Assembly (NCBI GenBank): GCA_023379125.1
Contig: JAMCSY010000010.1
Span: 913-64,912 of the forward strand
From: Patescibacteria group bacterium
GTDB lineage: Bacteria > Patescibacteriota > Microgenomatia > Daviesbacterales > UBA10151
Reading direction: 5' to 3'
DNA: 64,000 nucleotides
Shown: one piece after another, positions 1 to 64,000 of the stretch
Position numbering within the stretch: position 1 is the stretch's first letter
How the letters are laid out: the number at the start of each line of letters is the position of its first letter
Notes under the pieces: model-generated
Database searches by the model: none
Told to the model about the DNA's origin: nothing
Seen by the model: the letters and a program-made list of their open reading frames with translations, nothing else
Position numbers and translations under genes: made by a program

Positions 1-1927
1 TGCGGCAGCTTGTAGAATTTTTTTCCGGACACCATAGATTATTTGTCGTTGCTGATTCATAACATCGTCATACTCAACAGTTGTTTTACGAATATCGAAG
101 TTATGTCCTTCAACTTTAACTTGAGCGGATTCAATCGCCTTTGAAACCATTTGGTGTTCAATTGGGACATCATCTGGCATTTTGAGGAAATTCATTACCC
201 GAGAAACCTGATCTCCTCCAAAGACACGCATTAAATCATCTTCCAGTGACACATAAAAACGAGAGATTCCAGCATCCCCTTGTCGACCAGAACGACCACG
301 CAGTTGGTTATCAATCCTTCGTGATTCATGCCTTTCTGTGCCAATTACATATAGTCCACCTAATTTGTCAACACCTTTACCAAGCTTAATATCAACACCC
401 CTCCCAGCCATGTTGGTGGCTACTGTGACAGCTCCTTTTTCTCCTGCGCGCGAAATAATTTCTGCCTCTTTTTCATGGTTTTTAGCATTGAGTAGAGCGT
501 GAGGTATCCGTTTTCTTTTGAGTAGTTCGGATAAAAATTCGTTTTTCTCGATCGAAGTTGTACCAACTAGTACAGGTTGCCCTTTTTTATACAGTCCCTC
601 GACCTGGTTCGCAACTGCTGTATATTTGGCTGTTTGAGTCTTATAAACAGCATCTGATAAATCCTCTCTAACCATTGGGCGATTTGTTGGAACAACGATT
701 ACATCAAGTTTGTAAATTTTATGAAACTCCTCTGCTTCCGTTGCGGCAGTTCCGGTCATCCCTGCTAATTTTTCAAACATTCTAAAGTAATTTTGAAAGG
801 AAATAGTTGCTAAAGTTTGCGACTCTTGCTGAATCTGAACTCCTTCTTTGGCTTCAATAGCTTGGTGTAAACCCTCAGAGTAGCGCCTTCCAGGCATTAG
901 CCGACCAGTAAACTCATCGACGATGACAACCTCACCCTCTTTGACAACATAGTCACGATCTTTGATAAATAGAGCCCTGGCTTTCAGGGCTTGTTCAATG
1001 TGATGTAAAGCAGAGAAGTCTTTTTCATATAGATTATCTATGTTTAGCATTTTCTCAATCTTGATGGTGCCGTGCTCGGTAAGCGAGGAAGTGCGTTGTT
1101 TTTCGTCGATGACATAATCGGTTTCCGACGAGAGTTTGTCAATTAATTTGGCAAAATCATAATATTTTTGCGTTGGTTCTGCAGCAGGTGCAGAGATGAT
1201 TAAAGGGGTTCGAGCTTCGTCTATCAAAATTGAATCAACCTCGTCAACGATCGCAAAATATGGTTCCCGCTGGACCATGCTATCTAGTGAATGGACCATG
1301 TTATCGCGTAAATAATCAAAACCAAACTCATTATTAGTTCCATAAGTAATATCGGTGTTGTAAGCCTCTTTGCGGGGAATAGCCTTTAAGTGCATTAGTC
1401 TTTCGTCAAAACGGCTTTTGTCTTTAAAGTCTGGGTCATAGATGAAAGACTCATCATGCACAATAACAGCAACGTTGGTACCTAGTGCTTGATAAACAGG
1501 ACCCATCCAACCACAACCTATGCGCGAAAGATAATCATTTACTGTAACTAAAAAAGCACCTCGCCCTAACAAAGAATTAAGGTACAGAGCTGGTACAGCC
1601 GATAAAGTTTTTCCTTCACCTGTTTTTTGCTCAGCGATTTTTCCTTGATGCAAAGCAATTGCTGCTACTAATTGCACGTCAAATAAACGTTGACCGAGTG
1701 TCCTAACTGCTGCTTCTCTGACTGCGGCGTAAGCTTCAGGAAGTAGCTCATCTATAGTAGTTCCTTTGGATATTAATTTTTTGAACTCAGAGGTTTTTTG
1801 AGCTAGCTGTTTATCAGAAAGCTTCTGATACTTTTTTTCTAAAGCATTGATTTGCTCGACAATTTTGCTAAACTTATTAATTTCGCGTTGGTTTGAATCT
1901 AGAAATTTATTAAAAATACTTAACATA
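1..1927 (-). CDS. secA: Preprotein translocase ATPase SecA; N-terminal ~640 aa, 3' end lies beyond the window start
   Basis: Reverse-strand translation from the ATG at 1927 reads [10 protein letters not shown]...[55 protein letters not shown]..., which matches the SecA DEAD-motor Walker A region. The ORF track has no entry here because the ORF runs off the window edge. Confidence 0.85.
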
Positions 1928-1986
1928 GGCTTAAGTATAAACTAAGTTATTATATGTGATAGTGAGCCTAAAGTATAGTTTAGAAC

Positions 1987-2014
1987 TTGACACAACAAGC
2001 TCTGATTCTATACA
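1987..2014 (+). promoter_or_regulatory. Candidate sigma70-like promoter (TTGACA, 16 nt spacer, TATACA) upstream of the 2068 gene, in the divergent secA/2068 intergenic region
   Basis: TTGACA lies at 1987-1992 and TATACA at 2009-2014, a 16-nt spacing, about 55 nt upstream of the ATG at 2068. This is a pattern match only. Confidence 0.25.
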
Positions 2015-2067
2015 CTAGCTATGTACTGATGGTCTCAATTTAATACTTATAAAAAATATTTCTGCCC

Positions 2068-3303
2068 ATGGATCAACAAAACACTAATAACTCTTCACAA
2101 AACCCTACCTCAGGAAATTTGCCAACTGACAATCAACCTGATGTTGGTATGCCAGCTGGTGTGCAATCTCCTGGTGCAGTAGCTGCTAATCCTCCTGTTA
2201 ATGATGAGCCAATTCCAACATTTGTACCACCATCTCCTGCACCGCCAGATATTTCTAGTGCTGCATCTCCCACAAGTGTTCAGCCATCAGGTGCTGATTT
2301 GATGCCTGGTGTTAGCATTGGTCAACCAGCAGCTCCAAATCTAACTGACTCTTCTCCTTTTGCTGCTCCGCCTGCTCCAAGTCAACCTGCAACTCCACCA
2401 CTAGAAAATACAATGTCTAGTCCGGCTAGCCCCACAAATCCCTTTGAGATGCCTGTTAATCCAGCAGATGATCCTGGAGTACAGCCTGGTTTTGGAGGTC
2501 CTGCAAATCCAGTAGGAGCAAGTTTGCCTGACACGACAACTACACCGCTGGCTAGTCCGGCTAATCCGATGATGCCACAGGCCGCTAGTTCACTTAGTAC
2601 AAGTCCTGCAGAGGCACAAGTTCCGCCTGGTAATGATACTGTTGCCTCTCCCCCAGCTTGGGGAGGTGAAGCTGCTGCACCACAATCAGACTCTTTAGGT
2701 CAAGGTAGTTTTAGTGATGCAGCTGGAACACAAAATACCGATGATTTGTTTGCTAAACCAAACGATTTAGGTAATAGCTCCTCATTTGGCCAAACAACAG
2801 ATAGTTATAATACAGTTGGTCAAACTGGCTCAACTCCTTCTACCGTACCCCCTAGTGAAGCTCCGACGGGAGCAACTAATCCTATGTCAAATGGGAATAT
2901 GCCTCCACAGGATCCACAATCAACAGTGGTAGCAGGTGCTGATACAAGTCAGGTAGTATCAAGTGGAGGAGGGTTTCCAAAGTGGATTATTGCCGTAGCT
3001 GGGGTAGTCTTGTTGTTAGTAGCTGCAGCAGCTGCATATTTTGTTTTTGGGATTGGACAAAATAAATTAAACAGTCTCGGTCAAACACCGATTATCCCAT
3101 CGCCAGTTCCTACCCAACCTCCTGTCCAGGCTACTCCAACTGTCTCACCATTTGGGGCGGGAAGCTTTGGAGAAATGATGGGTTCAACTGCCTCAGCGAG
3201 CATTTCAGCCACGCCTTCGCCTACTGCTTCTAGTTCTGGTCAATCAGCGATAGACTTACTGAAAGCGCGTGAATCAACTCCTACCCCTACACCAAAACTT
3301 TAA
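2068..3303 (+). CDS. Hypothetical low-complexity P/A/S/T-rich protein with a single TM helix (WIIAVAGVVLLLVAAAAAYFVFGIG)
   Basis: The 411-aa ORF has extreme Pro/Ala/Ser/Thr bias, one hydrophobic helix near residue 300 and a C-terminal TPTP tail. No enzymatic motifs are present. Confidence 0.6.
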   Translation: MDQQNTNNSSQNPTSGNLPTDNQPDVGMPAGVQSPGAVAANPPVNDEPIPTFVPPSPAPPDISSAASPTSVQPSGADLMPGVSIGQPAAPNLTDSSPFAAPPAPSQPATPPLENTMSSPASPTNPFEMPVNPADDPGVQPGFGGPANPVGASLPDTTTTPLASPANPMMPQAASSLSTSPAEAQVPPGNDTVASPPAWGGEAAAPQSDSLGQGSFSDAAGTQNTDDLFAKPNDLGNSSSFGQTTDSYNTVGQTGSTPSTVPPSEAPTGATNPMSNGNMPPQDPQSTVVAGADTSQVVSSGGGFPKWIIAVAGVVLLLVAAAAAYFVFGIGQNKLNSLGQTPIIPSPVPTQPPVQATPTVSPFGAGSFGEMMGSTASASISATPSPTASSSGQSAIDLLKARESTPTPTPKL

Positions 3304-3725
3304 GAATTAATTCTCAAAACTCGCGTATTTTCATTCTTGGCTTCAATTTTTATCCAAATAGTTTCTGTGGGTAATTGATCTTTAATCTTTTCTGCCCATT
3401 CAATTACCACGATGTTGTGTGGGTTTGCCCAAAACTCAGTTAGACCTAGCTCAGTTACATTAATTGGTGTTGCCAAGCGATATAAATCGATATGAAATAA
3501 GTAATTATGTGGATTTGATGGTAGTAAATATTGCCTAACTAATACAAATGTAGGTGATAATAGTTTATCCTTAATACCTAGCTCTTTTGCTATGGCTTGT
3601 GTTAGTAATGTCTTGCCAGTCCCCAAGTTTCCACTTAGAGCAATAATAGCTCCATTGCTCACTTTTTGAGCAATCTGTTGAGCGATTTGATAAGTGTCTT
3701 CAACACTATGAGAGATCAGTTGCAT
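3300..3725 (-). CDS. tsaE: tRNA threonylcarbamoyladenosine biosynthesis ATPase TsaE (YjeE)
   Basis: P-loop SGNLGTGKTLLTQAI, followed by SPTFVLVRQY and HIDLYRL, is the typical TsaE signature. The ORF track extends to 3761 using a TTG codon; the ATG at 3725 (MQLISHS...) is the more likely start. Confidence 0.8.
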   Translation of the reverse strand: MQLISHSVEDTYQIAQQIAQKVSNGAIIALSGNLGTGKTLLTQAIAKELGIKDKLLSPTFVLVRQYLLPSNPHNYLFHIDLYRLATPINVTELGLTEFWANPHNIVVIEWAEKIKDQLPTETIWIKIEAKNENTRVLRINS

Positions 3726-3735
3726 AAAGTGTATT

Positions 3736-4977
3736 TTAGTGTCTTTTGAGAATTTGAACAACTTGCTCTCGGTTTAAGAAAACAAAAACAAGACTACCAA
3801 ACATTATTGCAATACCACCTATCATTAACCAATAAGATAAGGGATTATTAGCTGGTATTTCCGTGGCACTTACAGTAGCAAGACCTTTAACATCCATTTC
3901 CTGATTGGTGCTATATAACGAGTTGGGTACCTCAAGATTAGCGGAACTGCTGGAAAAAGTTCCCGTCGGGGAGATCATTGGTCTTTTGGTGGGAGTGGGT
4001 GTTGAAGTTGGCACAGGAGGAGTAGGAGTTGGAGATGGACAGTTATTAATAGTAACTTCTTGTTGATTACTCCAAGTTGGACCTGAGCCATTTTCGCTGT
4101 AGCGAGCGATTTTTAAAAAGTATTGGCCTTTACCGGTAAATCCTGAATCTGTTGGATCAGACATTATCTCCAGGTTCCCATCCCATGAGCCTTGATCACT
4201 AGTCGTAATGGCAAATTGCTGAGAATAAGTTTGGTTATTGCTTATCCAATTATTGTCAACTTTAGTTTTACCAAAATAATTACTGGAACCTTCTTTGTTG
4301 AAAGCCCCTTTCAAATAATATTTGGCCTGTGAGGTTAGTTGGTTTAAGTGCATAGAAATTGAAAAAGTCTGATCACAGGTAATTTGATTGGGGGTAGAAT
4401 CTAATAAAAAAGGATTAATAGTTGGAGTGGGACTAGGGGAGGGAGTAGGAGTGATAGTACTAGTGATATTCACGCTTAATACGGTGTCAGAGAGAGAATC
4501 GCCACCGGCTTGAGTAAAACGGTTTATTTTTAGTAGATATTCGTCTGGTCCTTGGTAAGCATTGTTGTCTCGATCAATTTTTACCTTTAACTCTCCATGC
4601 CATTTACTATCTTCATCAGTTGTAATAGAGAGAAATTTTTTGTACTCATTTTTTGTATAAGGAATGTATTCATCTCCATTCCAGGTCAGACCAAAGTAAT
4701 TATCACCAGTCTGTTTTTGAAAAACCCCTGCTAAAAAATAAGAGGTATTTTTTAATCCAGAAAAATCCACATATAAAACTATCTCTGCCTGGTCATCGTA
4801 AGAATTCTGACTACCAGTGATAGTAAAAGTAGTAGTTGCGATTGCAGGTTTGGTTAACAGAAGAAACAAAGAACAAACGACAAAGATAAATGATAGAGAG
4901 AAGACACTTTTGGCAGTTGTCACATCTTCTATCTTAGCACTTATACCAGATATGATGATAATTACAGGACATGCCAA
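3736..4977 (-). CDS. Surface protein with N-terminal signal anchor, two homologous ~120-aa domains separated by Pro/Thr linkers, and a C-terminal TM anchor
   Basis: Internal repeat YFLAGVFQKQTGDNYFGLTW...QGPDEYLLKINRF versus YYLKGAFNKEGSSNYFGKTK...GKGQYFLKIARY. Linkers are TPTPSPSPTPT and PSPTPTPPVPTSTPTPT. The C-terminal hydrophobic anchor is WLMIGGIAIMFGSLVFVFL. Confidence 0.6.
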   Translation of the reverse strand: MACPVIIIISGISAKIEDVTTAKSVFSLSFIFVVCSLFLLLTKPAIATTTFTITGSQNSYDDQAEIVLYVDFSGLKNTSYFLAGVFQKQTGDNYFGLTWNGDEYIPYTKNEYKKFLSITTDEDSKWHGELKVKIDRDNNAYQGPDEYLLKINRFTQAGGDSLSDTVLSVNITSTITPTPSPSPTPTINPFLLDSTPNQITCDQTFSISMHLNQLTSQAKYYLKGAFNKEGSSNYFGKTKVDNNWISNNQTYSQQFAITTSDQGSWDGNLEIMSDPTDSGFTGKGQYFLKIARYSENGSGPTWSNQQEVTINNCPSPTPTPPVPTSTPTPTKRPMISPTGTFSSSSANLEVPNSLYSTNQEMDVKGLATVSATEIPANNPLSYWLMIGGIAIMFGSLVFVFLNREQVVQILKRH

Positions 4978-6125
4978 TAAAGCGTGACAATCCCATTCTG
5001 ATGATCAACAATTACTCCCTTGCCGACAGAAGAACCCCCCTGAATATTTAGAGTACAAGGTGCTGATGTTCCATAAGCGATGCCTTTATCTGCAGCTAGA
5101 ACTGGTCTTCCAACACCCTCATAAACTTTAGGGGCAATATCCAGTCCGGTATGAACTCCCAGAAAATATACCTGTCCATATTCAGTAGTTATCTGAGTCT
5201 CGCCGGGATAGCCTTTAAGCGGTGGCCCTAATTTACCATTATCAAGATAGTTATGTGGATTAACTCGTGTACCGATGATTTTACCATCTTCAACTTTGGC
5301 ATTCTCAAAAACCTCAAAATGTAAATGTGGTCCCGTTGAGCACCCAGTTGATCCCATCGCTGCTATCTGTTGCCCTTTTTCGACGGTACCAATTTTAACG
5401 CCAATGTTGCCAATAGCTTGGGTAATCGATTCTTGCTCGGCTTGTAATTGGGCAATTAAATTTTGAAAATTAGATTCATCATTTTTAGTGGCTGTTAATA
5501 AATCTTGTTTCGCTTTCTTCTGTGAGTTCAGTTCGTCCTGATAAGTTTGTAGCTGATTCATTAACTGCTGTTGTTCTGACTGGCGAGCTTCTTTATCAGT
5601 TTTTTGATCATTGTAAGCAGCCTTAGTAGCTTGTAGTTGATAAAGTACTTTTTTATCATTTTCCTGGGCAACGGCAATATACTTTTCTCGCAACAATAAA
5701 TCAGAAAACCCATTGGAGGAAAGTAGTAACTCTAAAGGAGAATAGTTGCCGTATTTATAAGTTTCAACAATTCTATTTAATAAAACATTAGAAATAGAGT
5801 CAACGGAGTCTGAAAGACGCCCGATTCGGCCACTGAGATCGTTAATTTCTAAATCTAACTTGGCGATTTCGGTGGTAGTTTGAGCAATTTTGAGCTCAGT
5901 GATATTTGTTTGAGCATCAATGTAGGCTAGTTGCGAATTAAGAGTTTTTTCTTTACCTTGAGCTTCTTGAAGTTTTGTTGTAGCATCATTAATTTGTTGT
6001 TGCAAAGAAGATGCTTTATCGCTAAGGCACTGTAGATCATTACAATCATTAGCCTGTGCACTAACAGGAAATAAAGATAGTAGCAAAAATAATACCAAAG
6101 TAGAAACGAGAACCTTCATATTCAA
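4962..6125 (-). CDS. Secreted coiled-coil M23 metallopeptidase (EnvC-like activator/hydrolase of the FtsEX system)
   Basis: A signal peptide MNMKVLVSTLVLFLLLSLFPVSAQA is followed by a long Q/E/K-rich coiled coil and a C-terminal LytM domain. The LytM domain carries HTGLDI (HxxxD) and GPHLHFEV (HxH) motifs. The gene lies directly upstream of ftsX and ftsE. Confidence 0.75.
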   Translation of the reverse strand: MNMKVLVSTLVLFLLLSLFPVSAQANDCNDLQCLSDKASSLQQQINDATTKLQEAQGKEKTLNSQLAYIDAQTNITELKIAQTTTEIAKLDLEINDLSGRIGRLSDSVDSISNVLLNRIVETYKYGNYSPLELLLSSNGFSDLLLREKYIAVAQENDKKVLYQLQATKAAYNDQKTDKEARQSEQQQLMNQLQTYQDELNSQKKAKQDLLTATKNDESNFQNLIAQLQAEQESITQAIGNIGVKIGTVEKGQQIAAMGSTGCSTGPHLHFEVFENAKVEDGKIIGTRVNPHNYLDNGKLGPPLKGYPGETQITTEYGQVYFLGVHTGLDIAPKVYEGVGRPVLAADKGIAYGTSAPCTLNIQGGSSVGKGVIVDHQNGIVTLYWHVL

Positions 6126-6241
6126 AGTTTATCAACTAAAACAAAAAACCACAAAATCAGGCTTGATAGATAAATGTTTGAGAATGCTCAGAGTGATAAT
6201 TTTCAACTTGAAGGGTGGACTAACAATGGCTATTAAGCTCG

Positions 6242-7117
6242 TCAAATATGTAGGTAGCGTCTAACTGCAGCATAAGAGCCAAGTAATCCGACGAAAGCAG
6301 CAACTGCTAATTCTACTCCTAATAAACCCCCAATAAAGATCCAAGAGATAGGAAAAATTACTTGTGATACCTCTCCTAGGCTTTGTGACATAATTGGCTG
6401 GAAATACCAAAGCACGAGAAAACTTAACCCCCAACCCAAGAACGCTCCGCCAGAAGCATATGCCAACCCTTCTAAAATATAAGGAATTCTAATAAACCAA
6501 TTTGATGCTCCGAGTAACCTCATTGTTTCAATCTCATCTCTTTTAATACGAATCTTAAAACCGATGATCATTAAAATAATTAAAGTGGAAAAAATTACTA
6601 AAAAGGCAACTACTGTTCCTCCAACTAATCTAATCAAATGAGTAGCTGAAGTAAGAGAGGCCACAACATCTTCAGGAAAGACCACTTCTTCAACAACTGG
6701 CTCTTTTTGTACAATTGTCGCAATGTCTTTTAAGTCTTCTGGCGTTTTAGTGTTGATCTCAAGTGAAGCTGGCAGGATATTTGCTGTAACTAGTTCTAGC
6801 AGTAAAGGATTATTTTTGTTACGGTCTCGGTAGATTTGCAAGGCTTCTTCCTTAGAAACATATTTGAATTTGGTAATCTTACCAGTTAAAGTTAGCGCAT
6901 TTTCAATTGCTTGCACGTCTTTATCAGTGGTGCCGTCTTTGAAAAAAGCAATTGCTTGTGGCTTGCCCTCATAAAAAGTTAAGATCTCTTGTGACCCCAC
7001 AGCGACTATTAAAAATACCGAGATAACCAAAAAAGTTAAAAACATAACCATTAAGGCAGCTAATGCTTGGTATGGAGTTCTTCTAATATTCCTGAGGACA
7101 AATTGCTTATAGACCAT
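6242..7117 (-). CDS. ftsX: Cell division permease FtsX
   Basis: The 291-aa protein has an N-terminal TM, an extracytoplasmic domain and a C-terminal 3-TM bundle. Its stop abuts the ftsE start at 7117. Confidence 0.75.
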   Translation of the reverse strand: MVYKQFVLRNIRRTPYQALAALMVMFLTFLVISVFLIVAVGSQEILTFYEGKPQAIAFFKDGTTDKDVQAIENALTLTGKITKFKYVSKEEALQIYRDRNKNNPLLLELVTANILPASLEINTKTPEDLKDIATIVQKEPVVEEVVFPEDVVASLTSATHLIRLVGGTVVAFLVIFSTLIILMIIGFKIRIKRDEIETMRLLGASNWFIRIPYILEGLAYASGGAFLGWGLSFLVLWYFQPIMSQSLGEVSQVIFPISWIFIGGLLGVELAVAAFVGLLGSYAAVRRYLHI

Positions 7118-7836
7118 TATGTTTTTACCTCTTCATTTGGTTTTTCTTCCTCGCGATGAAATTCGTATTTAGCTTCATGCTTATCACTAACGATCTTACC
7201 CTTACTTAAAATTATCACCCGTTTTTTTAAGGCGTCAACAATATCTTTGTTGTGAGTAGCCATAATGACAGTAGTGCCCCAAGAGTTTATTTCAGCTAAG
7301 AGCTGAATCACTGCTGCAGCTGTTTGGGGGTCAAGGTCGCCGGTTGGTTCATCAGCCAAGACGATTGACGGTTTGCCGATCACTGCTCTCGCTATTGCGA
7401 CTCGCTGGGCTTCACCTCCAGAAAGCTGACGGGGGAAAAGTGCTCGTCGTTCCCAAATATCAAATAGCTTTAGGGTTCGCTCAACCTCTTTATTAACCTC
7501 AATCTCTTTAACTCCTCGCGCTTGAAGAGATAAAGCCACATTTTCAAACACAGTGCGATCATCTAGCAATTTGAAATCCTGAAAGACAAATCCAACCTTA
7601 CGCCGATAAATCGGTAATTTAGAGGAAACGATTCTAGTGATATCTACTTCATCAACAAAGACTTTGCCTGAGGAGGGTAAAAATTCTCGGGCTAAAATTC
7701 GCAGCAGCGTAGATTTACCAGCACCTGAAGGACCAACTAGAAAAACGAACTCACCATTTTGAATTTCTAAATTAATACTGTCGAGGGCAGTGATTGCTGA
7801 ACTAAATTTTTTATTAACATCTTGAAAAGAGATCAT
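7117..7836 (-). CDS. ftsE: Cell division ABC ATPase FtsE
   Basis: Walker A GPSGAGKSTLLRIL, ABC signature LSGGEAQRVAIARA and Walker B IVLADEPTGDLD. Confidence 0.85.
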   Translation of the reverse strand: MISFQDVNKKFSSAITALDSINLEIQNGEFVFLVGPSGAGKSTLLRILAREFLPSSGKVFVDEVDITRIVSSKLPIYRRKVGFVFQDFKLLDDRTVFENVALSLQARGVKEIEVNKEVERTLKLFDIWERRALFPRQLSGGEAQRVAIARAVIGKPSIVLADEPTGDLDPQTAAAVIQLLAEINSWGTTVIMATHNKDIVDALKKRVIILSKGKIVSDKHEAKYEFHREEEKPNEEVKT

Positions 7837-7893
7837 TGTTGCGTATTCAGACTATTTAGACAGTTCCAGTCTGTGCACCTAAAGAAGTTTGGC

Positions 7894-8334
7894 TTAGTTT
7901 TCTACTTCAACCTTGCCTACATCCATGAGCCAACCAGACTTCAAAGCTTTTTGAGTTTCGCCATAAACTTTTACTTTTTTGCCATTATATTGATTTAAAT
8001 CAACTACAGAAGAGGTGAGAGTTACAGGTGTTGCTCCAGTTCTCACTAACAGATGTGTACCCTCAACATATTGCCCTGGATCAGAAGGGGTGGGAATAGG
8101 TTGGATGACTCCTTCAGCAAAATCTCGGAAGGTGCTTGAATCTTGGGCTGCTTGTGAGGGGGGAGTAGTGGTGCTACCAGTAGTATTTGCAGAACTGGTA
8201 TTGTTTTTGCTACCTGAAGAGGCTAGTAAATAACCAGTAGCAGTCCCAAAAACAATTGATGCCACAACCACCACCAAAAACAATTTAGTGTAAGTTGAGG
8301 CATTACTTCCAGGCAGACGTTCCAAATTTTCCAT
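7894..8334 (-). CDS. Hypothetical membrane-anchored protein with an S/T-rich stalk
   Basis: The 146-aa protein has an N-terminal TM (LFLVVVVASIVFGTATGYLLA) followed by a Ser/Thr/Asn-rich segment. Confidence 0.45.
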   Translation of the reverse strand: MENLERLPGSNASTYTKLFLVVVVASIVFGTATGYLLASSGSKNNTSSANTTGSTTTPPSQAAQDSSTFRDFAEGVIQPIPTPSDPGQYVEGTHLLVRTGATPVTLTSSVVDLNQYNGKKVKVYGETQKALKSGWLMDVGKVEVEN

Positions 8335-8362
8335 TAAACTAAAGGTACTTCAATCATTTTAA

Positions 8363-9454
8363 CTAAGCAGATACACTTTTGTCCAGCCTGAGTTCAGCCT
8401 CAATAAACTCTTGAAGGTCTCCATCAAGGACACTATCTGTATCAGAAGTTTCTATCCCAGTGCGTAAGTCTTTGACCATATGATAAGGGTGAAGAACGTA
8501 TGATCTGATTTGAGTTCCCCACGAAGCCTGTCTGTTTTCCCCTTTTAATTTTTCTTCAGTTTGCTTATGTTTTTCTTCGCGGAATGCCCATAATTTAGCA
8601 ATGAGAATCTTCATGGCATTTTCCCTATTTTGTAGTTGTGAGCGCTCGGTTTGGGCTGTAACTGTAATCCCAGTAGGTTTATGTTTTAATCTTACTGCCG
8701 TACTAACTTTATTGACATTTTGTCCACCATGTCCGCTAGAACGAAATGCTTCAAATTCAATATCTTCAGGATTGACTTCAATATCAGTTTCATCTTCGAT
8801 GATTGGTAAGACTTCAACCAGAGCAAAGGAAGTTTGACGCAGTTTATCGGCATTAAAAGGCGATTGGCGAACTAGTCTGTGTGTGCCTGCCTCACCTTTT
8901 AAATAACCATAAGCGAATGGTACATGAATAATCATGGAAATTGATTTATAACCAGCTTCCTCACCAAAGCTTTCGTCGCTGATTTCGAAATCCCATTCTG
9001 ATCTTTCAAGATATCTTTGATACATTCTTGCAAGCATGGCAGCCCAATCCATCGCTTCTACTCCGCCTGTCCCGGAGTGGATGGATAAAATAGCCTCAGC
9101 TTGATCATGGGGTCCAGATAAAAATAGATGCAACTCTAGCTCAGATAGATGATGATCAATGCTTAAAATCTCACTTCTTAAATCTTGTTCAAGATCACTC
9201 TCGTTAAGCATTTCCTTGGTAAATTCTAACTTTTCCTCTAATGTCTTAATAGATTCTAAAAGCTTTTGTTTTTGGGCCACATTTTGTGAGAAGTGCCTTG
9301 CTTTTCTGGAATCATCCCAGAAACCAGAATTATTCATCTCTGCTTCCTCCTGTCTTACTTCAATGGTTAATTGTTCTGGATTGAACTGGTTAACTATTTT
9401 TTGGTAACGGGTGGCTAAATCATCAAACTGCTTTTTAATCTCATCCATGGGCAA
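8363..9454 (-). CDS. prfB: Peptide chain release factor 2, contiguous ORF without the programmed +1 frameshift
   Basis: The SPF tripeptide ([10 protein letters not shown]) identifies RF2 rather than RF1. GGQ motif [24 protein letters not shown]. The protein is full length at 363 aa. Confidence 0.85.
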
Positions 9455-9488
9455 ATTATAACAGTTTTTAAATTAGGGAGATGGAAGG

Positions 9489-9989
9489 TTATTTTATAGT
9501 TGTTTCATTGTATAACTTAAGATTGTCAGGATACATAAAACCCACTGAAGTCACTTTCCAAGTACGGTTGACTCTATCGTATTCGTAAGACATTGGACAA
9601 ACGATCCAATTTTTATCAGATCCTGGTGATCCACTATCTGTAGTAGGGTTGTCTGTTTTCCAGGGAAATACAGCACATCCAGAAACACGATTACCTGGGG
9701 TTAGCTTAAGAATTGGTTGTCTAGTCTGTGGATTATCTGGTGTAGCAAATGGTGAGTATCTAACATTAGCCCCATCTGGACCTACATCATAAGTATGTTT
9801 TTGAGTTTGCGGACTATTTAAAAGCTTAGTACCTGCATCTTGATAGCGCTGGACTTCTTTATTTAACTGGAGTATTTCTGATAAGGTGTAACCTCCTAAT
9901 CCTAGTGTGGTCGCTGCACTAATGATCAGAGTTCTTCTTCCTATTCGAGGTATATGGATACTATTAATAGCTTGTTGAATTCTTTCCAT
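9489..9989 (-). CDS. Hypothetical exported protein
   Basis: The 166-aa protein has an N-terminal RIGRRTLIISAATTLGLGG segment, a possible twin-arginine-like signal. Nothing else is recognisable. Confidence 0.4.
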   Translation of the reverse strand: MERIQQAINSIHIPRIGRRTLIISAATTLGLGGYTLSEILQLNKEVQRYQDAGTKLLNSPQTQKHTYDVGPDGANVRYSPFATPDNPQTRQPILKLTPGNRVSGCAVFPWKTDNPTTDSGSPGSDKNWIVCPMSYEYDRVNRTWKVTSVGFMYPDNLKLYNETTIK

Positions 9990-10064
9990 AGGTCTAAATT
10001 ATACTAAAATTTGTACCTAAAGTCAAACTATAGGCTCCGAAATAAGATATGATAGAATGATAGC

Positions 10065-10373
10065 ATGATTCTTTGGATTAACACTGCTGATTCCAAGAAA
10101 ATCGAGGTTGCCTTAAAAGAAGATGAGCGAGTAGTTGATTTTTTGACTGACCATAATGAATTTGGCTCACAATCGCTGCTGCCTTTGATTGAAAAAATAT
10201 TACTTAAGCAGGGATTAAATTTTAAAGATCTTGATGAGGTTAAAGTAAATACCGGACCAGGTTCTTTTACTGGACTGAAAGTGGGAGCAGCAGTGGCACA
10301 AGCACTTAGTTATAGTTTGGGTATACCAGTAAATGGAACTGCTGATAAAGCGTTAAAAATTAGCTATACTTAA
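10065..10373 (+). CDS. tsaB: tRNA t6A biosynthesis protein TsaB (YeaZ), N-terminal domain only (102 aa)
   Basis: MILWINTADSKKIEVAL...NTGPGSFTGLKVGAAVAQALSYSLGIPVNG matches the TsaB/Kae1-family N-lobe. At 102 aa the ORF is about half the usual TsaB length. Confidence 0.65.
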   Translation: MILWINTADSKKIEVALKEDERVVDFLTDHNEFGSQSLLPLIEKILLKQGLNFKDLDEVKVNTGPGSFTGLKVGAAVAQALSYSLGIPVNGTADKALKISYT

Positions 10374-10376
10374 GTT

Positions 10377-11276
10377 GTGAACTGGCGGCATCTATTTTTA
10401 CCTCATCCACAAACTCACCAAAAAGCAAAACTACTGCATTGGCACGCTCTGGTTACCTATATTGTACTTTTTGTTTTCCTGCAAATAGGTTTTAGCGTAA
10501 TTAACACTTATAAACCAGGGGTTTTGGGTATAACTTCTAGTATCAGTAGTCAAGATGTGATTAAGTTAACCAATGTCGAAAGACAAAAAGATGGTTTATC
10601 CACTCTAGCAGAAAATTCTGAGTTATCTGCGGCAGCTTTAGCCAAAGCGAAAGATATGTTTGCTGAAAATTATTGGGCTCACTACTCACCATCTGGTAAA
10701 GATCCTTGGAGCTTTATGACTGCGCAAGGGTATCGGTTTACTTATGCAGGAGAGAATCTTGCCAAAAATTTTTATGATTCACAGTCTGTGGTGACTGCCT
10801 GGATGAACTCGCCATCCCATCGTGAGAATATGCTTAATTCTCATTATCAAGAAATTGGCGTGGCAGTTTTGGACGGTGTTTTAAATGGTCAGCAAACCAC
10901 GCTGGTAGTACAAATGTTTGGTACACCAATTCAAAGTGTGGCTGCTAAGCCAGCAGTTGACTCAGCTGCTAAACAGGTAGCTATTGTCACTCGGGTTCCC
11001 ACCCCAGCTAATGTTCAACCTGTTGTCTCCAATAACTTAGTGGCTGGCACAACAGTTAACTACCCAAATTATTTGCCCCTAATTGATCCGTATATGATTA
11101 ATCGAATATTGAGTATTTTTATCATTATGTTGATTTCCTCTCTATTGGTTATGGATTATGTCATTCTCAAAAAACGAGGAGTCTTTAGATTGTCATCACA
11201 TCATTTTGCCCATCTGAGTTTTTTAGCGGTAGCTAGCTCTGCTTTATTATTTAGTCAAGTAGGTTCTGTCTTATGA
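10377..11276 (+). CDS. CAP/SCP/PR-1 domain protein with N- and C-terminal TM segments
   Basis: YWAHYSPSGKDPW...AGENLAKNF...AWMNSPSHRENMLNSHYQEIGVAV are the conserved CAP motifs. The start codon is GTG. Confidence 0.65.
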   Translation: MNWRHLFLPHPQTHQKAKLLHWHALVTYIVLFVFLQIGFSVINTYKPGVLGITSSISSQDVIKLTNVERQKDGLSTLAENSELSAAALAKAKDMFAENYWAHYSPSGKDPWSFMTAQGYRFTYAGENLAKNFYDSQSVVTAWMNSPSHRENMLNSHYQEIGVAVLDGVLNGQQTTLVVQMFGTPIQSVAAKPAVDSAAKQVAIVTRVPTPANVQPVVSNNLVAGTTVNYPNYLPLIDPYMINRILSIFIIMLISSLLVMDYVILKKRGVFRLSSHHFAHLSFLAVASSALLFSQVGSVL

Positions 11277-11554
11277 TGAATTTATCAAAAACTACCAAAA
11301 AGCTGATGCAAAGATTAGAGGTTAAGCCGCTGTGGTTATTTATTGTGAGTACGCCATTGTTTATCTATGCGTTCATTGCTTATCGAGGTGCGCCCGGTTT
11401 AGAATTTCAGCTACTCACCCTGGCAGCTATTTTTTATGTGATGTTGGCTATATTATCGCATCACCGCGAGAAAACCTTGTCACTGGAAATAGTGATAGAA
11501 TATGTTTTAATTGCTGCTCTAGCGCTAATAGTTCTACAAGGACTAACTGTCTGA
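11273..11554 (+). CDS. Small 3-TM membrane protein
   Basis: The 93-aa protein has three hydrophobic helices. Its start is coupled by a 4-nt overlap to the upstream gene. Confidence 0.45.
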   Translation: MMNLSKTTKKLMQRLEVKPLWLFIVSTPLFIYAFIAYRGAPGLEFQLLTLAAIFYVMLAILSHHREKTLSLEIVIEYVLIAALALIVLQGLTV

Positions 11555-11560
11555 TTTGAC

Positions 11561-12640
11561 TTGATGAAAGCTATTATCCCAACAGGAGGAAGAGGCACGA
11601 GAATGCAGCCTCTAACATTCTCCGCCAATAAGCATTTTATTCCGGTTGCTAACAAACCGCTTATTTTTTATTCAATTGAAACTTTGGCCCAGGCAGGTCT
11701 TAGGGATTTTGCTATCACTTACAATCTAGGCTATCTAGATATGGTAAAACATTTTTTAGGTAATGGTAGCAAATGGGGTTTAAATTTTACTTATATTTTG
11801 CAAGAGAAACCGATTGGGCTTGCCAATATTGTACAGGTTTGTGCAAGTTACTTACGAGGAGAGAAGTTTGTACTTCATCTCGGAGATAGCATTTTTGTTG
11901 ATGGTATCAAAGCGATAGTAGAACAGTTTTTGCAAAGGAAACCTAATGGGTTAGTGACAATGATTAAACACCCGCAAAACAATAGAATGGGTGTTCCTTA
12001 TTTTGATAAAAAAGATAAATTAATCAAATATGTGGAAAAACCACCAAAACCACCTCATCAATATGCTGTTCCAGGCTTATATTTTGCCGATGCAAATTTT
12101 TTTAAATGTTTCCGTGGTAAAGATAAGATTAAACCCTCCCCCAGAGGTGAATATGAAATACCCAGTGCCTTTCAGTGGATGATTGATCATGAATTTTTAG
12201 TTGAAGTTATTGAATATCAGGGAAAATGGTTGGATCCCGGAAAGTTCGATGACTGGATTGAAGCAAACCAATATTTGCTAGATCGTTTTACTCAAACAAA
12301 TATAAAAGGGACTATTGATAAAAATTCACAGCTAGAAAATAGGGTGTCTTTAGATAAAAAAAGCCAAATAATCTCTTCCCAAATTAGAGGTCCTGTGCAA
12401 ATTGGAAAGAATGTCAAGATAGTTAATTCTTATATTGGTCCTTATACATCAATAAGTAATGGTTGTCAGATAATAGACAGTTCGATTGAGAATAGTGTCT
12501 TGATGGAAAATGTTAATGTTACAGACGTTAAACTAATTGATAACAGTTTAATCGGTAAAGATAGTGAAATTCATACTAACCATCAAGCTAAGAGGTCTCA
12601 CATATTTTTTGTTGGTGAAAAATCCCAGATAAGTTTGTAA
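11561..12640 (+). CDS. Sugar-1-phosphate nucleotidylyltransferase, long-form RmlA-like (glucose-1-P thymidylyl/uridylyltransferase family) with C-terminal left-handed beta-helix
   Basis: N-terminus MKAIIPTGGRGTRMQPLTFSANKHFIPVANKPLIFYSIETLAQAGLRDF aligns with RmlA MKGIILAGGSGTRLYPIT..K.LLPV.DKPMIYY. The C-terminal 100 aa carry hexapeptide repeats. Confidence 0.75.
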   Translation: MMKAIIPTGGRGTRMQPLTFSANKHFIPVANKPLIFYSIETLAQAGLRDFAITYNLGYLDMVKHFLGNGSKWGLNFTYILQEKPIGLANIVQVCASYLRGEKFVLHLGDSIFVDGIKAIVEQFLQRKPNGLVTMIKHPQNNRMGVPYFDKKDKLIKYVEKPPKPPHQYAVPGLYFADANFFKCFRGKDKIKPSPRGEYEIPSAFQWMIDHEFLVEVIEYQGKWLDPGKFDDWIEANQYLLDRFTQTNIKGTIDKNSQLENRVSLDKKSQIISSQIRGPVQIGKNVKIVNSYIGPYTSISNGCQIIDSSIENSVLMENVNVTDVKLIDNSLIGKDSEIHTNHQAKRSHIFFVGEKSQISL

Positions 12641-12722
12641 TCTCAGCTCTTGCACTATCTTGCAAAGTATGTTTATCATCTAACATTAAGTAGCTGCTAA
12701 CCAAAGGTTGTAAACTTCGTTT

Positions 12723-13739
12723 ATGAAAAAGAAAAAAGCTTTTATTACTGGTATAACTGGCCAAGATGGCTCGTATTTGACGGAATTACTTTTGGCAAAA
12801 GGATATTTAGTGGGAGGGTTGATTCGAAGAAATGCGGGTAATGATTTAGGCAATATTAAACATCTCAAAAGTGAGCTTAAGCTCTATCATGGTGATATGC
12901 ATTCTGCAGACTCAATATCTTTGGCCTTATCTGATTTCAAACCAGATGAAATTTATAATTTAGCCTCGCAATCCTCACCCCTAGCTTCTTTCACTGATCG
13001 CTTAGGGACCGTGATGGTAACAGGAGTGGGAGCGATGTTGGTTTTTGATAAAGCTAAGGAAATTGTCCCCAAAGCAAAAGTTTATCAAGCTTCAACCTCA
13101 GAAATGTTTGGTGCTCCAAAACAAATCCCTCAAAATGAAGATACGATCTTTAGTCCAGCTAATCCTTATGCTGTGGCTAAAGAGTTTGCTCATCGGATGG
13201 CAATTCTGGCTAGGCAGGATCATAAAAAAGCACAATTTATCTCTTGTGGTATTTTGTTCAATCATGAATCTCCTCGCCGAGGTTTGCAGTTTATAACTCG
13301 CAAAGTCTCAGTAGCTGTTGCTTGCATCAAAAATGGACTAAAAAATAGTCAGGTTCCTTTGAATGAAATAGGTCAACCAATTATTCAAAATGGCAAATTG
13401 CGCGTAGGCGATTTGTCTGCCCAAAGAGATTGGGGTTATGCTCCGGATTATGTGGAGGCAATGTGGCGAATTTTGCAACAAGATGAGCCTGATGATTTTG
13501 TGATTGCCACAGGTGAGGTTCATTCTGTCAAAGAACTTTGTCAAGAAGCTTTCGCAGTAGCAGGGTTAGATTGGAAAAAATATGTGATTACTGATAACCA
13601 CTTTGTCCCTCCAGTACAAACTGGGCCATTATGTGGTGACTATAGAAAAGCTAAAAAGATTATAGGTTGGGAGCCGAAGACAACCTTTAGCGATTTAGTT
13701 AAAATTATGGTCGAAGCAGATATAAAAAATTTCTCTTAA
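12723..13739 (+). CDS. gmd: GDP-mannose 4,6-dehydratase
   Basis: KKAFITGITGQDGSYLTELLLAKGY is the Gmd N-terminal Rossmann signature. YAVAKEFAH supplies the catalytic YxxxK. Confidence 0.85.
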   Translation: MKKKKAFITGITGQDGSYLTELLLAKGYLVGGLIRRNAGNDLGNIKHLKSELKLYHGDMHSADSISLALSDFKPDEIYNLASQSSPLASFTDRLGTVMVTGVGAMLVFDKAKEIVPKAKVYQASTSEMFGAPKQIPQNEDTIFSPANPYAVAKEFAHRMAILARQDHKKAQFISCGILFNHESPRRGLQFITRKVSVAVACIKNGLKNSQVPLNEIGQPIIQNGKLRVGDLSAQRDWGYAPDYVEAMWRILQQDEPDDFVIATGEVHSVKELCQEAFAVAGLDWKKYVITDNHFVPPVQTGPLCGDYRKAKKIIGWEPKTTFSDLVKIMVEADIKNFS

Positions 13740-13745
13740 TATAGA

Positions 13746-14051
13746 TTAGCCTCTTGTGTATAAGTAATCTTTGTAGTGTCGCTGTTTTCTAGATAATGAT
13801 GAAATAGGTGCATAAAACCGCACAGTTTCTAATAAACTTTGATCACGCACTACGGTATTTCTACTCGCTACTGGAGGAAAAACACTACCATCTTCTTCGA
13901 TTGTCTGCAAACATAAATTTTCCCAGCGATCGAGTACTTCCAGCCAACACGCGCGGATAATTGGCGATATTTCTTGAGGATTTAAAGTTGCCGAATATAA
14001 TCTGGCATTAATGACACGACAAATCAGTTCTGCTTTATCTTTTCTTTCCAT
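13746..14051 (-). CDS. Hypothetical protein (101 aa)
   Basis: The ORF sits on the opposite strand between gmd and a tRNA-binding protein gene. No motifs were recognised. Confidence 0.35.
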   Translation of the reverse strand: MERKDKAELICRVINARLYSATLNPQEISPIIRACWLEVLDRWENLCLQTIEEDGSVFPPVASRNTVVRDQSLLETVRFYAPISSLSRKQRHYKDYLYTRG

Positions 14052-14121
14052 TACTGTACAGTATTATCTGTCAAAAACAGATTAGACTGGAATTACTATA
14101 ACTTGTCCTAAGGAGATGTAA

Positions 14122-14475
14122 ATGATTAAACCACCGATTGATTTTGCTGATTTTACCAAAGTAGATATTCGAATAGGCAGAGTGGTTAGAGTAGAAGATT
14201 TTCCCCAAGCTAAAAAACCTGCATATAAATTATGGATTGATTTTGGGTCAGAAATCGGAGTAAAAACTTCAAGCGCTCAGATTGTCAAAAATCACACTAA
14301 AGACGAACTTCTAAATAAACTAGTAGCTTGTGTTGTAAATTTTCTAGAGAAACAAGTAGGTCCTTTTACCTCGCAAGTGTTAACTTTGGGACCTGATGAT
14401 GGTACAGAGGAACCAAGTAATTGGGTTGTTTTGACTCCGATAAAAGAAGTGCCCTTGGGAAGTGTTGTTAAATGA
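14122..14475 (+). CDS. tRNA-binding domain protein (CsaA/Trbp111-like)
   Basis: FADFTKVDIRIGRVVRVEDFPQAKKPAYKLWIDFGSEIGVKTSSAQIV matches the OB-fold tRNA-binding domain. Confidence 0.7.
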   Translation: MIKPPIDFADFTKVDIRIGRVVRVEDFPQAKKPAYKLWIDFGSEIGVKTSSAQIVKNHTKDELLNKLVACVVNFLEKQVGPFTSQVLTLGPDDGTEEPSNWVVLTPIKEVPLGSVVK

Positions 14476-14541
14476 TTTGGTCAAGATATTGTCAAAAAAT
14501 TACACTTCCCGTACAATCAAGCAAGATTATCTGAAGATTCG

Positions 14542-15735
14542 ATGAAAAAAGTTGTTGTTGTATTACCCACCTATAATGAAAAGAGGAATCTAGAGAAATT
14601 TATTGGTGAGGTTTTTAAGCAGGAAAATGAGCTACCTGGTTTTAAAATTGAAGTTTTAATTGTTGATAGCTCTTCCCCTGATGGGACAGGAGAACTAGCT
14701 CAAAAATTAGCTGCTAAAAATCCAAAAATACACTTTTTAAATGTAGGTAGAGGTTTGGGGGTTGCCTTGGTGCAAGGTCATCAATATAGTTTATCTCATC
14801 TGAAGCCTGATATCTTAGCTCAGCTAGATGCTGATGGACAAGTAGAGGCTGATGTTTTAGTTAGGTTGGTTAAAGCAGTCGATGAGGGGTTTGATTTGGC
14901 CTTGGGTTCAAGGTTTGTGGAAGGTGGTAAAAATAAACTCTCACCTTCACGACAGCTTTTTTCTGCGGGGTCTTCTTGGATATGCCGAATTATTATGGGG
15001 CCTATAAACATAAAAGAATTTACCAATTCTGCGCGAGCTTTTACTCCAGCGTTATTTAAGAAAATTAATTTAAACAGATTGCCTTGGCATGAACAGTCTT
15101 TTATTATTCAACCAGCTTTTTTAAATGAAGCGATTTTAACTGGAGCGAAATATAAAGAAGTGCCATTGGTTTTTAAAAACAGGGCGGAAGGCTACTCTAA
15201 AAATAAAGTTGTGCAGTACATGTATGATGTGATCACTTATGCGATTGATGCCAGATTGCATAAATGGGGGATCAATTTTGACTTCTATCATTACACTAGA
15301 AGAGCACGGACTTTTCTCAAATTTGGTACTGTTGGATTAACAGGAACCTTAGTTGATTTTGGCTTTTATAATATTTTTATTAACTTTTTCTCGATTGCTC
15401 CAGCTACAGCCAAAGGTTTTTCTACAGAAATTGCGATTATCAATAACTTTACCTTAAATAATGTTTGGACATTTAAGTATCGCAAAACTACCACTAAGCT
15501 TTGGCAAAAATTTATTATTTTTAATATTGTCAGTTTAGGCGGATTAGCAATTGCAGTAACTATGATTAAATTACTGCACATGCTTTATGGTGATGGTTTT
15601 TGGCATTTGGGGCCAATCAGCATTCCTTTTTATAATCTCTATTTCTTCGCGACCATTCCTCCAGTGATGATCTGGAATTTTGTAGTTAACCACTTGGTTA
15701 CTTGGAGAAATCATCCAGAACAAGATACTCATTGA
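14542..15735 (+). CDS. GT2 polyprenyl-phosphate glycosyltransferase fused to a C-terminal GtrA-like 4-TM domain
   Basis: N-terminus VVVLPTYNEKRNLEKF...VLIVDSSSPDGT and the DADGQ motif indicate GT2. The C-terminal FGTVGLTGTLVDFGFYN...NNFTLNNVWTF indicates GtrA. Confidence 0.75.
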   Translation: MKKVVVVLPTYNEKRNLEKFIGEVFKQENELPGFKIEVLIVDSSSPDGTGELAQKLAAKNPKIHFLNVGRGLGVALVQGHQYSLSHLKPDILAQLDADGQVEADVLVRLVKAVDEGFDLALGSRFVEGGKNKLSPSRQLFSAGSSWICRIIMGPINIKEFTNSARAFTPALFKKINLNRLPWHEQSFIIQPAFLNEAILTGAKYKEVPLVFKNRAEGYSKNKVVQYMYDVITYAIDARLHKWGINFDFYHYTRRARTFLKFGTVGLTGTLVDFGFYNIFINFFSIAPATAKGFSTEIAIINNFTLNNVWTFKYRKTTTKLWQKFIIFNIVSLGGLAIAVTMIKLLHMLYGDGFWHLGPISIPFYNLYFFATIPPVMIWNFVVNHLVTWRNHPEQDTH

Positions 15736-15739
15736 GAAA

Positions 15740-16105
15740 ATGTGCGAATCTGATCAAGTAATAATTGGAGGGGGAGAATGCTTTTTTGAAAAGTTACTTG
15801 AGCTTGACTTAGAATCAGACCGTCTAATTGTATCTAAAGCAAGATTGCTCTGTGTCCAGTATGCTCAAGAACAATACCGCTATGCACTTGCTCATAAAGG
15901 TGAGGTATTGGAATTAGATGGCAGGGATACAAGTCTATTGGAATCTAGAAAATGGGTAGCTGCTTTGTTGGGTAGCAAAGAAGATAAATGGGGCATTATG
16001 GCATTAATAATAGAATTACATGCCAGTGACTTTCTGCGCTATGACGATGAAGATTTTCAGAACGTTGGACAGAAGTTGCTAAGATTGAGTCAGTTAGTTA
16101 GATAA
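15740..16105 (+). CDS. Hypothetical protein (121 aa)
   Basis: ORF only. No recognisable motifs. Confidence 0.35.
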   Translation: MCESDQVIIGGGECFFEKLLELDLESDRLIVSKARLLCVQYAQEQYRYALAHKGEVLELDGRDTSLLESRKWVAALLGSKEDKWGIMALIIELHASDFLRYDDEDFQNVGQKLLRLSQLVR

Positions 16106-16118
16106 TTTTACATGAAAT

Positions 16119-16660
16119 ATGGCTTCTAAGGAAAGGATAACTGTTGTGGTCGGTTCGACTAATCTTAATAAAACTATTCCGGCTGAATTGGTTTTTTCAC
16201 TGCATTGGCCTCATGTTTCTTGGTAGGAATTGATGTAGATTCAGGTGTTGCTGAACAACCTCTGAGTGAGCAGGAAAGCTATTTGGGGGCAGTTAATAGA
16301 GCCCTAAGTGCGCTTCAAAGTGATAGAGAGGCACAGTTTGGAGTGGGGATAGAAGGTGGTATTATTCATCTTCCTTATGGTTATTTTGAAAGATCAGTAG
16401 TAGTGATAAGAGATAGAGCTAACCATGAGGGAATTGGTCTAACAGCAGGGATATATCTTCCTTTGCAGATTGTGGAACAAGTGAAAAGAGGGAACAGGCT
16501 TTCTGATGTGCTAGATAACATGTTTGGGACTAAGGAGATTGGTAAAAAAGAAAGTGTTATCGGATTGCTTTCTAATGGTGTAGTGGACAGGCAAAGTTAT
16601 ACACAGCAGGCTATAGCCTTAGCTAGATTTCTTCATCCAGACATCTATGAAATAAATTAG
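16119..16660 (+). pseudogene. YjjX-like non-canonical purine NTP phosphatase (DUF84) interrupted by a -1 frameshift near a T6 run (16192-16197)
   Basis: Frame 0 from the ATG at 16119 gives MASKERITVVVGSTNLNKTIPAELVF..., the YjjX N-terminus, and stops at 16224-16226. Frame 2 from 16187 continues ...VGIDVDSGVAEQPLSEQESYLGAVNRA...IGKKESVIGLLSNGVVDRQSYTQQAIALARFL, the YjjX core. Adding one T in the run restores a single ORF. Confidence 0.55.
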
Positions 16661-16766
16661 GTTGTGCTAATGTGATAATTTGTGAAATATTGCGATCAAT
16701 ATAGTTTAGTAGGTTTTTTATTGGAAATCGTTAATATGGCTGTTAATACTAAGAATGCCGCACTAT

Positions 16767-17396
16767 TTACATTGTCACAAGCCAAGCTCGGGACCAGATT
16801 CGATAAATGCGATCAAAGTCATTTTCTACCATTATTCCAAAAGATAATTCCTCTCTGGCAAAATAACTATCGCCACCAAATTGTCCTTCCAGTTTTGGAC
16901 TACCGAAGAAAGTACCCCATTCTTTTCTCTCATGCTCTATGAAAGTCCACAAAGCTTCGGGCATAGTTAATGTCTGCTCCGGAAATTTATCGAGCTCCTC
17001 TTCTGTTAATTCCTCAAAATGAAACCTTAAGCTAAGAGCACTAGTAAGTCTTAGTTGACGAAGGTAACCATCTTTACTAGGATTTTTTGATTCAGCGAGA
17101 AAGGCAGCGTAATCTCGTCCAGTACCCATACCTAATATTCTAGTGAGAGCCATAAAGTCCTCTTTTTTTATCTTATTACTAAAGAAAAGTACTCCTCCAG
17201 TTGGCTCCTGAGTTGGTCCTATTTTAAATGGGTCAAAGTCTCTTACTTGATAACCATAAACAGCGTTTCCAGTTGCTGCAAAATGAGATAAGTCACCAGA
17301 TTGATGAGCAGAATCTGTATTAGGATAAAAAAGTGGAGATAACCTAATTACTCCATCATGCCCTTCGATAGCAAATTGTTGAGGATGTTCTGGCAT
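16767..17396 (-). CDS. Hypothetical protein (209 aa)
   Basis: ORF on the opposite strand. No recognised motifs. Confidence 0.4.
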   Translation of the reverse strand: MPEHPQQFAIEGHDGVIRLSPLFYPNTDSAHQSGDLSHFAATGNAVYGYQVRDFDPFKIGPTQEPTGGVLFFSNKIKKEDFMALTRILGMGTGRDYAAFLAESKNPSKDGYLRQLRLTSALSLRFHFEELTEEELDKFPEQTLTMPEALWTFIEHERKEWGTFFGSPKLEGQFGGDSYFAREELSFGIMVENDFDRIYRIWSRAWLVTM

Positions 17397-17463
17397 ATAT
17401 CTTGGGCAGTAAGTAAGGGAATACTAAATGATTTTTCTAATAAGATCAAGATTTACTAACTAT

Positions 17464-18612
17464 TTAGTTAAAAGGAAGTAAGTTGGGCACAGGAGCGGTG
17501 TTATTGATAATAAAATTTTGGGCATATAGATAAATTGCTGGCAACAAGATTATTAAGGCAATTTTAAATTCTTTAGAAACTAAGACTCTTTCAAAAGCAA
17601 TAATTACAAAAGGCATCACTGGCAAAATATATCTAGAGATATCACGGTGAGCAACAAAAACAGTAGCTGTGAAAAAAGTTAGCACAAAAAAACCTGCTAC
17701 CTGAAGTTTAGATTTAAGCAGCATAATTCCACCAAGTAGGCTGAGTAAGAAAATATAAATAATATCTTCGAGCCAGATACTGCCAACCCAATACTGAGAT
17801 TGATTAAAAACCTGAAAGGGAGGAAATGTAAGATGGATATTATCCCCTGTGTGGAAAAAGGCCCAAAAATCTCCTAGCTGCAGCTGATAAAAATAGAACA
17901 CTGCTAGAAGAGTTAAAGGCCCCAGTATTACTGGATAATAAGCCAAGATTTTTTTTAGACTGATTCTTTTGCTGATTAAGTGGTAAAGTAGATAAAAATA
18001 AAAAGCGGCAAAAAGTAATACTCCTGGTGGTCTAACCAGCAAAGCCAAACAGGCAAAAATTGATGAAAAACAGATGTTTAAGTTAAAATGTTTTTCCTGA
18101 GCCATTTGGAAAAAATAAATAGAGAGGATTGTTAAAAAAATTGCCACTGGTTCTGGAGAACCAACACTGTGCACAATTACCCACCTGGCTGGTAAGATTA
18201 AAAAAATTATCGATAACCACAGAGGTTGTGATGTTAATTTAAACTTGGTAATAAGCAGATAAAAGGCACAAACAGAAAGAGCAGTAAATAAAACTGAGAC
18301 AAAAAGCATAGATTTAAGATATCCAAGCAAAGGAGCAAAAAGAGCTATCAATAAAGGGTATCCCGGAAAATGAGCTGGAAAATAGTTAGCAGGTAAGTTA
18401 GTTGGGATGAGTGCAAGCTTGGCTGGATCGTAAAAAGTTTTGGCAATTACTGCATACTCCAATCCATCAAAATTGCGATAAATTGTTGCTAACCCCGCCG
18501 AAAAATCTAAATTATAAAAATGAACTTTGGCTATAAAAGGTAGCCAGATTAACAGGGTTAATGCCAGTGTGATTATGGTAAGTAAACACCAGTCTTTGAA
18601 AGTTTTGGACAT
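17464..18612 (-). CDS. Polytopic membrane protein, GT-C-like 'family E' (FDG..Y...FFPGYP motif); paralog of 57221-58438
   Basis: About 11 TM helices. The loop motif NFDGLEYAVIAKTFY...AHFPGYPLLIALF matches WANFDGSHYLSIVNYGY...AFFPGYPVAVWLV in the 57221 protein. The family resembles PIG-V/DUF2029-type mannosyltransferases. Confidence 0.5.
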   Translation of the reverse strand: MSKTFKDWCLLTIITLALTLLIWLPFIAKVHFYNLDFSAGLATIYRNFDGLEYAVIAKTFYDPAKLALIPTNLPANYFPAHFPGYPLLIALFAPLLGYLKSMLFVSVLFTALSVCAFYLLITKFKLTSQPLWLSIIFLILPARWVIVHSVGSPEPVAIFLTILSIYFFQMAQEKHFNLNICFSSIFACLALLVRPPGVLLFAAFYFYLLYHLISKRISLKKILAYYPVILGPLTLLAVFYFYQLQLGDFWAFFHTGDNIHLTFPPFQVFNQSQYWVGSIWLEDIIYIFLLSLLGGIMLLKSKLQVAGFFVLTFFTATVFVAHRDISRYILPVMPFVIIAFERVLVSKEFKIALIILLPAIYLYAQNFIINNTAPVPNLLPFN

Positions 18613-18672
18613 ATGAAGCTTATCTAAATGTTAGCACAACGATCTGAAGTTATGCTACACTAAGCTGGAAAT

Positions 18673-19374
18673 ATGGAAGTTTCTGAGCTTTCTGCCTTTT
18701 TTCCAGCTTATAACGAAGAAAAAAATATTGCCCAAACAGTAGATAGAGCTTTTTCTGTGCTTTCAAAATTGCCTTTAAAAAAGTTTGAAGTAATTGTTAT
18801 TAATGATGGCTCACAGGATAAAACAGACCAAGTTCTAGAGAAACTACAAAAAAAATATACTCAACTAAGAGTGATTACTCACCATCCTAATAAAGGTTAT
18901 GGTGAGGCTATTAAGAGTGGTCTGTATAATGCCAAGTATGATTGGATTGTTTTTACTGATGCTGATGGACAGTTTGATTTCAGTGAAGTAGAAAATTTAT
19001 TAGCCAAAATCAATCAAGCCCCAGTGGTTGTTGGCTTTCGGCTTAATCGGCAAGATTCACTACTTAGAAAATTTAATGGTTGGGGTTGGACACTGCTAGC
19101 TAATATTTTATTAGGTATTAACATCAGAGATGTGGATTGTGCTTTTAAGCTTATTAAAAAAGAAGTGATTGATCATATCCCACATCTGCAATCAACCAGA
19201 GGAGGTATGATCTCTCCGGAATTAATTGCTCGTATCAGGAAAGCGGGATATCCGATTGTTGAGGTAGGAGTCCATCATTTTTCGCGCTCTCATGGAAAAC
19301 AAACAGGCGCCAATATACGGGTAATTATAAAATCCTTTATTGATCTCTTTAAGTTGTGGTGGCAGTTACGTTAA
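18673..19374 (+). CDS. GT2 glycosyltransferase (dolichyl/polyprenyl-phosphate sugar synthase-like)
   Basis: FFPAYNEEKNIAQTVDR...VIVINDGSQDKT...FTDADGQ. Confidence 0.8.
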   Translation: MEVSELSAFFPAYNEEKNIAQTVDRAFSVLSKLPLKKFEVIVINDGSQDKTDQVLEKLQKKYTQLRVITHHPNKGYGEAIKSGLYNAKYDWIVFTDADGQFDFSEVENLLAKINQAPVVVGFRLNRQDSLLRKFNGWGWTLLANILLGINIRDVDCAFKLIKKEVIDHIPHLQSTRGGMISPELIARIRKAGYPIVEVGVHHFSRSHGKQTGANIRVIIKSFIDLFKLWWQLR

Positions 19375-19408
19375 CAGCTTCAAGCTTTCTTGGTGTTATA
19401 CTAAAATC

Positions 19409-20896
19409 ATGAAATTTCAGCTAAAAAAAGAGCATTTAATACTCATTATTTTATTGGTTTTGGCTGCCTTTTTAAGATTTTATAAATTAGCTGATTATAT
19501 GAATTTTTTGGGAGACGAGGGCCGGGATGCTCTGATTGTTAAGGATATTCTGGTTGGACATCATATTCCACTTTTAGGTCCACCTACCTCGGTGGGCAAT
19601 GTTTATTTAGGGCCTCTTTACTATTATATGATGGCAGTTGCGATGGGGATTGTTTGGCTTAACCCGGTAGCCGCTGCTGGAATGGTTGCTTTAATTGGGG
19701 TGCTAACCATATTTTTAATTTATTATTTAGCTAAGAGATGGTTTGGTATAGTGCCTGCTTCTTTAACTGCTTTTTTATATACAGTTTCCCCAATTACTAT
19801 TACTGCCTCACGTTCTTCCTGGAATCCTAACCCAGCTCCATTTTTCACACTGCTGGCTTTTTTAACTCTCGATCAGGCTCGAAAAAGTAAAAATTTTATT
19901 TGGTTTGGATTAGCTGGTGTTTTTATGGCAGCGGCTGCCCAAATGCATTATTTAGCCTTGATTTTAATACCTATTTTTGGATGTCTGTGGATTTATGAAC
20001 TAGTCCGAGTTATACAGAATAAAGGCTGTAAGCATTTTATCTGGGGGACTGTATTATCAATTACTGGATTTATCATTGTGATGTTGCCACTGGTAGTCTT
20101 TGATTTAAGACATAATTTAATGAATTACCATGCAATGGTAGCCATGTTTAGTCAAAGTGGTTCCGCGGTTAATTTTAATCTTCTGCAAACTTTTGCCAAG
20201 ATAGTTCCTATTTATAATAGTCTATTAATTGGTAGATATTTAGCAGCGGAAAATACCTACTTAACATATTTACTGGCGGCTTTGGTACTCGCTCCAATCA
20301 TCTATGAGATATATAGAATTGTAAGCAAAAAAACCTTCAGCTGGCCTTATTTTGCTTTAACTATTTGGTTGTTGGTAGGACTAATAGGAATGTCTTTTTA
20401 CCAGCAAGCAATTTTTGACCACTACTTAGCTTTTTTAAGTCCGGCACCTTATTTATTGTTAGCAGCATTACTTGCTTTGTTGAAAAAATACTGGCGATAT
20501 AGTTTGCTAACTTGCTTGGTGATTTTGATTTGCTGGGTAAGTTTGCCTCAAAATATCTTATTAAGGAAACCCAATAAACAATTGCAAAGGACCCAAGAAA
20601 TCGCCAAATTTGTAATCGCTCAAGCCAGTAATCAACCCTTTAATTTTGCCTTAATTGCTAAAAATAACTATGATGCAGCTTACCAATATTATCTTGATTT
20701 GTATGGTCACCAACCTGGGGTGGTTCCAGCTCAAATTACAGATCAATTGTTTGTGGTCTGTGAGGATGAAGTTTGTCAGCCAGTTAACAATCCAAAATAC
20801 GAGATAGCAGGCTTTGGCTGGGCCAAGATTGATCAAGAGTACCTGGTTGATGGTTTGAAAATTTACAGACTTGTCCACAATCCGTCAGGTAAGTAG
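19409..20896 (+). CDS. GT-C membrane glycosyltransferase, PMT/ArnT-like (family A, divergent subtype)
   Basis: At least 10 TM helices. The first extracytoplasmic loop carries FLGDEGRDAL (a DE motif). The gene is paired with the upstream GT2. The track start at 19340 is likely upstream of the true ATG at 19409. Confidence 0.6.
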   Translation: MKFQLKKEHLILIILLVLAAFLRFYKLADYMNFLGDEGRDALIVKDILVGHHIPLLGPPTSVGNVYLGPLYYYMMAVAMGIVWLNPVAAAGMVALIGVLTIFLIYYLAKRWFGIVPASLTAFLYTVSPITITASRSSWNPNPAPFFTLLAFLTLDQARKSKNFIWFGLAGVFMAAAAQMHYLALILIPIFGCLWIYELVRVIQNKGCKHFIWGTVLSITGFIIVMLPLVVFDLRHNLMNYHAMVAMFSQSGSAVNFNLLQTFAKIVPIYNSLLIGRYLAAENTYLTYLLAALVLAPIIYEIYRIVSKKTFSWPYFALTIWLLVGLIGMSFYQQAIFDHYLAFLSPAPYLLLAALLALLKKYWRYSLLTCLVILICWVSLPQNILLRKPNKQLQRTQEIAKFVIAQASNQPFNFALIAKNNYDAAYQYYLDLYGHQPGVVPAQITDQLFVVCEDEVCQPVNNPKYEIAGFGWAKIDQEYLVDGLKIYRLVHNPSGK

Positions 20897-20931
20897 CTTT
20901 TATCAAGTTAACTTGCGTATAATTTAAAAGC

Positions 20932-21702
20932 ATGAGTAACACAAAATTATCAGTAGTGATCCCAGCCTATAATGAAGAAAAAAATCTTTCTTCAGGATCT
21001 ATCGGCGAAGTAGCTGATTATTTATCAAAACAGGATTTTACATACGAGGTTTTGATCGTTGACGATGGCTCAACTGATCAGACTGCCTCTGTGGTAGAAA
21101 AACAAATCCGCAACAAAAAAGGCTTTAGACTAATTAAAAATAAGCATGGTGGCAAGGCCCTAACTGTTATCTCGGGAATGTTGCAGACAAGGGGAGAAGT
21201 AGCAGTTTTTACAGACATGGATCAGGCTACTCCTTTGAATCAGATAGAGAAATTTCTCCCCAAATTCGAAGAAGGTTTTGATATCGTGATTGGTAGAAGG
21301 GAGGGGAGAAAAGGAGCCCCACTTGCTCGTAAGGTGATTGCTTGGGGGTTTGCTATGAGTAGGACTTTACTGTTAGGCTTACCTTTTGCTGATACTCAGT
21401 GTGGGTTTAAGGCTTTTAACCAAAAAGCCATCCAGGCTGTTTTCCCCACTTTGGAAACAGTTTGGCAAAAAGCAAGAAGTGAGGGAGCTACAGTCAATGC
21501 TGGTTTTGATGTCGAGATGTTGTTTATGGCAAAAAAACTAAGTTTGAAAATCGCTGATGTGCCGGTTGAGTGGCATTACGTAGGCACTGAACGAGTGCAC
21601 CCTTTTCAAGATGCTATGGAAGCAATTCAAGATATGTTCAGAATAAGGCTAAAAAACATCCAGGGAGGTTATGGTCAAATTTCTCAAAACACACTGGATT
21701 AG
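20932..21702 (+). CDS. GT2 glycosyltransferase (polyprenyl-phosphate sugar synthase-like)
   Basis: LSVVIPAYNEEKNL...VLIVDDGSTDQT...FTDMDQATP. Confidence 0.8.
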   Translation: MSNTKLSVVIPAYNEEKNLSSGSIGEVADYLSKQDFTYEVLIVDDGSTDQTASVVEKQIRNKKGFRLIKNKHGGKALTVISGMLQTRGEVAVFTDMDQATPLNQIEKFLPKFEEGFDIVIGRREGRKGAPLARKVIAWGFAMSRTLLLGLPFADTQCGFKAFNQKAIQAVFPTLETVWQKARSEGATVNAGFDVEMLFMAKKLSLKIADVPVEWHYVGTERVHPFQDAMEAIQDMFRIRLKNIQGGYGQISQNTLD

Positions 21703-23197
21703 TTTGAGCATAATTCTGGCAATTTCACTTGTCTATTTCCTGATTAGGCTGCCGAATTTAACAATGCAGCCTATTTTTGCTGACGAGGCAATTTATATTC
21801 GTTGGGCACAGGTAATGAAGGCAGAACCCTCTTTGCGCTTTTTGCCCCTGACTGATGGTAAGACACCACTTTTTATGTGGATTTTGATGGGGGTTTTGAA
21901 ATTTGTTCATGACCCTCTCATGGCGGGCAGGTTATTATCTATTATATCTGGCTACTTTACTCTGCTCGGTGTATTTGCGATTGGTTGGAGATTTTTTAAT
22001 TTTCGAGTTGGTCTTTACTCAGCGCTTTTAGTTACAGTTGTTCCATTCATGGTTTTTCTGGATAGAATGGCTTTAGTTGATTCAATGACAGCAGCATTTT
22101 CAGTCTGGGCTCTATTTAGTGCCCTCTTACTGATTAAGGAAGAAAGAATCGATTTGGCGATGATACTAGGTTATTTTTATGGTGGTGGATTATTAACCAA
22201 AACGCCAGCGCTTTTTAGTATTTTAATGCTGCCAACAACCTTAATTACATTTGACTGGAAATCCAAAATTAGCCAACACAAATTACTAAGACTACTTTGT
22301 TTATGGGTAATTGCGCTGGTGATTGCTTTTGGAATTTATAACTTACTAAGACTAGGTTCAGGCTTTGCGAATTTGAGTTCACGCAATCAGGATTATATTT
22401 TTTCTCCTCTTCAGACTTTAGTCCATCCATTTGATCCATTTATTCCTCATTTGCAAGACACAATTATTTGGTTTATCGATTTGCTATCATGGCCAATTTT
22501 GTTGCTTCTTGTGGGGGGAATTGTAGGGATAATCTATCATAAAAATAAAACTGGTTGGGCAATTTTTCTATGGGGATTATTACCGATGTTAATTTTACTT
22601 GCCTTTCTAAAAACTTTTACCACTCGTTATATTTTATCTTCAATCCCCCCGCTACTAATTATTGCTGCCTTAGCCTTGGATCAATTAGGTAGATGGCTAG
22701 AAACCAGAATTAAGCTTAGTATGCACATGATATTATTGTTACTCCTTCTTTGGCCTATTTATTTGTCATATCTGATTGTGACTCAGCCACTTGTCGCAAT
22801 TTTACCTAGATCAGAAAGAAGTGGTTATTTTGAAGATTGGACAGCTGGCTGGGGGCTAAGGGAGATTGCTCAGTACTTAACTCAACAATCTCAGCAAGGG
22901 TTGGTAGTGGTTGCAACTGAAGGAATTTTTGGGACTTTGCCCGATGGTTTGCAAATTTATTTTGATAAAAATACTCAAGTTGTCTTCAAACCAGGTAATG
23001 CTTCTGCCTCAGCTCAGCTTCGTCAAACAGCCAGCGAGCACTCAACATTCTTGGTAGTTAATAGTAATAGATTTTCTGGAAACCAAGAAGGCTTACAGCT
23101 GATTCAATCTTACCCCAAAGCTAAAGCACCTGATGGTCATCAGGACTCAATGTTGCTCTTTAAAGTTTTACCAGCAGATTTATCTGGGACTAATTAA
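21671..23197 (+). CDS. GT-C membrane glycosyltransferase, ArnT-like (family A)
   Basis: MQPIFADEAIYIRWAQ resembles the ArnT DExRYA loop motif. The protein has about 12 TM helices and is paired with the upstream GT2. Confidence 0.6.
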   Translation: MVKFLKTHWISLSIILAISLVYFLIRLPNLTMQPIFADEAIYIRWAQVMKAEPSLRFLPLTDGKTPLFMWILMGVLKFVHDPLMAGRLLSIISGYFTLLGVFAIGWRFFNFRVGLYSALLVTVVPFMVFLDRMALVDSMTAAFSVWALFSALLLIKEERIDLAMILGYFYGGGLLTKTPALFSILMLPTTLITFDWKSKISQHKLLRLLCLWVIALVIAFGIYNLLRLGSGFANLSSRNQDYIFSPLQTLVHPFDPFIPHLQDTIIWFIDLLSWPILLLLVGGIVGIIYHKNKTGWAIFLWGLLPMLILLAFLKTFTTRYILSSIPPLLIIAALALDQLGRWLETRIKLSMHMILLLLLLWPIYLSYLIVTQPLVAILPRSERSGYFEDWTAGWGLREIAQYLTQQSQQGLVVVATEGIFGTLPDGLQIYFDKNTQVVFKPGNASASAQLRQTASEHSTFLVVNSNRFSGNQEGLQLIQSYPKAKAPDGHQDSMLLFKVLPADLSGTN

Positions 23198-23199
23198 TA

Positions 23200-24915
23200 A
23201 TGATGAGTAAAATATTTAGTATTGTAAATAAAAATAAAATTTTCTTACTACTGATGTTGTTGGTTATCCCAGCCTATGTGGCACTGATTAGGCCAGGATA
23301 TTTTTTTATGCAGGATGACATGCAAGCTTTCCGAATTCAGCAGATGGATAAATGTATTCAGGATGGTCAAATACCTTGTCGTTGGGTCCCTGATGCTGGA
23401 TATCAATATGGTTATCCTGAGTTTAATTATTACCCACCAAGCGTTTATTACTTAGGGGAAGCTCTCCATCTTCTTGGTGTACAGTTTATTGATGCAGTTA
23501 AAATATTATTCATTTTAGGTTATATCCTGTCAGCAGCAACAATGTTTGTCTTGCTTCGTGCATGGTTAGGGGAGTATCCTGCTTTAATTGGGGCAGTACT
23601 TTACACCTATACTCCTTATAAAGCGGTGGAGGTTTATTTGAGGGGAGCATTAAGTGAATTTTGGAGTCTAGTTTTTTTCCCTCTGATCTTTTGGGCAAGC
23701 TTCCAGTTAATCAAACAGGGCAAATCAAGATATTTAATCTGGCTAGCTATCTCCATCGGTTTGCTACTAACCACCCACAATTTGATGTCAATGATCTTTA
23801 TGCCACTTGTGGCAATTTGGATTTTAATCTGGCTAATTCTCAATAAAGCTTGGTTCAGAATTCCCCAGCTTGTGATAGGTGGAGTATTAGGTTTGGGTTT
23901 GGCTTCCTTTTTTACTCTCCCAGTTTTGTTTGAAAGGCAGTATGCTCATTTAGAAACTTTGCTGGGAGGATATTTTGATTATCGTCAGCATTTTGTTGAC
24001 TTAAACCAGCTTTTTATTTCTAACCATTGGGGTTATGGTTCTTCAGAACTTGGTCCTGGGGATGATATGTCTCTTTCTACCGGTAATGTTTTATGGGTAG
24101 GGGCGGTATTGAGTACAGTATTAGCTCTGCTTGCAATTAAAAAGAATAAGGTCGTTTCGCTGGTGAGCTTGGCGTTAGGAGCAACTGTTCTAGTAGTGCT
24201 GTTTATGGTTCATCAAAAATCAAGTTTTATTTGGGCACAAATTCCACAGCTGTGGTACCTACAATTTCCCTGGCGATTCTTGACTGATTCAATATTTTTG
24301 TTAAGTATTCTTTCTGCAGTAGCAATTTACCTGGCAAAAATAAAATTTAATACCAGAGTTTCTGTGAGCTTAGGTATATTGTTGATTTTAGCAACATTCA
24401 TACTTCATCATAGTTTTTTCCAGCCGAAAGAATGGTACAACATCACAGATCAGGATAAATTTTCTGGAGTATTATGGCAAAAGGAATTAACAATTAGCAT
24501 TTTTGATTATTTACCTATTTATGCTAAATTGCCTCCTAATCACGCAGCGCCAGCCGTGCCGGAAATTTTAGATGGGCAAGCTCAATTTGTTAGCTATCAA
24601 AAGGGAAGCGATTTCCAAACTGGACGAATCCAGGTCGAGCAAGCAGCTACAGTTAGATTTCCACTTTTTGATTTTCCTGGAATGAAGGTTTTTTTGGATG
24701 GACAAGAAATCAATCACCATCATTATGACTGTCGCAATGAAGAATATTGTTTAGGCTTAATTACCACTTTAGTTCCAACAGGTACTCATACTTTGATAGT
24801 TCGCTTAACTAATACTCCAATCAGATTATTTGGGAATATCATCAGTATTATCTCAATAATAATTATCTTATATCTCGTTTTTGGGTGGAGGTATGTTCAT
24901 AAAGTTAAAAGCTAA
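23200..24915 (+). CDS. Uncharacterised polytopic membrane protein, 'family B' putative GT-C (1 of 4 tandem paralogs)
   Basis: Motifs FMQDDMQAFRIQQM, DGQIPCRWVPDAGYQYGYPEFNYY, RGALSEFWSL, LTTHNLMS, WGYGSSELGPGDD and QFPWRFL. It has about 13 TM helices and a C-terminal soluble domain with a final TM. Confidence 0.6.
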   Translation: MMSKIFSIVNKNKIFLLLMLLVIPAYVALIRPGYFFMQDDMQAFRIQQMDKCIQDGQIPCRWVPDAGYQYGYPEFNYYPPSVYYLGEALHLLGVQFIDAVKILFILGYILSAATMFVLLRAWLGEYPALIGAVLYTYTPYKAVEVYLRGALSEFWSLVFFPLIFWASFQLIKQGKSRYLIWLAISIGLLLTTHNLMSMIFMPLVAIWILIWLILNKAWFRIPQLVIGGVLGLGLASFFTLPVLFERQYAHLETLLGGYFDYRQHFVDLNQLFISNHWGYGSSELGPGDDMSLSTGNVLWVGAVLSTVLALLAIKKNKVVSLVSLALGATVLVVLFMVHQKSSFIWAQIPQLWYLQFPWRFLTDSIFLLSILSAVAIYLAKIKFNTRVSVSLGILLILATFILHHSFFQPKEWYNITDQDKFSGVLWQKELTISIFDYLPIYAKLPPNHAAPAVPEILDGQAQFVSYQKGSDFQTGRIQVEQAATVRFPLFDFPGMKVFLDGQEINHHHYDCRNEEYCLGLITTLVPTGTHTLIVRLTNTPIRLFGNIISIISIIIILYLVFGWRYVHKVKS

Positions 24916-26620
24916 TTGGCCCTATCTAGTAATTTTTGTACTATCTTTATTGGTGGTATGGCCACTGTTTTATAGTGGCTATTTTTCTCATCATGATGAT
25001 CTTCAAGTAATGCGTATTTTTGAGATGAGACGCTGTCTGGTAGATGGGCAGATTCCTTGTCGTTGGGTACCTGATATGGGTTGGGGTAACGGTTACCCAC
25101 TTTTTAATTATTACAGCGTGTTGCCTTATTATGTTGGAGCTCTTTTTAGTTTTTTGGTGGGTTTTATATGGGCTGCCAAAATATTATTCTTTATCCCGTT
25201 GTTTCTTGGTGGGTTTGCCGTATTTATCTTAGCCAAAGAGTTGGTTAATAAAACGGCGGCTCTGGCGACAGCGAGTTTGTTTATTTTTGCTCCATATCGA
25301 GCACTTGATGCTTATGTCCGCGGTGATGTAACAGAAAGTTTAGCAATCGCTGTAGTCCCCTTGGTTTTTTACTATATCTTGCGCCTAGTTAAACAGCCAG
25401 ACCTGGTAAATTTTCTTAAACTGAGTTTGTTTCTTAGTATCTTCTTGCTTAGTCATAATATTATGATCATGCTGTTTGGTCCGGTTTTATTTGTATGGTC
25501 TGTTTATTGGCTAGTTATTTTGAGGAGTAAGGCGGCAGTAAAATTGTTTTTAAGTGCTATTTTGTCAGTAGGCATAGCTAGCTTTTTTTTATTACCAGCT
25601 TTCCTGGAAAAAAACCTAGTTCAAACTGAAAATCTGATCACTTTTGATCTAAACTTCCGGGCCCATTTTGTGACAGTCTCTCAATTATTTTTTAGCAGAT
25701 TTTGGGGTTATGGAGCTTCTGTTTTAGGTCCTAATGATACTATTTCCTTTCAAATTGGTTGGCCACATTGGTGGTTAGTAGGGCTAAGTATTTTGGTTTG
25801 TTTATTAGGTTTATCACAACTGATTTTTCCGCGATTAATAAATCGGCTAATCAACAATAAATGGTTTCCCTGGCAGAAAATCACTTCTGCACAGTTATCT
25901 TTACTGAGTTTGTTACTGGTTATATTTTTTGGAGCAGCTTTGATGACTCATAATAAATCAGCAATTATTTGGGAACAATTCCCCATCTTGCAGTACACTC
26001 AGTTTCCCTGGCGTTTCTTATCAATTGTGATTTTATCTGCTTCGCTAGTTGGTGGAGTATTTGTTGCAACTTTGAAACCTCGTCGGCAAATTTATGCTAC
26101 ATTACTAATTTTAGTTTTGGCAGTGGGGTTAAATTTGGGATTTTTTCATCCGGACAAATATTATTTTAACTTAACAGATCAGCAGAAATTGAGTGGCCAA
26201 CTTTGGGATGATCAGCGTCAAGCATCAATTCTGGATTATTTACCCAAAACAGCAATTGAGCCCAAGCAGGCAGCACCTAACCAACCAATGATAACTCAGG
26301 GAAGTGCTCAGATCACAAATTTTATTAATTACTCTAATAGATTTAATTTTGGTATCGATGTTAATCAAGAAGCTGAGGTAGAAGTCCCAGTCTTTGATTT
26401 TCCCAATTGGATAGTCCTGGTCAATAGTAAATTATACACACATGATCATAATGATTTTCTAGGAAGGATTGAACTAAACTTACCACCCGGAAAATACTTC
26501 ATTGCAGGAGTGTTTACTAATACAATGATACGTAATGTGGCTAATGTAGTGTCGCTTAGTGCTTTGATACTTTTTTTGATACTTTTAGTTTATGCAAAGT
26601 TTAGAAAAAATATTAAATAA
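24881..26620 (+). CDS. Family B putative GT-C membrane protein (paralog 2)
   Basis: SHHDDLQVMRIFEM, DGQIPCRWVPDMGWGNGYPLFNYY, RGDVTESLAI, LSHNIMIM, WGYGASVLGPNDT, QFPWRFL. The true start may be the internal ATG at 24893. Confidence 0.6.
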   Translation: MGGGMFIKLKANWPYLVIFVLSLLVVWPLFYSGYFSHHDDLQVMRIFEMRRCLVDGQIPCRWVPDMGWGNGYPLFNYYSVLPYYVGALFSFLVGFIWAAKILFFIPLFLGGFAVFILAKELVNKTAALATASLFIFAPYRALDAYVRGDVTESLAIAVVPLVFYYILRLVKQPDLVNFLKLSLFLSIFLLSHNIMIMLFGPVLFVWSVYWLVILRSKAAVKLFLSAILSVGIASFFLLPAFLEKNLVQTENLITFDLNFRAHFVTVSQLFFSRFWGYGASVLGPNDTISFQIGWPHWWLVGLSILVCLLGLSQLIFPRLINRLINNKWFPWQKITSAQLSLLSLLLVIFFGAALMTHNKSAIIWEQFPILQYTQFPWRFLSIVILSASLVGGVFVATLKPRRQIYATLLILVLAVGLNLGFFHPDKYYFNLTDQQKLSGQLWDDQRQASILDYLPKTAIEPKQAAPNQPMITQGSAQITNFINYSNRFNFGIDVNQEAEVEVPVFDFPNWIVLVNSKLYTHDHNDFLGRIELNLPPGKYFIAGVFTNTMIRNVANVVSLSALILFLILLVYAKFRKNIK

Positions 26621-28298
26621 ATTTTGTTTTTTACTGGCGATTATTATTTCTTTGCCAGCAGTATGGACTCTCCTTCATCCAGGTTTTTTTGGTGTCTCTG
26701 ATGATTTACACGTAGCTTGGCTTTATGAAATGGGTCGTAGCCTGGCTGCTGGTCAGATTCCACCCAGATTTGTACCTGATTTGAGTTATGGTTTTGGCTA
26801 TCCTCTTTTTAATTTTGTTTTTCCTCTACCTTTTTATATTGGTGAGATCTTTCGTTTATTGGGTTCAAGTTTAGTGGACAGTGTCAAAGGAGTCTTCTTT
26901 TTAAGCTTACCAATTGGGGCTTTTTTTATGTATAAGTTGCTTAGGGAGTATACGAGTAATCTTCTGGCTTTAGCCGGAGTGGCTCTTTATTGTTATGCTC
27001 CTTATCGGGCTACTGATATATATGTGCGAGGAGCAATTGGGGAAATTTGGGCGTTTGCTTTACTACCACTAATAGCTTGGTCAATTCTCAAAGTGACGGA
27101 TTCTCAACAAAAGAAAATACTTTACTGGGTTGGGGTGGGTTCACTGGCTGTGGGAGGTTTAGTCTTAAGCCATAATATTGCCGCCTATATGTTTGCTCCA
27201 TATATTGTTTTATTGGTCTTGATGAGAGTTATTTCTCAAAAAAACTTCTCTATAAAAAAGATCTGGCCAGTTTTACTGACAGCTGTTGGAGGGTTTTTAG
27301 TCAGTATCTATTTCTGGTTACCAGCATTACTTGATAGCAGACAAGTCAAATATGATACTGTTTTTAACTTCATTGATCACTTTCCTACCTTAAAACAATT
27401 AGTAACACCGTATTTTGGTTATGGTGCTTCGGTGCCAGGACCTTATGATGGTATGTCATTTTTTTTGGGAGAAGGTAGTTTGTTGATGATTGTCATTGCT
27501 CTAATCAGCTTAGTTATTTTTTGGAAGAAATTGACAGTCAATCAACGCGTGCTTTTAATATGGGCCTGGTTAACAATTACCTCTGCTATTTTTATGATGA
27601 ACTATCGCTCTACTATTATATGGAAGACTATTCCTTTGCTGCCATATTTCCAATTCCCCTGGAGATTTTTAATGATGACAACTTTTGCGGTTCCACTATT
27701 GGTTATTGCTTTGCCTAAAACTAAATATACTAATCTTTTGGCAATTTTAATAATCTGTGTTGCTATTGTGCCTGCAATAAATGATTTTAAACCACAACAA
27801 TTCTTAAATAGATTTGATGATTATTATTTAAATAGATATATTCCCGTACCACAGGCATCAGTAGCATATCAGCAAACAGGTGAAGAATATCTGCGCTTAC
27901 CAATAGCCACATCTCAACGTCCTGATCACAACTATCCAATCCCCTCAATCAGTCAAGGCAAGATTAGTGATTTGGTGCAAATAAATAGTTTAAGTACAGA
28001 GTTGAATACCTCGACCGATCAGCCAGCCACCTTAAGCTACTATAAATATTTTTTTCCGGGTTGGATAGCAGAGATAGATGGTCAACAAGTTCCTTTACTA
28101 GCAGGACAACCTTTTGGACAAATCACTTTACAAGTACCATCGGGTCAACATCAAATAAGTATATATTTTACTGAAACACTGCTTAAGAGAATCCTGGATA
28201 TAATATCGATTTTGGCTATCTTAGTTAGCCTATTTGTGGTGATGAGCAATAACCTTTTATTAAAAATAACTCAAAAGTATAATATTAACAAACGATGA
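26592..28298 (+). CDS. Family B putative GT-C membrane protein (paralog 3)
   Basis: VSDDLHVAWLYEM, GQIPPRFVPDLSYGFGYPLFNF, RGAIGEIWAF, LSHNIAAY, FGYGASVPGPYDG, QFPWRFL. Confidence 0.6.
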   Translation: MQSLEKILNKFCFLLAIIISLPAVWTLLHPGFFGVSDDLHVAWLYEMGRSLAAGQIPPRFVPDLSYGFGYPLFNFVFPLPFYIGEIFRLLGSSLVDSVKGVFFLSLPIGAFFMYKLLREYTSNLLALAGVALYCYAPYRATDIYVRGAIGEIWAFALLPLIAWSILKVTDSQQKKILYWVGVGSLAVGGLVLSHNIAAYMFAPYIVLLVLMRVISQKNFSIKKIWPVLLTAVGGFLVSIYFWLPALLDSRQVKYDTVFNFIDHFPTLKQLVTPYFGYGASVPGPYDGMSFFLGEGSLLMIVIALISLVIFWKKLTVNQRVLLIWAWLTITSAIFMMNYRSTIIWKTIPLLPYFQFPWRFLMMTTFAVPLLVIALPKTKYTNLLAILIICVAIVPAINDFKPQQFLNRFDDYYLNRYIPVPQASVAYQQTGEEYLRLPIATSQRPDHNYPIPSISQGKISDLVQINSLSTELNTSTDQPATLSYYKYFFPGWIAEIDGQQVPLLAGQPFGQITLQVPSGQHQISIYFTETLLKRILDIISILAILVSLFVVMSNNLLLKITQKYNINKR

Positions 28299-29563
28299 AA
28301 TTATTTTCTCGGAAAATTTTGCTGGCTACAGTTTTACTAATTATTGTTAAGTTATTACTGGCGGCCATAAGTTTTCATGCAGATGTACAGGCTTTTGATT
28401 TTGGGGGTTGGCTAGTTAGTCATGGAAATATTGCTAATTTGTATGACTACTTGCCAAGTTTGCCTGCTGATAGTCCCATTCTTAAGATGTACCCGGTAGA
28501 CTTCTTGATTTACCCACCTCTAATATACTTTTACCATGGATTATTTGCTTTCATCTTTGATGTTGTATTAAGAGCTCCTTTTAAAGAATCTTTTCTCTTT
28601 GATGTTAATAATGTTTTTGGGGACTGGACTTTTAACTTACACCTACTTCTTTTAAAGGTTCCTTATCTATTTTTTGATTTAGCTACAGCCTATTTTTTGA
28701 GCCGGCTTTTTGATGATCGACGCAAAAAAACTATGGCCGCTGTCTTATGGCTAGTGAATCCAGTGAGTAATTATGCAACCTACTTGATGGGTCAATTTGA
28801 TGTTATACCAACTTTTTTTATGATTCTTTCTCTATGGGTAGTTCAGCGTCAAAAAAGCTGGTTATTTTTAAGAAGTGAAGTGCTCGGCACATTGGCTTTG
28901 GGATTAGGAGCTTCTTTTAAGATCTCGCCATTGTTTTTGCTTATCCCTCTTTCTTCTCTATTTTCCAGGTGGAAAACTCGGATCTTACTAGTTTTATTAG
29001 GCTTGGGAACATATGTTATATTTTTGTTACCATTTCTAGCTTCTTCAGGTTTTAGGCACTCTGCCTTAATAGCTAACCAGACGCTGAAAAGTTTATATCC
29101 AGAAATTATGATTTCTGGCGGAGAGGGGATTATGCTCTTTTTGCTTAGCTTGTTGTTTTTGTATTTTATTTTTTATAGCCGATTGGCTGAACGAACAAGT
29201 CTTTGGCAAAGATATCTGCTAACACTCCTATTATTTTTTACCTTTACTCACTATCACCCTCAGTGGTTTGTATGGATCACCCCCTTTTTTATTATTGAAC
29301 TTGTTTCTAATCAATTTAAGCATCTTTACTTAGTTTTAGTTACATTACTAAGTTTCTTGGGGCTATTATTTTTCTTTGATCCAGGATTATCAATTGGACT
29401 TTTTGCTCCTGTTGCACCTACTTTACACACAACGGCTAGTCTTTGGGATATAATTGGACTGAATATGGATTACACATTTTGGCGCAGCATCCTACAGACC
29501 CTCTTTGCTGCTGTAGCTGCTTTTTATTTCTATCTCTATTTTCCTAGATCATCTAAAATATAG
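28295..29563 (+). CDS. Polytopic membrane protein 'family C' (DUF2029/GT87-like putative GT-C); paralog of 36266-37519
   Basis: LKVPYLFFDLATAYFLSRLFDD..AAVLWLVNPVS...GQFDVIPT matches LKLPYLLLDILIAFLFLKLFNSD..GFVFWLFNPFS...GNLDVIVV in the paralog. The start overlaps the upstream gene by 4 nt. Confidence 0.5.
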   Translation: MKLFSRKILLATVLLIIVKLLLAAISFHADVQAFDFGGWLVSHGNIANLYDYLPSLPADSPILKMYPVDFLIYPPLIYFYHGLFAFIFDVVLRAPFKESFLFDVNNVFGDWTFNLHLLLLKVPYLFFDLATAYFLSRLFDDRRKKTMAAVLWLVNPVSNYATYLMGQFDVIPTFFMILSLWVVQRQKSWLFLRSEVLGTLALGLGASFKISPLFLLIPLSSLFSRWKTRILLVLLGLGTYVIFLLPFLASSGFRHSALIANQTLKSLYPEIMISGGEGIMLFLLSLLFLYFIFYSRLAERTSLWQRYLLTLLLFFTFTHYHPQWFVWITPFFIIELVSNQFKHLYLVLVTLLSFLGLLFFFDPGLSIGLFAPVAPTLHTTASLWDIIGLNMDYTFWRSILQTLFAAVAAFYFYLYFPRSSKI

Positions 29564-29576
29564 ATTTTAAAAACTT

Positions 29577-31274
29577 ATGGTGAAAAGATTAGCCTTTATT
29601 GTTGGATTGGTGTTAACTCTCAGCTTACTTTGGCCACTGTTTAAAGCTCCTTATTTTAGCTCACTGGATGATGTGCAGATCATCAGAATTTATGAGATGG
29701 ATAAATGTATTAAAGATGGACAGATCCCCTGCCGTTGGGTACCTGATCTTGGCAATATGTATGGATATCCCTTATTTAACTATTATGCCCCATTGCCTTA
29801 TTATTTTGGCGAAATTTTCTATTTAATTAGTGGGAGTATAACTTTAGCTGCCAAAATAATGTTTGCAACTCCTTTCTTAGGAGCCTTTATTTTTATGTAC
29901 CTGCTAAGTAAAAGGTTGTGGGGAACTTGGGGTGGTAGTTTATCAGGTATCTTTTATAGTTTTGCTCCTTATCATGCATTGGTCTTTTATGTTAGGGGAG
30001 CAATGGGGGAAATGTGGGCCTTGATGTTTTTTCCCGCAATCCTCTGGGCTGTCTATCGCTTAAAAGAAACATCTAAGTTGCTTTATTCTATTCTCACTGG
30101 ATTATTTTTAGGCTTATTGATTCTTTCCCATAATTTAAGTTTGATGCTTTTTATCCCCATTTTTATGATCCTACTCCTTTACTTTCTTTATCGCAGCACA
30201 AGTTGGCGTATGGTCAAAATGACAGTAATAGCCTTGAGTCTGGGTGTGATGCTGGCCGCATTTTATTGGTTGCCTATGATTGTAGAAAAAGAGCTAGTCT
30301 ATGTTGAAACAACGACTCAAGGTTATTTTGGCTATACGGAACATTTTAAAGGTGTTCATAAACTGTTAGAAAGTAATTGGGGTTATGGGCAATCAGTTCG
30401 TGAAATTCCAGGTGGTCCTCCAGATGGTTTGTCTTATCAAATTGGTCCAGTACATCTTTTGGTTTGGATTTTGGCATTATTTGTGGCGTGGCGTTTGTGG
30501 AAGAAAAAGCGCTCATTGAGTATGGTAATTATCATTTCTAGTTTAATTATTATGTTCTCAATTTTCATGATTAATCCTCGCTCGAATTTTGTCTGGAAGA
30601 TTTTTGATCCCTTAAAGTATCTGCAGTTTCCTTGGCGATTCTTATCGATTGTCATCTTATTTATTTCACTAATTGCTGGTAGCGTAATGTTGGTAGTGAG
30701 AAATAGATTGTCTGTACTTATTTGGATTTCCCTAGTAATCGGAGTGATAGTTCTTAATTTTGCTTACTTTAAACCAGAGTATTTTTACTTTTATACTGAT
30801 CAACAATTTTTACAAGGTACTAATTGGGAAAGACAAGTGACAAGATCTATTTATGATTTTTTACCCAAGGGTGCGGAAAAACCTCCACCTGGACTTGCCC
30901 AAAGTAGATATCAAATTATCGATGGAGAAACGACTGTAAGCAATTTTAATGAAGGGACAAATTGGATTACATTTAATACCCAAACAAAAAACCGTACCAT
31001 CATCCGCTTGTCCCAGTATGATTTTCCCGAGTGGCAAGTGACCGTTGATGGTAAACCGATTAAGATTAATTCTCGGAATACTTATGGTCTAATTACCTTT
31101 ATGATTGGTGAGGGCAATCACCAAGTAACTGTTAGATTAGTAGATACCCCCATTAGAACAATTTCTAATGTTGTATCAATTTTAGGTTTCATCTTCTTTA
31201 TAGTTCTGTTGTTAACACAAGTGAAGCTGACTAGAAAATGGATTCTATATTATTGGCACTTTGTTGGTAGATAA
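29577..31274 (+). CDS. Family B putative GT-C membrane protein (paralog 4)
   Basis: SSLDDVQIIRIYEM, DGQIPCRWVPDLGNMYGYPLFNYY, RGAMGEMWAL, LSHNLSLM, WGYGQSVREIPGGPPDG, QFPWRFL. Confidence 0.6.
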   Translation: MVKRLAFIVGLVLTLSLLWPLFKAPYFSSLDDVQIIRIYEMDKCIKDGQIPCRWVPDLGNMYGYPLFNYYAPLPYYFGEIFYLISGSITLAAKIMFATPFLGAFIFMYLLSKRLWGTWGGSLSGIFYSFAPYHALVFYVRGAMGEMWALMFFPAILWAVYRLKETSKLLYSILTGLFLGLLILSHNLSLMLFIPIFMILLLYFLYRSTSWRMVKMTVIALSLGVMLAAFYWLPMIVEKELVYVETTTQGYFGYTEHFKGVHKLLESNWGYGQSVREIPGGPPDGLSYQIGPVHLLVWILALFVAWRLWKKKRSLSMVIIISSLIIMFSIFMINPRSNFVWKIFDPLKYLQFPWRFLSIVILFISLIAGSVMLVVRNRLSVLIWISLVIGVIVLNFAYFKPEYFYFYTDQQFLQGTNWERQVTRSIYDFLPKGAEKPPPGLAQSRYQIIDGETTVSNFNEGTNWITFNTQTKNRTIIRLSQYDFPEWQVTVDGKPIKINSRNTYGLITFMIGEGNHQVTVRLVDTPIRTISNVVSILGFIFFIVLLLTQVKLTRKWILYYWHFVGR

Positions 31275-31285
31275 TAGATTTATGT

Positions 31286-32788
31286 ATGGATGATTTCGCC
31301 GCAGAAGAACATCTTGATCCAACTACCGAAATTAATTTAGCTACTATCAAAAAGCGTGCTGTCAGTGGCGTAGTTGCTCTCACCGGTCGAATGATTATCC
31401 TGCAGGTTTTATCCCTTGTTGCTACCTTTTTGCTGACAGTTTTTCTGACACCAACACAATTTGGAGTGTTTTATGTTGTCTCAGCTGCGGTTAGTTTTTT
31501 TGCTTATTTTTCTGATATTGGGCTGGGTGCTGCATTAATCCAAAAAAAGGAAGGTTTAACTAGGAAGGAATTAGCAACTACCTTCACTGTTCAAAATGGT
31601 TTAGTGCTGATTATCTTATTAATAATATTTCTTGCAACACCTCTGTATCAAAAATGGTATCACCTAGACCAAGCTGCTATTTATTTATTGTGGGCTCTGG
31701 GGTTTAGCTTGCTACTCTCATCCTTAAAAAGTATTCCCTCACTTTTACTAGAGAGAGAATTAAATTTTAATAAACTAATAGTCCCGCAAATTGCAGAATC
31801 TTTGGTTTATCAATTTGTTGTAGTTTTTTTAGCTTGGAGAGGCTTTGGCATAAATAGCTTTACGATAGCAGTTCTGTTACGAGGTTTTACTGGACTTGGT
31901 TTAATGTATCTGATGAAGCCTTGGCGACCAAGTCTAGCCTTGGCAATCGACTCTTTACGAGGCTTACTCAGATTTGGTTTACCTTACCAAATAAATACTT
32001 TCTTAGCTGTGGCTAAAGATGATGGAATGATACTAGTTTTAGGTGGAATCTTAGGTTCAGCAAATATTGGCCTTTTAGGCTGGGCGCAAAAATGGGCTGC
32101 TGCACCGCTACGTTTTTTCATGGACCAGGTGATCAAGGTTACTTTTCCTGCCTATTCCAGAATGCAAGAACACGAAGAGGAGTTATCCAAAGCAATTAAT
32201 AAGTCTCTCCTTTTTATTTGTATCTTAGTTTTTCCAGCGTTAGTCACACTTTGCATTGCAGCACCATCTTTAGTTTTGCTAATTCCGAAGTATACCAAGT
32301 GGCAACCAGCGTTAGTTGCCTTATCCTTAATTTCGCTAAACTCAGCTTGGGCAGCCGTTACCACACCGCTAACTAATGTTTTAAATGCAATAGGTAAGAT
32401 AAAAACTACATTCAAATTAATGGTGATGTGGACAGTTCTGTCTTGGCTTTTTATTCCCAGTCTATCTTATTTTTATGGAGTTAACGGAGCTGCCTTAGGT
32501 TACACGCTTGTAGGGATGAGTTCAATAGTGGCTATTCTGATCGTGCTACGTTTTGTCAAATTGGATCTATTTGTTAGTGTGGGTAAACCGTTGCTGAGTG
32601 CAGTAATAATGGGAAGCGTGATGGTAACTCTGCAACGATTAATGCCATTGTCATGGGTTAATTTGGTAATGATGTTTGTAGTTGGTATTACGGTTTATGT
32701 ATTGCTTAATTATCTTTTACTTAGGTCTGTTATCCAGCAGGATATTAGTAAAGTCTTGACCAGCTTTAAAGGGGCTAAGGGTGTATGA
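31286..32788 (+). CDS. Lipid-linked oligosaccharide flippase, Wzx-like (MOP superfamily, polysaccharide biosynthesis protein)
   Basis: The 500-aa protein has about 14 TM helices. Its composition and the conserved R/K-rich loop (LLRGFTGLGLMYLMKPWRP) are typical of Wzx/RfbX. Confidence 0.65.
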   Translation: MDDFAAEEHLDPTTEINLATIKKRAVSGVVALTGRMIILQVLSLVATFLLTVFLTPTQFGVFYVVSAAVSFFAYFSDIGLGAALIQKKEGLTRKELATTFTVQNGLVLIILLIIFLATPLYQKWYHLDQAAIYLLWALGFSLLLSSLKSIPSLLLERELNFNKLIVPQIAESLVYQFVVVFLAWRGFGINSFTIAVLLRGFTGLGLMYLMKPWRPSLALAIDSLRGLLRFGLPYQINTFLAVAKDDGMILVLGGILGSANIGLLGWAQKWAAAPLRFFMDQVIKVTFPAYSRMQEHEEELSKAINKSLLFICILVFPALVTLCIAAPSLVLLIPKYTKWQPALVALSLISLNSAWAAVTTPLTNVLNAIGKIKTTFKLMVMWTVLSWLFIPSLSYFYGVNGAALGYTLVGMSSIVAILIVLRFVKLDLFVSVGKPLLSAVIMGSVMVTLQRLMPLSWVNLVMMFVVGITVYVLLNYLLLRSVIQQDISKVLTSFKGAKGV

Positions 32789-35700
32789 GGACTATTAAAT
32801 TCATTTTCGTTGTTATTTTAAGCTGTTTCTTCTTTAGAGCACTTACGGTACATGCTGTAAGTAGTTCCTTTGTCACGATAGTAAATCCAATTCGCGGTGA
32901 GGATACTTGGGACTTACCAAATCAGCAACCAGTTGATGCAGTAATGGGACAAATGCAAATTATCAATCGTTATCAATTGTCTGCTACGTGGCTAATACGA
33001 TTTGATGCTTTATCGGATCATAATATAATCAATGTTCTTAAAAGTAGCCCGATTTCTCAAGAGAAAGGTTTATTTTTAGAAGTAACTCCAAGTTGGACAA
33101 CAACAGCTGATGTAAATTATCGTCAGTCTGCAGTTTGGCACAATGCCGGAAGCGTATTTTTAACAGGCTATAATCAAGCTGAGCGATTAAAGCTTATCGA
33201 CACTGCGTTTATCAAATTTAAAGAAGTCTTTGGTTATTATCCAAAATCAGTGGGAGCTTGGTGGGTGGATAGCTACTCACTCCAATATATGTCTACTAAG
33301 TATGGAGTGACTAGCTGCTTAATTGTGGCAGATCAATTCTCAACTGATAACTATCAAATCTGGGGCCAATATTGGGAGGCACCATATTATCCAGCCCAAC
33401 AAAATGCTTTAATTCCAGCTCAAACTGCTGAGCAGAAAATTCCTGTGGTCATGATGCAGTGGGCTAGTCGTGACCCGGTAAACGGTTATGGTGAAGGGGT
33501 TCAAGAAAGTACATATTCTGTTCAAGCTAATGATTATCTTGATTATCACAATTTGGGCAGTGATTATTTTGCCAAGTTACTGGATATCTATACGAAGCAA
33601 CCACTTAACTCTGTTAATCAACTAGTGGTAGGTTTAGAGAATTCCTATTCTTGGACTAAGTACCAAAGTGAATATGATCAACAGCTTGCACTAGTGGCAG
33701 CTAGACAACAGCAAGGGCAATTTCAAGTTAAAAGCATGGAGGATTTTGCCAATTATTATAGCCAAACTTTTCCTAGTGTTTCATCAGAACATATTATTGT
33801 TGCAGACGATCCGTTAGGTACAAATCAAAAAGCTGTGTGGTTTATGGATCCCTACTATCGAATAGGTTGGTTCTATAACAATCAAGGGAGTGTTATTCTC
33901 GATATTCACCAATATATATCTGGCTCACAAGAATTGTGTTTTGATCAAGCCTGCCAAAATTTAAATTTTGCTACTTCTGCAACAAGGGTACTTGACGATG
34001 TGACAAATCATCAACAAGATTTACTAGACCCAGGTCAGATTAGCAATTTTCAGGTTGAACACTCAACTGATAAGTATATTATTAAGTATACCAATGAGGC
34101 AGGAAGAACTAGAGAAGTTCAGTTATTACCGCGGGATATTGGGATTGACAATCAGATAACTGCTATTGATAGTTTTATTCTGCAAGTAACTACAAAGCAA
34201 AATCAAACAAATAGTTTGTCTCTAAACTCGACTGATTATAAACAATATCAGGAATCCTTGGCAAGCTTGTTACGAGGGGTACTGAAATTTATTCTCTTCT
34301 TGTTAATAGGGGTTTTCATCCCAGGTTATTTAATAACTAGGAAAATCAAAGAGAGTTTGTTGTGGCAATTTTTTGTTTCTGTCGTGGTAGGAATTTCTGC
34401 TTTAACCCTGTTGGCTTTTATCGCTGGTTACTTAAAAATGGAAATCATCATCTATCTCTATCTAGGTTTGGCTGTGGTTGCCTTTGCTTACTATAAATGT
34501 TATCAGCAACTACACCTAAAACATCTCCTTAGGAAATTGGATAGTTATACGTTGGTTGTGTTGCTGATAATAATTGCAGGAACAATTTTTCAGTGTTTAG
34601 CAATTGTTAAATCAGGTTGGGTTTATCCATTTGGAATGGGTTTTTTAGGTCCACTTGGCCACGATGGGATTTGGCATCAAGCGTTAATCAACCAACTAGA
34701 GCAACAAGTGCCTCCACTTAATCCATCATTTTCTGCAACTTTGTTATCAAACTACCACTACTTTTATGATTTGTTGTTAGCTCAAACTGATAAACTTACT
34801 ACTATTGGAGTACTAGATTTACTCTACAGATTTTACCCAATCTTACTCTCTTTGCTATTAGGATTAGGTACGTACTTATTGGCTGACAGGTTATTTAATA
34901 ATAAATGGGTGAACTTAACCAGCTTGTATTTTGTTTACTTTGGCAGTAGTTTTGGTTGGATTGTGCAATATTTGCATAGCAGTGAATTATTGGGTGGAGA
35001 GTCTGCTTTTTGGATGAATCAGCCAGTATCAATGAATCTTAACCCGCCATTTGCAATCTCATTAATCATGCTGATAAGTCTGGTCTTACTGATTATTAAA
35101 TCACAACGGGATGGTAAAACTTTGGCAGTGATGATTGCTTTTGTCCTCATTGGAGGTGTGCTGATCGAATTTAAAGTGTATGCTGGCTTGCTTGCCTTGG
35201 TAGGATTGGGGGGATTGGCTTTTGTCCAAGTGTTAAAGAAAGATTTTTATTATTTGAAAATGTTATTTGCAACCACAATTATTTCTTTGACAGTTTTTTT
35301 ACCACAGAACAGTCAATCTGCAGAATTGTTGGTTTTTTCACCATTTTGGTTCATTCATTCGATGGTAGATTTTACTGATCGAGTAGGTTGGTTAAAGCTA
35401 TCACAAGCGCGTCTGGCATATTATCAAAGAGGGGAAACTCTCAAGTACATACTGGTTGAGGTATTAGGGCTAACTATTTTTTTAGTTGGTAATTTGGGTA
35501 CGAGAATAATTGGATTGTTTTCTTCACCTAAGCTGCTGAAGGTTAAATTTTTTCAAAAGGGAGAAGTCCTTTTTATCACCCTGATTGGTCTAGCCTCATT
35601 GGCAATTCCAATTTTTTATATTCAACAGGGTAATCCCTGGAATACTATTCAATTTAGCTACTATGCTTTATATTTACTTTCAGTAGGAGCAGGCGCTAGT

Positions 35701-36255
35701 TTATATTTATTATCAAAAAAGTTACCCACAATATTGGGTTTAGGATTTATTTTGTTAGTACTTGTAATAACACCCATTAGTTCTTATGCTACTTTTAAAA
35801 GTGGTTTTTATAATTTGCCACCAGCTCGATTAATGACTGGAGAGTTGGCAGCCTTGGATTTTTTACATAATTTACCTTCTGGGATTGTATTAACTTATCC
35901 ATATGATAAAAACCTGAAGAATAGTTTTACTAATCCTTATCCTCTCTATATGTATGAAACAACATCATATGTTTCAGCTTTTTCTGGCAAAACAACTTTT
36001 TTAGAAGACGAGATCCAGCAAGAGATACTAGAAGGTAATCAGTCAAGCGGAGATAATTATCAAAAGAGACTGGTTGAGGAAAACGATTTCTTTAATAGCA
36101 AAGATATTAGCTGGTCGATTGCGTTTCTAAATAACAATCACATTGAATATATTTATTTGCCTATACAATATCACCTTGCCTTGAACATAGACTCCTTAGG
36201 ATTGAAGAATATTTTTGAAAATGATGAGGCTGTAATTTACCAGAAAATGCAGTAA
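32785..36255 (+). CDS. Fusion protein: N-terminal ~480-aa secreted domain (uncharacterised, possibly carbohydrate-active) plus C-terminal 'family D' polytopic membrane module (HDGIWH motif)
   Basis: A signal peptide MRTIKFIFVVILSCFFFRALTVHA leads into a W/Y-rich soluble domain. The membrane region then carries GHDGIWHQALINQ...NYHYFYD...YRFYP...SLLLG...GSSFGWIV...GGESAFW...NPP, shared with the 38169-40139 protein. Confidence 0.6.
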   Translation: MRTIKFIFVVILSCFFFRALTVHAVSSSFVTIVNPIRGEDTWDLPNQQPVDAVMGQMQIINRYQLSATWLIRFDALSDHNIINVLKSSPISQEKGLFLEVTPSWTTTADVNYRQSAVWHNAGSVFLTGYNQAERLKLIDTAFIKFKEVFGYYPKSVGAWWVDSYSLQYMSTKYGVTSCLIVADQFSTDNYQIWGQYWEAPYYPAQQNALIPAQTAEQKIPVVMMQWASRDPVNGYGEGVQESTYSVQANDYLDYHNLGSDYFAKLLDIYTKQPLNSVNQLVVGLENSYSWTKYQSEYDQQLALVAARQQQGQFQVKSMEDFANYYSQTFPSVSSEHIIVADDPLGTNQKAVWFMDPYYRIGWFYNNQGSVILDIHQYISGSQELCFDQACQNLNFATSATRVLDDVTNHQQDLLDPGQISNFQVEHSTDKYIIKYTNEAGRTREVQLLPRDIGIDNQITAIDSFILQVTTKQNQTNSLSLNSTDYKQYQESLASLLRGVLKFILFLLIGVFIPGYLITRKIKESLLWQFFVSVVVGISALTLLAFIAGYLKMEIIIYLYLGLAVVAFAYYKCYQQLHLKHLLRKLDSYTLVVLLIIIAGTIFQCLAIVKSGWVYPFGMGFLGPLGHDGIWHQALINQLEQQVPPLNPSFSATLLSNYHYFYDLLLAQTDKLTTIGVLDLLYRFYPILLSLLLGLGTYLLADRLFNNKWVNLTSLYFVYFGSSFGWIVQYLHSSELLGGESAFWMNQPVSMNLNPPFAISLIMLISLVLLIIKSQRDGKTLAVMIAFVLIGGVLIEFKVYAGLLALVGLGGLAFVQVLKKDFYYLKMLFATTIISLTVFLPQNSQSAELLVFSPFWFIHSMVDFTDRVGWLKLSQARLAYYQRGETLKYILVEVLGLTIFLVGNLGTRIIGLFSSPKLLKVKFFQKGEVLFITLIGLASLAIPIFYIQQGNPWNTIQFSYYALYLLSVGAGASLYLLSKKLPTILGLGFILLVLVITPISSYATFKSGFYNLPPARLMTGELAALDFLHNLPSGIVLTYPYDKNLKNSFTNPYPLYMYETTSYVSAFSGKTTFLEDEIQQEILEGNQSSGDNYQKRLVEENDFFNSKDISWSIAFLNNNHIEYIYLPIQYHLALNIDSLGLKNIFENDEAVIYQKMQ

Positions 36256-36265
36256 AGTAAAAAAT

Positions 36266-37519
36266 ATGAAATCTTTAATCAATGAACTCAATAGATTAAG
36301 TTTAATAAAATTGTTTGCTCTGGCAATTCTCTTAAGGGTATTATTGATGCCTTTTTTCTTTCACCCAGACATAAAAACCTATAACTTCCAAGCTCAATTT
36401 TTAAAGAATGGAGTTTGGAATATTTATTCCTATTTATTAGAAAACAAACAATCATTACCCCTTAAGGAAGAGTTTGTCTATTTTCCATTAACCTACTATT
36501 TTTTAGGTGGATATCAAATAATCGCCTCGCCACTATTGGGAAGCGATTTTAATAATTGGTTGAATAATGCATCGGTAGGTGAATCACAAGCGCAAAATAT
36601 TTTTCGCTATCTTTTTGTTTTAAAGCTGCCTTATCTGTTATTAGATATATTAATTGCTTTTCTTTTTCTTAAACTTTTTAATTCAGATAAAACAAAAAAA
36701 GCAGGTTTTGTCTTCTGGCTCTTTAATCCATTTTCATTAATCCTTATCTACATTTTTGGTAATCTTGATGTTATTGTTGTGATGATAACTGTATTAAGTT
36801 TATTACTAGTCAAAAGAAATAAGTTAGTTTTCGCTGCTCTTTGTCTTGGTTTAGGTTCTGCCTTCAAAGCCTATCCGATGTTATTTTTGCCATTCCTGCT
36901 TTTAGTAGGTAATTCTATTTCTGAAAGGCTAAAAATACTAGTTGCTGGCTTAGGTAGCTTTTTAGTGATTATTGTACCGTTTGTTATTAAACCAGGTTTT
37001 TCTCAAGCAGCTTTGGTCTCAGGTCTTACTACCAGAATCATTTCCTCTGGGCTTAGTATTGGTTTTGGTGAAACTTTGATCTTTCCAATAATCTCCCTTG
37101 CCGCCTTATTTGCGTATGCTCTGAGTAAAGGCGTTCTGGAAAAAGAGCAGCTATGGAAATATTACTTAAGTGTGCTTTTGTTGGTTATCTCATCGATTCA
37201 TTTTCATATTCAATGGTTACTCTGGTTAGTGCCTTTTGTGGTTATTCTTTTGGTTAAATCTCAAAAATATATAACTTTTATATGGTTAATCGGCTTAATA
37301 GCATTGGCGATCCCTATTTTATATGAGGATAAATTTATGAGTGTTTCTTTGTACTCAGTAATTAGTCCCTTATTCAGTCTTTTACCAATTCCTTTTGGGG
37401 CTGTGCAAAAGCTCTATGATCCATATGCTGTTCAAAGTGTCCTGCAAAGTGGTTTAGTTGGGATGAGTTTGATATTAATTTGGCAGATCCTTAAGGGGGA
37501 AGAATATGAGACTGGTTAA
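36266..37519 (+). CDS. Polytopic membrane protein 'family C' (DUF2029/GT87-like putative GT-C)
   Basis: See 28295-29563. The two share the FxxxNPxS...G(Q/N)xDV block and TM architecture. Confidence 0.5.
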   Translation: MKSLINELNRLSLIKLFALAILLRVLLMPFFFHPDIKTYNFQAQFLKNGVWNIYSYLLENKQSLPLKEEFVYFPLTYYFLGGYQIIASPLLGSDFNNWLNNASVGESQAQNIFRYLFVLKLPYLLLDILIAFLFLKLFNSDKTKKAGFVFWLFNPFSLILIYIFGNLDVIVVMITVLSLLLVKRNKLVFAALCLGLGSAFKAYPMLFLPFLLLVGNSISERLKILVAGLGSFLVIIVPFVIKPGFSQAALVSGLTTRIISSGLSIGFGETLIFPIISLAALFAYALSKGVLEKEQLWKYYLSVLLLVISSIHFHIQWLLWLVPFVVILLVKSQKYITFIWLIGLIALAIPILYEDKFMSVSLYSVISPLFSLLPIPFGAVQKLYDPYAVQSVLQSGLVGMSLILIWQILKGEEYETG

Positions 37520-38168
37520 AGTTAATACAATCTTAGTCTTTATTGCTTTATTATTGATGCCAGCATTATTGTCACTAGGAATCAATAATATTCCATATGG
37601 TAATCAGCCATCTACGGATTGGTCAGTAAAAGTCTTTCAGAATAATATTATCGAGCAAAAATTTACTGCCCAAGTCAATAACTTATCTGCTATTGGTATT
37701 AGTATTAAAAATCCTAACTTAGCGAATACAGGTGATATCGTTTTGCAACTACTAAGTAGCGATAGGCATATCCTTAGAACAAGCACTCTAAATGGTCAAC
37801 ATATTCCAGATGGTGGCTTTGAGCAGTTTACTTTTATGCCTGTTAGTGATTCGCTTAATCAGCCGTATATATTAGAGTTATCAGCACCTTCCTCCGTTGA
37901 TCTTGATTCTTATGAAATATTTATGACAAGACAACAAATATCAGCAGTTGATCCAGCGATGAGTAATGGAGTGTTGGTGCCGGGAAGTATGGCTTTTGTG
38001 CAGTATGAACATCCTCGTAATAAACTTACCTTATTAGGTAGTATTTACCTGACTTGGATCAATAAACTAGTGGGAGATATGAGCTTTTTGGTTTTTTATT
38101 TGATGCTAGTTATAAGTTTAGTCGTGATAATTGCACCAAACGTAAAACTCATAGGCAGAAAAGAGTAA
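37506..38168 (+). CDS. Hypothetical exported protein with C-terminal TM (220 aa)
   Basis: The N-terminus is hydrophobic (ILVFIALLLMPALLSLG) and a C-terminal TM is present. No motifs were recognised. Confidence 0.4.
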   Translation: MRLVKVNTILVFIALLLMPALLSLGINNIPYGNQPSTDWSVKVFQNNIIEQKFTAQVNNLSAIGISIKNPNLANTGDIVLQLLSSDRHILRTSTLNGQHIPDGGFEQFTFMPVSDSLNQPYILELSAPSSVDLDSYEIFMTRQQISAVDPAMSNGVLVPGSMAFVQYEHPRNKLTLLGSIYLTWINKLVGDMSFLVFYLMLVISLVVIIAPNVKLIGRKE

Positions 38169-40139
38169 TTACTGGATTTTCCAAATCTCAATTTCCTGAT
38201 TATTGTATTCTTTTGTAAAAGGTGTTTTTGCTAAGTCAGCTTTCGGTTTTTGACTTTCAGAGAAATAAAGATAATTAGCATTGCTGCTAATCAATAATCT
38301 AGTGAGACGTTGAGTATCAGTGGTAGTAAAAATATCTTCTAGAATTTTCTCGCGATTACCCCACCTATACCCCATGATATCTACCTGCTCAGTATCTGCT
38401 AGATAAACAACATGATTAGAAAAAGCAGCTACGTACGAAGAATCAGACCAGGCCCAGATATCCGGAATTGTTGATTGTTGATGAAGATATTTGTTATAGG
38501 GAGGGGTAATAATAATTGCAGATTGAGGAATATTTTTCTGAAGATAACTAAGTGCCTGTAGTTCATCTGCATTTATCTTGGTAAATGGAGGGCGGTGATA
38601 AAAATCATAAAGTAACCCTATTTGGGTAGGTATGGCTAGGAGAAGAATTAAGATACTAACAATAACCTTGATACTGAACAATTTAATTTTAGTGATGATT
38701 CGGCTTATTTCAATCGCTCCCAAAATGCCCATTAATAATAGGAAATATTGTAAAAACTGAATAGAGTTGCTAGCAACGCCTTTTTGTAAAAACAATAATG
38801 GTAGAGTAAACGACACTAAGATAACGGTGACAAAAAATAGATTGTAATAGTTTGTTAAAATCTTGAATTGTATTTTAATATATTGCCAAAAACCAAGTAC
38901 TCTCATGCCTAAATTACCAAATAGGAAAATAAAGAATGCGGTGAATTCTACTTGTAAAACCCGTTTGTAATTATGATCAGCGAGATATGTTTGTCTTCTT
39001 AGTTCAAGATCTAGCCAGTTTAGTCGATTATCAGCAACTACCATTGTTCTGATGTACCACCAAGGTTGCCAAATTAAAAAAGCCGCTGAACCACTTGTAT
39101 TAGGAAGATAGAGTAACGCCGATATTAATCCAGATATTAAGGTAAGAATAGCTAAATTTGCTGATTTATCCTTAAAAAACTGCCAAATTGATATTATTCC
39201 CAGACCAGAAAAAACTACGACTCCAGCATAGACTTTAAATACTACTAAACAACCTATTAGCAGGCTAAGCTCGGTTAGTAAACGTTTGTTAGGATGATGT
39301 AAATAATTTATTAAGAAAATTAAAATCGCCATTACAACAATAAGGGATGCAATTTGTGGGGGGTTGCCAATTGAACTTTGAATTTGTGAAGCCCAAAAAA
39401 TTGATTCACCGCCGACTGAGTGGTCTTTAATAAAAGTCACAATGTAACCAAAACTGCCCACAAAGTAGACAAAAATCATTGACCATATTCCTGATAAGAA
39501 ATTACCACCCATTTTATTGCCGATGATATAAGCACTTGCACCGAGTAGCAGTGAGTAAAAAATGGGGAAAAAACGAAAGTATAGGTCTAGAGCTGATATT
39601 TTGAAATAATAGTTAAAAAAAGCTGGGGCTAAATCTGAGAAAAAATGGTAATTAACTAATCTGAAACCCGCGAAATCTGGGTTCTGCAAAGGCATCCCTT
39701 TTTGAATCTCATTCATCAAAGCCAAATGCCAAGAAGCATCATGGGCATGGGAACTCCAAAAAACTAAGTTTCCGTTTTGCATAATCCCACTAGGAGCAAT
39801 AACAGCAAGTTGTCCGATAATGCCAATAATATACACAAAAAGGAATAATCCTAATTGCTTCTTGGGAAAGATCTTTTGTTTATGAAAATTAAAGGATAGT
39901 GTCTTAAGTCCAATTAAGATAGAGATTGCAATAAAAATAAACACTAATAAAGGGATGTGAATGATGAGAGTCAGATAATAGAGTAGAGAAAATGCCACAA
40001 AACCAACAATCGTACCCAAAGTGATTTTTTCCCAAAAACTATATTCTATGTTTTTGCTAATGAGCATCAACCCAGGTATGGTAAAGCAGGTTATAATAGC
40101 TATCAGAAAAATAGTACTAGTGTATAAACTTGCAAACAT
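38169..40139 (-). CDS. 'Family D' polytopic membrane protein (HDASWH motif), paralog of the membrane module of 32785-36255
   Basis: SSHAHDASWHLALMNE...NYHFFSD...FRFFP...SLLLG...GSFGYIV...GGESIFW...NPP. It is the only minus-strand gene in the 18-57 kb block and converges on 37506-38168 with abutting stop codons. Confidence 0.6.
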   Translation of the reverse strand: MFASLYTSTIFLIAIITCFTIPGLMLISKNIEYSFWEKITLGTIVGFVAFSLLYYLTLIIHIPLLVFIFIAISILIGLKTLSFNFHKQKIFPKKQLGLFLFVYIIGIIGQLAVIAPSGIMQNGNLVFWSSHAHDASWHLALMNEIQKGMPLQNPDFAGFRLVNYHFFSDLAPAFFNYYFKISALDLYFRFFPIFYSLLLGASAYIIGNKMGGNFLSGIWSMIFVYFVGSFGYIVTFIKDHSVGGESIFWASQIQSSIGNPPQIASLIVVMAILIFLINYLHHPNKRLLTELSLLIGCLVVFKVYAGVVVFSGLGIISIWQFFKDKSANLAILTLISGLISALLYLPNTSGSAAFLIWQPWWYIRTMVVADNRLNWLDLELRRQTYLADHNYKRVLQVEFTAFFIFLFGNLGMRVLGFWQYIKIQFKILTNYYNLFFVTVILVSFTLPLLFLQKGVASNSIQFLQYFLLLMGILGAIEISRIITKIKLFSIKVIVSILILLLAIPTQIGLLYDFYHRPPFTKINADELQALSYLQKNIPQSAIIITPPYNKYLHQQSTIPDIWAWSDSSYVAAFSNHVVYLADTEQVDIMGYRWGNREKILEDIFTTTDTQRLTRLLISSNANYLYFSESQKPKADLAKTPFTKEYNNQEIEIWKIQ

Positions 40140-40168
40140 AGTTAAGATAAATAAAGTTTATCATCTTA

Positions 40169-41344
40169 ATGGATAGAGTACCAAGAAGCCTGACAAAGTA
40201 TCTTACATCTAATACAGCTGGTTTGTTACTGGTGATTATTTTATATGCTTTGTTCTCAGGACTGGTACTGAATTCTCTATATCCATTTCACTTAGCAACA
40301 GAGTCTTTATTAGTGTTAACTATTTTAGGAATTGCTTGGCAAATCCCATTATGGCTTAGTTACATACTTGGTTTTATTAATTTATTGTTATTATGGTTGA
40401 TTGTAAAAAAAGTATTTGGCTATAGAGTTGCTCTGTTTTGCTCATTAACTTATGCAACTTCACCGTGGATCTCATATTTAGTAGTTGGAGACTCTCTGAC
40501 AACATGGTTATTAACCATCTGGCTCATTATTTTTTATGGTTTATTCTGTTTAAGCCATAGTTTTTGGAAGATAATATTTCTTATTGCTGGCTGCATTATG
40601 TTGATTTTTAGTTCAGTGTTAATGTGGCCAGCCCTTTGTGTCTTACTAGTGACTCTTTACATTAAGAAAAATTCTTCTTTCCTTACCATACAAAATTTTC
40701 ATCTGTTGACCGCTGTTAGCCTGTTAACATTTATGGCACTTTTGCTGACTAATTATTCAATGGTTAAACATAGCCTGGGAAGCCAGTTATTAATTATCCA
40801 GAATATTAGTATTGTTAATACTGTTAATCTGCTCAGGGGTGAAGATAATCAAGCAGGTATTGGCAAACTAGGTTTTATTTTGGATAATAAGTATGCTTAT
40901 GGTGCGCTGTATTTTAGCTCGAGATTACTAGAAAATATTAATCCAGTTAACTATTTTGTCTCCAGTACTAATTTTATAAGACAATCAAACACACCTCCAA
41001 TCCTGTTTGGCTGGATAATTCCTTTAATATTGGGTATTGGAGTTTGGCAAAAGGTCTGGAAGATGACTCGTTGGTCAGTTGTTTTTGTATTGTGTCTTCT
41101 GACACCTTCTCTTGTCTCTAGTGATGGTTTCAGTATTAATAAAATTGGATTTGTCTCTCCATTGTTATTTGTAACTTGTGGTGTGGGTCTTGAACGACTA
41201 CTTAGCTTAAATAAATATCGAATATGGTTTGCACTGATCATAATAGCGATCCTTATACAGCTTGTGTTTGTCGCCAATGATGTTACTCTACGCGAAAATG
41301 TCCGTCTAGATTATTTACGTTTTGCGCAAATATCAGAAAATTAA
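40169..41344 (+). CDS. Membrane protein resembling a truncated/degenerate ArnT-like paralog (lacks the WDE...GYNAYS loop)
   Basis: ALFCSLTYATSPWISY matches ALIGAALTAISPWLIY of the downstream 41345 protein. The N-terminal catalytic loop motif and the C-terminal domain are absent. Confidence 0.4.
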   Translation: MDRVPRSLTKYLTSNTAGLLLVIILYALFSGLVLNSLYPFHLATESLLVLTILGIAWQIPLWLSYILGFINLLLLWLIVKKVFGYRVALFCSLTYATSPWISYLVVGDSLTTWLLTIWLIIFYGLFCLSHSFWKIIFLIAGCIMLIFSSVLMWPALCVLLVTLYIKKNSSFLTIQNFHLLTAVSLLTFMALLLTNYSMVKHSLGSQLLIIQNISIVNTVNLLRGEDNQAGIGKLGFILDNKYAYGALYFSSRLLENINPVNYFVSSTNFIRQSNTPPILFGWIIPLILGIGVWQKVWKMTRWSVVFVLCLLTPSLVSSDGFSINKIGFVSPLLFVTCGVGLERLLSLNKYRIWFALIIIAILIQLVFVANDVTLRENVRLDYLRFAQISEN

Positions 41345-43003
41345 ATGCATAAAAAAGAACTGTTGGTTATTATTTTCATTACTTTGGTTGGTGGTTTTTT
41401 CAGATTTTATGACTTAGCCAATAATCCTGTTTCTTTGAATGTCGACGAAGTGTCTGTGGGCTATAATGCTTATTCTTTGCTAAAAACTGGGCGAGATGAA
41501 TATGGGAATTTTCTGCCACTTTCCATTAGGTCTTTAGGGGACTATAAACCTCCGGTGTATACCTATATCACAGCTGCTTCGATCGCGATATTTGGCTTAA
41601 ATGAATGGGGTATTAGATTTCCGGCAGCTTTATTTGGTACTCTGACAATCGTCTTATTTGCATACTTTTTTTATCTACTTAGTCATAACAGAACTATCAC
41701 ACTAATTGGAGCAGCATTAACGGCAATTTCGCCATGGCTTATTTATCATAGTCGGTTTGCTCTAGAAACAAATTTATCAGTTTTCTTTGTCGTTCTAGGC
41801 TTTCTTTTATTCTTTAAGATGTTGGAAAATAAAACAAATCTTCTGGCAGTTTTAAGTGCTTTTTGTTTTGCTCTCTCAATTTATACATATCAAACTGAAA
41901 GATTGTTTACTCCACTTTTGATTACTGTTCTTTTGATATTGTATCGGCGCCAGATTAAAAGAGGACTAAGGTATCAAATAGTCAATTTTATACTTTGCTT
42001 CATTTTATTGGCTTTACCCTTCATTTTTTCTTTTGTTTTAGGGTCAGATCAGACAAGATTAGCGATGGTTAAGCTAAACAACGATATCGATTTCACCCGT
42101 AATATTATGATTAATCCATTAATACAAATGGATGGCTTCATAGCTATAATAACCAAATTACTAAGTACACAGCCACCTCTATTGTTTTTCTATTGGTTAA
42201 ACCGTACTCTATCATATCTAAGTCCAACTTTTTGGTTTTTTAATGGTTTAGGACTAGTTGGCCAAAACACTATTAATCTGGGCTTGCTTTATATTTTCGA
42301 GCTACCATTTGTTATTTTGGGAATTTATAAAATACTTGCTGGTAGATTTAGCAATAGACCGTTAATTTTTTTATGGCTACTTTTAGGACTGATTCCTTCT
42401 TCTCTAACAATTGGTCAAATGAATGGTAGGCGTATTTTAATTATGGCCCCAATGGTGATTTATATTTCAGCAATCGGTGCCAAAAGCTTAGGAGAAATAA
42501 TTCTGCAGTTAAGAAAAAGATATCGCTATCCGCTGGCAACTTTATTTAGTGGGATCATTTTATGGTCTATGTTTAGTGCAATCAACCTTTACAGCGTACA
42601 CTTTCCTCGACAAAAGGGTGAGGGATTTATGGATGGGACTAAAGAAGCTGTGCAATATATTTTACAGAATCAAAACAAATATCAAGAAATTGTCTTTGAT
42701 CCAGTTAGGGGTACAGAAGGACCATATTTAACAAACGTACCCTACCTCTATTTACTATTCTATACTCAATATGATCCTGCTTTATATCAATCTCAAGTGA
42801 AGACTCATACAAATGAAGGCTTTAGCTTCAGTAAATATACTTTTCGTCCAATTGATTGGCGAAAAGATCAAGATCAGCATAACATTTTATTTATTGGTAG
42901 TATTTGGAGTTTACCACCTAAAGATGTTCCTCAACAGGATATTCTAGATAAAATTTATATGATCAATGGGCAATTAGCCTATTTGATAGTTTCACCGAAA
43001 TAA
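41345..43003 (+). CDS. GT-C glycosyltransferase, PMT/ArnT-like (family A)
   Basis: LNVDEVSVGYNAYSLLKTGRDEYGNFLPLSIRSLGDYKPPVYTY is the canonical GT39/GT83 loop-1 motif. The protein has about 11 TM helices and a C-terminal soluble domain. Confidence 0.7.
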   Translation: MHKKELLVIIFITLVGGFFRFYDLANNPVSLNVDEVSVGYNAYSLLKTGRDEYGNFLPLSIRSLGDYKPPVYTYITAASIAIFGLNEWGIRFPAALFGTLTIVLFAYFFYLLSHNRTITLIGAALTAISPWLIYHSRFALETNLSVFFVVLGFLLFFKMLENKTNLLAVLSAFCFALSIYTYQTERLFTPLLITVLLILYRRQIKRGLRYQIVNFILCFILLALPFIFSFVLGSDQTRLAMVKLNNDIDFTRNIMINPLIQMDGFIAIITKLLSTQPPLLFFYWLNRTLSYLSPTFWFFNGLGLVGQNTINLGLLYIFELPFVILGIYKILAGRFSNRPLIFLWLLLGLIPSSLTIGQMNGRRILIMAPMVIYISAIGAKSLGEIILQLRKRYRYPLATLFSGIILWSMFSAINLYSVHFPRQKGEGFMDGTKEAVQYILQNQNKYQEIVFDPVRGTEGPYLTNVPYLYLLFYTQYDPALYQSQVKTHTNEGFSFSKYTFRPIDWRKDQDQHNILFIGSIWSLPPKDVPQQDILDKIYMINGQLAYLIVSPK

Positions 43004-43210
43004 AAATATTTCTAAGTGTCCTGAATCATCGAGGTTAGGATTTTACAATTAATGTCTTGCTTCTTGCTTTGTTTTGAAAATATTAATGTTTTCAATTTGC
43101 TGAGAGTAGAAAATTATCTACCTAAAAAGGATTCCTTTAGCCATACTAGAGTGGTTAAATCTGATCCCCTACAGATTTACTTCAAGAGAACAACTTGTTA
43201 AGATTGATCT

Positions 43211-44122
43211 GTGAAGAAAAATATCTCTGTTGTGATAAATACTCTGAATGAAGAAAAAAATATTGCTCGAGCGGTAAAATCTGTACAATCTTTCGCTACC
43301 GAAGTGATTGTTTGTGATATGTATTCTACTGATCAGACAGTAGAAATTGCTAAAAGATTAGGAGCGAAAGTCTTTTTCCACAAAAAAACGGGATTTGTTG
43401 AGCCAGCCAGAAATTTTGCAATTTCTAAGGCCAAGGGGGAATGGATTTTAATCTTAGACGCTGATGAAGTGCTTCCTAATGTGCTAGCTAAGAGACTAGA
43501 AGAAATGCTCAATAAACCAATTCTTTCCAGTTTTGTGAGTATTCCGAGAAAAAATATTATTTTTGGTAAGTGGATGAAGGCTGCTATGTGGTGGCCTGAT
43601 TATAATATACGTTTTTTTAAAAAAGGAGAAGTAATTTGGAATAATCAGATTCATAGTAATCCCACCACGCAAGCTCAGGGTTTAACCCTACCTGCCGAGG
43701 AAGATTTGGCAATTATTCATTATAACTATACCAACATAGAACAATACATCGCGCGCCTAAATCGCTATACCACAATTCAGGCACAAGAATTAGCAGGCGA
43801 GAAAATTGTTTTTAATTGGACTACCTTGTTTAGCAAGCCAGTGGAAGAGTTTTTAAGCAGGTATTTTGCCAATAAAGGTTACCAGGATGGATTACATGGT
43901 CTTGCCTTAAGTTTGCTACAGGCATTTTCTTTTGTAGTAGTATATCTGAAACTTTGGGAGATATATAAGTTTAGGGAAGAAGAGATCTCAGTTGAGCAGG
44001 TAAATCAAGAAATGAAACAAATTGCTCATGATTTTAGATACTGGTTACGCCTAGTCAGAGCTCCGAATGGTCCGATTAAAAAATTTGTCTATAAACTACG
44101 AAATAGGCTTAGTTATGAGTAA
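43211..44122 (+). CDS. GT2 glycosyltransferase (subfamily with paralogs at 44963 and 55150)
   Basis: ISVVINTLNEEKNIARAVKSV...VIVCDMYSTDQT...LDADE. Confidence 0.75.
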   Translation: MKKNISVVINTLNEEKNIARAVKSVQSFATEVIVCDMYSTDQTVEIAKRLGAKVFFHKKTGFVEPARNFAISKAKGEWILILDADEVLPNVLAKRLEEMLNKPILSSFVSIPRKNIIFGKWMKAAMWWPDYNIRFFKKGEVIWNNQIHSNPTTQAQGLTLPAEEDLAIIHYNYTNIEQYIARLNRYTTIQAQELAGEKIVFNWTTLFSKPVEEFLSRYFANKGYQDGLHGLALSLLQAFSFVVVYLKLWEIYKFREEEISVEQVNQEMKQIAHDFRYWLRLVRAPNGPIKKFVYKLRNRLSYE

Positions 44123-44966
44123 GGTTGCTGTAGTAATTCTAAATTTTAAAACGGCTCAGGAAACTTTGACGTGTTTGAAATCTGTGCAAAATTCCAACTA
44201 TCCAGAGATCGCAATCTACATTGTGGATAATAATTCTAACGACGGTTTAGCGACACAGCTACAAAATCAGCCAGGAATATTTTATATTCAATCCCAAGAA
44301 AATCTAGGCTATACCGGTGGTAATAATCTTGGCATAAAGCAAGCAGTTAAAGATGGTGCCACAGCAGTGTTGGTGCTCAATCCTGATACAATGGTGACGC
44401 CTACCTGTATCAGAGAAATGGCAAGTCAACTAGAGGATCCTGTAGTGGGTATAGTTGGACCAAAAATTTTATTCCAAGATAGACAAACCATTTGGTATGC
44501 TGGTGGAATTTTGGATCTTAAAAATGTTATCGGTCAGCACCGTGGGGTAAATGAAAAGGATAATGGTCAATATGAACAGATAGTAGAAACGGATTTTATT
44601 ACTGGAGCAGCGATGCTAATTAGAACAGCGGTTTTAGAGAAAGTTGGTTATTTTGATGATCGTTTTTTTCTCTATTATGAAGATAGTGACTTATCATATC
44701 GGGCAAAAAAAGCTGGGTTTAAACTAATTTATAACCCTGAGGCTGTTGTCTATCATGATAATGCTAAGGCAACTGGCTTAGGATCACCATTACAGGATTA
44801 TTTTATTACGCGCAATCGTTTGTTGTTTGCCTCAAAACATTTAAAATTTAGAACTCGTTTTGCGCTATTTAGAGAAGTGTTGAAAAACATTGGGATGAAG
44901 ACACGCCGATTAGCCTTATTAGATTTCTGTATGGGCAATTTTGGCAAAGGAAGTTATCCACTATGA
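44115..44966 (+). CDS. GT2 glycosyltransferase (rhamnosyl/galactosyl-transferase-like; paralog at 46842)
   Basis: VAVVILNFKTAQETLTCLKSV...YIVDNNSNDG...DSDLSYR. The ATG at 44115 overlaps the upstream stop (ATGAGTAA). Confidence 0.7.
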   Translation: MSKVAVVILNFKTAQETLTCLKSVQNSNYPEIAIYIVDNNSNDGLATQLQNQPGIFYIQSQENLGYTGGNNLGIKQAVKDGATAVLVLNPDTMVTPTCIREMASQLEDPVVGIVGPKILFQDRQTIWYAGGILDLKNVIGQHRGVNEKDNGQYEQIVETDFITGAAMLIRTAVLEKVGYFDDRFFLYYEDSDLSYRAKKAGFKLIYNPEAVVYHDNAKATGLGSPLQDYFITRNRLLFASKHLKFRTRFALFREVLKNIGMKTRRLALLDFCMGNFGKGSYPL

Positions 44967-45769
44967 TTTCAGTAATAATATTAACCAAGAATGAGGAGGA
45001 TCGTCTCCAAGCATGTATTGAATCTGTTGCTGGTTTAGCGGATGAGGTTGTTGTAGTAGATTCAGGTAGTCAAGACAAAACTGTGGAATTGGCCAAAAAG
45101 CTAGGAGCAAAAGTTTTTACTCGTTCATTTGATAATTATGTTAACCAAAAGAATTGGGCTTTTGAGAAGACAAAAGGAGACTGGGTATTTTATCTTGACG
45201 CTGACGAGAGAGTCCTTGCTGACTTAAAACAAGAAATTAATGGCTCAATTCAGTCAACCAAGTTTAGCGCTTATGCTATATCTCGCAGAAATATTATTTT
45301 CGGACAAGAAGTCAGATATGGGCCCTTTTGGCCCGATTGGATTATTAGATTAGTTAAAAGGAGCGATTTTCAAGGTTGGCAAGGAGAGGTCCATGAAACA
45401 CTCAAGTTCCGAGGTGAGTTAGGATATAGTAAGTGTTCATTGCTTCACCTGACACACCGGAACGTTGATCAAGTGATTAGCAAAAATCTTCATTGGTCAC
45501 AAATTGATGCTAAACTCCGTTTGCAGGCGCATCACCCCAAAATGTCTTCGCTCAGATTTTTGCGAATTTTAACCACAGAACTTTTTTATCAAGGTATTAC
45601 GCGTAGAGGTTTTTTTTCTGGAACTGTTGGTACAATAGATGCTCTGCTGCAAACATTTAGTCTGCTGACGACTTATATTAGACTATGGGAAATGCAACAA
45701 CCGGTCCCACTCGAACAGAAATATTCAGAAATAGATAAAAATTTGATAAAAAATAACTTTAAATATTAA
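44963..45769 (+). CDS. GT2 glycosyltransferase
   Basis: ISVIILTKNEEDRLQACIESV...VVVDSGSQDKT...LDADE. Confidence 0.75.
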   Translation: MISVIILTKNEEDRLQACIESVAGLADEVVVVDSGSQDKTVELAKKLGAKVFTRSFDNYVNQKNWAFEKTKGDWVFYLDADERVLADLKQEINGSIQSTKFSAYAISRRNIIFGQEVRYGPFWPDWIIRLVKRSDFQGWQGEVHETLKFRGELGYSKCSLLHLTHRNVDQVISKNLHWSQIDAKLRLQAHHPKMSSLRFLRILTTELFYQGITRRGFFSGTVGTIDALLQTFSLLTTYIRLWEMQQPVPLEQKYSEIDKNLIKNNFKY

Positions 45770-46845
45770 TGCGCATTGCGATTTTTACCCCTTATCTAGA
45801 TAGCTTTGGCGGTGGTGAAAGGTATATGCTGACTGCGGCTGAAGTTTTATTAAAAAATCATCAAGTTGATTTGTTGATAGATTCTCATTTGCGCACATTA
45901 AATCCTCAGCAGTTGAAAGATGATTTGGCAAAAAGACTTAATCTTCAACTTGATAGGCTCAAAGTTGTGAATGCTCCACTTGGTGCGGGAGCTAATTTTT
46001 TACAACGCTGCCTATTTTTGAGTAAGTATGATGTTTTGATTGCTTTAACTGATGGTAGTATTTTTTTCTCAACTTCCAAAAAAAGCTTTTTACATTTTCA
46101 AGTTCCATTTCAAAATCCTCATCCTCATTCACTTTGGCACCAGTTGAAGTTGCATAGTTTTAAACAAGCGATTTTTAATTCTTCTTTTACAAAGAAAATA
46201 ATTGAGACTTCTTGGCCAATTAGAGGTGAGGTGATTTATCCCCCGGTTGAAGTAGAGAAGTTTAAAATGACTAAAAAAAAGAAATATATTCTTTCAGTGG
46301 GTAGATTTTTTAGTTATCTGAAGACTAAAAAACATGAAGAAATGATTCAAACTTTTGCTAAATTATATTCTGACCAGAAAGTAAAAGGGTGGAGTTTACA
46401 TCTAGCTGGATCAATTGGGGATGGGGATATGGGATATCTTCATGAACTAAAAATTGTGGCGCAAAAATTACCTGTATATTTTTACCCTAATCTGGAATTT
46501 GATAAATTAGTCAAATTATATTCTGAGAGTGCCATCTATTGGCATGCAGCTGGATTCGCTGAAGATGATCCGACAAAAATGGAACATTTTGGGATCACCA
46601 CAGTTGAAGCGATGGCTGCAGGTTGTGCACCAGTAGTAATTAATAAAGGTGGACAAACTGAGATAGTCAAAAATGGAGAAAATGGATTCTTGTGGGACGA
46701 TTTAGAGACACTTTGTACCAGAACAATTGAGTTGATAGAAGATGCACAAGAACGACAACGATTAGCTAAAAAAGCAAGACAGAGTGCACAATTGTTTTCT
46801 AAGGAAAGCTTCTCTCACAAAATAAATGCATTAATAAACAAATGA
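45769..46845 (+). CDS. GT4 (GT-B fold) glycosyltransferase
   Basis: C-terminus EHFGITTVEAMAAGCAPVVINKGGQTEIV..GENGFL is the GT4 EX7E-region signature. Confidence 0.75.
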   Translation: MRIAIFTPYLDSFGGGERYMLTAAEVLLKNHQVDLLIDSHLRTLNPQQLKDDLAKRLNLQLDRLKVVNAPLGAGANFLQRCLFLSKYDVLIALTDGSIFFSTSKKSFLHFQVPFQNPHPHSLWHQLKLHSFKQAIFNSSFTKKIIETSWPIRGEVIYPPVEVEKFKMTKKKKYILSVGRFFSYLKTKKHEEMIQTFAKLYSDQKVKGWSLHLAGSIGDGDMGYLHELKIVAQKLPVYFYPNLEFDKLVKLYSESAIYWHAAGFAEDDPTKMEHFGITTVEAMAAGCAPVVINKGGQTEIVKNGENGFLWDDLETLCTRTIELIEDAQERQRLAKKARQSAQLFSKESFSHKINALINK

Positions 46846-47642
46846 TTAATGATGAACAGATTAGTGTGATCATTGTGACATTTAATAGTCAGGTTGCTAT
46901 TAAAAAATGTATACAAACACTACTTAGCTTTTATCCTCATTCACCGATTTATATTATTGATAATAACTCTACGGATGAGACCGTGAATATTGTTAAGAAG
47001 TTTAGCCAGGTAAGATTAATTCAATCAATGGAAAACTTGGGGTTTTCTAAGGCAAATAATCTAGCGAGTGAATCTATTCAAACAAAGTTTGTTTGTTTTC
47101 TTAATCCGGATACTGTTTTACTAAACAAGCAAAACTTAATCAACTTAGCTGAGGATTTAGAACAGAATGAAAAATTTGGTTTGGTGGGACCAAAAATTAT
47201 TCATCCAGATGGCAGAATACAAAAGACAGTTAGGAACTTGCCTACTTTACGTAATGCGTTTTTGGAATATGTCTTGAATCACCAGGGAAGTTATGATTTT
47301 TATCAGCCCAAGAGTTCTGTACTCGTAATAGTACCGAGTATTACTGGGGCAGTTATGATGCTCAAGACAGAACTATTTAGAAAAGTAGGTGGTTTTAGTG
47401 AAAAATTCTTTTTATATTATGAGGATCTTGATTTATGCCAAAAAATCGCTAATTCTAATCTTAAAATAGGGTATGATCCACAAGTGGTTATTAGTCATAT
47501 AATGGGTGCCTCGGGAAAAAAAGTAGATGTTAACCAACTCCTTATTGAATCAGCCAAAAAATATCATGGTTTAATTGAATACTACCTCATAACATTTATT
47601 ATTAGATTGGGATTGTTGATTCATCGTCACAGATTCACCTAA
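46842..47642 (+). CDS. GT2 glycosyltransferase
   Basis: ISVIIVTFNSQVAIKKCIQTL...YIIDNNSTDET. Confidence 0.7.
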   Translation: MINDEQISVIIVTFNSQVAIKKCIQTLLSFYPHSPIYIIDNNSTDETVNIVKKFSQVRLIQSMENLGFSKANNLASESIQTKFVCFLNPDTVLLNKQNLINLAEDLEQNEKFGLVGPKIIHPDGRIQKTVRNLPTLRNAFLEYVLNHQGSYDFYQPKSSVLVIVPSITGAVMMLKTELFRKVGGFSEKFFLYYEDLDLCQKIANSNLKIGYDPQVVISHIMGASGKKVDVNQLLIESAKKYHGLIEYYLITFIIRLGLLIHRHRFT

Positions 47643-47645
47643 CCA

Positions 47646-47918
47646 ATGCTTAGAGTACTTCATAAATTTTTTTTCCTCATTTTATTTTGTGCCTTTATTG
47701 TGCTACTTATATGGGGGTTGAAATATCCGCCTTTTTGTACAGCAAATCTAAACACAGAGCTTTATTCACAACTTTCATTAAATAATGGAATTAATACCTC
47801 TAGAGGTTACGCGAATGATAAAGATATGAATCCTCAAATTGCGAGAATTATTTTTAGTAAAATTTTATATCCACAAATATACATTTTAAGATGGATATCC
47901 CTGGGTTGTTACAAATGA
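47646..47918 (+). CDS. Small hypothetical membrane protein (90 aa), possibly spurious
   Basis: The ORF has a single N-terminal TM and overlaps the start of the next gene. Confidence 0.25.
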   Translation: MLRVLHKFFFLILFCAFIVLLIWGLKYPPFCTANLNTELYSQLSLNNGINTSRGYANDKDMNPQIARIIFSKILYPQIYILRWISLGCYK

Positions 47919-49600
47919 AAAAGCATTCTTTAAAGAAACAGAAATATTATCTGCTTGGTTTGCTAATTATCGTTATTTTTGGATCTTTCTTAAGACTATA
48001 TAAGATAGATCATCTTCCAATTCAACTTGGTCATGATGAGGTGACTCAACTGTATGATGCAATTTCTATTAAAGAAACTGGTAAAGATATCTATGGAGAG
48101 AAATTGCCATTTATTTTTAAGTCTGTTAATGACTTCAAACCGCCTTTTTATACTTATGCCTCTTTGTTACCACTGCTTATTTTTGGTTGGCAGGATTTAA
48201 CTATTAAAATCATTGGAGTTTTTTTTGGAATTATGATCATCCCAGCAATGTATTTTTTTACGCAACGATTATTGCTCGATCAAAAAATAGCAATTATCGC
48301 GGCTTTCCTCACGGCGATTGCTCCATTTGAAATTTTCTATTCAAGAAAAAGTTTTGAGAGTGGCGCTGGCATTTTTGCAAGTTTGCTAGGTTTTGGCTTT
48401 TTGTTAAGTTATATCAATAATAAAAGACATCGATGGTATTTTCTGGTGGGTAGTGTCATCCTAGCTTTTGGGCTTTATACCTATTTTTCTCATGCACTCA
48501 TTATTCCCATACTATATATTAGCTTCATTATTCTCTATCACCAAAAGCTAGAACTCTTCAATATAAAGTTGAGTAAATATGTTTTGTTTGGAATAGTCAG
48601 TTTTTTGCTCATAAGTTTGCCTTTAATTAGATTTATTTTTACCGATCCCAATTCGATTAACCGTTCAGAGGCAGTAATAATTATACAAGATCCTGCCCTT
48701 GGTAAAAAAATAAATGAGATTCCAACCACAGATCCAAACTTTTCTATAAAAAAAGATTTGGTAATTGCTAGATATAGTATAAATAGATATTTGAGTCAGT
48801 TTGATCCCTACTTTATTTTTGGCAACGGCTTAGACTTAACTAATACAGACCCAATTGATTCTGGATTATTGTATTTTTTCCAACTACCCTTGCTTTTAAT
48901 AGGTATTATTACAATCACTCGTAATAAGAAACTAATTTACCAAAAGCGGTTTATTATTATGTGGATTTTGATAGGAGCTATGCCGAGTGGATTAACATTT
49001 GAAGCACATAGTCCACATCGCATAATTATGGTTTTTACGATGCTTGATTTAATTAGTGCCTATGGTTTATATCAACTTTGGTTGTGGGTCTGCCGGTTCA
49101 AAAGACCACTACTAAATAGGTTATTTTTAAGTTTTATAGCAATACTTATTATCTGGAACGCTAGTTACTTTACTACTCTTTATACAATTAACTATGCCTT
49201 TGATAAATCAGAGTACTTACAATATCCACTCGCAGATGTAGCGAGGTTTGCTTGGTCGCAACATGATAATTACAATTTGATTATTTTTGATCCCACGATG
49301 GGGGAATACGCACCATTTGTGGCTACAGGTGCCTACTACTACTTAGCTTATTATGGTCACTATTCACCCTTACTAATGCAGCAAGAATTACGGTTAGGTA
49401 ATCAGAAAATTAGAGAAACACTTTTTGACAAATTTGACATCCGCGAGGTAAATTGGGGTGGTGATATGGAACTTAAAGGTGATCTGGTTATTTCTAGTCC
49501 CTGGAGTCTGTCACCGACAGGTTCATGGCACCAGAAAATAATTCATACTTTTTATTATTATGATGGCAAACCAGCTTTTTATGCTGTAGCAGTAAATTAA
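47891..49600 (+). CDS. GT-C glycosyltransferase, PMT/ArnT-like (family A)
   Basis: LGHDEVTQLYDAISIKETGKDIYGEKLPFIFKSVNDFKPPFYTY. The true start is probably MKKHSL at about 47915. Confidence 0.7.
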   Translation: MDIPGLLQMKKHSLKKQKYYLLGLLIIVIFGSFLRLYKIDHLPIQLGHDEVTQLYDAISIKETGKDIYGEKLPFIFKSVNDFKPPFYTYASLLPLLIFGWQDLTIKIIGVFFGIMIIPAMYFFTQRLLLDQKIAIIAAFLTAIAPFEIFYSRKSFESGAGIFASLLGFGFLLSYINNKRHRWYFLVGSVILAFGLYTYFSHALIIPILYISFIILYHQKLELFNIKLSKYVLFGIVSFLLISLPLIRFIFTDPNSINRSEAVIIIQDPALGKKINEIPTTDPNFSIKKDLVIARYSINRYLSQFDPYFIFGNGLDLTNTDPIDSGLLYFFQLPLLLIGIITITRNKKLIYQKRFIIMWILIGAMPSGLTFEAHSPHRIIMVFTMLDLISAYGLYQLWLWVCRFKRPLLNRLFLSFIAILIIWNASYFTTLYTINYAFDKSEYLQYPLADVARFAWSQHDNYNLIIFDPTMGEYAPFVATGAYYYLAYYGHYSPLLMQQELRLGNQKIRETLFDKFDIREVNWGGDMELKGDLVISSPWSLSPTGSWHQKIIHTFYYYDGKPAFYAVAVN

Positions 49601-49601
49601 A

Positions 49602-50339
49602 ATGGCAAAAGTCAAAGTAGTTATTGTAATGCCTGCCTATAATGCGGCAACAACTGTAAAAAATACATACCTGGAAATTCCAGCAAAATTGAGGAAACAT
49701 ATCATATTAGTAGATGACGGATCAACTGATCAGACTGTCAAGGTGGCTCAAAAACTGGGAATTAAAGTTTTTGCACATCCAGCTAACTTAGGTTATGGAG
49801 GAAATCAAAAAACCTGTTACTGGGAGGCATTAAAATTAGAGCCATCTGTAGTAGTCATGCTCCATCCTGATTATCAATATGATGCCTCCTTGATAGAGGA
49901 GCTTGTGAGACCAATACTAATAGATCGTTATGATTATATGTTTGGAAGTCGAATTCAAAATAAAAAAGGAGCCTTATTGGGAGGCATGCCTCCGATAAAA
50001 TACTATCTGAATCGGGTAGTTTGTTTAATGGAGAATGTTTTATTGGGTGTTAATTTTACTGAACATTTTTCTGGATTTCGCGCTTATTCGATTAAAGCCT
50101 TAAAACAAATTCCCTTCCAACGTTTCTCTAATGACTTTGTATTTGATCAACAAATGGAGATATCAGCGATTAGTCATAATTTAAGAATAGGCGAGATTGC
50201 AATACCAACTAGATATCACGAAAAAGCTTCCTCGATAAAATTCCTAAAAGGTAGTAAATTTATAATAGATACCTTTTGGTATGTATTCTTATACAAATTA
50301 CACCAAGCAGGTCTGATAAAATTTCCTATTTATAAGTAG
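49602..50339 (+). CDS. GT2 polyprenyl-phosphate sugar synthase-like glycosyltransferase
   Basis: VVIVMPAYNAATTV...ILVDDGSTDQT. Confidence 0.75.
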   Translation: MAKVKVVIVMPAYNAATTVKNTYLEIPAKLRKHIILVDDGSTDQTVKVAQKLGIKVFAHPANLGYGGNQKTCYWEALKLEPSVVVMLHPDYQYDASLIEELVRPILIDRYDYMFGSRIQNKKGALLGGMPPIKYYLNRVVCLMENVLLGVNFTEHFSGFRAYSIKALKQIPFQRFSNDFVFDQQMEISAISHNLRIGEIAIPTRYHEKASSIKFLKGSKFIIDTFWYVFLYKLHQAGLIKFPIYK

Positions 50340-50353
50340 TTTAATAACTAATA

Positions 50354-52003
50354 ATGAATAAAAAGAGCTTAGTTATCCTAATATTAATTTTAGTTTTGGC
50401 CTTTTTTCTTAGATATTATAAAATTACAGAAGTTCCACCTTCATTGAATTGGGATGAGACAGCGATTGGATATAACGCTTACTCTATTTTAAGAACTGGT
50501 CATGATGAATGGGGAAAGCTATTACCTATACATTTTGAGTCGTACGGAGAATATAAATTACCCTTACAGATTTATTTTTCTATTCCAGCGATTGCAATTT
50601 TTGGTTTGAATGATTTTTCTGTCCGGATTACCCCAGTTGTCTATGGAACTCTAACAATATTACTCATATTTTTATTAACAAGAGCTCTTTTTAGAAACAA
50701 CTTGATAGCACTTTCAGCAGCCTTTTTCTTGGCCGTTTCGCCATGGCATATTCAATTAACCCGTGCTTCTTTTGAATCTTCATTTTCCGTCCTTTGGGTT
50801 CTTTGGGGCATATGGTGGTTAGTGAAAGGCTTTGAGAATAAAAAATGGTGGGTTTATGCAATTATTCCACTTGCTTTAGCTATGTATACTTATAATAGCG
50901 CTCGTGTTTTTGTACCACTTTATTTATTAGCTTTATTACTAGTTTATAAAGCGGAGATATTCAAATATAAGAAAATACTGCTGATCTCCATTGTTGTATT
51001 TTTAATTATGCTGATACCGATGGTACCATATTACTTGGGTGGTAATGGCGCTTCGCGTTACAAACTGGTAAGCATTACCGATGATCCGGGCTTAGTACCA
51101 AGGATTGATCAACAACGTAATCAATCAACACTTCCTCCTTTAGTTAAAAGGTTTTTATACAACAGGGTTACTTATGTATCTTTCTATACGATCGAACATT
51201 ATTTCGCTCATTTTGCCCCTGCTTTCCTTTTTATCTCTGGTGCTCCACATAAGCAGCATAGTGTTCAGGGATTAGGTGAACTTTTCTACATACAAGCGCC
51301 ACTGATTTTATTAGGTCTATACTGGCTCTTTAAGACAAAAAATAGATTTAGATATTTACTAATTTCCTGGTTATTGATTAGTATTATCCCAGTCTCGGTT
51401 ACAAACGATAGTATTCCTCAGGCGCTCAGAACACTGATTGCTGCTCCAGTTTATCAGATCTTATCTGCCATTGGTTTGTATCAAGGTTATATGTTTTTGC
51501 GAAAAAGAAAAGCATTTTTGTTTGGTTCAGCGATAGCTCTATTATTAGTATTTGCCTGGGAATTTAATCATTATCTGTATCAGCTATTTGTGATTTATCC
51601 GGTCAGCTACTCGCGTGATTGGCAGTATGGCTATAAGCAAGTAGTTAGCTATATTCAAGATCATCAGAATCAGTATGATGAAATAGTTTTTAGCAGAGTT
51701 TATGGGGAACCATATATGTTTACATTATTTTATCTACAATATGATCCTGCTAAATATCAAAACGACCCCAATTTAGTGCGCTATGAGGGGAATAATTGGA
51801 TTTGGGTATTGAGGTTTGGTAAGTTTTATTTTCCTGATTTGGGTGATGCTGGAACAACTTTTGAGGATATCGTTAAGGAAAATCAGGGTAAAAAAATATT
51901 GTTCATTGGTAAACCAGGAGACTTCCCTTCGCAACTACCGGTGCTTTATCAAGTCAATTTCCTAAATGGTAATCCAGATTTTCAGATAGTAGAGGTAAAG
52001 TGA
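50354..52003 (+). CDS. GT-C glycosyltransferase, PMT/ArnT-like (family A; tandem 1 of 3)
   Basis: LNWDETAIGYNAYSILRTGHDEWGKLLPIHFESYGEYKLPLQIY. Confidence 0.7.
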   Translation: MNKKSLVILILILVLAFFLRYYKITEVPPSLNWDETAIGYNAYSILRTGHDEWGKLLPIHFESYGEYKLPLQIYFSIPAIAIFGLNDFSVRITPVVYGTLTILLIFLLTRALFRNNLIALSAAFFLAVSPWHIQLTRASFESSFSVLWVLWGIWWLVKGFENKKWWVYAIIPLALAMYTYNSARVFVPLYLLALLLVYKAEIFKYKKILLISIVVFLIMLIPMVPYYLGGNGASRYKLVSITDDPGLVPRIDQQRNQSTLPPLVKRFLYNRVTYVSFYTIEHYFAHFAPAFLFISGAPHKQHSVQGLGELFYIQAPLILLGLYWLFKTKNRFRYLLISWLLISIIPVSVTNDSIPQALRTLIAAPVYQILSAIGLYQGYMFLRKRKAFLFGSAIALLLVFAWEFNHYLYQLFVIYPVSYSRDWQYGYKQVVSYIQDHQNQYDEIVFSRVYGEPYMFTLFYLQYDPAKYQNDPNLVRYEGNNWIWVLRFGKFYFPDLGDAGTTFEDIVKENQGKKILFIGKPGDFPSQLPVLYQVNFLNGNPDFQIVEVK

Positions 52004-53538
52004 AAAAAAATATTTTATGGCTTGTCTTAATATCTATTTTTTTTCTAGCTACAAGGCTATATCAAATTACTGACAACCCCCCCTCTTTATATTGGGATGA
52101 AGCATCGATAGGGTACAATGCTTACTCTGTAATTACTACTGGACGTGACGAATGGGGAAAAGTTCTACCCATTCATTTTCGGGCATTTGGTGAGTTTAAA
52201 CTACCAGTCTATATTTACTCAGTAGCCTTAGCCGAGGTTATCCTTGGGGTAAATGATCTTGCTGTTAGGTTTCCGGCAATAATATATTCTTTGGGAACTC
52301 TGCTGATTACTTACTTCATTGCTAAAAAAATATCTGGAAAAGATAGTATTGGATTGTTATCAGCATTTTTCATAAGTATATCTAAATGGTTATTTGTTTT
52401 TTCTCGAACAGGTTATGAAGCAAACGCCGGAGTTTTTTTCTATTTGGGAGGATTATACTTTTTGTTACTGAGCAAGAAAAGTAATAACTTTCTTATTGTT
52501 TCAATATTGTCTTTTGCGATCACTCTCTATTGTTATAACAGTTTTCGAATTATTACGCCTATAACTCTACTAGTCATTATCACATATCTAATCTTTAAGC
52601 TGAAAAAACAGGTACTTAATTTTCCAAAGCAACTATCAGTATTGATCGGTATACTGATTTTAGCCAGTATCCCACTGATTAGTTTTTACGTAAAAGGTGA
52701 AGGGTTGATTCGTTTTACTGATGTGAGTGTAGATACTCATCAAGGCTTAGTAAGTTTCACAAAACAATTTATTGTAAACTACACCAGCCATTTTACACCA
52801 CAGTTTTTATTGCTGACTGGGGATGTTAACAGTCGCAGCCAACAACCTGGTTTTGGTCAAATATACCTGCTGGATGTAGTTCTATTCATTTTAGGCATAT
52901 TGTATATTAAACAGAAAGAGAGTTGGCAATCAGCCATCCCTTTGCTGGTGCTTCTTATTGCTCCCATTCCAGCAAGTTTAACAAAGGAATCACCCCATGC
53001 GCTACGTTCGATCATTGCCGCTCCGGCGATCGTTTTACTTGTAACTTTTGGGGTCGATTTTTTATCAAATTTCCCAATGCGTAAAGCCTTGATTGTGTTG
53101 ATAGTAACATGTGATTTGGTGCTATTTGGCCAATATTATTATACTTTCGTTAACCAATACTCTTTGCATAATGCTGGCAATTGGCAATATGGATACAAAG
53201 AAATATTTACCAAATACCAGTCAGAGTTTCCTAATTATCAGCAAATTGTTGTCTCTGATTACCTAGGCAACCCTTATATTTTTGCCCTCTGGTATCTAAA
53301 ATATGATCCACGATCTTATTTAGCTACTGTCCAATATAACGCAGTCAGTGATTGGGGCTTTTCCAAGGTAGCTGAGTTTGGCAAGTTTAGATTTGAACCA
53401 ATCAATCTAAGCTTGTCATTGTCTGGAAAGGCTTTGATTTTTGCCTCACCTCAAGATAAGATAAATAAATACCAGCAACGAGGAGTAATTGAAAATCCAG
53501 ATGGAACACAAGTTTTTAAAGTTTACCAATCAGACTAA
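52000..53538 (+). CDS. GT-C glycosyltransferase, PMT/ArnT-like (family A; tandem 2 of 3)
   Basis: LYWDEASIGYNAYSVITTGRDEWGKVLPIHFRAFGEFKLPVYIY. The start overlaps the upstream gene by 4 nt. Confidence 0.7.
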   Translation: MKKNILWLVLISIFFLATRLYQITDNPPSLYWDEASIGYNAYSVITTGRDEWGKVLPIHFRAFGEFKLPVYIYSVALAEVILGVNDLAVRFPAIIYSLGTLLITYFIAKKISGKDSIGLLSAFFISISKWLFVFSRTGYEANAGVFFYLGGLYFLLLSKKSNNFLIVSILSFAITLYCYNSFRIITPITLLVIITYLIFKLKKQVLNFPKQLSVLIGILILASIPLISFYVKGEGLIRFTDVSVDTHQGLVSFTKQFIVNYTSHFTPQFLLLTGDVNSRSQQPGFGQIYLLDVVLFILGILYIKQKESWQSAIPLLVLLIAPIPASLTKESPHALRSIIAAPAIVLLVTFGVDFLSNFPMRKALIVLIVTCDLVLFGQYYYTFVNQYSLHNAGNWQYGYKEIFTKYQSEFPNYQQIVVSDYLGNPYIFALWYLKYDPRSYLATVQYNAVSDWGFSKVAEFGKFRFEPINLSLSLSGKALIFASPQDKINKYQQRGVIENPDGTQVFKVYQSD

Positions 53539-55144
53539 TAAAACTCATTGGTCAATTTACCTGCTTTTTATTTTTGTTATTATTATTGCCATTTTTTTAA
53601 GATTTTACAAACTCGATCAAATTCCACCATCACTAGATTGGGATGAAGTAGCTGCTGGATATAATGCTTATACTATAGCTAATTGGGGCCAGGATGAATG
53701 GGGTAATAAATTTCCTTTGACTTTTCATTCTTTCGGTGACGATAAAAGCCCAATACATATTTATGTTACTGCTATTTTTGTTAAACTTTTTGGTTTATCT
53801 GATCTTGTAACAAGATCTTCATCTGCTTTTTTTGGGGCACTCAATGTTATTATTATCTTTTTTCTAGCTAATGTTTTGTTTGGTAATAAAAGCATCGGTC
53901 TTTTTGCAGCACTATTTTTAGCAATTTCTCCTTATAATTTGCAATTTTCGCGTTTTAATCATGAAGCAAACTACGCTCTGTTTTTCATGATGTTGGGACT
54001 CTATTTAGTCTTACTTAGTCTGCATAAAAAACCATATTTACTGCCTTTGGCAGTTATCTCCTTTGGGCTCAGCATGCTTTCTTATCACTCAGGCAAGGTA
54101 GTTGTGCCTGGGATGATACTATTGCTTGTAGTCTTATTCTGGAAAAAACTAATTCAGGTTCAAAAATATGCATTGATTTCACTGGCCATTTTTGTGGGGA
54201 TTGTTATGTTGTACTTAACTAATCGACAACTCCTGGGTGGAGCACGATTACAACAACTACAAATCCCTTCAGATAAGGTTTTAACTAGCCAGCTTTACTT
54301 GCAAACTCACAATCAATTGTTGGGTAAAGTTAATGTGATTTTTGATCATTATCTTACACATTTTTCTTGGGAGTATTTATTTGTTAGTGGTGATGCTAAT
54401 CCTCGTCACTCAATCCAAACCGTTGGTGAGTTTTATCAGGTAGATATCGTTTTGATCGTTTTAGGATTGTTAGCGATGCTCCTTTTTCGCACTAGAGGGA
54501 GTGTACTGGTTTTAGCTTGGCTTTTGCTTGCACCCTTACCAGCAGCAGTTGTGGGTAGTGCCAGTGATGGACCGCATGCTGGAAGAGCTCTTTTCATGAT
54601 GGGGAGTTGGCAGATCATCACTGCGTTTGGTCTTAGCTCTTTGATCAAATTATTTAAAAAGCCACTTGTTCAGGGATTAGTCCTATGTGTTGTTTTGGTA
54701 GTTCTCGGCTGGCAATTTAAATTATATATTTATGATTATTATCATAGTTATGCCAAAAAGTACGCAATAGAATGGCAATATGGAATGAAACAAATTGTCA
54801 GTTTTGTAAAAGCTAATCCGCAATATGATACTGTCTATATGACCGATGTTCGTTCTCAGCCTTATATTTTCTTCCTTTATTATTTGAAAACTCCTTTACC
54901 AGAATTTAGAAATAGTGTGATTTATAATCAATCTCATAGTGCTCCTTCTAATTTAGTTACTTCTTTTGGTAAATATCATTTTGGGGATTGGGATCCGATT
55001 GAGAGTAAACCAATCTCGGGAGTGCTTTATATTGTTGGTCCAAGTAATTATGATGGTTTAAGATACAAGAGCCAATTTGATGTTAAAAGATTGGTTAGGT
55101 TTCCTAATAAAGATGAGGCTTTTTATATAGTCTCGGCATTGTAA
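53489..55144 (+). CDS. GT-C glycosyltransferase, PMT/ArnT-like (family A; tandem 3 of 3)
   Basis: LDWDEVAAGYNAYTIANWGQDEWGNKFPLTFHSFGDDKSPIHIY. The start is uncertain; the listed ORF overlaps the upstream gene by 50 nt. Confidence 0.65.
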   Translation: MKIQMEHKFLKFTNQTNKTHWSIYLLFIFVIIIAIFLRFYKLDQIPPSLDWDEVAAGYNAYTIANWGQDEWGNKFPLTFHSFGDDKSPIHIYVTAIFVKLFGLSDLVTRSSSAFFGALNVIIIFFLANVLFGNKSIGLFAALFLAISPYNLQFSRFNHEANYALFFMMLGLYLVLLSLHKKPYLLPLAVISFGLSMLSYHSGKVVVPGMILLLVVLFWKKLIQVQKYALISLAIFVGIVMLYLTNRQLLGGARLQQLQIPSDKVLTSQLYLQTHNQLLGKVNVIFDHYLTHFSWEYLFVSGDANPRHSIQTVGEFYQVDIVLIVLGLLAMLLFRTRGSVLVLAWLLLAPLPAAVVGSASDGPHAGRALFMMGSWQIITAFGLSSLIKLFKKPLVQGLVLCVVLVVLGWQFKLYIYDYYHSYAKKYAIEWQYGMKQIVSFVKANPQYDTVYMTDVRSQPYIFFLYYLKTPLPEFRNSVIYNQSHSAPSNLVTSFGKYHFGDWDPIESKPISGVLYIVGPSNYDGLRYKSQFDVKRLVRFPNKDEAFYIVSAL

Positions 55145-55149
55145 CATTT

Positions 55150-56013
55150 ATGAGTAAGATTTCGGTAGTCTTAGCAACATATAACGAGGGAAGTAATCTT
55201 AAAGAATGTTTGAGTTCAGTTAAAGATATTGCTGCAGAGATTATTATTGTTGATGGCGGTTCTTCTGATCAAACTTTACATATTGCGCGAGAATTTGGGG
55301 CGCAAATTACACAAACAGATAACCCACCAATTTTTCATATTAACAAGCAAAAGGCTTTGACAAAGGCAAAGCATGCTTGGATTTTACAACTAGATGCTGA
55401 TGAGAGGGTGACTCCTCGATTAGCCCAGGAGATTGAAAGGGTAACTGAGATGAGTCGGTCAGAACTTGAGGAATATCAGCGAAAACTACCACAGAAAAAA
55501 TTATTTATGCGTCACCAACTCTTAATTGAGGAACGGGATGGTATTATTGGTAAACAACAAGGTCCATATACGGCTTTTTTTATGCCGAGGCTCAATTATT
55601 TCTTAGGTAAGTATCTTCGTTTTGGTGGTGTTTACCCTGATGGTGTGATTAGACTGGTTAAAAAAGATCACGCCCACTTTCCTTGTCAAAATGTCCATGA
55701 ACAAATTTCCATTGATGGCCGGGTAGGTTGGCTAAGCAATGATTTATTGCACATTTCAGATCCAACCTTTGAGCGATACTTACAAAGAAATAGTCGATAT
55801 ATTGATTTAATTGCTGCCGAGTTAAAAGATCAACATGTTGGTAAGAATCCAATTCAACTGATTAATTATTTTTTACTAAAACCTGTTGTATGGTTTATGC
55901 TCACTGTTATTAGGCATAAAGGGATTTTGGATGGTTTTCCTGGAGTTACATTTTCTTTTTTCTCAGCTTTAAGATTTCCACGAGCATATTTCAGATATCT
56001 AAAAAATAAATGA
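55150..56013 (+). CDS. GT2 glycosyltransferase
   Basis: ISVVLATYNEGSNLKECLSSV...IIVDGGSSDQT...LDADE. Confidence 0.75.
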   Translation: MSKISVVLATYNEGSNLKECLSSVKDIAAEIIIVDGGSSDQTLHIAREFGAQITQTDNPPIFHINKQKALTKAKHAWILQLDADERVTPRLAQEIERVTEMSRSELEEYQRKLPQKKLFMRHQLLIEERDGIIGKQQGPYTAFFMPRLNYFLGKYLRFGGVYPDGVIRLVKKDHAHFPCQNVHEQISIDGRVGWLSNDLLHISDPTFERYLQRNSRYIDLIAAELKDQHVGKNPIQLINYFLLKPVVWFMLTVIRHKGILDGFPGVTFSFFSALRFPRAYFRYLKNK

Positions 56014-57077
56014 TTAAAATTGCTTTCGATGTTAGTCCACTACAAGCAGGCCATCAAACTAGAGGAGTAGGCTTCTATATTCAGAACTTACTTCAGCAAC
56101 TAAAAAAAGATTCCCGAGTAAAAGTTGTAGAATTTGATAATCTTTCTCAAGTCAAGCGAGCAGATTTAGTCCATTACCCATTCTTTGATTTTTTCAAAGC
56201 AAGCTTACCCTTGTATAAAAAATATCCAACAGTCTTAACCATTCATGATGTAACACCATTACTTTTCCCTCAACGTTATCCCGCAGGGGTCAGAGGATTA
56301 ATTAATCTCCTTAGACAAAAACTAGCTTTAACCAATATTGATATGGTTATAACTGATTCGGAATCATCTCGCTCTGATATAATCAAAATACTAGGAATAA
56401 AAGAGGATATTGTGCAATCGATATATCTGGCTGCTGGAAGTGATTTTCAAATACTCCGTGATGCAAAATTCCTTAAGAAGATTAAAACGAAATATAGTCT
56501 ACCAGATAGATTTGTAGTATATACAGGAAATGTTAATTGGAATAAAAATATACTCAATTTAGCAAAAGGCTGTTTAGAATCTGATCTTGATTTAGTAATA
56601 ATAGGTAAAAGCTTTACTCAAAAATACAACCTAGATCATCCAGAACTGCGTTCCTTTGCCCGATTTATCGAAGAATATGCTGATAATCCACGAATTCATT
56701 TACTAGGTTTTGTAGAGACAACAGATTTAGTTGGAATTATTAATTTAGCAAACGTAGGATTATTACCTTCATTTTATGAAGGTTTTGGTTTGCCGATTTT
56801 AGAATTTCAAGCATGTGGTCTACCAGTTGTTACTGCTAATACAGCCTCAATGCCTGAGATAGCCGGTCAGGCGGCAATGTTAGTTGATCCTTATCAACCT
56901 TTGGAAATTACTCAGGCCATTAATGATGTTATGCAAAATAATGATCTGCGGAAAGAACTGGTTGAGCTTGGTTTGAAAAATATCCAGCGTTTTTCTTGGT
57001 CGCAGTGTGCAGATCAGACTATTCAAGTTTATAAGAAAATTATTAATGGTAATACCTCTTATCCTTTTTTTGTATAA
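56010..57077 (+). CDS. GT4 (GT-B fold) glycosyltransferase
   Basis: YEGFGLPILEFQACGLPVVTANTASMPEIAG is the GT4 C-terminal motif. Confidence 0.75.
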   Translation: MIKIAFDVSPLQAGHQTRGVGFYIQNLLQQLKKDSRVKVVEFDNLSQVKRADLVHYPFFDFFKASLPLYKKYPTVLTIHDVTPLLFPQRYPAGVRGLINLLRQKLALTNIDMVITDSESSRSDIIKILGIKEDIVQSIYLAAGSDFQILRDAKFLKKIKTKYSLPDRFVVYTGNVNWNKNILNLAKGCLESDLDLVIIGKSFTQKYNLDHPELRSFARFIEEYADNPRIHLLGFVETTDLVGIINLANVGLLPSFYEGFGLPILEFQACGLPVVTANTASMPEIAGQAAMLVDPYQPLEITQAINDVMQNNDLRKELVELGLKNIQRFSWSQCADQTIQVYKKIINGNTSYPFFV

Positions 57078-57220
57078 AAATACATATGCTAGATCCGCTT
57101 GATTTATAAAATTATGAATTGATTGCAGTTAATATATCGAAGACCTGATCTACAAATTAAGAGAGAAGAACCCTTTCTAGAAAAATGTCCGATATGCTCG
57201 TTATTATATCGTGACCAATA

Positions 57221-58438
57221 ATGTGTTGGGTCTTAGCAAAAAACTGGTCCTTAGATATAATCAAATTACTTACCCCGAAATATATAAGAGAGATGAATAA
57301 TCTTTTACGAGCAAATAGAATAAAAATTGGTTGGATTAGTGTCGATCTTATCCCCGTTTTGCTTTTTTTTGATTGGAGATTGATGTTATTGTCACTAGCA
57401 TCTATGTCTCATTTTTTCATTAATATGGGAATAAATTTTCTCGGAAAAGAGTTCGGGACATATTCATTAATTCCACAGCTCTGGATTTGGGCTAATTTCG
57501 ATGGGTCTCACTACTTATCGATTGTAAATTATGGTTATGGACAATTCGAATATGCTTTTTTTCCAGGCTATCCAGTAGCCGTTTGGTTAGTTTCTAAGAT
57601 TTTACCTGATCCTCTGCTAGTAGCTTTATTAGTCAGTAACGTGGCGGCGTTAATTTTTGTGTACTTGCTATATAAACTTTGGTTACTTGATTATTCTTCA
57701 AAAGAGGTAAACAAGTCTCTTTTCCTACTACTCGCGTTTCCAACCGCTTTTTTCCTCGGAGCGGTTTACTCAGAAAGTTTGTTTTTATGTTTTGCGGCAG
57801 GCTCTTTTTACGCAGTGAGGAAACATAACTATTTATTAGCTGGTTTCTTAGGAATATTGGCTACAACAACAAGGCTAGTAGGTATTATGCTTATTCCAGC
57901 ATTATTAATTTTGTGGTACCAGCAAAAACAAAAAATAAAATCTCTCTGGGCAATCCTTGCAATTGGACTAGGTATACTACTTGTGATGATGTGGAATTGG
58001 TGGCAAACCGGTGATTTGTTGTATTTTTTCCATGTCCAGCCAATGTTTGGTGCACAAAGGAGTGGAGGTCAAATAGTTTTATTACCTCAAACGATCTATC
58101 GCTATTTTAAGATCTTTTTAACTACACCTTTTTCACTAACATTAATTACAGCTGTTGAGGAATTTGTGTTAACACTGGGAGTTTTATTACTATTAATAGT
58201 TAAATACAAAAAAATAAATCTAGCTTATTTAATTTTTAGTTTAGGGGTATTGTTGCTACCAACCCTGACAGGGACGTTATCTTCAATGCCACGTTACTTA
58301 CTAGCGGCTTTTCCGCTTTTCCCGCTATTAGGATCTTTTCTTAATAACAAATTTAGTTATAGAGCAGTTATTTTCTTATTAGCAATTTGGCAAATCATTA
58401 ATTTAGCACTCTTTGTAAATGGCTACTGGGTGGCTTAG
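57221..58438 (+). CDS. Polytopic membrane protein, GT-C-like 'family E'; paralog of 17464-18612
   Basis: WANFDGSHYLSIVNYGYGQFEYAFFPGYPVAVWLV. It has about 10 TM helices. The start may be the downstream Met (MNNLL...). Confidence 0.5.
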   Translation: MCWVLAKNWSLDIIKLLTPKYIREMNNLLRANRIKIGWISVDLIPVLLFFDWRLMLLSLASMSHFFINMGINFLGKEFGTYSLIPQLWIWANFDGSHYLSIVNYGYGQFEYAFFPGYPVAVWLVSKILPDPLLVALLVSNVAALIFVYLLYKLWLLDYSSKEVNKSLFLLLAFPTAFFLGAVYSESLFLCFAAGSFYAVRKHNYLLAGFLGILATTTRLVGIMLIPALLILWYQQKQKIKSLWAILAIGLGILLVMMWNWWQTGDLLYFFHVQPMFGAQRSGGQIVLLPQTIYRYFKIFLTTPFSLTLITAVEEFVLTLGVLLLLIVKYKKINLAYLIFSLGVLLLPTLTGTLSSMPRYLLAAFPLFPLLGSFLNNKFSYRAVIFLLAIWQIINLALFVNGYWVA

Positions 58439-58534
58439 TCTTATATAACCAAATATCAATGTTATTACCTTTGCTAAAGATAATGCAGTTGATGACAGAT
58501 TAATGGAGGAAAGATCCAATCTAGCTTGGACAGA

Positions 58535-59956
58535 CTATATAGTAATAATGATCTTAATTGCAGTTTTTACAAAAGTTTTCCAATGATGTGTTTGGCAAAA
58601 AGTTTTCAGACTAGTGAATACTAAAAAATAGCTTAAGGGTATTAAGTAGCTTGCTGAACGCAATAGAGAAACATTTAATTCTTCCCACCAATTACCCGCA
58701 AATGATGCACCGTATAATCCCATACAATACATAAGCAAGCTTAAGCCAATCACTAGTTTGATAAATAGCATTGAACGGGTAACTGCATGCCTACCTTGTG
58801 TATTTGTTGTGGCAAAGAGACTGGCAATAAAAATGAACAAGCTCACTCCCCAGGAAAATATCAGGAATTTGATTAAGTTGATAACGTGTTGCAACTCATT
58901 ATCTTTTATAATATTTAAGGGTGCATATAGATAATTGAAGGAGCTTTGACTTAGTGTGCTGGCAATGTTATGGACAAAGTATCTCCAACTCGAATATTCA
59001 AGTAACGAAACTGCCATAAGCATCAATCCGTATATAAAATATATCTTGTAATGAAGGAGGGTTTTAATAGGTTTAGTGAAGAATCTCTTAAGATTTTTGA
59101 TCAACTCAGCTGCTATGGTTAGGAAATAAGCAATGGTGACCCCTAACCACACAAGTTCTTCAAACCTGATCCATTGTGAAAGGGCAAGCAAGAGTACTCC
59201 ACAGAAAAATTCCCAAACAAGATTGTCTCTCAAAAATCGGGCTAATAATAATATTCCATAGACTAAATATAAAGAATATGGCAAATATGTCTGCTCACTG
59301 ACTGCGGTTAAGAAAACTGTTGCATTGAAAACAATAGAAAATGTCAAAAATAACCCCCAATCAGTACCAATAAAATCTTGTGTTAGTAAGAAAACACCTA
59401 TAGCCAAAAGTATCAAATAGCCAGAGTAAATTAGACTAACGGGGAGAGGTATGTTTGCTTGGTACCAAAAATAATGAGCTATTGAAGTATAAGGAGGATA
59501 TAATAAATAATAATTTTTATCTTGAATATTATAATAAGTTAAATCGTTCATGTTAGAGAATTGGTAGCCAGCTTGGAGAAACTTGGCTCTTGCATCGTAC
59601 ATCGTGACACCGTCCCCATCGAGTGATTTTTTAGTTAAATTAATAAAAATAGATAAAGCTATTACTATAGTAATTAGAGCGATTAATATAACTCTAACTG
59701 CACTGAATTTGTTCTGATGTAAACTTATTGTTCTGCTTGTAAATAATGAGTTTGTTATTGGACGGTTATCTTTTGGTAAAACAAGTTTTTTCCACCACGA
59801 CAGACAAATCAGCAGAACAATTATTATTAGGGAGACATATTCTAACTTTGCTACTAAAGAGTAAGAAAAAGAATATTCTAAATGCAGAAAGTAAAGTTTT
59901 TCTATCAGCATTAGCAGAACCAGGAAAATACTTAACAAAAAAGTTAACTTATTCAT
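58535..59956 (-). CDS. Hypothetical polytopic membrane protein (473 aa)
   Basis: The protein has more than 10 hydrophobic helices. Its start overlaps the upstream gene in a TAATG arrangement. Confidence 0.45.
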   Translation of the reverse strand: MNKLTFLLSIFLVLLMLIEKLYFLHLEYSFSYSLVAKLEYVSLIIIVLLICLSWWKKLVLPKDNRPITNSLFTSRTISLHQNKFSAVRVILIALITIVIALSIFINLTKKSLDGDGVTMYDARAKFLQAGYQFSNMNDLTYYNIQDKNYYLLYPPYTSIAHYFWYQANIPLPVSLIYSGYLILLAIGVFLLTQDFIGTDWGLFLTFSIVFNATVFLTAVSEQTYLPYSLYLVYGILLLARFLRDNLVWEFFCGVLLLALSQWIRFEELVWLGVTIAYFLTIAAELIKNLKRFFTKPIKTLLHYKIYFIYGLMLMAVSLLEYSSWRYFVHNIASTLSQSSFNYLYAPLNIIKDNELQHVINLIKFLIFSWGVSLFIFIASLFATTNTQGRHAVTRSMLFIKLVIGLSLLMYCMGLYGASFAGNWWEELNVSLLRSASYLIPLSYFLVFTSLKTFCQTHHWKTFVKTAIKIIITI

Positions 59957-60942
59957 TAAAAGATAATTTTATATATTTTGGCGGTGCCAAGGTCTGCGAT
60001 CGTATCTAACTGTTGGTATGAAATAGGATCTTTGTAGTCAAAAAAGATAACTTTATCTTGATTGTTAATTTTCGGCCAAGGTTGTTGCGTTCTAAAAGAA
60101 TTTGATTCTACAAAATACGCCGTATTAAATTGTTTGCGAGTTATATTTAACTTTAGATAATTTCCACTTATTAAAGTACGTGGAAAGAGAAAATATCGAA
60201 CTACGAGATGATTACTGAGTAGTGGCCAATCATATACTTTCGGAGGGAGGATGACGTTGCTATACTTAGGAACAGAATTTACGAGGGCTTGGATATAGAA
60301 GTACTCTGATCCATAGTTACGATTTTTATAATTATAATCTTGTCGAAAATAAAAAATCTCTTTTGGTATTGTTATTAAATGTAGAGCTAGTCCAGAAATA
60401 ATTATTATTGCTGTAACGATTTGGGAATAATTTAGCCAGTTTATTTGAACTAAATACTTTTTTGTACGACTTGATAAGTGTTTAAATTGCCGCGTTTTTA
60501 TTAAGAGAAATATAAATATGATTAAATAAACATCTAACTTATTTTTTGTGATTAATATGTCAATAGGCAATCCTGTTGTAGAAAATAAATAATTTGGATA
60601 GTGAGATAACTCGATATTTTCAAGATAAGTAATTGATAGCTGAGATATCAATGCCGAGAGTAGAATTATTTTAAAAATAATTTTATCCTTATTTGCTCCA
60701 TGTTTTGGGTAAAAATAGATCATACCGATAAATAAAATAATAAAAGGAAGAGCTATATAGCTCGGATTGTTGGTAACTATAGAAAAAATCTCTTTATAAA
60801 AGGGGAGGAAGTTTTCTGGATAACTATGTATAAAAATTCTTAGTACAAAAAAGAGTGGAGAGAAGAGATAGAAAAACCACGCAGCTAAGACGAGGTATCG
60901 ATAATATACATGATATCTGTCATACAAACGAGCGAAAGGCAT
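59956..60942 (-). CDS. Hypothetical membrane protein (328 aa)
   Basis: The N-terminal half is multi-TM and the C-terminal half is soluble. No motifs were recognised. Confidence 0.4.
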   Translation of the reverse strand: MPFARLYDRYHVYYRYLVLAAWFFYLFSPLFFVLRIFIHSYPENFLPFYKEIFSIVTNNPSYIALPFIILFIGMIYFYPKHGANKDKIIFKIILLSALISQLSITYLENIELSHYPNYLFSTTGLPIDILITKNKLDVYLIIFIFLLIKTRQFKHLSSRTKKYLVQINWLNYSQIVTAIIIISGLALHLITIPKEIFYFRQDYNYKNRNYGSEYFYIQALVNSVPKYSNVILPPKVYDWPLLSNHLVVRYFLFPRTLISGNYLKLNITRKQFNTAYFVESNSFRTQQPWPKINNQDKVIFFDYKDPISYQQLDTIADLGTAKIYKIIF

Positions 60943-61032
60943 AAGCTATATTTTAGTAGCAAACATTGCTAAAAAAAAGCACGAGATATTATTACTTGCA
61001 GATGTAGTCATTTCCCTATTACAATCGGATCA

Positions 61033-61692
61033 ATGAATATTACAGTAGTGATTCCTGCTTACAATGAAGCAAAAAGAATTGGAGCAGTTTTAGATGCCTT
61101 GAGAAAATATAAGCTTCCAATAATAGTGGTTGACGATGGCTCCTTGGATCAAACCTATCAGGAGGCGCAAAAGGCTAATGTCATCACATTACGCCATAAG
61201 ATTAATCTTGGAAAAGGTGCTGCATTAAAAACTGGTTGCGAAGCAGCTTTTATGAATGGGGCAGAAGCAATTATTATGATGGATTCAGATGGACAACACC
61301 AAGTTAGTGATTTGCCAAAATTTATTGAAAAAATTTCCAGTGGTAATTATGATATTGTTTTTGGATCTAGAAATTATGACTTAGGTGTTCCTCTGGTTAG
61401 ATTCATTGGTAACAAACTAGCTTCTGTGATGGTTTCTTTGTCGTTTGGAATTTATGTATCTGACTTGATATGTGGATTTCGTGCTTTTACTAAAGTAGGT
61501 TATGCAAAGCTTAACTGGAGTTCTTTGGGGTATGGGGTTGAAACGGAAATGGTAATTAGAGCAGGAAAGAATAAACTTAATCGTTGCGAGGTGCCAGTAG
61601 AAGCCATATACTATGAAAAATTTAAAGGGGTTACAATTTTGGATGCTTTAGCAATTTTTTTTCATGTTTTGCGGTGGAGAATAAAACTATGA
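61033..61692 (+). CDS. GT2 polyprenyl-phosphate sugar synthase-like glycosyltransferase
   Basis: ITVVIPAYNEAKRI...IIVVDDGSLDQT...DSDGQH. Confidence 0.75.
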   Translation: MNITVVIPAYNEAKRIGAVLDALRKYKLPIIVVDDGSLDQTYQEAQKANVITLRHKINLGKGAALKTGCEAAFMNGAEAIIMMDSDGQHQVSDLPKFIEKISSGNYDIVFGSRNYDLGVPLVRFIGNKLASVMVSLSFGIYVSDLICGFRAFTKVGYAKLNWSSLGYGVETEMVIRAGKNKLNRCEVPVEAIYYEKFKGVTILDALAIFFHVLRWRIKL

Positions 61693-62040
61693 TTTTAGGT
61701 TTACAACTGATAGCTATTATTTTCGCTTTGATTATGATTTATCTTGCCTATGTACATTATTCTCGAGGTGAACTAAATGGCCTAGAAATTCTCTCTTGGA
61801 TGACTATTTGGATTTTAACGATTGTAATTGTAATTTTCCCAGACTTACTACGTACTTTTACTCAAACTTTTTCTATTTCGCGAGTCTTTGATATGATGGT
61901 GGTTGGTGGTTTTATTGTAACGATCACCTTAATTTATTTAGCTTATGTTAAAACTAATAGGATTGAAAACACGTTAGAAAAACTTATAAGAACGGAAGCT
62001 TTAGCAAAGATGAATTTGCCAGAAAGGAAACTGAGAAAAA

Positions 62041-64000
<1,960 letters not shown>

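Follow-up and report, generated by a model that had tools for sequence, protein, structure and literature searches.

The four consecutive membrane protein genes that we call the family B array (B1-B4), found in a window of 64,000 nucleotides from a Patescibacteria group bacterium, belong to a catalogued but uncharacterised branch of GT-C proteins, Pfam family PF10131, and do not represent a new class of enzyme. A large locus for cell-surface glycan assembly has these genes as its conserved core, and sequence comparison indicates that they are old, distinct and non-redundant copies, each with its own orthologs. The reading we favour is that B1-B4 are probably four non-redundant GT-Cs of the PF10131/YfhO-like branch that transfer lipid-linked sugars to distinct positions on a surface glycan or glycoconjugate. 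Our analysis shows the fold, the family placement, which residues are conserved, the topology, the orthology and synteny, and the gene fusions. We infer catalysis, the lipid-linked donor and the acceptor, as no PF10131 member is characterised in the searchable literature, and we infer the stepwise division of labour from conserved orthology and order. The same literature holds no functional study of PF10131, of the proteins carrying its legacy name, or of GT-C islands in CPR.

Family placement and fold

The earlier description of four genes of 565-579 aa and a fifth partial copy (Table 1) held up in the open reading frames, the translations and a family HMM, against which the fifth copy scored 34.3 bits (E 4.5e-13). 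Read from the sequence, the start of B2 is ambiguous, with ATG 24893 as an alternative that would give 575 aa, and B3 is the most divergent of the four copies. Family-averaged hydropathy and K/R bias gave a topology of 11 + 1 TM helices, with a soluble beta-rich domain (about residues 398-524) facing outward between the polytopic core and the final TM. The first-pass annotation had described this order of core, soluble domain and last TM correctly, but had placed about 13 TM helices ahead of the soluble domain where we count 11. As it also reported, the family C open reading frame overlaps B3 by 4 nt and a Wzx flippase gene follows the array, starting 11 nt past the end of B4. Scanning positions 18000-37999 for promoters and terminators was uninformative: promoter-like sites were at or below shuffle expectation (57 vs 66.6), and those terminator-like sites that were compared with open reading frame coordinates fall within T-rich coding sequence.

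Table 1. Positions of the family B array, its marked motifs and its neighbours in the 64,000-nucleotide window.
Feature	Coordinates	Strand	Description	Evidence
GT2	20932..21702	+	candidate polyprenyl-phosphate sugar synthase	PF00535 81.8 bits
PMT_2-type GT-C (family A)	21671..23197	+	directly upstream of array	PF13231 50.9 bits
B1 (family B copy 1)	23200..24915	+	571 aa, PF10131-type GT-C membrane protein	ORF; PF10131 36.9 bits
B2 (family B copy 2)	24881..26620	+	579 aa from TTG 24881	ORF; PF10131 46.4 bits
B3 (family B copy 3)	26592..28298	+	568 aa	ORF; PF10131 27.9 bits
Family C membrane protein	28295..29563	+	422 aa, inserted between B3 and B4	ORF
B4 (family B copy 4)	29577..31274	+	565 aa	ORF; PF10131 31.1 bits; structure modelled
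D31-D32 codons of B4	29667..29672	+	candidate catalytic acidic pair, extracytoplasmic loop 1	
R53-W-V-P-D57 codons of B4 (RWVPD motif)	29733..29747	+		residue conservation
Wzx/MOP-family flippase	31286..32788	+		PF13440 E 5e-51
Family D protein	32785..36255	+	1156 aa, soluble N-terminal half + unannotated polytopic domain	
Fifth family B copy	63774..64000	+	first 75 aa, truncated by window end	translation

All four proteins exceed the PF10131 (PTPS_related) gathering cutoff, a whole-protein score of 26.4 bits, with marginal scores of 27.9-46.4 bits. The alignments are partial, running from model positions 1-169 (B1) to 1-329 (B4) of 621; the match leaves out the N-terminal 66-74 residues, where the DD and RWVPD motifs lie, and the model does not cover the C-terminal half with its soluble domain. 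Seventy of 85 diverse relatives also matched the model (E <= 1e-3). PF10131 is listed in GT-C clan CL0111 and is a family without known function (PMC7801869). The family is very large, with about 18,800 clusters when its proteins are grouped at 50% identity, and proteins identical to B3 and B4 are already named '6-pyruvoyl-tetrahydropterin synthase-related protein' at NCBI, a legacy name that misleads, given that no PTPS catalytic domain was found. With four passing scores and names already in place, the suggestion of an undescribed glycosyltransferase family had to be abandoned; what PF10131 lacks is a function and a solved structure, not cataloguing.

An AlphaFold2 model of B4 made from a 130-sequence alignment (pLDDT 94.1) matched GT-C enzymes exclusively, while a single-sequence model (pLDDT 48) was discarded. 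Family B also shows homology to the PMT_2 proteins of the window (hhalign 96.9%, E 1.4e-10, in a local alignment that begins after loop 1), and both results support the proposal that these are GT-C-type proteins. Of the two outcomes that the first-pass annotation had named as refuting it, a confident match to a characterised family with a non-glycosyltransferase function and a lack of conservation of the DD and RWVPD residues in orthologs, neither occurred. Profile searches of PDB sequences with alignments A1, A3 and A4 returned no GT-C chain, and the matches obtained were at chance level (E > 0.2).

Conserved residues and known GT-C systems

The motifs reported for the array are real, but the strict conservation claimed for them already breaks down within the array. 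All four copies have DD and QFPWRFL unchanged, whereas B3 carries AGQIPPRFVPD and FGYGAS, B2 RGDVTESLA, B1 TTHN and B4 WGYGQS. We scored conservation over 138 diverse relatives using B4 numbering. D31 is kept in 94% of them (130/138), and the first D is present in all five window copies; R53 reaches 99%, and these two residues are the only parts of DD and RWVPD conserved family-wide, with D32 at 61%, W54 at 84% and D57 at 83%. Beyond these motifs, R140, E145, H185 and R354 stand at 99%, G141 and P352/W353 at 100% and H256 at 94%, and each of them, like D31 and R53, is kept in B1-B4. In the fifth copy a D and an R align to B4 D31 and R53, with FDG where the other copies carry DD. Hydropathy and K/R charge bias assign the conserved residues and loop 1 to the outer face, and D31 provides the conserved acidic residue expected of a GT-C enzyme in the first extracytoplasmic loop, whether as DxD, DE or a modified form. 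By topology and position, the DD of family B is a candidate counterpart of the PMT/ArnT 'DE'. The active site is predicted to lie on the extracytoplasmic face, made up of D31 and R53 from loop 1, R140/E145, H185, E237, H256 and the QFPWR loop. Equating WGYG(A/S)S with the WWDYG motif of OST was rejected, as the former sits in the TM7-TM8 loop (residues 268-273), another structural element.

A GT-C fold can also serve without catalysis, PIG-U in the GPI transamidase being one example of a non-catalytic subunit with this fold. The B proteins could in the same way be GT-C-like in fold and not glycosyltransferases, acting as non-catalytic substrate-binding or scaffold subunits or as polymerase- or ligase-like enzymes of the Wzx pathway, and we consider this improbable.

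Protein glycosylation would be a different role for the same fold. B1-B4 could be PMT-like O-glycosyltransferases or STT3-like oligosaccharyltransferases acting on surface or secreted proteins (pilins or S-layer proteins, for example) and not on a growing glycan polymer, with the four copies serving different protein or sequon classes, though we regard this as unlikely. PMT_2 scores were 20.3 for B1 and 24.4 for B4 vs a cutoff of 26.1, and no match to PF02366 or the MIR domain was found in B1-B4 using Pfam. Family B is 9-12% identical to solved structures of PMT/GT39 and PMT_2-type enzymes (Pmt1/2/4, ArnT/GT83, GtrC-like), and unlike them it has a loop 1 about 13 residues longer, with its own R-W-V-P-D and GYPxFN motifs. 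With respect to STT3/PglB/AglB (GT66), B1-B4 have no PF02516 match and the C-terminal domain (398-524) no WWDYG. GT87 (PF09594) gave no match for B1-B4 at E <= 1. The mycobacterial arabinofuranosyltransferases AftA, AftB, AftD and EmbA/B/C and the ER-lumenal ALG mannosyl- and glucosyltransferases have no detectable sequence similarity to B1-B4, and PF11847 was touched by only 2 of the 85 diverse relatives.

A known parallel to the reading we favour, that of four lipid-linked sugar transferases, is YfhO (PF09586), a GT-C enzyme of Bacillus, Staphylococcus and Listeria that, together with the GT2 CsbB and the flippase GtcA, decorates teichoic acids with GlcNAc taken from C55-P-GlcNAc. Like YfhO, family B has an extracellular domain after its polytopic GT-C core; GT2 genes lie alongside its own, and the C-terminal beta domain of B4 aligns weakly to YfhO positions 757-821. 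Unlike YfhO, the B proteins fall about 300 aa short of the model's 835 positions, and the flippase adjoining the array is Wzx-type and not GtrA-type. The Pfam match to YfhO is confined to B4 and falls below the cutoff (19.4 vs 28.5 bits, residues 453-519 only), and 12 of 85 diverse relatives matched at E <= 1e-3 (best E 1e-12). Teichoic acid synthesis is not known in Patescibacteria. There is precedent for joint action of a GT-A/GT2, a flippase and a GT-C that carries a DxD-like motif in one of its extracellular loops, and by analogy this three-component mechanism offers the best working model for family B (PMC8035078).

Age of the paralogs

The paralogs had been taken as recent enough to share DNA identity. 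An array produced by recent tandem amplification, with copies that are functionally redundant or dosage- or phase-variable, would agree with the tandem arrangement of the genes, with a family B copy number of 1 to 4 across genomes, and with an exact 14-mer that does occur in B1 and B2, exactly twice, at 23374-23387 and 25055-25068 (0.01 expected by chance). However, this 14-mer simply encodes P-C-R-W-V of the conserved motif, and a 15-mer common to B2 and B4, CGTTGGGTACCTGAT, maps to the RWVPD codons of B4. Pairwise protein identity among B1-B4 is just 30-36%, DNA similarity is confined to short motif-encoding patches (67-80%), and the orthologs, which are separate for each copy and 45-62% identical to it, keep their order in many genomes from several Microgenomates lineages. 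Protein identity, DNA comparison and orthology together refute a recent amplification, which we find hardly credible, and with it the idea that the paralogs are recent.

Orthology also follows position. In arrays of related loci the B1 orthogroup (54-62% identity) takes first place, the B2 orthogroup (45-59%) second and the B3 orthologs, of which there are at least 120 at 50-55% identity, third. The order B1-B2-B3-B4 is present in 9 loci and the order B1-B2-B3 in 17, at orthology margins of +150 to +375 bits, and the B1-B2-B3(-B4) order recurs across Microgenomates, in most cases flanked by a PMT_2-type GT-C gene on one side and Wzx on the other. Among paralogs, identity is 29.6% in the C-terminal soluble domain vs 33.5% in the TM core, and within orthogroups it is 50-51% vs 53-56%, weakly suggesting that this domain might be a fast-evolving specificity module. 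At about 55% protein identity, saturation of synonymous sites is to be expected.

The surrounding locus and proposed function

In 46 of the 75 loci that could be evaluated, the gene directly upstream of the array codes for a PMT_2 GT-C, and the family A protein in this position in the window has an invariant D38-E39 after TM1. Wzx is the next gene downstream in 42 of the 65 related loci that allowed this to be judged; the window's Wzx gene also resembles the MOP flippase model NF007773 (E 4e-40, below its cutoff). Homologs of family D come after Wzx in most related loci, making it a conserved partner. The protein, whose membrane domain is encoded at 34282-36252, had no match in Pfam, NCBIfam or PDB sequences; hhalign related it to family B with 90% probability (E 1.5e-6). 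The position of family C is occupied in two related loci (L001 and L081) and empty in six (L002, L005, L011, L012, L063 and L077). The family C protein had no Pfam or NCBIfam match, and its paralog at 36266-37519 reached a sub-threshold GT87 score (21.8 bits vs a cutoff of 25).

It is possible, if somewhat doubtful, that these genes make up a stepwise extracytoplasmic line in which a Wzx-flipped lipid-linked oligosaccharide is extended by B1-B4 in turn, with one defined residue from each, PMT_2-type, family C and PIG-V-like GT-Cs add steps, and family D acts as the final transferase, polymerase or ligase. Assembly lines of this kind are known from the ER lumen and from the wall of mycobacteria, where other GT-C families make them up. 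If such a line exists, family D would be a previously unrecognised GT-C family and the PF10131 branch would be the core of the main Microgenomates surface-glycan pathway.

With B1-B4 taken as four non-redundant transferases, as we prefer, a cytoplasmic GT2 would put a sugar on polyprenyl phosphate, the lipid-linked sugar would be flipped across the membrane, and each B enzyme would move the sugar to its own site on a surface glycan or glycoconjugate, the acceptor probably being assembled on the Wzx-flipped lipid-linked oligosaccharide. Each copy most likely carries out a different transfer step, outside the membrane, from polyprenyl-phosphate carriers.

Genomes of Patescibacteria (CPR) are tiny, and an attached life on other cells is assumed for many of these bacteria. 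The window nevertheless holds at least 17 GT-C-like membrane protein genes in about 45 kb, which together with a B1-B4/Wzx core kept across Microgenomates points to an elaborate, unstudied surface glycan, likely central to the Microgenomates envelope and to cell-cell interactions. A first biochemical study of PF10131 would find concrete targets in the conserved residues, in the topology and in the GT2 fusions described below.

Among NCBIfam models, the GT2 encoded upstream of the array is most similar to PgfS, ArnC and dolichyl-phosphate hexose transferase, with scores under the cutoff in each case, and given that its gene adjoins the PMT_2 gene it may serve the PMT_2 enzyme rather than family B. 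Fusions of GT2 to family B are of two independent kinds. One is PgfS/ArnC/Dol-P-hexose-transferase-like, and GT2s of the type found at 20932 are fused to family B in L033, L040, L072 and P0264. In 7 of the 11 fusions examined the GT2 is of the other type, that of the gene at 46842, and shows no obvious sign of being a polyprenyl-phosphate sugar synthase. The array itself has GT2 genes on its flanks, and a GT2-GtrA fusion is encoded at 14542-15735.

Layout, predicted fold and conserved residues of family B

ORF calling in the window found four family B membrane-protein genes (B1 to B4), all in one direction, within a tightly packed co-directional block from 18673 to 38168 whose genes overlap or are separated by gaps of 35 nt or less. 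The first-pass annotation had described this array with a fifth partial copy, an overlapping family C gene and a Wzx gene next to it, and all were present where it had placed them. B2 has two candidate starts, the TTG at 24881 giving a 35-nt overlap with B1 and the in-frame ATG a 23-nt overlap.

Coordinates of the family B array and of other membrane-protein genes in the window
Feature	Position	Strand	Details
PMT_2-type genes, seven	starts 19340, 21671, 41345, 47891, 50354, 52000, 53489		
B1	23200-24915	+	ORF, 571 aa
B2	24881-26620	+	ORF, 579 aa from TTG, or 575 aa from ATG at 24893
B3	26592-28298	+	ORF, 568 aa
Family C membrane protein	28295-29563	+	ORF, 422 aa; 4-nt overlap with B3; 29% identical to the other family C protein
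B4	29577-31274	+	ORF, 565 aa
Wzx/MOP flippase	31286-32788	+	PF13440 E 5e-51; starts 11 nt past B4
Family D protein after Wzx	32785-36255	+	1156 aa
Family C, second protein	36266-37519		417 aa
Family D paralog	38169-40139	-	656 aa
PIG-V-like gene	57221-58438		PF04188 29.1 bits vs cutoff 22.4
Fifth family B copy, truncated	63774-64000	+	75 codons; family HMM 34 bits, E 4.5e-13

We modelled B4 with AlphaFold2 using a 130-sequence alignment (pLDDT 94.1, pTM 0.93; pLDDT 48 for a single-sequence run). All significant Foldseek matches of the model in the PDB were GT-C (STT3, AglB, AftA, AftD, ArnT, PglB, Emb, Pmt4 and ALG12; TM-scores 0.35-0.50, identity 8-14%), indicating that the predicted fold of family B is GT-C. 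Structure comparison values for the model (Pmt4 21.8, STT3B 21.2, Pmt2 18.1, PglB 17.9, AglB 17.3, ArnT 16.8, AftD 16.6, AftA 16.0, ALG9 15.8 and ALG12 15.5) place it roughly equally far from several characterised GT-C families and near none. Profile-profile comparison (hhalign) found family B homologous to the window's PMT_2-type proteins over TM2-TM7 (96.9%, E 1.4e-10), with R140 of B4 pairing with an invariant Arg of those proteins; together with the fold matches, this bears out the GT-C-type nature proposed earlier.

Family-averaged hydropathy, loop charge bias and the helices of the model predict 11 TM helices, an outward soluble domain at about 397-531 (beta strands at 445-521 in the model) and a final TM helix at about 532-546, with short K/R-rich loops (161-171, 206-213, 307-315 and 372-379) and the C-terminal tail on the cytoplasmic side. 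The order is as originally described, but the count of about 13 helices before the soluble domain was slightly too high. Likewise, the motifs called strictly conserved are present, with DD and QFPWRFL invariant across B1-B4, but some deviate even within the four copies (AGQIPPRFVPD and FGYGAS in B3, RGDVTESLA in B2, TTHN in B1, WGYGQS in B4).

Conservation was examined in 138 diverse relatives with a median identity of about 30-34% to each window copy. By B4 numbering, D31 (94%), R53 (99%), P65 (99%), R140 (99%), G141 (100%), E145 (99%), H185 (99%), E237 (94%), H256 (94%), S273 (94%), Q350 (98%), P352 and W353 (100%) and R354 (99%) are near-invariant, while the second Asp D32 (61%), W54 (84%) and D57 (83%) are weaker and are subfamily features, so that DD and RWVPD hold across relatives only in part. 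Every near-invariant residue, D31 to R354, falls on the extracytoplasmic side of the predicted topology and is kept in all of B1-B4, so that none of the four looks degenerate. The near-invariance of these catalytic-type residues counts against family B being non-catalytic, or a polymerase or ligase, and we disfavour those roles. D31 lies eight residues past TM1 and is likened by position to the usual site of the GT-C loop-1 catalytic acid, the hhalign alignment with the PMT_2-type proteins having ended short of loop 1 with D31 outside it. Loop 1 is the best-conserved region (45%), and the C-terminal domain diverges only slightly more than the membrane core among paralogs (29.6% vs 33.5% identity) and within orthogroups (50-51% vs 53-56%), with no sign in either comparison of a hypervariable C-terminal module.

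Family placement and age of the copies

The array was initially put forward as an undescribed glycosyltransferase family, which overstates the case since Pfam already lists the family, within the GT-C clan, and NCBI has a name for it. All four copies exceed the PF10131 (PTPS_related) gathering cutoff of 26.4 bits (B1 36.9, B2 46.4, B3 27.9, B4 31.1); PMT_2 matches are sub-threshold, and for YfhO (PF09586) the window copies give one weak match, between B4 residues 453-519 and the C-terminal end of that model. Among 85 diverse relatives, 70 match PF10131, 22 PMT_2 and 12 YfhO. PF10131 belongs to GT-C clan CL0111 and is annotated 'function unknown' (PMC7801869). The NCBI entries identical to B4 and B3 carry the legacy title '6-pyruvoyl-tetrahydropterin synthase-related protein [Patescibacteria group bacterium]'; in the family B proteins no PTPS domain was found. 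The PF10131 alignment is partial (model positions 1-169 to 1-329 of 621), and the first 66-74 residues, bearing DD and RWVPD, fall outside the model. Against a library of 50%-identity clusters, a four-copy profile matched 18,806 representatives at E <= 1e-3, 5,987 of them at E <= 1e-30, indicating a very large family. Profile searches of PDB sequences detected no solved structure, and our literature search found no paper on the family's function, its structure or the meaning of the B1-B4 module in Microgenomates.

The copies had been thought recent enough to share DNA identity. The 14-mer CCTTGTCGTTGGGT on which this was based does occur exactly twice, in two copies, precisely where reported (0.01 expected), but it encodes the peptide P-C-R-W-V, and DNA similarity among B1-B4 is confined to short patches of 67-80%, each encoding conserved motifs. 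The only longer exact matches, of 35 and 29 nt, are physical gene overlaps, and pairwise protein identity is 30-36%. Searches with B4 and with B3 each brought back a separate set of orthologs (50-59% identity), most of them from Candidatus Daviesbacteria and often on shared contigs. Across 82 loci, of which a scan of species-representative genomes supplied 79, each family B ORF was assigned to a copy, with orthology margins of +150 to +375 bits; loci hold one (33), two (18), three (21) or four (10) copies, in the order B1-B2-B3-B4 in nine and B1-B2-B3 in 17. By this classification B1-B4 are distinct orthologous groups, and their recurrent order indicates an array older than the split of several Microgenomates lineages, which refutes recent tandem amplification.

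Genomic context and proposed function

Related genomes share a recurrent order of GT2, PMT_2-type GT-C, GT2 (20932 type), PMT_2-type GT-C (21671 type), one to four family B genes, Wzx and a counterpart of the 1156-aa protein. Immediately upstream of the array stands the 21671-type GT-C in 46/75 evaluable loci, and immediately downstream Wzx in 42/65. The GT2 at 20932-21702 is most similar to polyprenyl-phosphate sugar synthases (top similarities PgfS, ArnC and dolichyl-phosphate hexose transferase, all below trusted cutoffs). Naturally occurring proteins of 800-833 aa that join a GT2 to a complete family B domain come in two independent forms, with the 20932-type GT2 (related loci L033, L040, L072; relative P0264) or the 46842-type (L026, L051, L060; P0244, P0247, P0265, P0322). 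A 731-aa GT2-PMT_2 fusion occurs in L002.

In multi-component transmembrane glycosylation systems, a GT-A/GT2 on the cytoplasmic side forms the C55-P-sugar, which a flippase then turns to the outer face; a GT-C passes the sugar to an acceptor outside the cell, with the help of a DxD-like motif in one of its external loops (PMC8035078). For family B, the analysis shows the fold, family, conservation, topology, synteny and fusions; that its members are catalytic, which donor and acceptor they use and how they share the work are inferred. The best-supported reading is that B1-B4 are GT-C glycosyltransferases of this type: a cytoplasmic GT-A/GT2 would make C55-P-sugar, a flippase would carry it to the outer side, and B1-B4 would move the sugar onto an extracellular acceptor using a DxD-like motif. 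The conservation of four orthogroups in a fixed order argues for a different reaction by each, and the adjoining Wzx suggests a lipid-linked oligosaccharide as the scaffold.

Whether a family C gene separates B3 from B4 depends on the lineage: L001 and L081 have it, and L002, L005, L011, L012, L063 and L077 do not. Microgenomates-type gene order was also seen on many contigs titled 'uncultured Gammaproteobacteria/Pseudomonadales bacterium' ('binchicken', SRP co-assembly MAGs; e.g. L004, L006, L010-L015), one 'Clostridia' (L025) and one 'Bdellovibrionales' (L080). Identities in these oddly titled loci are 52-57% (L004, L006, L010-L013, L077), down to about 33-40% elsewhere, and the titles look like placeholder or wrong labels.

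The wider GT-C island

The density of GT-C-like genes at 18673-58438 is exceptional, with at least 17 interleaved with about 11 GT2 and two GT1/GT4 genes; besides the PMT_2-type genes, the tally holds five family B, two family C, two family D and one PIG-V-like. A polytopic domain of about 650 aa is common to both family D proteins and contains numerous invariant polar residues (D128, W131, H132, N157-Y-H159, D163, E240 and K298, in window:34282-36252 numbering); neither protein has a Pfam, NCBIfam or PDB sequence match. In most of the 82 loci a family D homolog comes after Wzx. An hhalign match to family B (90% probability, E 1.5e-6), with the Asp of GHDG pairing with D31, suggests family D may be a GT-C family without a current model, and this unannotated Wzx-adjacent family is more novel than B1-B4.

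Neither family C protein is assigned in Pfam or NCBIfam; the 36266-37519 protein alone gives a sub-threshold GT87 match (21.8 bits vs 25), and family C's position relative to the array differs between genomes. Island ORFs 37506-38168 (220 aa) and 40169-41344 (391 aa) have no Pfam match, nor the latter an NCBIfam match. Upstream of the island, 14542-15735 encodes a protein joining a GT2 and a GtrA/DPMS transmembrane domain (PF00535 + PF04138), possibly a combined polyprenyl-phosphate sugar synthase and flippase module. The gene at 62837-63787 shares 14 nt with the beginning of the fifth family B copy and has similarity to GDP-L-fucose synthase (NF047922, 282 bits, under the 500-bit cutoff), a hint that a 6-deoxyhexose may be among the sugars used.

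What the first reader, a model, noticed from the sequence alone, without database searches (positions are those of the whole stretch)
32785..40139. Family D: an HDxxWH membrane module, once fused to a large secreted domain and once free on the opposite strand
The 1156-aa protein joins a roughly 480-aa signal-peptide-bearing, W/Y-rich soluble domain to a polytopic membrane region. The soluble domain may be a carbohydrate-active beta/alpha-barrel-like fold. The membrane region shares a long collinear block with the 656-aa protein on the minus strand at 38169-40139. The shared motifs are HD(G/A)(I/S)WH.AL(I/M)N, NYH(Y/F)F.D, (Y/F)RF(Y/F)P, SLLLG, GSFG(W/Y)IV, GGES(A/I)FW and NPP. A built-in periplasmic domain suggests a processive or editing enzyme, such as a transferase with a fused hydrolase or deacetylase, working on the exported glycan. 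The minus-strand copy is the only gene of opposite polarity in about 40 kb, which suggests a separate regulatory unit.
Basis: seen in the sequence. Interest (0 to 1): 0.65.

Follow-up and report, generated by a model that had tools for sequence, protein, structure and literature searches.

The report
Uncatalogued GT-C glycosyltransferase pair, one barrel-fused
Two paralogous membrane proteins in a candidate-phyla (Microgenomates) cell-surface sugar locus are predicted to have the fold of lipid-linked-sugar (GT-C) glycosyltransferases but match no curated family, and one carries an extra outward-facing barrel domain of the hydrolase/deacetylase type, an accessory domain I found no report of on this enzyme class.

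Summary
Protein A (32785..36255, +, 1156 aa) and protein B (38169..40139, -, 656 aa) share one collinear membrane module: 32% identity over 627 columns, E 2e-75, with all seven motifs present.

AlphaFold2 models are confident (pLDDT 92 for both). The shared module has a GT-C glycosyltransferase fold; the closest solved structures are STT3/AglB/PglB, DPY19, AftA and ArnT. No Pfam or NCBIfam model matches it.

The Asp of the HD motif sits at the start of the first outward-facing loop of the core. It is invariant in 134 of 134 diverse representatives and aligns with the DE motif of the neighbouring PMT_2 paralogues.

A's N-terminal domain is a 7-stranded beta/alpha barrel plus a beta-sandwich. 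It is homologous to PDB 3LM3 (DUF3863, function unknown) and lacks the CE4 His-His-Asp metal site.

Both genes, their neighbours and B's lone inverted orientation are conserved across Daviesbacteria and Woesebacteria. The barrel is fused only within the A-like clade. It also occurs in a roughly 675-aa protein that keeps both outside domains but lacks the GT-C core.

Donor, acceptor and the barrel's activity remain unknown. This is a new variant of a known enzyme class, of moderate interest.

The parts
32785..36255 (+). Gene A, 1156 aa: signal peptide + DUF3863-like barrel + beta-sandwich + 3 linker TM helices + GT-C core + C-terminal outside domain
   Evidence: ORF. AF2 model with pLDDT 92.1 and pTM 0.86. 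More than 120 full-length homologues at 47-55% identity. Public record: MCL4366975.1, 'hypothetical protein'.
32785..32859 (+). Signal peptide of A (residues 1-25, MRTIK...VHA|VS)
   Evidence: Read from the sequence. Helix 2-17 in the model. Cleavage itself is inferred.
32860..33774 (+). 7-stranded beta/alpha barrel of A (about residues 26-330), DUF3863/3LM3-like
   Evidence: Strands 28-36, 67-72, 93-97, 155-158, 177-181, 222-226 and 278-282. Foldseek to 3LM3: E 2e-10, TMt 0.64. Profile versus 3LM3: E 3.5e-6. Invariant polar residues lie at the C-terminal strand ends: R37, D74, E99, D162, D183/D188, R229/D230, E285.
33775..34194 (+). Beta-sandwich subdomain of A (about residues 331-470)
   Evidence: Strands 336-460 in the model. 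The second matched block to 3LM3 covers profile positions 303-385.
34258..34491 (+). Three N-terminal extension TM helices (residues 492-569), also present in B (residues 2-80) but absent from the ~560-aa A-like relatives
   Evidence: Helices 492-518, 525-550 and 554-569. Representatives of ~560 aa start matching at profile position ~95. TM parity analysis.
34543..35802 (+). GT-C core of A (residues 587-1006; about 11 TM helices plus outside loops)
   Evidence: Foldseek hits to DPY19, AglB, STT3, PglB, AftA and ArnT. hhalign of the family against the locus's PMT_2 paralogues: probability 79.7%, E 1.5e-5.
34660..34692 (+). HDGIWHQALIN motif of A (residues 626-636), at the start of the first juxtamembrane helix of the first outside loop. 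D627 is the proposed catalytic base.
   Evidence: H626, D627, W630 and H631 are invariant in 97 sequences. The Asp is invariant in 134/134 representatives. It aligns with the DE motif of PMT_2 paralogues. The catalytic role is inferred.
35812..36252 (+). C-terminal extracytoplasmic alpha/beta domain of A (residues 1010-1156)
   Evidence: Model secondary structure. Homologous to the C-terminal domain of the ~675-aa family (hhalign probability 96.9%, E 1.4e-10). B's equivalent domain matches the AglB C-terminal globular domain 3vu0 (TMt 0.56, E 0.09).
38169..40139 (-). Gene B, 656 aa: free Family D module (3 extension TM helices + GT-C core + C-terminal domain)
   Evidence: ORF. AF2 model with pLDDT 92.4 and pTM 0.93. 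More than 120 orthologues at 47-56% identity. Foldseek to STT3, AglB, DPY19 and PglB at 4e-10 to 7e-7.
39711..39743 (-). HDASWHLALMN motif of B (residues 133-143)
38442..38459 (-). B-specific IWxWxD motif in the C-terminal domain (residues 561-566)
   Evidence: I561 97%, W562 98%, W564 100% and D566 100% conserved in the B family (invariant list). A has PLYMYE at the aligned position.
31286..32788 (+). Wzx-type flippase gene; its stop codon overlaps A's start codon (ATGA)
   Evidence: Polysacc_synt_3, E 5e-51. Overlap read. Wzx lies immediately next to the A-like gene in 15 related loci. One record encodes a 1639-aa Wzx-A fusion (P0178).
36266..37519 (+). g417, a polytopic protein with a weak GT87-like match; conserved between A and B
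   Evidence: GT87 at 21.8 bits, below threshold. Paralogue of 28295..29563. Conserved position.
37506..38168 (+). g220, a small bitopic protein convergent with B; the two 3' ends abut
   Evidence: Always adjacent to B. The 3' ends abut or overlap in 35 of 39 loci, most often by 44-50 nt.
40169..41344 (+). g391, a polytopic protein with no family match; it diverges from B with 29 bp between the two start codons

Best explanation
A and B are paralogous members of an uncatalogued family of GT-C (class GT-C_A) membrane glycosyltransferases that, in these searches, was found essentially only in the Microgenomates group of candidate-phyla bacteria. They belong to a conserved locus of about 40 kb that assembles a cell-envelope glycan.

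Shown:
- The shared module is one homologous unit with a predicted GT-C fold: three extra N-terminal TM helices, a core of about 11 TM helices, and a C-terminal outside domain.
- The family's invariant polar residues (A numbering: D627, Y657-H658, K797; near-invariant H631, E739, N753, Q947, Q956) all lie in or next to outward-facing loops of the models. N903 is also near-invariant, but it lies towards the cytoplasmic end of a helix.
- A's N-terminal domain is a secreted DUF3863/3LM3-type 7-stranded barrel plus a beta-sandwich. It has a conserved pocket rich in carboxylates and aromatic residues.

Inferred mechanism:
- Cytoplasmic GT2/GT4 enzymes build a polyprenyl-linked glycan, which the adjacent Wzx flips. 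GtrB/DPMS-like GT2s make polyprenyl-phosphate sugars.
- On the outer face, the Family D enzyme binds the lipid-phosphate donor in the membrane-embedded groove, with K797 contacting the phosphate.
- D627, at the start of the first juxtamembrane helix and possibly together with H631/H658/E739 as a metal site, activates the acceptor hydroxyl.
- The C-terminal domain helps to select the acceptor. A and B differ there (B has IWxWxD, A does not), so they probably serve different acceptors or steps.
- A's barrel sits on the same outer side and binds the growing glycan. Less certainly, it trims that glycan as a hydrolase rather than as a metal-dependent deacetylase.
For: - Paralogy: E 2e-75.
- Models: pLDDT 92.1 and 92.4, with secondary-structure elements in one-to-one order.
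- Fold: with the A model, DPY19 5.7e-8, AglB 9e-7, STT3 6.5e-6, PglB 1e-5, AftA (TMt 0.54) and ArnT. With the B model, STT3 2e-9, AglB 3e-9, DPY19 4e-9, PglB 6e-7, AftA (TMt 0.56) and ArnT 2e-4.
- Link to locus paralogues: hhalign against the locus's PMT_2-type GT-C paralogues gives probability 79.7%, E 1.5e-5 over 466 columns. It places B H133-D134 on their invariant D34-E35.
- Conservation: D134, Y164, H165 and K302 (B numbering) are 100% conserved in about 134-140 representatives clustered at 50% identity.
- Topology: there is a signal peptide on the N-domain, and the number of TM helices between the N-domain and the HD loop is always even (2 or 4). Unfused A-like forms have 1. Loop charges follow the positive-inside rule.
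- Context: a Wzx gene overlaps A's start. The window also holds five GtrB/DPMS-like GT2s, including a GT2+GtrA fusion, about 16 further GT-C-like proteins, and NDP-sugar enzymes.
- Background: a catalytic Asp after the first TM helix, and accessory outside domains on GT-C enzymes, are described for characterised GT-Cs (PMC11127046).
- N-domain: 3LM3 by fold (E 2e-10, TMt 0.64) and by profile (E 3.5e-6). Conserved polar residues sit at the C-terminal ends of all seven strands.
Against: - No Pfam or NCBIfam model matches A or B, nor any of 70 B-family members.
- The sequence profile finds no solved GT-C structure.
- Foldseek TM-scores are only about 0.45-0.56 at about 10% identity, so the subfamily, donor type (P- or PP-linked) and acceptor cannot be read off.
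- No biochemical data exist for any member or for 3LM3/DUF3863, and four literature searches found nothing on this family or locus.
- I had no access to model coordinates, so the geometry of the proposed site and the position of the barrel relative to it were not measured.
- D162 and D183 of the barrel are not conserved in 3LM3, and the barrel could be a non-catalytic binding domain.
Confidence: 0.7

Rival explanations
1. Family D proteins are oligosaccharyltransferase-like (or ligase- or polymerase-like) enzymes that take the Wzx-flipped polyprenyl-diphosphate oligosaccharide and transfer it en bloc. The acceptor would be a protein such as an S-layer protein or pilin, another envelope acceptor, or the next repeat unit. 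In this way they would replace the Wzy/WaaL/LCP functions that were not detected in the locus. A-like and B-like paralogues would carry out two such steps, for example polymerisation and ligation.
For: - The best Foldseek E-values for B are to STT3, AglB and PglB (2e-9 to 7e-7), and its C-terminal domain matches the AglB C-terminal globular domain 3vu0 (TMt 0.56, E 0.09).
- Wzx is immediately adjacent to the A-like gene in 15 related loci, overlaps A's start in the window, and is fused to A in one record (P0178, 1639 aa).
- No Wzy_C, O-antigen-ligase or LCP family was detected among the window's ORFs of at least 150 aa.
- The B family has a fully conserved IWxWxD motif in the C-terminal domain, at a position roughly comparable to WWDYG of OSTs. 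The motif comes; the position comparison rests on my own recollection of OST structures.
Against: - There is no STT3 (PF02516) match for any member.
- A true WWDYG motif is absent, and the W residues are missing altogether in A.
- DPY19, AftA and ArnT, which use lipid-P-monosaccharide donors, score almost as well, and AftA has the best TM-score.
- No initiating phosphoglycosyl transferase was detected in the window.
- g391 and other unassigned polytopic proteins could be the missing polymerase or ligase.
Confidence: 0.2
2. A's N-terminal domain is a CE4-type metal-dependent de-N-acetylase or esterase, so that A is a transferase-deacetylase in the manner of PgaB/IcaB-type polysaccharide modification.
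For: Foldseek matches the domain to CE4-like proteins: HP0310 PgdA 3qbu (1.7e-4), PuuE 3cl6, PA1517 1z7a (TMt about 0.58), and PdaC and BC1960 more weakly.
Against: - CE4 enzymes use an Asp-His-His metal triad plus a catalytic His (established knowledge). In this domain only one His (H119) is invariant, and even that falls below 90% when divergent fused members are included.
- There is no Polysacc_deac_1 Pfam match even at E up to 1.
- The best match is 3LM3/DUF3863, a separate family.
Confidence: 0.1
3. The module is not an enzyme but a transporter or scaffold of the envelope machinery, and the conserved motifs serve structural roles or partner binding.
For: No activity has been shown for any member, and no curated family matches.
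Against: - Transporter folds appear only at Foldseek probabilities below 0.2.
- The invariant residues are polar or charged and cluster in outward-facing loops at the position of GT-C catalytic motifs.
Confidence: 0.05

Closest known systems
STT3 / AglB / PglB oligosaccharyltransferases (CAZy GT66, GT-C_A)
   Same: Best Foldseek E-values for B (2e-9 to 7e-7; TM about 0.45-0.50). Shared layout: polytopic core, an acidic motif in the first outside loop, and a C-terminal globular outside domain. The AglB C-terminal domain 3vu0 matches B's C-terminal domain (TMt 0.56).
   Different: About 10% identity and no PF02516 match. HD instead of DxD. No WWDYG motif: B has IWxWxD and A has neither. There are three extra N-terminal TM helices. 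A carries an N-terminal barrel that is absent from OSTs.
Lipid-P-monosaccharide GT-C_A enzymes: DPY19 (GT98), AftA (GT85), ArnT (GT83), PMT (GT39), and the PMT_2 paralogues of this same locus
   Same: Fold matches: DPY19 4e-9, AftA TMt 0.56 with rmsd 7.8, ArnT 2e-4, Pmt4 7e-3. Profile-profile link to the locus's PMT_2 proteins, with HD aligned on their DE motif. The locus encodes GtrB/DPMS-like synthases for such donors.
   Different: No PF13231 or PF02366 match for A, B or 70 relatives. The motif set is distinct: HDxxWH, NYH, GGES, NPP, FKVY.
BDI_3119 of Parabacteroides distasonis (PDB 3LM3; DUF3863, PF12979), 'putative glycoside hydrolase/deacetylase'
   Same: Best structural match of A's N-domain, covering barrel and beta-sandwich: 420 columns, TMt 0.64, E 2e-10. 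Sequence-profile homology at E 3.5e-6, including a shared PFYPS...PAQ block. PF12979 is precomputed on many A homologues.
   Different: 3LM3 is a free soluble protein of unknown function. D162 and D183 of A are not conserved in it. The current Pfam copy gives no hit on the window's own domain.
GT-C enzymes with accessory extracytoplasmic domains: EmbA/B/C, AftD, GT136 ORF12 (carbohydrate-binding modules)
   Same: The same design principle: a GT-C core plus an outside domain that engages the acceptor glycan (PMC11127046).
   Different: Those accessory domains are CBMs. Here the domain is an enzyme-type 7-stranded beta/alpha barrel of the GH/deacetylase superfamily with a conserved carboxylate-rich pocket. 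It also exists without the GT-C core, in the ~675-aa family.
CE4-like deacetylases (HP0310 PgdA, PA1517, PuuE) and the GH38 N-terminal barrel
   Same: The same 7-stranded barrel superfamily by Foldseek (TMt about 0.56-0.60 for CE4-like; probability 0.96-0.98 for GH38).
   Different: No His-His-Asp metal triad and no Pfam match.

Membership tests
GT-C glycosyltransferase superfamily (class GT-C_A) | Polytopic membrane fold superimposable on solved GT-C enzymes | tested here: met
   Foldseek probability 1.00 to DPY19, STT3, AglB, PglB, AftA, ArnT and Pmt4, from two independent high-confidence models. TM-scores are about 0.45-0.56.
GT-C glycosyltransferase superfamily (class GT-C_A) | Conserved acidic residue at the start of the first extracytoplasmic loop, after the first core TM helix | tested here: met
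   D627 (A) / D134 (B) follows core TM 587-608 / 93-114 and begins helix 627-640 / 131-147. It is invariant in 134/134 representatives and aligns with the DE motif of PMT_2 paralogues.
GT-C glycosyltransferase superfamily (class GT-C_A) | Active-site loops face the extracytoplasmic side | tested here: met
   Computational only: signal peptide on the N-domain, even TM parity between the N-domain and the HD loop in all fused forms, and positive-inside loop charges.
GT-C glycosyltransferase superfamily (class GT-C_A) | Uses a polyprenyl-phosphate-linked sugar donor | not testable with these tools
   Context only: GtrB/DPMS-like GT2s and Wzx in the locus.
Oligosaccharyltransferase STT3/AglB/PglB (GT66, PF02516) | Match to the STT3 family model | tested here: not met
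   No hit for A, B or 70 B-family members.
Oligosaccharyltransferase STT3/AglB/PglB (GT66, PF02516) | WWDYG motif in the C-terminal domain | tested here: not met
   B has a conserved IWxWxD instead; A has PLYMYE at the aligned position.
PMT_2 / ArnT-like (PF13231, PF02366) | Match to the family model above the gathering score | tested here: not met
   No hit at E up to 0.1. There is only a profile-profile link to the locus paralogues at probability 79.7%. UniRef names two members 'RgtA/B/C/D-like domain-containing'.
DUF3863 (PF12979; structure 3LM3) | Sequence and fold homology to the family's solved member | tested here: met
   Profile versus 3LM3: E 3.5e-6. Foldseek: E 2e-10, TMt 0.64 over 420 columns. 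PF12979 is precomputed on many close homologues.
DUF3863 (PF12979; structure 3LM3) | Pfam model hit on the window's own protein | tested here: not met
   No hit at E up to 1 with the current Pfam copy.
CE4 polysaccharide deacetylase (NodB domain) | Asp-His-His metal triad and a catalytic His | tested here: not met
   Only H119 is invariant in 32 sequences, and no His reaches 90% in the 46-sequence set.
CE4 polysaccharide deacetylase (NodB domain) | Match to Polysacc_deac_1 | tested here: not met
Wzy / WaaL-type polymerases and ligases | Family model or fold match | tested here: not met
   No Wzy_C match. No SEDS, WaaL or Wzy structure appears among the 50 Foldseek hits listed for either model.

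The most novel reading that the evidence does not exclude
Family D could be a Microgenomates-specific lineage of OST-like, en bloc glycan transferases or polymerases that replaces the missing Wzy/WaaL/LCP steps. Wzx would hand the flipped lipid-linked oligosaccharide directly to the A-like enzyme. A's DUF3863 barrel, together with the shared C-terminal domain, would form a second catalytic site that trims or sizes the product. That would make A a bifunctional synthase-hydrolase. The ~675-aa protein would then be the stand-alone trimming unit, and B (with IWxWxD) a protein- or wall-directed ligase whose conserved antisense placement couples its expression to that of the operon.
Probability: 0.15. 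Interest if true: 0.7.

Novelty: new variant of a known kind. Interest (0 to 1): 0.45.

Why it matters
Candidate-phyla (CPR) bacteria cannot be grown in pure culture, and their cell envelopes are largely unknown. This locus, with about 16 GT-C-like enzymes, five lipid-sugar synthases and a flippase, is conserved across Daviesbacteria and Woesebacteria and probably makes a major surface glycan. Family D is a large set (1843 cluster representatives at 50% identity) with no curated family model, so it is currently annotated as hypothetical or with an automatic, generic name. Assigning it a GT-C fold, a candidate catalytic Asp and Lys, and a DUF3863 partner domain gives concrete targets for expression and mutagenesis. 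It also provides the first functional context for DUF3863, and it could seed a new CAZy GT family. The result is useful rather than surprising, because GT-C enzymes with accessory outside domains are an established theme.

Tried and rejected
- **Family libraries.** Pfam and NCBIfam scans of A, B, the isolated N-domain and three A homologues gave nothing above threshold. The only hits were TgpA_N at 16 bits and other noise. A scan of 70 B-family members found only two spurious single hits.
- **Sequence search of the PDB.** Profiles of the GT-C module found nothing.
- **Profile comparison with the PTPS_related paralogues of the locus.** No relation (probability 0.6%).
- **Promoter and terminator scan around B.** 15 promoter-like sites against 17.2 expected by chance, so it was uninformative.
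- **RNA searches.** The tRNA and Rfam scans of the window were empty.
- **Literature.** Searches for DUF3863, 3LM3, BDI_3119, CPR with GT-C, and Microgenomates, Woesebacteria or Daviesbacteria glycosyltransferases found nothing relevant.
- **Interpretations rejected.** I rejected a canonical CE4 deacetylase (no metal triad), membership of STT3/GT66 (no model hit, no WWDYG) and a Wzy/WaaL-type fold (no fold hits).

Full report
**1. Observation**

A is 32785..36255 (+), 1156 aa. B is 38169..40139 (-), 656 aa.

BLASTP aligns A 512-1124 with B 21-625 in one collinear block: 198/627 identities, 250 bits, E 2e-75. The only deviation is an extra Ser in A's GSSFGWIV.

A starts with a typical signal peptide (MRTIK, a hydrophobic core, then VHA|VS). 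Its first 480 residues are hydrophilic with 9% W+Y.

B is the only non-nested minus-strand ORF of at least 80 aa between 18673 and 58438.

**2. Where the window comes from and how common the proteins are**

A is identical to MCL4366975.1, a 'hypothetical protein' of a Patescibacteria MAG. NCBI annotates B (MCL4366978.1) as only 632 aa.

Both proteins have more than 120 close full-length relatives:
- B family: about 650 aa, 47-56% identity.
- A family: about 1116-1162 aa, 47-55% identity at 97-100% coverage.

Nearly all named sources are Daviesbacteria, Woesebacteria or 'Microgenomates group'. An exhaustive profile search of 1.84 billion cluster representatives found 1843 members at E up to 1e-3, and 906 at E up to 1e-30.

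**3. The membrane module has a GT-C glycosyltransferase fold**

Neither Pfam nor NCBIfam recognises A or B. None of 70 B-family members hits a Pfam family. Sequence profiles find no solved relative of the module.

AlphaFold2 with family alignments gave confident models: A has pLDDT 92.1 and pTM 0.86; B has pLDDT 92.4 and pTM 0.93. The helices and strands of B correspond one-to-one, in order, to those of A 492-1156.

Foldseek against the PDB matches the module only to GT-C enzymes:
- With B: STT3 2e-9, AglB 3e-9, DPY19 4e-9, PglB 6e-7, AftA 2e-5 (best TM-score, 0.56), ArnT 2e-4, then Pmt4, AftD and Emb. Transporters appear only at probabilities below 0.2.
- With A: the same set.

A profile-profile comparison ties the family to the PMT_2-type GT-C paralogues of the same locus: probability 79.7%, E 1.5e-5, 466 columns. 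The alignment starts at B residue ~91, which is the fourth helix. It places B H133-D134 on the paralogues' invariant D34-E35.

The core therefore begins at helix 587-608 of A (93-114 of B). The first three helices are an extension, and they are missing from many ~560-aa relatives.

**4. The candidate active site**

In the models, the core's first helix is followed by a loop of about 65 residues that contains two short helices. HD sits at the N-terminus of the first helix (A 627-640), and NYH just precedes the second (A 660-672). In characterised GT-C enzymes this is where the proposed catalytic Asp lies (PMC11127046, read).

Conservation across about 134-143 representatives clustered at 50% identity:

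| Residue (B numbering) | A equivalent | Conservation |
|---|---|---|
| D134 | D627 | 134/134 |
| Y164, H165 | Y657, H658 | 134/134 each |
| K302 | K797 | 140/140 |
| H138 | H631 | 130/134 |
| N259 | N753 | 135/137 |
| N409 | N903 | 138/141 |
| Q452 | Q947 | 141/143 |
| Q461 | Q956 | 141/143 |
| E245 | E739 | 117 Glu + 11 Asp of 137 |
| H133 (the His of 'HD') | H626 | 104 of 133; replaced by Arg in 16 |

By helix order and the positive-inside rule, all of these residues except N409 lie in or near outward-facing loops. N409 lies towards the cytoplasmic end of a helix.

Topology is supported independently by TM counts. Fused proteins have 4 TM helices (~1150-aa forms) or 2 (~1020-1070-aa forms) between the secreted N-domain and the HD loop. 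Unfused A-like forms have 1. The parity always places the HD loop outside.

I infer, but have not shown, that D627 is the catalytic base, possibly within a His/Asp/Glu metal site, and that K797 binds the donor phosphate.

**5. The N-terminal domain**

The model shows seven parallel strands alternating with helices (residues 28-330), followed by a beta-sandwich (336-460).

Structural matches:
- The best match is 3LM3 ('putative glycoside hydrolase/deacetylase' BDI_3119): E 2e-10, TMt 0.64 over 420 columns.
- Next come CE4-like barrels (HP0310, PuuE, PA1517; TMt about 0.58), and then ChbG and the GH38 barrel more weakly.

A profile built from the domain reaches 3LM3 by sequence as well (E 3.5e-6), with a shared PFYPS...PAQ block. 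Many close homologues carry a precomputed PF12979 (DUF3863) hit, although the current Pfam copy gives none on the window protein.

Invariant or near-invariant polar residues sit at the C-terminal end of every strand: R37, D74, E99, D162, D183/D188, R229/D230 and E285. They are accompanied by many aromatic residues. This is the usual signature of a beta/alpha-barrel active or binding site.

Only one His (H119) is invariant, so the CE4 Asp-His-His metal site is absent. I therefore rank the possibilities as follows: glycan binding or hydrolysis first, deacetylation last. No experimental data exist for DUF3863 in the searched literature.

**6. Fused, split and a third architecture**

Scoring representatives against A- and B-specific HMMs shows two clades. 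All 24 proteins of at least 1000 aa are A-like. The A-like clade also contains 30 unfused representatives of 520-599 aa. B-like proteins are about 650 aa.

In 42 loci from GTDB species representatives:
- The A-like gene carries the barrel in 9 loci, the Daviesbacteria type, like the window.
- It lacks the barrel in at least 16 loci, the Woesebacteria type.

A search with the barrel alone uncovered a third family of about 675 aa. It consists of a signal peptide, the same barrel and sandwich (39% identity to A, E 9e-97), two TM helices, and a C-terminal domain. That C-terminal domain is homologous to the C-terminal outside domain of Family D (hhalign probability 96.9%, E 1.4e-10). In effect, this protein is A without its GT-C core.

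The barrel and the C-terminal domain therefore travel together without the transferase core, which suggests that they cooperate. A and B differ in that C-terminal domain: the B family has a fully conserved P-x-I-W-x-W-x-D-(T/S)-x-Y motif that A lacks. This points to different acceptors.

**7. Genomic context**

From 18.6 to 58.4 kb the window is one plus-strand array. The functions listed here include three genes that lie outside that span, at 11.5-15.7 kb:
- Five GtrB/DPMS-like GT2s, one of them fused to a GtrA domain.
- Eight further GT2/GT4 enzymes.
- A Wzx flippase.
- About 16 polytopic GT-C-like proteins in several paralogue families: PMT_2 x7, PTPS_related x4, a GT87-like pair, one PIG-V-like protein, and Family D x2.
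- An NDP-sugar pyrophosphorylase and a GDP-mannose dehydratase.

No initiating phosphoglycosyl transferase, Wzy_C, O-antigen ligase or LCP family was detected in the window.

The Wzx stop codon overlaps A's start codon (ATGA). Wzx is the immediate neighbour of the A-like gene in 15 related loci. One record encodes a 1639-aa Wzx-A fusion (P0178), although a single short contig could reflect an assembly error.

The block Wzx - A - (PMT) - g417 - g220 - B(inverted) - g391/PMT is conserved at about 50% protein identity.

**8. The inverted gene**

In all 37 related loci where genes were detected on both sides, B's nearest neighbours are on the opposite strand.

B and g220 are convergent. Their 3' ends abut or overlap in 35 of 39 loci, most often by 44-50 nt; in the window the gap is 0. 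On the other side, only 29 bp separate the start codons of B and g391.

B's promoter must therefore lie inside a neighbouring gene, and transcription of the operon must either cross B antisense or restart inside it. The consensus promoter scan was uninformative. Whether this arrangement is a regulatory device or a frozen inversion cannot be decided here.

**9. Most likely function**

Shown: the homology, the GT-C fold, the invariant outward-facing Asp/Tyr-His/Lys, the DUF3863 barrel with a conserved pocket, and the conserved glycan-locus context.

Inferred: Family D enzymes transfer sugar from polyprenyl-phosphate-linked donors to an envelope acceptor on the outer face. A-like enzymes work directly downstream of Wzx. 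A's barrel engages, and possibly trims, the glycan.

The main rival is an OST-, ligase- or polymerase-like en bloc transfer of the Wzx-flipped oligosaccharide. It is really a more specific version of the same model. It has some support: OSTs give the best E-values, the C-terminal domain resembles that of AglB, Wzx is adjacent, and no Wzy, WaaL or LCP was found. However, it fails the sequence-level membership tests for GT66.

**10. Comparison with known families, and novelty**

Family D works like a GT-C_A enzyme. It is not a member of STT3, PMT_2/ArnT or any other curated family that I could test. UniRef's automatic name for two relatives ('RgtA/B/C/D-like domain-containing') shows that the GT-C hint already exists in public annotation for some members.

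Accessory outside domains on GT-C enzymes are known as carbohydrate-binding modules (PMC11127046). An enzyme-type DUF3863 barrel as the accessory domain, and its stand-alone counterpart that keeps the Family D C-terminal domain, appear to be undescribed.

I rate this a new variant of a known kind, of moderate interest.

Noticed in passing
L003:4706-6790 (P0447); also P0413-P0507, e.g. P0428 (L004:10001-12040) and P0471: A third architecture occurs in the same lineages: proteins of about 675 aa made of a signal peptide, the same DUF3863-like barrel and sandwich, two TM helices, and a C-terminal domain homologous to Family D's C-terminal outside domain (hhalign probability 96.9%). In effect this is 'A without the GT-C core'. 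No copy was found among the window's ORFs of at least 150 aa.
   Followed up: partly
window 38150-38190 and 40139-40169; loci L005-L046: B and the convergent g220 gene abut or overlap at their 3' ends in 35 of 39 related loci, most often by 44-50 nt; in the window the gap is 0. Only 29 bp separate the divergent start codons of B and g391. B is inverted relative to both neighbours in 37 of 37 loci. This leaves no room for ordinary terminators or promoters.
   Followed up: partly
window 40068-40139 (-): The NCBI record for B (MCL4366978.1) is 632 aa and starts at Met25. The conserved residues F11, F19, P22 and G23 of the B family lie upstream of that start, so the 656-aa start at 40139 is the better call.
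   Followed up: yes
P0178 (1639 aa, Logan contig of 8.8 kb): One record encodes a single ORF that joins the Wzx flippase (Polysacc_synt domains) to a full A-type protein. Because the two genes overlap by ATGA in the window, this could be a genuine fusion or a one-base assembly error.
   Followed up: no
window 18673-58438: The window has an unusually high density of GT-C-like membrane proteins, about 16 in several paralogue families: PMT_2 x7; PTPS_related x4 at 23200-31274; a GT87-like pair at 28295 and 36266; a PIG-V-like protein at 57221; and Family D x2. There are also five GtrB/DPMS-like GT2s. This resembles the extracytoplasmic assembly of mycobacterial lipoglycans more than a standard Wzx/Wzy locus.
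   Followed up: partly
window 14542-15735 (+): A GT2 domain is fused to a GtrA/DPMS transmembrane domain (397 aa), which looks like a polyprenyl-phosphate-sugar synthase with a built-in GtrA-like module.
   Followed up: no
L009:15425-17365, L011:15446-17377, L013:12046-13698, L020:13800-15770; L003:6783-8738: Some genomes carry a third, and in places more divergent, Family D copy next to the A-like gene. These copies are 34-43% identical to B. The copy in L003 is only 26% identical.
   Followed up: no
Loci L007-L009, L011, L012, L015, L017, L020, L024, L025, L027, L029, L034, L042: Many MAG records titled 'uncultured Gammaproteobacteria bacterium' carry this Microgenomates-type locus at about 50% protein identity and full synteny. 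Those titles look like placeholder labels or mislabels.
   Followed up: no
window 4962-7836 (-): The window also contains an FtsE/FtsX-like ABC pair followed by an M23 peptidase with a PcsB-type coiled coil, which looks like a cell-division hydrolase module. It is unrelated to the finding.
   Followed up: no

Follow-up and report, generated by a model that had tools for sequence, protein, structure and literature searches.

A conserved array of PMT_2-superfamily GT-C glycosyltransferase paralogs in a Patescibacteria genome

Why does a bacterium carry five homologous membrane glycosyltransferase genes close to one another, three of them head to tail, and what might their products do? We analysed a window of 64,000 nucleotides (the whole stretch of DNA studied) from the genome of an uncultured, ultra-small Patescibacteria/Microgenomates (CPR) bacterium, in which a first-pass annotation had listed five such ORFs and a truncated one, 40169-41344, just upstream. 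All six are present with exactly these boundaries (Table 1; genes are named by their first position, the GT-C paralogs also by letter).

Table 1. Features of the window discussed in the text
Coordinates	Strand	Feature	Evidence or remark
14542..15735	+	GT2 fused to GtrA/DPMS transmembrane domain	PF00535 + PF04138; outside five-paralog region
31286..32788	+	MOP/Wzx-type flippase	Polysacc_synt_3 174 bits, MOP flippase 138 bits; same island, outside five-paralog region
40169..41344	+	GT-C-derived protein, 391 aa, ~9 TM	lacks loop 1 (DE...K.P) and C-terminal soluble domain
41345..43003	+	GT-C paralog E, 552 aa, intact DE loop	PMT_2 47.4 bits, PMT 45.1 bits
43211..44122	+	GT2, SunS/WaaE-like paralog of 55150	PF00535 80 bits; NCBIfam TIGR04283, SunS
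44115..44966	+	GT2, rhamnosyltransferase-like	Pfam Glycos_transf_2, Glyco_tranf_2_3; TIGR01556 84.9 bits, under its cut-off
44963..45769	+	GT2, SunS/WaaE-like paralog of 55150	PF00535 76 bits; TIGR04283 best
45769..46845	+	GT4 (GT-B fold) cytoplasmic glycosyltransferase	Glycos_transf_1 83.8 bits
46842..47642	+	GT2, rhamnosyltransferase-like	PF00535; NCBIfam
47891..49600	+	GT-C paralog D, 569 aa, variant loop-1 motif	PMT_2 26.9 bits, barely over cut-off
49602..50339	+	Dpm1/PpgS/AglJ-like GT2, 245 aa	NCBIfam AglJ, PpgS, Dol-P-hexose transferase
50354..52003	+	GT-C paralog A, 549 aa, triad gene 1	PMT_2 49.9 bits, PMT 27.0 bits
52000..53538	+	GT-C paralog B, 512 aa, GTG start	PMT_2 32.8 bits
53489..55144	+	GT-C paralog C, 551 aa, start TTG 53489 or ATG 53501	PMT_2 57.8 bits, PMT 23.4 bits
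55150..56013	+	GT2, SunS/WaaE type, 287 aa, cassette gene 4	PF00535; Foldseek
56010..57077	+	GT4 glycosyltransferase, cassette gene 5	Glycos_transf_1 82.7 bits; synteny
57221..58438	+	PIG-V-like (Mannosyl_trans2) GT-C, cassette gene 6	PF04188 29.1 bits vs cut-off 22.4; synteny

Family, motif and fold of the five paralogs

The five proteins belong, as had been proposed, to the ArnT/PMT (PMT_2) superfamily of GT-C enzymes and have an intact DE loop; all pass the Pfam PMT_2 gathering score of 26.1 bits, and three (41345, 50354 and 53489) also pass the PMT model. Chance resemblance is excluded, as the paralogs are 26-33% identical over ~500 residues and the family profile matches 6028 database clusters at E<=1e-30.

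One loop-1 motif had been ascribed to all five proteins. By alignment it is present in 41345 (VDEVSVGYNAYS..GRDEYG), 50354 (WDETAIGYNAYS..GHDEWG), 52000 (WDEASIGYNAYS..GRDEWG) and 53489 (WDEVAAGYNAYT..GQDEWG, where A replaces the I/V before G), but 47891 has a conserved variant of its own, HDE..Q(L/I)YDAI...DIYG (HDEVTQLYDAISIKETGKDIYG), which its orthologues keep as LYDAI/DIYG in 11 of 27 ORFs and in close variants in 7 more. Loop 1 is the best-conserved region of the paralogs (45-51% identity versus 23-28% elsewhere), and D34, E35, D51, K68, R137, E141, R235 and R359 (50354 numbering) are invariant across all five. In solved GT-C structures, the catalytic Asp lies directly after TM1 and the donors are lipid-linked (PMC11127046).

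The AF2 model of A (pLDDT 89, pTM 0.88) has ~11 TM helices, juxtamembrane helices in loop 1 and a C-terminal alpha/beta domain. Foldseek matched it with probability 1.00 to AglB, STT3, ArnT, PglB, Pmt4, ALG12/9, DPY19 and EmbB, at TM-scores of ~0.5 and with similar E-values, so that OST-like, ArnT-like and PMT-like relatives are not separable by fold. The sole significant PDB sequence match of a five-sequence paralog profile was ArnT (5EZM, E 1e-6); the alignment starts at the end of loop 1, covers the next TM helices and pairs K68 with the lysine of the ArnT 'EKPP'. A is 100% identical to an NCBI entry named 'glycosyltransferase family 39 protein [Patescibacteria group bacterium]'.

Junctions, age and synteny of the triad

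Genes A and B share 4 nt (GTGA), and AGAGG, an internal SD, lies 5 nt ahead of the GTG. The overlap of B with C is 50 nt if C begins at the TTG, which has GAGGAG 3 nt ahead of it, and 38 nt if C begins at the ATG. The overlapping start/stop junctions described for the triplet at first pass are therefore seen here, and they recur in relatives, where an NTGA start is available at 31 of 57 loci for A/B and at 26 of 57 for B/C. Promoter and terminator scans returned site numbers no higher than in shuffled sequence.

Identity between the paralog clades is 23-33%, versus 46-62% for orthologues inside the clades in other genomes, and a neighbour-joining tree from four genomes placed A, B, C and D in separate clades. 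The most conserved paralog was A (62%), relatives of which are encoded in 155 species-level genomes (orthologues 53-65% identical). As judged from these comparisons, the five genes are real, ancient and non-redundant paralogs; and, because each falls into its own orthologue clade across genomes, the different specificities suggested earlier are plausible. Gene A followed by two paralogs and a 55150-type GT2 was found in 57 of 70 species-level genomes, and the full six-gene cassette (A-B-C, GT2, GT4 and the PIG-V-like GT-C, with ~9 TM helices predicted in 57221) in 46 of the 70. Some relatives have a Wzx flippase gene after the PIG-V-like gene, and a further GT2 downstream of the cassette.

Neighbouring glycosyltransferases and gene 40169

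The genes between and beside the paralogs had been read as GT2 donor synthases. Since 43211, 44067 (an ORF that probably starts at 44115), 44963, 46842, 49602 and 55150 all match PF00535, GT2 genes do interleave with the GT-C genes, but only 49602 resembles polyprenyl-phosphate-sugar synthases. An ArnC/GtrB/Dpm1-like character did not hold for 55150, 43211 and 44963, whose best match is TIGR04283, followed by SunS or glucosyl-3-phosphoglycerate synthase. The best PDB sequence matches of 55150, which alone among these GT2s was tested, are GmaR and then SunS, and its AF2 model (pLDDT 89.6) has SunS, ThuS, WrtF and TarS at the top of the Foldseek matches, with ArnC at rank 24. Its orthologues, one of which is entered as a 'beta 1,4 glucosyltransferase', are 65-70% identical; 43211 is 31% identical to 55150. 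A donor-synthase role is likewise not supported for 44115 and 46842, which are rhamnosyltransferase-like.

A candidate polyprenyl-phosphate-sugar synthase, 49602 has its best NCBIfam matches in AglJ (68.6 bits), PpgS (57.5 bits) and Dol-P-hexose transferase, none of which reaches its cut-off. Unlike GtrB/ArnC, it has no predicted TM helix, and a PDB sequence search gave nothing for it at E<=0.01. In 23 loci of relatives a GT2 of this type (66-78% identical) lies no more than 10 kb upstream of A; 10 of these have an orthologue of 47891 ending <=60 nt before the GT2, and most of the remaining 13 have another GT-C paralog in front of it. Of the repeated ArnC+ArnT-like modules envisaged earlier, one GT-C/Dpm1-like GT2 pair with a conserved layout, 47891 and 49602, is thus found, whereas the neighbouring 55150, 43211 and 44963 are not ArnC-like. 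Other donor-synthase-like GT2s (14542, 18673, 20932 and 61033) lie outside the five-paralog region; by its top NCBIfam matches (ArnC, AglJ and PgfS), 14542 is a candidate membrane-anchored polyprenyl-P-sugar synthase. Among window ORFs of >=150 aa we found neither a free-standing GtrA-type flippase nor an initiating phosphoglycosyl transferase.

Gene 40169 had been taken for a degenerate copy without the catalytic loop. Loop 1 is indeed absent, and the protein gave no Pfam match and no homologue in a word-based search. The gene is, however, conserved: blastp found homologues of 361-404 aa in at least 11 other genomes, each abutting and always directly upstream of a 41345 orthologue (39-46% identical), with a 4-nt overlap at the junction in 8 of 11 genomes. 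The 40169 family profile aligned to columns 100-432 (TM2-TM11) of the paralog profile (hhalign probability 98.4%, E 6.5e-15). This conservation and constant coupling argue for a partner rather than debris, and we propose that 40169 is a truncated, catalytically dead GT-C that would act as a non-catalytic partner of 41345.

Possible roles of the array

Positions ~11.5-64 kb of the window probably form a large envelope-glycan island of a monoderm host, with active GT-C enzymes and the five-paralog region as its core. The likeliest role of the paralogs is extracytoplasmic, stepwise glycosylation of a monoderm envelope glycoconjugate, with the A-B-C block most likely serving as an assembly line for a surface glycan. 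Each paralog would transfer one sugar, presumably from a polyprenyl-phosphate-sugar donor, onto the growing surface glycoconjugate, and, to judge from topology, would do so on the outer side of the cytoplasmic membrane. For the DE pair that opens loop 1 we propose a role as catalytic base or metal site, and K68, R137, R235 and R359 may hold the donor phosphate. As the paralogs are ancient and non-redundant, A, B and C would each catalyse a different transfer, the three probably following one another, and their gene order suggests that they might act as a complex. Translational coupling would co-express them with the cytoplasmic SunS/WaaE-type GT2, the GT4 and the PIG-V-like fourth GT-C. A lipid-linked precursor, made by cytoplasmic GT2/GT4 enzymes, would be exported by the Wzx flippase, and polyprenyl-P-sugar donors would come from the Dpm1/PpgS-like GT2s (49602, 14542, 18673, 20932 and 61033).

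Such an arrangement has precedents. In the GtrA/B/C, CsbB-YfhO, YkcC-YkcB and GtlA-GtlB systems, of which CsbB-YfhO, YkcC-YkcB and GtlA-GtlB are GT2 + GT-C operons of monoderms and the Gtr type has three components, a GT2 polyprenyl-P-sugar synthase adjoins an outside-acting GT-C (PMC11127046, PMC5836110), and 47891 with 49602 has the same layout. Here, however, 49602 lacks the two C-terminal TM helices, GtrA occurs only as the domain fused in 14542 rather than as a separate gene, there are many GT-C genes per donor synthase, and no Dpm1-like GT2 adjoins the triad downstream. The mycobacterial emb operon likewise has three homologous GT-C genes (EmbC, EmbA and EmbB), polyprenyl-P-sugar donors, wall glycans as products and an EmbA-EmbB heterodimer (PMC7341804), but Emb proteins are ~1100 aa long, have carbohydrate-binding modules and share 40-46% identity, whereas the proteins here are ~550 aa, share 30-33% and come from another sequence family. 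Archaeal Agl systems resemble the locus in that TIGR03663 (Agl23) is the best NCBIfam match for four of the five GT-C paralogs (40-55 bits), as AglJ is for 49602, and in the MOP-family flippase of the same island; these scores are nevertheless far under the cut-offs (126 and 325), and no window protein matches the STT3/AglB family.

The paralogs could instead be protein O-glycosyltransferases of the PMT (GT39) kind, each with its own secreted or surface-exposed substrates, such as S-layer proteins or pilins, to whose Ser/Thr it would directly add sugar from a polyprenyl-P-sugar donor, a reading that we consider rather improbable. It would account for the DE pair directly after TM1, the Pfam PMT and PMT_2 matches, the ~11 TM helices of the A model and the presence among its fold matches of Pmt4 and Pmt1/2, eukaryotic PMTs being paralog dimers (the Pmt1-Pmt2 complex and the Pmt4 homodimer); in addition, one published suggestion is that CPR are rich in glycosyltransferases in order to make glycoproteins or a glycosylated S-layer (PMC5220378). 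True PMT membership is nonetheless not supported, the score with the NCBIfam Pmt equivalog being 28.8 bits where 800 are required. The TM7-TM8 loop contains no MIR or other Pfam domain, the paralogs having a C-terminal soluble domain instead, and the fixed association with GT2, GT4, PIG-V-like GT-C and Wzx in a multi-GT cassette is more easily reconciled with stepwise glycan assembly than with the addition of single sugars to proteins.

Still less probable is that one triad member, A being the likeliest, is OST-like and transfers a Wzx-flipped lipid-linked oligosaccharide en bloc to a protein or wall polymer, which B, C and the PIG-V-like enzyme then trim or extend. The top fold matches of A are AglB, STT3A and PglB (E 4e-9 to 1e-7), the cassette has cytoplasmic glycosyltransferases, joined in relatives by a Wzx flippase, and A is the best conserved of the paralogs. 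Moreover, (D/E)WQYG (DWQYG in 80 of 88 A-type ORFs) stands directly after its last TM helix, which we take to be the position of WWDYG in OSTs. B and C carry the same motif, though, so it does not single out A; in sequence ArnT alone gave a significant PDB match, and in fold it scores about as well as the OSTs; a profile built from the C-terminal part has no PDB match, and Pfam STT3 matches nothing in the window.

That ArnT match, and the label '4-amino-4-deoxy-L-arabinose transferase-like' given to orthologues by some sources, might suggest bona fide ArnT (GT83), adding aminoarabinose or a related sugar to lipid A/LPS with ArnC-type synthases. The paralogs do share with ArnT the GT-C fold, a C-terminal extracytoplasmic soluble domain and the logic of a GT2-made polyprenyl-P-sugar donor. 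However, the paralogs reach 17-18 bits with the ArnT equivalog PRK13279, whose cut-off is 567, and CPR belong to a monoderm clade that makes no lipid A, one studied CPR genome lacking lipid A/LPS genes (bioRxiv 10.1101/2021.05.31.446380; PMC5220378); the ArnT label of the first-pass annotation is therefore misleading. The A model also has ~11 TM helices rather than 13, the paralogs have a DE pair in loop 1, and most neighbouring GT2s, including those adjoining the triad, are not ArnC-like. We give this reading almost no weight.

Equally hard to credit is an array of redundant or decaying copies from recent tandem duplication, without separate functions, as three head-to-tail homologous genes and a truncated 40169 might imply. 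The paralogs are far more diverged from each other than from their orthologues, which keep the same order in most Microgenomates genomes; the catalytic residues are intact in all five, and truncated 40169 is itself conserved with its neighbour.

Five GT-C paralogs and their acidic loop

We analysed the five full-length GT-C genes of the window, named by their start coordinates: 41345, 47891 (D) and the tandem triplet 50354 (A), 52000 (B) and 53489 (C), together with 40169, a loop-less GT-C-like gene directly upstream of 41345. The ORF positions in the first-pass annotation proved exact for all six, which lie on one strand within a long, nearly gapless gene array. The full-length proteins (n=5; 512–569 aa) align at 26–33% pairwise identity, and all exceed the Pfam PMT_2 (PF13231) gathering score of 26.1 bits, with 47.4, 26.9, 49.9, 32.8 and 57.8 bits for 41345, 47891, 50354, 52000 and 53489, respectively; the pass of 47891 is only marginal. 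Three of the five also pass the Pfam PMT model.

Positions of the GT-C genes, motif segments and other features of the window
Feature	Position	Strand	Remarks
40169, loop-less GT-C-like gene	40169-41344	+	
41345, full-length GT-C paralog	41345-43003	+	
47891 (D), full-length GT-C paralog	47891-49600	+	
50354 (A), full-length GT-C paralog	50354-52003	+	
52000 (B), full-length GT-C paralog	52000-53538	+	
53489 (C), full-length GT-C paralog	53489-55144	+	
WQYG segment in A, including the residue after it	51620-51634	+	residues 423-427
WQYG segment in B, including the residue after it	53182-53196	+	residues 395-399
WQYG segment in C, including the residue after it	54773-54787	+	residues 429-433
GT2 fused to GtrA/DPMS transmembrane domain	14542-15735	+	PF00535 + PF04138; best NCBIfam AglJ, ArnC, PgfS
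Second tandem GT-C array	23200-31274	+	four PTPS_related/YfhO-like paralogs (23200, 24881, 26592, 29577)
1156-aa protein	32785-36255	+	~13 TM; ~480-aa N-terminal extracytoplasmic region; weak TgpA_N match only
656-aa, 11-TM protein	38169-40139	-	only minus-strand gene inside the island
Cell-division genes upstream of the island	4962-7836	-	M23 peptidase with PcsB-like coiled coil, FtsX, FtsE-like ABC ATPase
Peptide-chain release factor	8363-9454		

The segment after the first transmembrane (TM) helix, loop 1, had been said to carry one motif, DE..(I/V)GYNAY...DE(W/Y)G, in all five proteins. Alignment bore this out for 41345, 50354 and 52000, and for 53489 with one deviation (A for I/V), but 47891 differs, reading HDEVTQLYDAISIKETGKDIYG in its place. 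The DE pair itself was not lost on alignment, being invariant in all five paralogs and in their orthologues. Residues common to 5/5 paralogs (numbered as in 50354) are D34, E35, D51, K68, R137, E141, R235 and R359. Between paralogs, conservation peaks in loop 1, at 45–51% identity; the membrane core, the TM7–TM8 loop and the C-terminal domain each show 23–28%. The form GYNAY...DE(W/Y)G is retained in the orthologues of A, B and C, and the variant (L/I/A)YDAI...D(I/V)YG in those of D. The family is very large, with 6028 clusters (50% identity) matching the paralog profile at E<=1e-30.

An AlphaFold2 model of 50354 (35 sequences; pLDDT 89, pTM 0.88) contains ~11 TM helices, with TM1 (residues 3–21) followed by a structured loop holding D34 and E35, a short, helical TM7–TM8 loop of 85 residues (229–313) and an alpha/beta C-terminal domain of 130 residues. 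Foldseek matched this model in the PDB to AglB, STT3A, ArnT, PglB, Pmt4, ALG12/9, DPY19 and EmbB, with a probability of 1.00 and TM-scores of ~0.5 for many GT-C enzymes, which indicates a GT-C fold with no single closest family. The model thus predicts a polytopic GT-C protein whose extracytoplasmic loop after TM1 bears an acidic candidate catalytic residue. The sole match in a profile search of PDB sequences, built from the five paralogs, was ArnT (5EZM/5F15; E 1e-6), aligned from the end of loop 1 through the TM helices after it, with K68 placed on the lysine of the ArnT 'EKPP' segment; a single-sequence PDB search with 50354 found no match. From the fold and the K68 alignment only, we infer that these enzymes may use a lipid-phosphate-linked sugar donor.

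Immediately C-terminal to their last TM helix, A, B and C share the residues WQYG, with D in front in A, N in B and E in C; neither 41345 nor 47891 has this motif. In A and C orthologues the segment mostly reads (D/E)WQYG, with DWQYG in 80 of the 88 A-type ORFs. Its position after the last helix recalls the WWDYG motif of STT3/AglB/PglB. A profile of the C-terminal region of A/B/C returned no match in the PDB.

Gene order and partner genes

Relatives of 50354 at 53–65% identity occur in 155 species-representative genomes, and the informatively named among 80 fetched loci are almost all Daviesbacteria, Woesebacteria, Shapirobacteria or Microgenomates, one being titled Parcubacteria. Many cassette-bearing species-representative contigs are titled 'uncultured Gammaproteobacteria bacterium', which looks like a placeholder or wrong label. 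As seen from an NJ tree of the window paralogs and three related genomes, A, B, C and D each cluster with their own orthologues; identity within these groups is 62, 46, 49 and 48%, respectively, and 23–33% between groups. Each paralog is old and separately conserved. Recent, redundant tandem duplication was rejected.

Window proteins were compared with the ORFs found in 86 fetched loci, and counts were made on 70 of these loci, all non-redundant and reaching 7.5 kb or more downstream of A. In 57 of these, A is followed directly by two more paralogs and a GT2 gene of the 55150 type, and 46 of the 70 keep the full six-gene order A-B-C-GT2-GT4-PIG-V-like (in the window, 55150, 56010 and 57221 after the triplet). 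In gene calls for three relatives, the PIG-V-like gene is followed by a Wzx flippase gene and a further GT2; the Wzx gene of the window is at 31286. Four Shapirobacteria-type loci have A (45–47% identical) and B with no C orthologue, and two of them carry rhamnosyltransferase-like GT2s between B and the 55150-type GT2.

The overlapping start/stop junctions described for the triplet are present at both A/B and B/C. The 50354 stop and the GTG start of 52000 share GTGA, with AGAGG 5 nt upstream, inside 50354; 53489 has two candidate starts, a TTG preceded at 3 nt by GAGGAG and ATG 53501, which put its overlap with the 3′ end of 52000 at 50 or 38 nt, respectively. Among relatives, a start in a 4-nt NTGA overlap is available in 31/57 loci for A/B and 26/57 for B/C. 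Genes 40169 and 41345 abut with zero gap. Neither the promoter nor the terminator scan exceeded shuffled-sequence expectation, and both are therefore uninformative on operon limits.

Gene 40169 had been taken for a degenerate copy without the catalytic loop. The loop is indeed missing, but the gene belongs to a conserved family. It has no Pfam match, a word-based homologue search returned only itself, and its single sequence gives a colinear but weak alignment to columns 100–390 of the paralog profile. Homologues found by blastp in the fetched loci (361–404 aa, 23–33% identity) lie directly upstream of a 41345 orthologue in 11 genomes, with a 4-nt overlap at the junction in 8/11; these 41345 orthologues are 39–46% identical and have the DE loop intact. 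The 12-sequence 40169 family matches TM2–TM11 of the paralog profile with 98.4% probability. All members pass from TM1 straight into the TM2 region, omitting the ~55 residues that bear DE, GYNAY, DEWG and K68, and end before the C-terminal domain. The conserved pairing, together with the missing loop and C-terminal domain, marks 40169 as a conserved, probably catalytically dead GT-C derivative that travels with one particular paralog, the 41345 type. It may exemplify a pseudo-enzyme partner in the GT-C superfamily; the literature searched held no description of a pseudo-GT-C partner of this sort.

The six GT2 genes interleaved with or adjoining the paralogs all match PF00535 and are of three kinds. 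Their description as donor synthases, rejected for the set as a whole, may suit 49602, the only one resembling polyprenyl-P-sugar synthases; 55150, 43211 and 44963 are SunS-like, and 44115 and 46842 rhamnosyltransferase-like. The 49602 protein (245 aa, no predicted TM helix) is closest to the NCBIfam models AglJ, PpgS and Dol-P-hexose transferase, with all scores below the cut-offs, and had no match in a single-sequence PDB search; its orthologues are 66–78% identical. Such a GT2 lies within 10 kb upstream of A in 23 loci; the gene before it is a D orthologue in 10 of these and a different GT-C paralog in most others. With a GT-C gene, 49602 would form the one module resembling ArnC/ArnT, GtrB/GtrC or CsbB/YfhO (PMC11127046; PMC5836110).

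The SunS-like genes 55150, 43211 and 44963 are paralogs of one another, best matched by TIGR04283 and then by SunS or glucosyl-3-phosphoglycerate synthase, and show no specific similarity to polyprenyl-P-sugar synthases. For 55150, the one examined further among them, the best PDB sequence match is GmaR, and the closest folds to its model (pLDDT 89.6) are SunS, ThuS, WrtF and TarS, with ArnC at rank 24. The source record of one 55150 orthologue calls it 'beta 1,4 glucosyltransferase'. The longest ORF at 44067-44966 (+) shares 56 nt with the gene before it; its GT2 domain starts at MSKVAVVILNF, which makes ATG 44115 a likelier start than 44067. More Dpm1/ArnC/PpgS-like GT2s lie elsewhere in the window (14542, 18673, 20932 and 61033), 14542 being the only membrane-anchored polyprenyl-P-sugar-synthase type there.

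Candidate functions of the GT-C array

A lipid A function of the ArnT kind was rejected, because the ArnT equivalog PRK13279 (NCBIfam; cut-off 567) gave 18.3 and 17.2 bits for two paralogs and no match for the other three, and because the relatives are Microgenomates, CPR bacteria placed in a monoderm clade, of which one studied genome lacks lipid A/LPS genes (10.1101/2021.05.31.446380; PMC5220378). The Agl23-like model TIGR03663 also stayed below its subfamily threshold (40–55 bits vs 126.25).

The evidence best fits, in our opinion with somewhat better than even probability, a conserved assembly line that would build an envelope glycoconjugate in a monoderm cell. The precursor would come from cytoplasmic GT2/GT4 enzymes and a flippase; outside the membrane, a number of non-redundant GT-C enzymes would then extend it with sugars drawn from polyprenyl-P-sugar donors. 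We infer the donor, the acceptor, the order of the steps and any complex formation. Gtr-type and CsbB/YfhO systems offer a parallel to such an assembly line, and the emb operon, with three homologous GT-C genes, a parallel in gene layout; its products include an EmbA–EmbB dimer (PMC7341804).

Direct protein O-glycosylation of the PMT type would account for the DE motif in loop 1, a feature of Pmt (GT39) enzymes, and for the three passes of the PMT model. However, the Pmt equivalog NF058602 gave 28.8 bits for 41345 against a cut-off of 800 and no match for the other four, and Pfam detected neither a MIR domain (carried in the large luminal loop of eukaryotic PMTs) nor any other domain in the five paralogs; we regard this function as unlikely. 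An OST-like step, suggested by the AglB/STT3 fold matches and by (D/E)WQYG after the last TM helix, is improbable: no window protein matches Pfam STT3, the motif is (D/E/N)WQYG and not the WWDYG of OSTs (GT66), and by Foldseek the 50354 model is no closer to OSTs than to ArnT. It is also rather doubtful that A, B and C would form an obligate hetero-oligomeric GT-C machine, the core Microgenomates envelope-glycan/glycoprotein assembly complex, possibly with OST-like en bloc transfer via (D/E)WQYG and with the 40169-type protein as a catalytically dead, dedicated subunit or regulator of the 41345-type enzyme.

Proteins of the 50354 type already carry the generic annotation 'glycosyltransferase family 39 protein'; our searches for CPR/Patescibacteria PMT, GT39, GT-C and cell envelope found no paper on such arrays. 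New here are a distinct GT-C clade of very large size, a cassette of six genes conserved in most of the Microgenomates genomes examined and a conserved loop-less GT-C partner. CPR organisms, whose genomes are tiny, live attached to other cells or depend on them. A block of four GT-C and two cytoplasmic glycosyltransferases, shared by most of these Microgenomates genomes, marks a surface glycan that has to be important to the bacteria, and the cassette gives concrete genes for work on the CPR envelope, whose nature, structure and biogenesis are described as unclear (PMC5220378). The analysis also corrects the database labels 'ArnT-like' and 'GT39', as the lipid A or protein mannosylation functions they imply are unsupported here.

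The surrounding island

From ~11.5 kb (11561) to the window end (64000), over more than 50 kb, nearly every gene is glycan-related. This island holds a nucleotidyl transferase, a GDP-mannose-dehydratase-like enzyme, an epimerase, thirteen GT2 or GT4 genes, the Wzx flippase and ~19 other polytopic membrane proteins, including two more PMT_2, four YfhO/PTPS_related-like, a GT87-like and a PIG-V-like protein. Among window ORFs of at least 150 aa, none was recognised as an initiating phosphoglycosyl transferase. Related contigs span ~0.8–1.1 Mb.

At E<=5, Pfam returned nothing for 38169, 28295, 32785, 37506, 58535 and 59956. Gene 28295, within the second tandem array, encodes a 6-TM protein of no family. 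The order of that array, followed by the GT87-like gene and the 37506 and 38169(-) genes, is kept in Woesebacteria-type loci, and the 32785 protein is 35–45% identical to genes in related loci. By hhalign, the 38169 protein showed no relation to the paralog profile. Many relatives have a 38169 homologue (mostly 44–52% identical) in the opposite orientation beside GT87-like and 37506-type genes; some others carry it on the plus strand.
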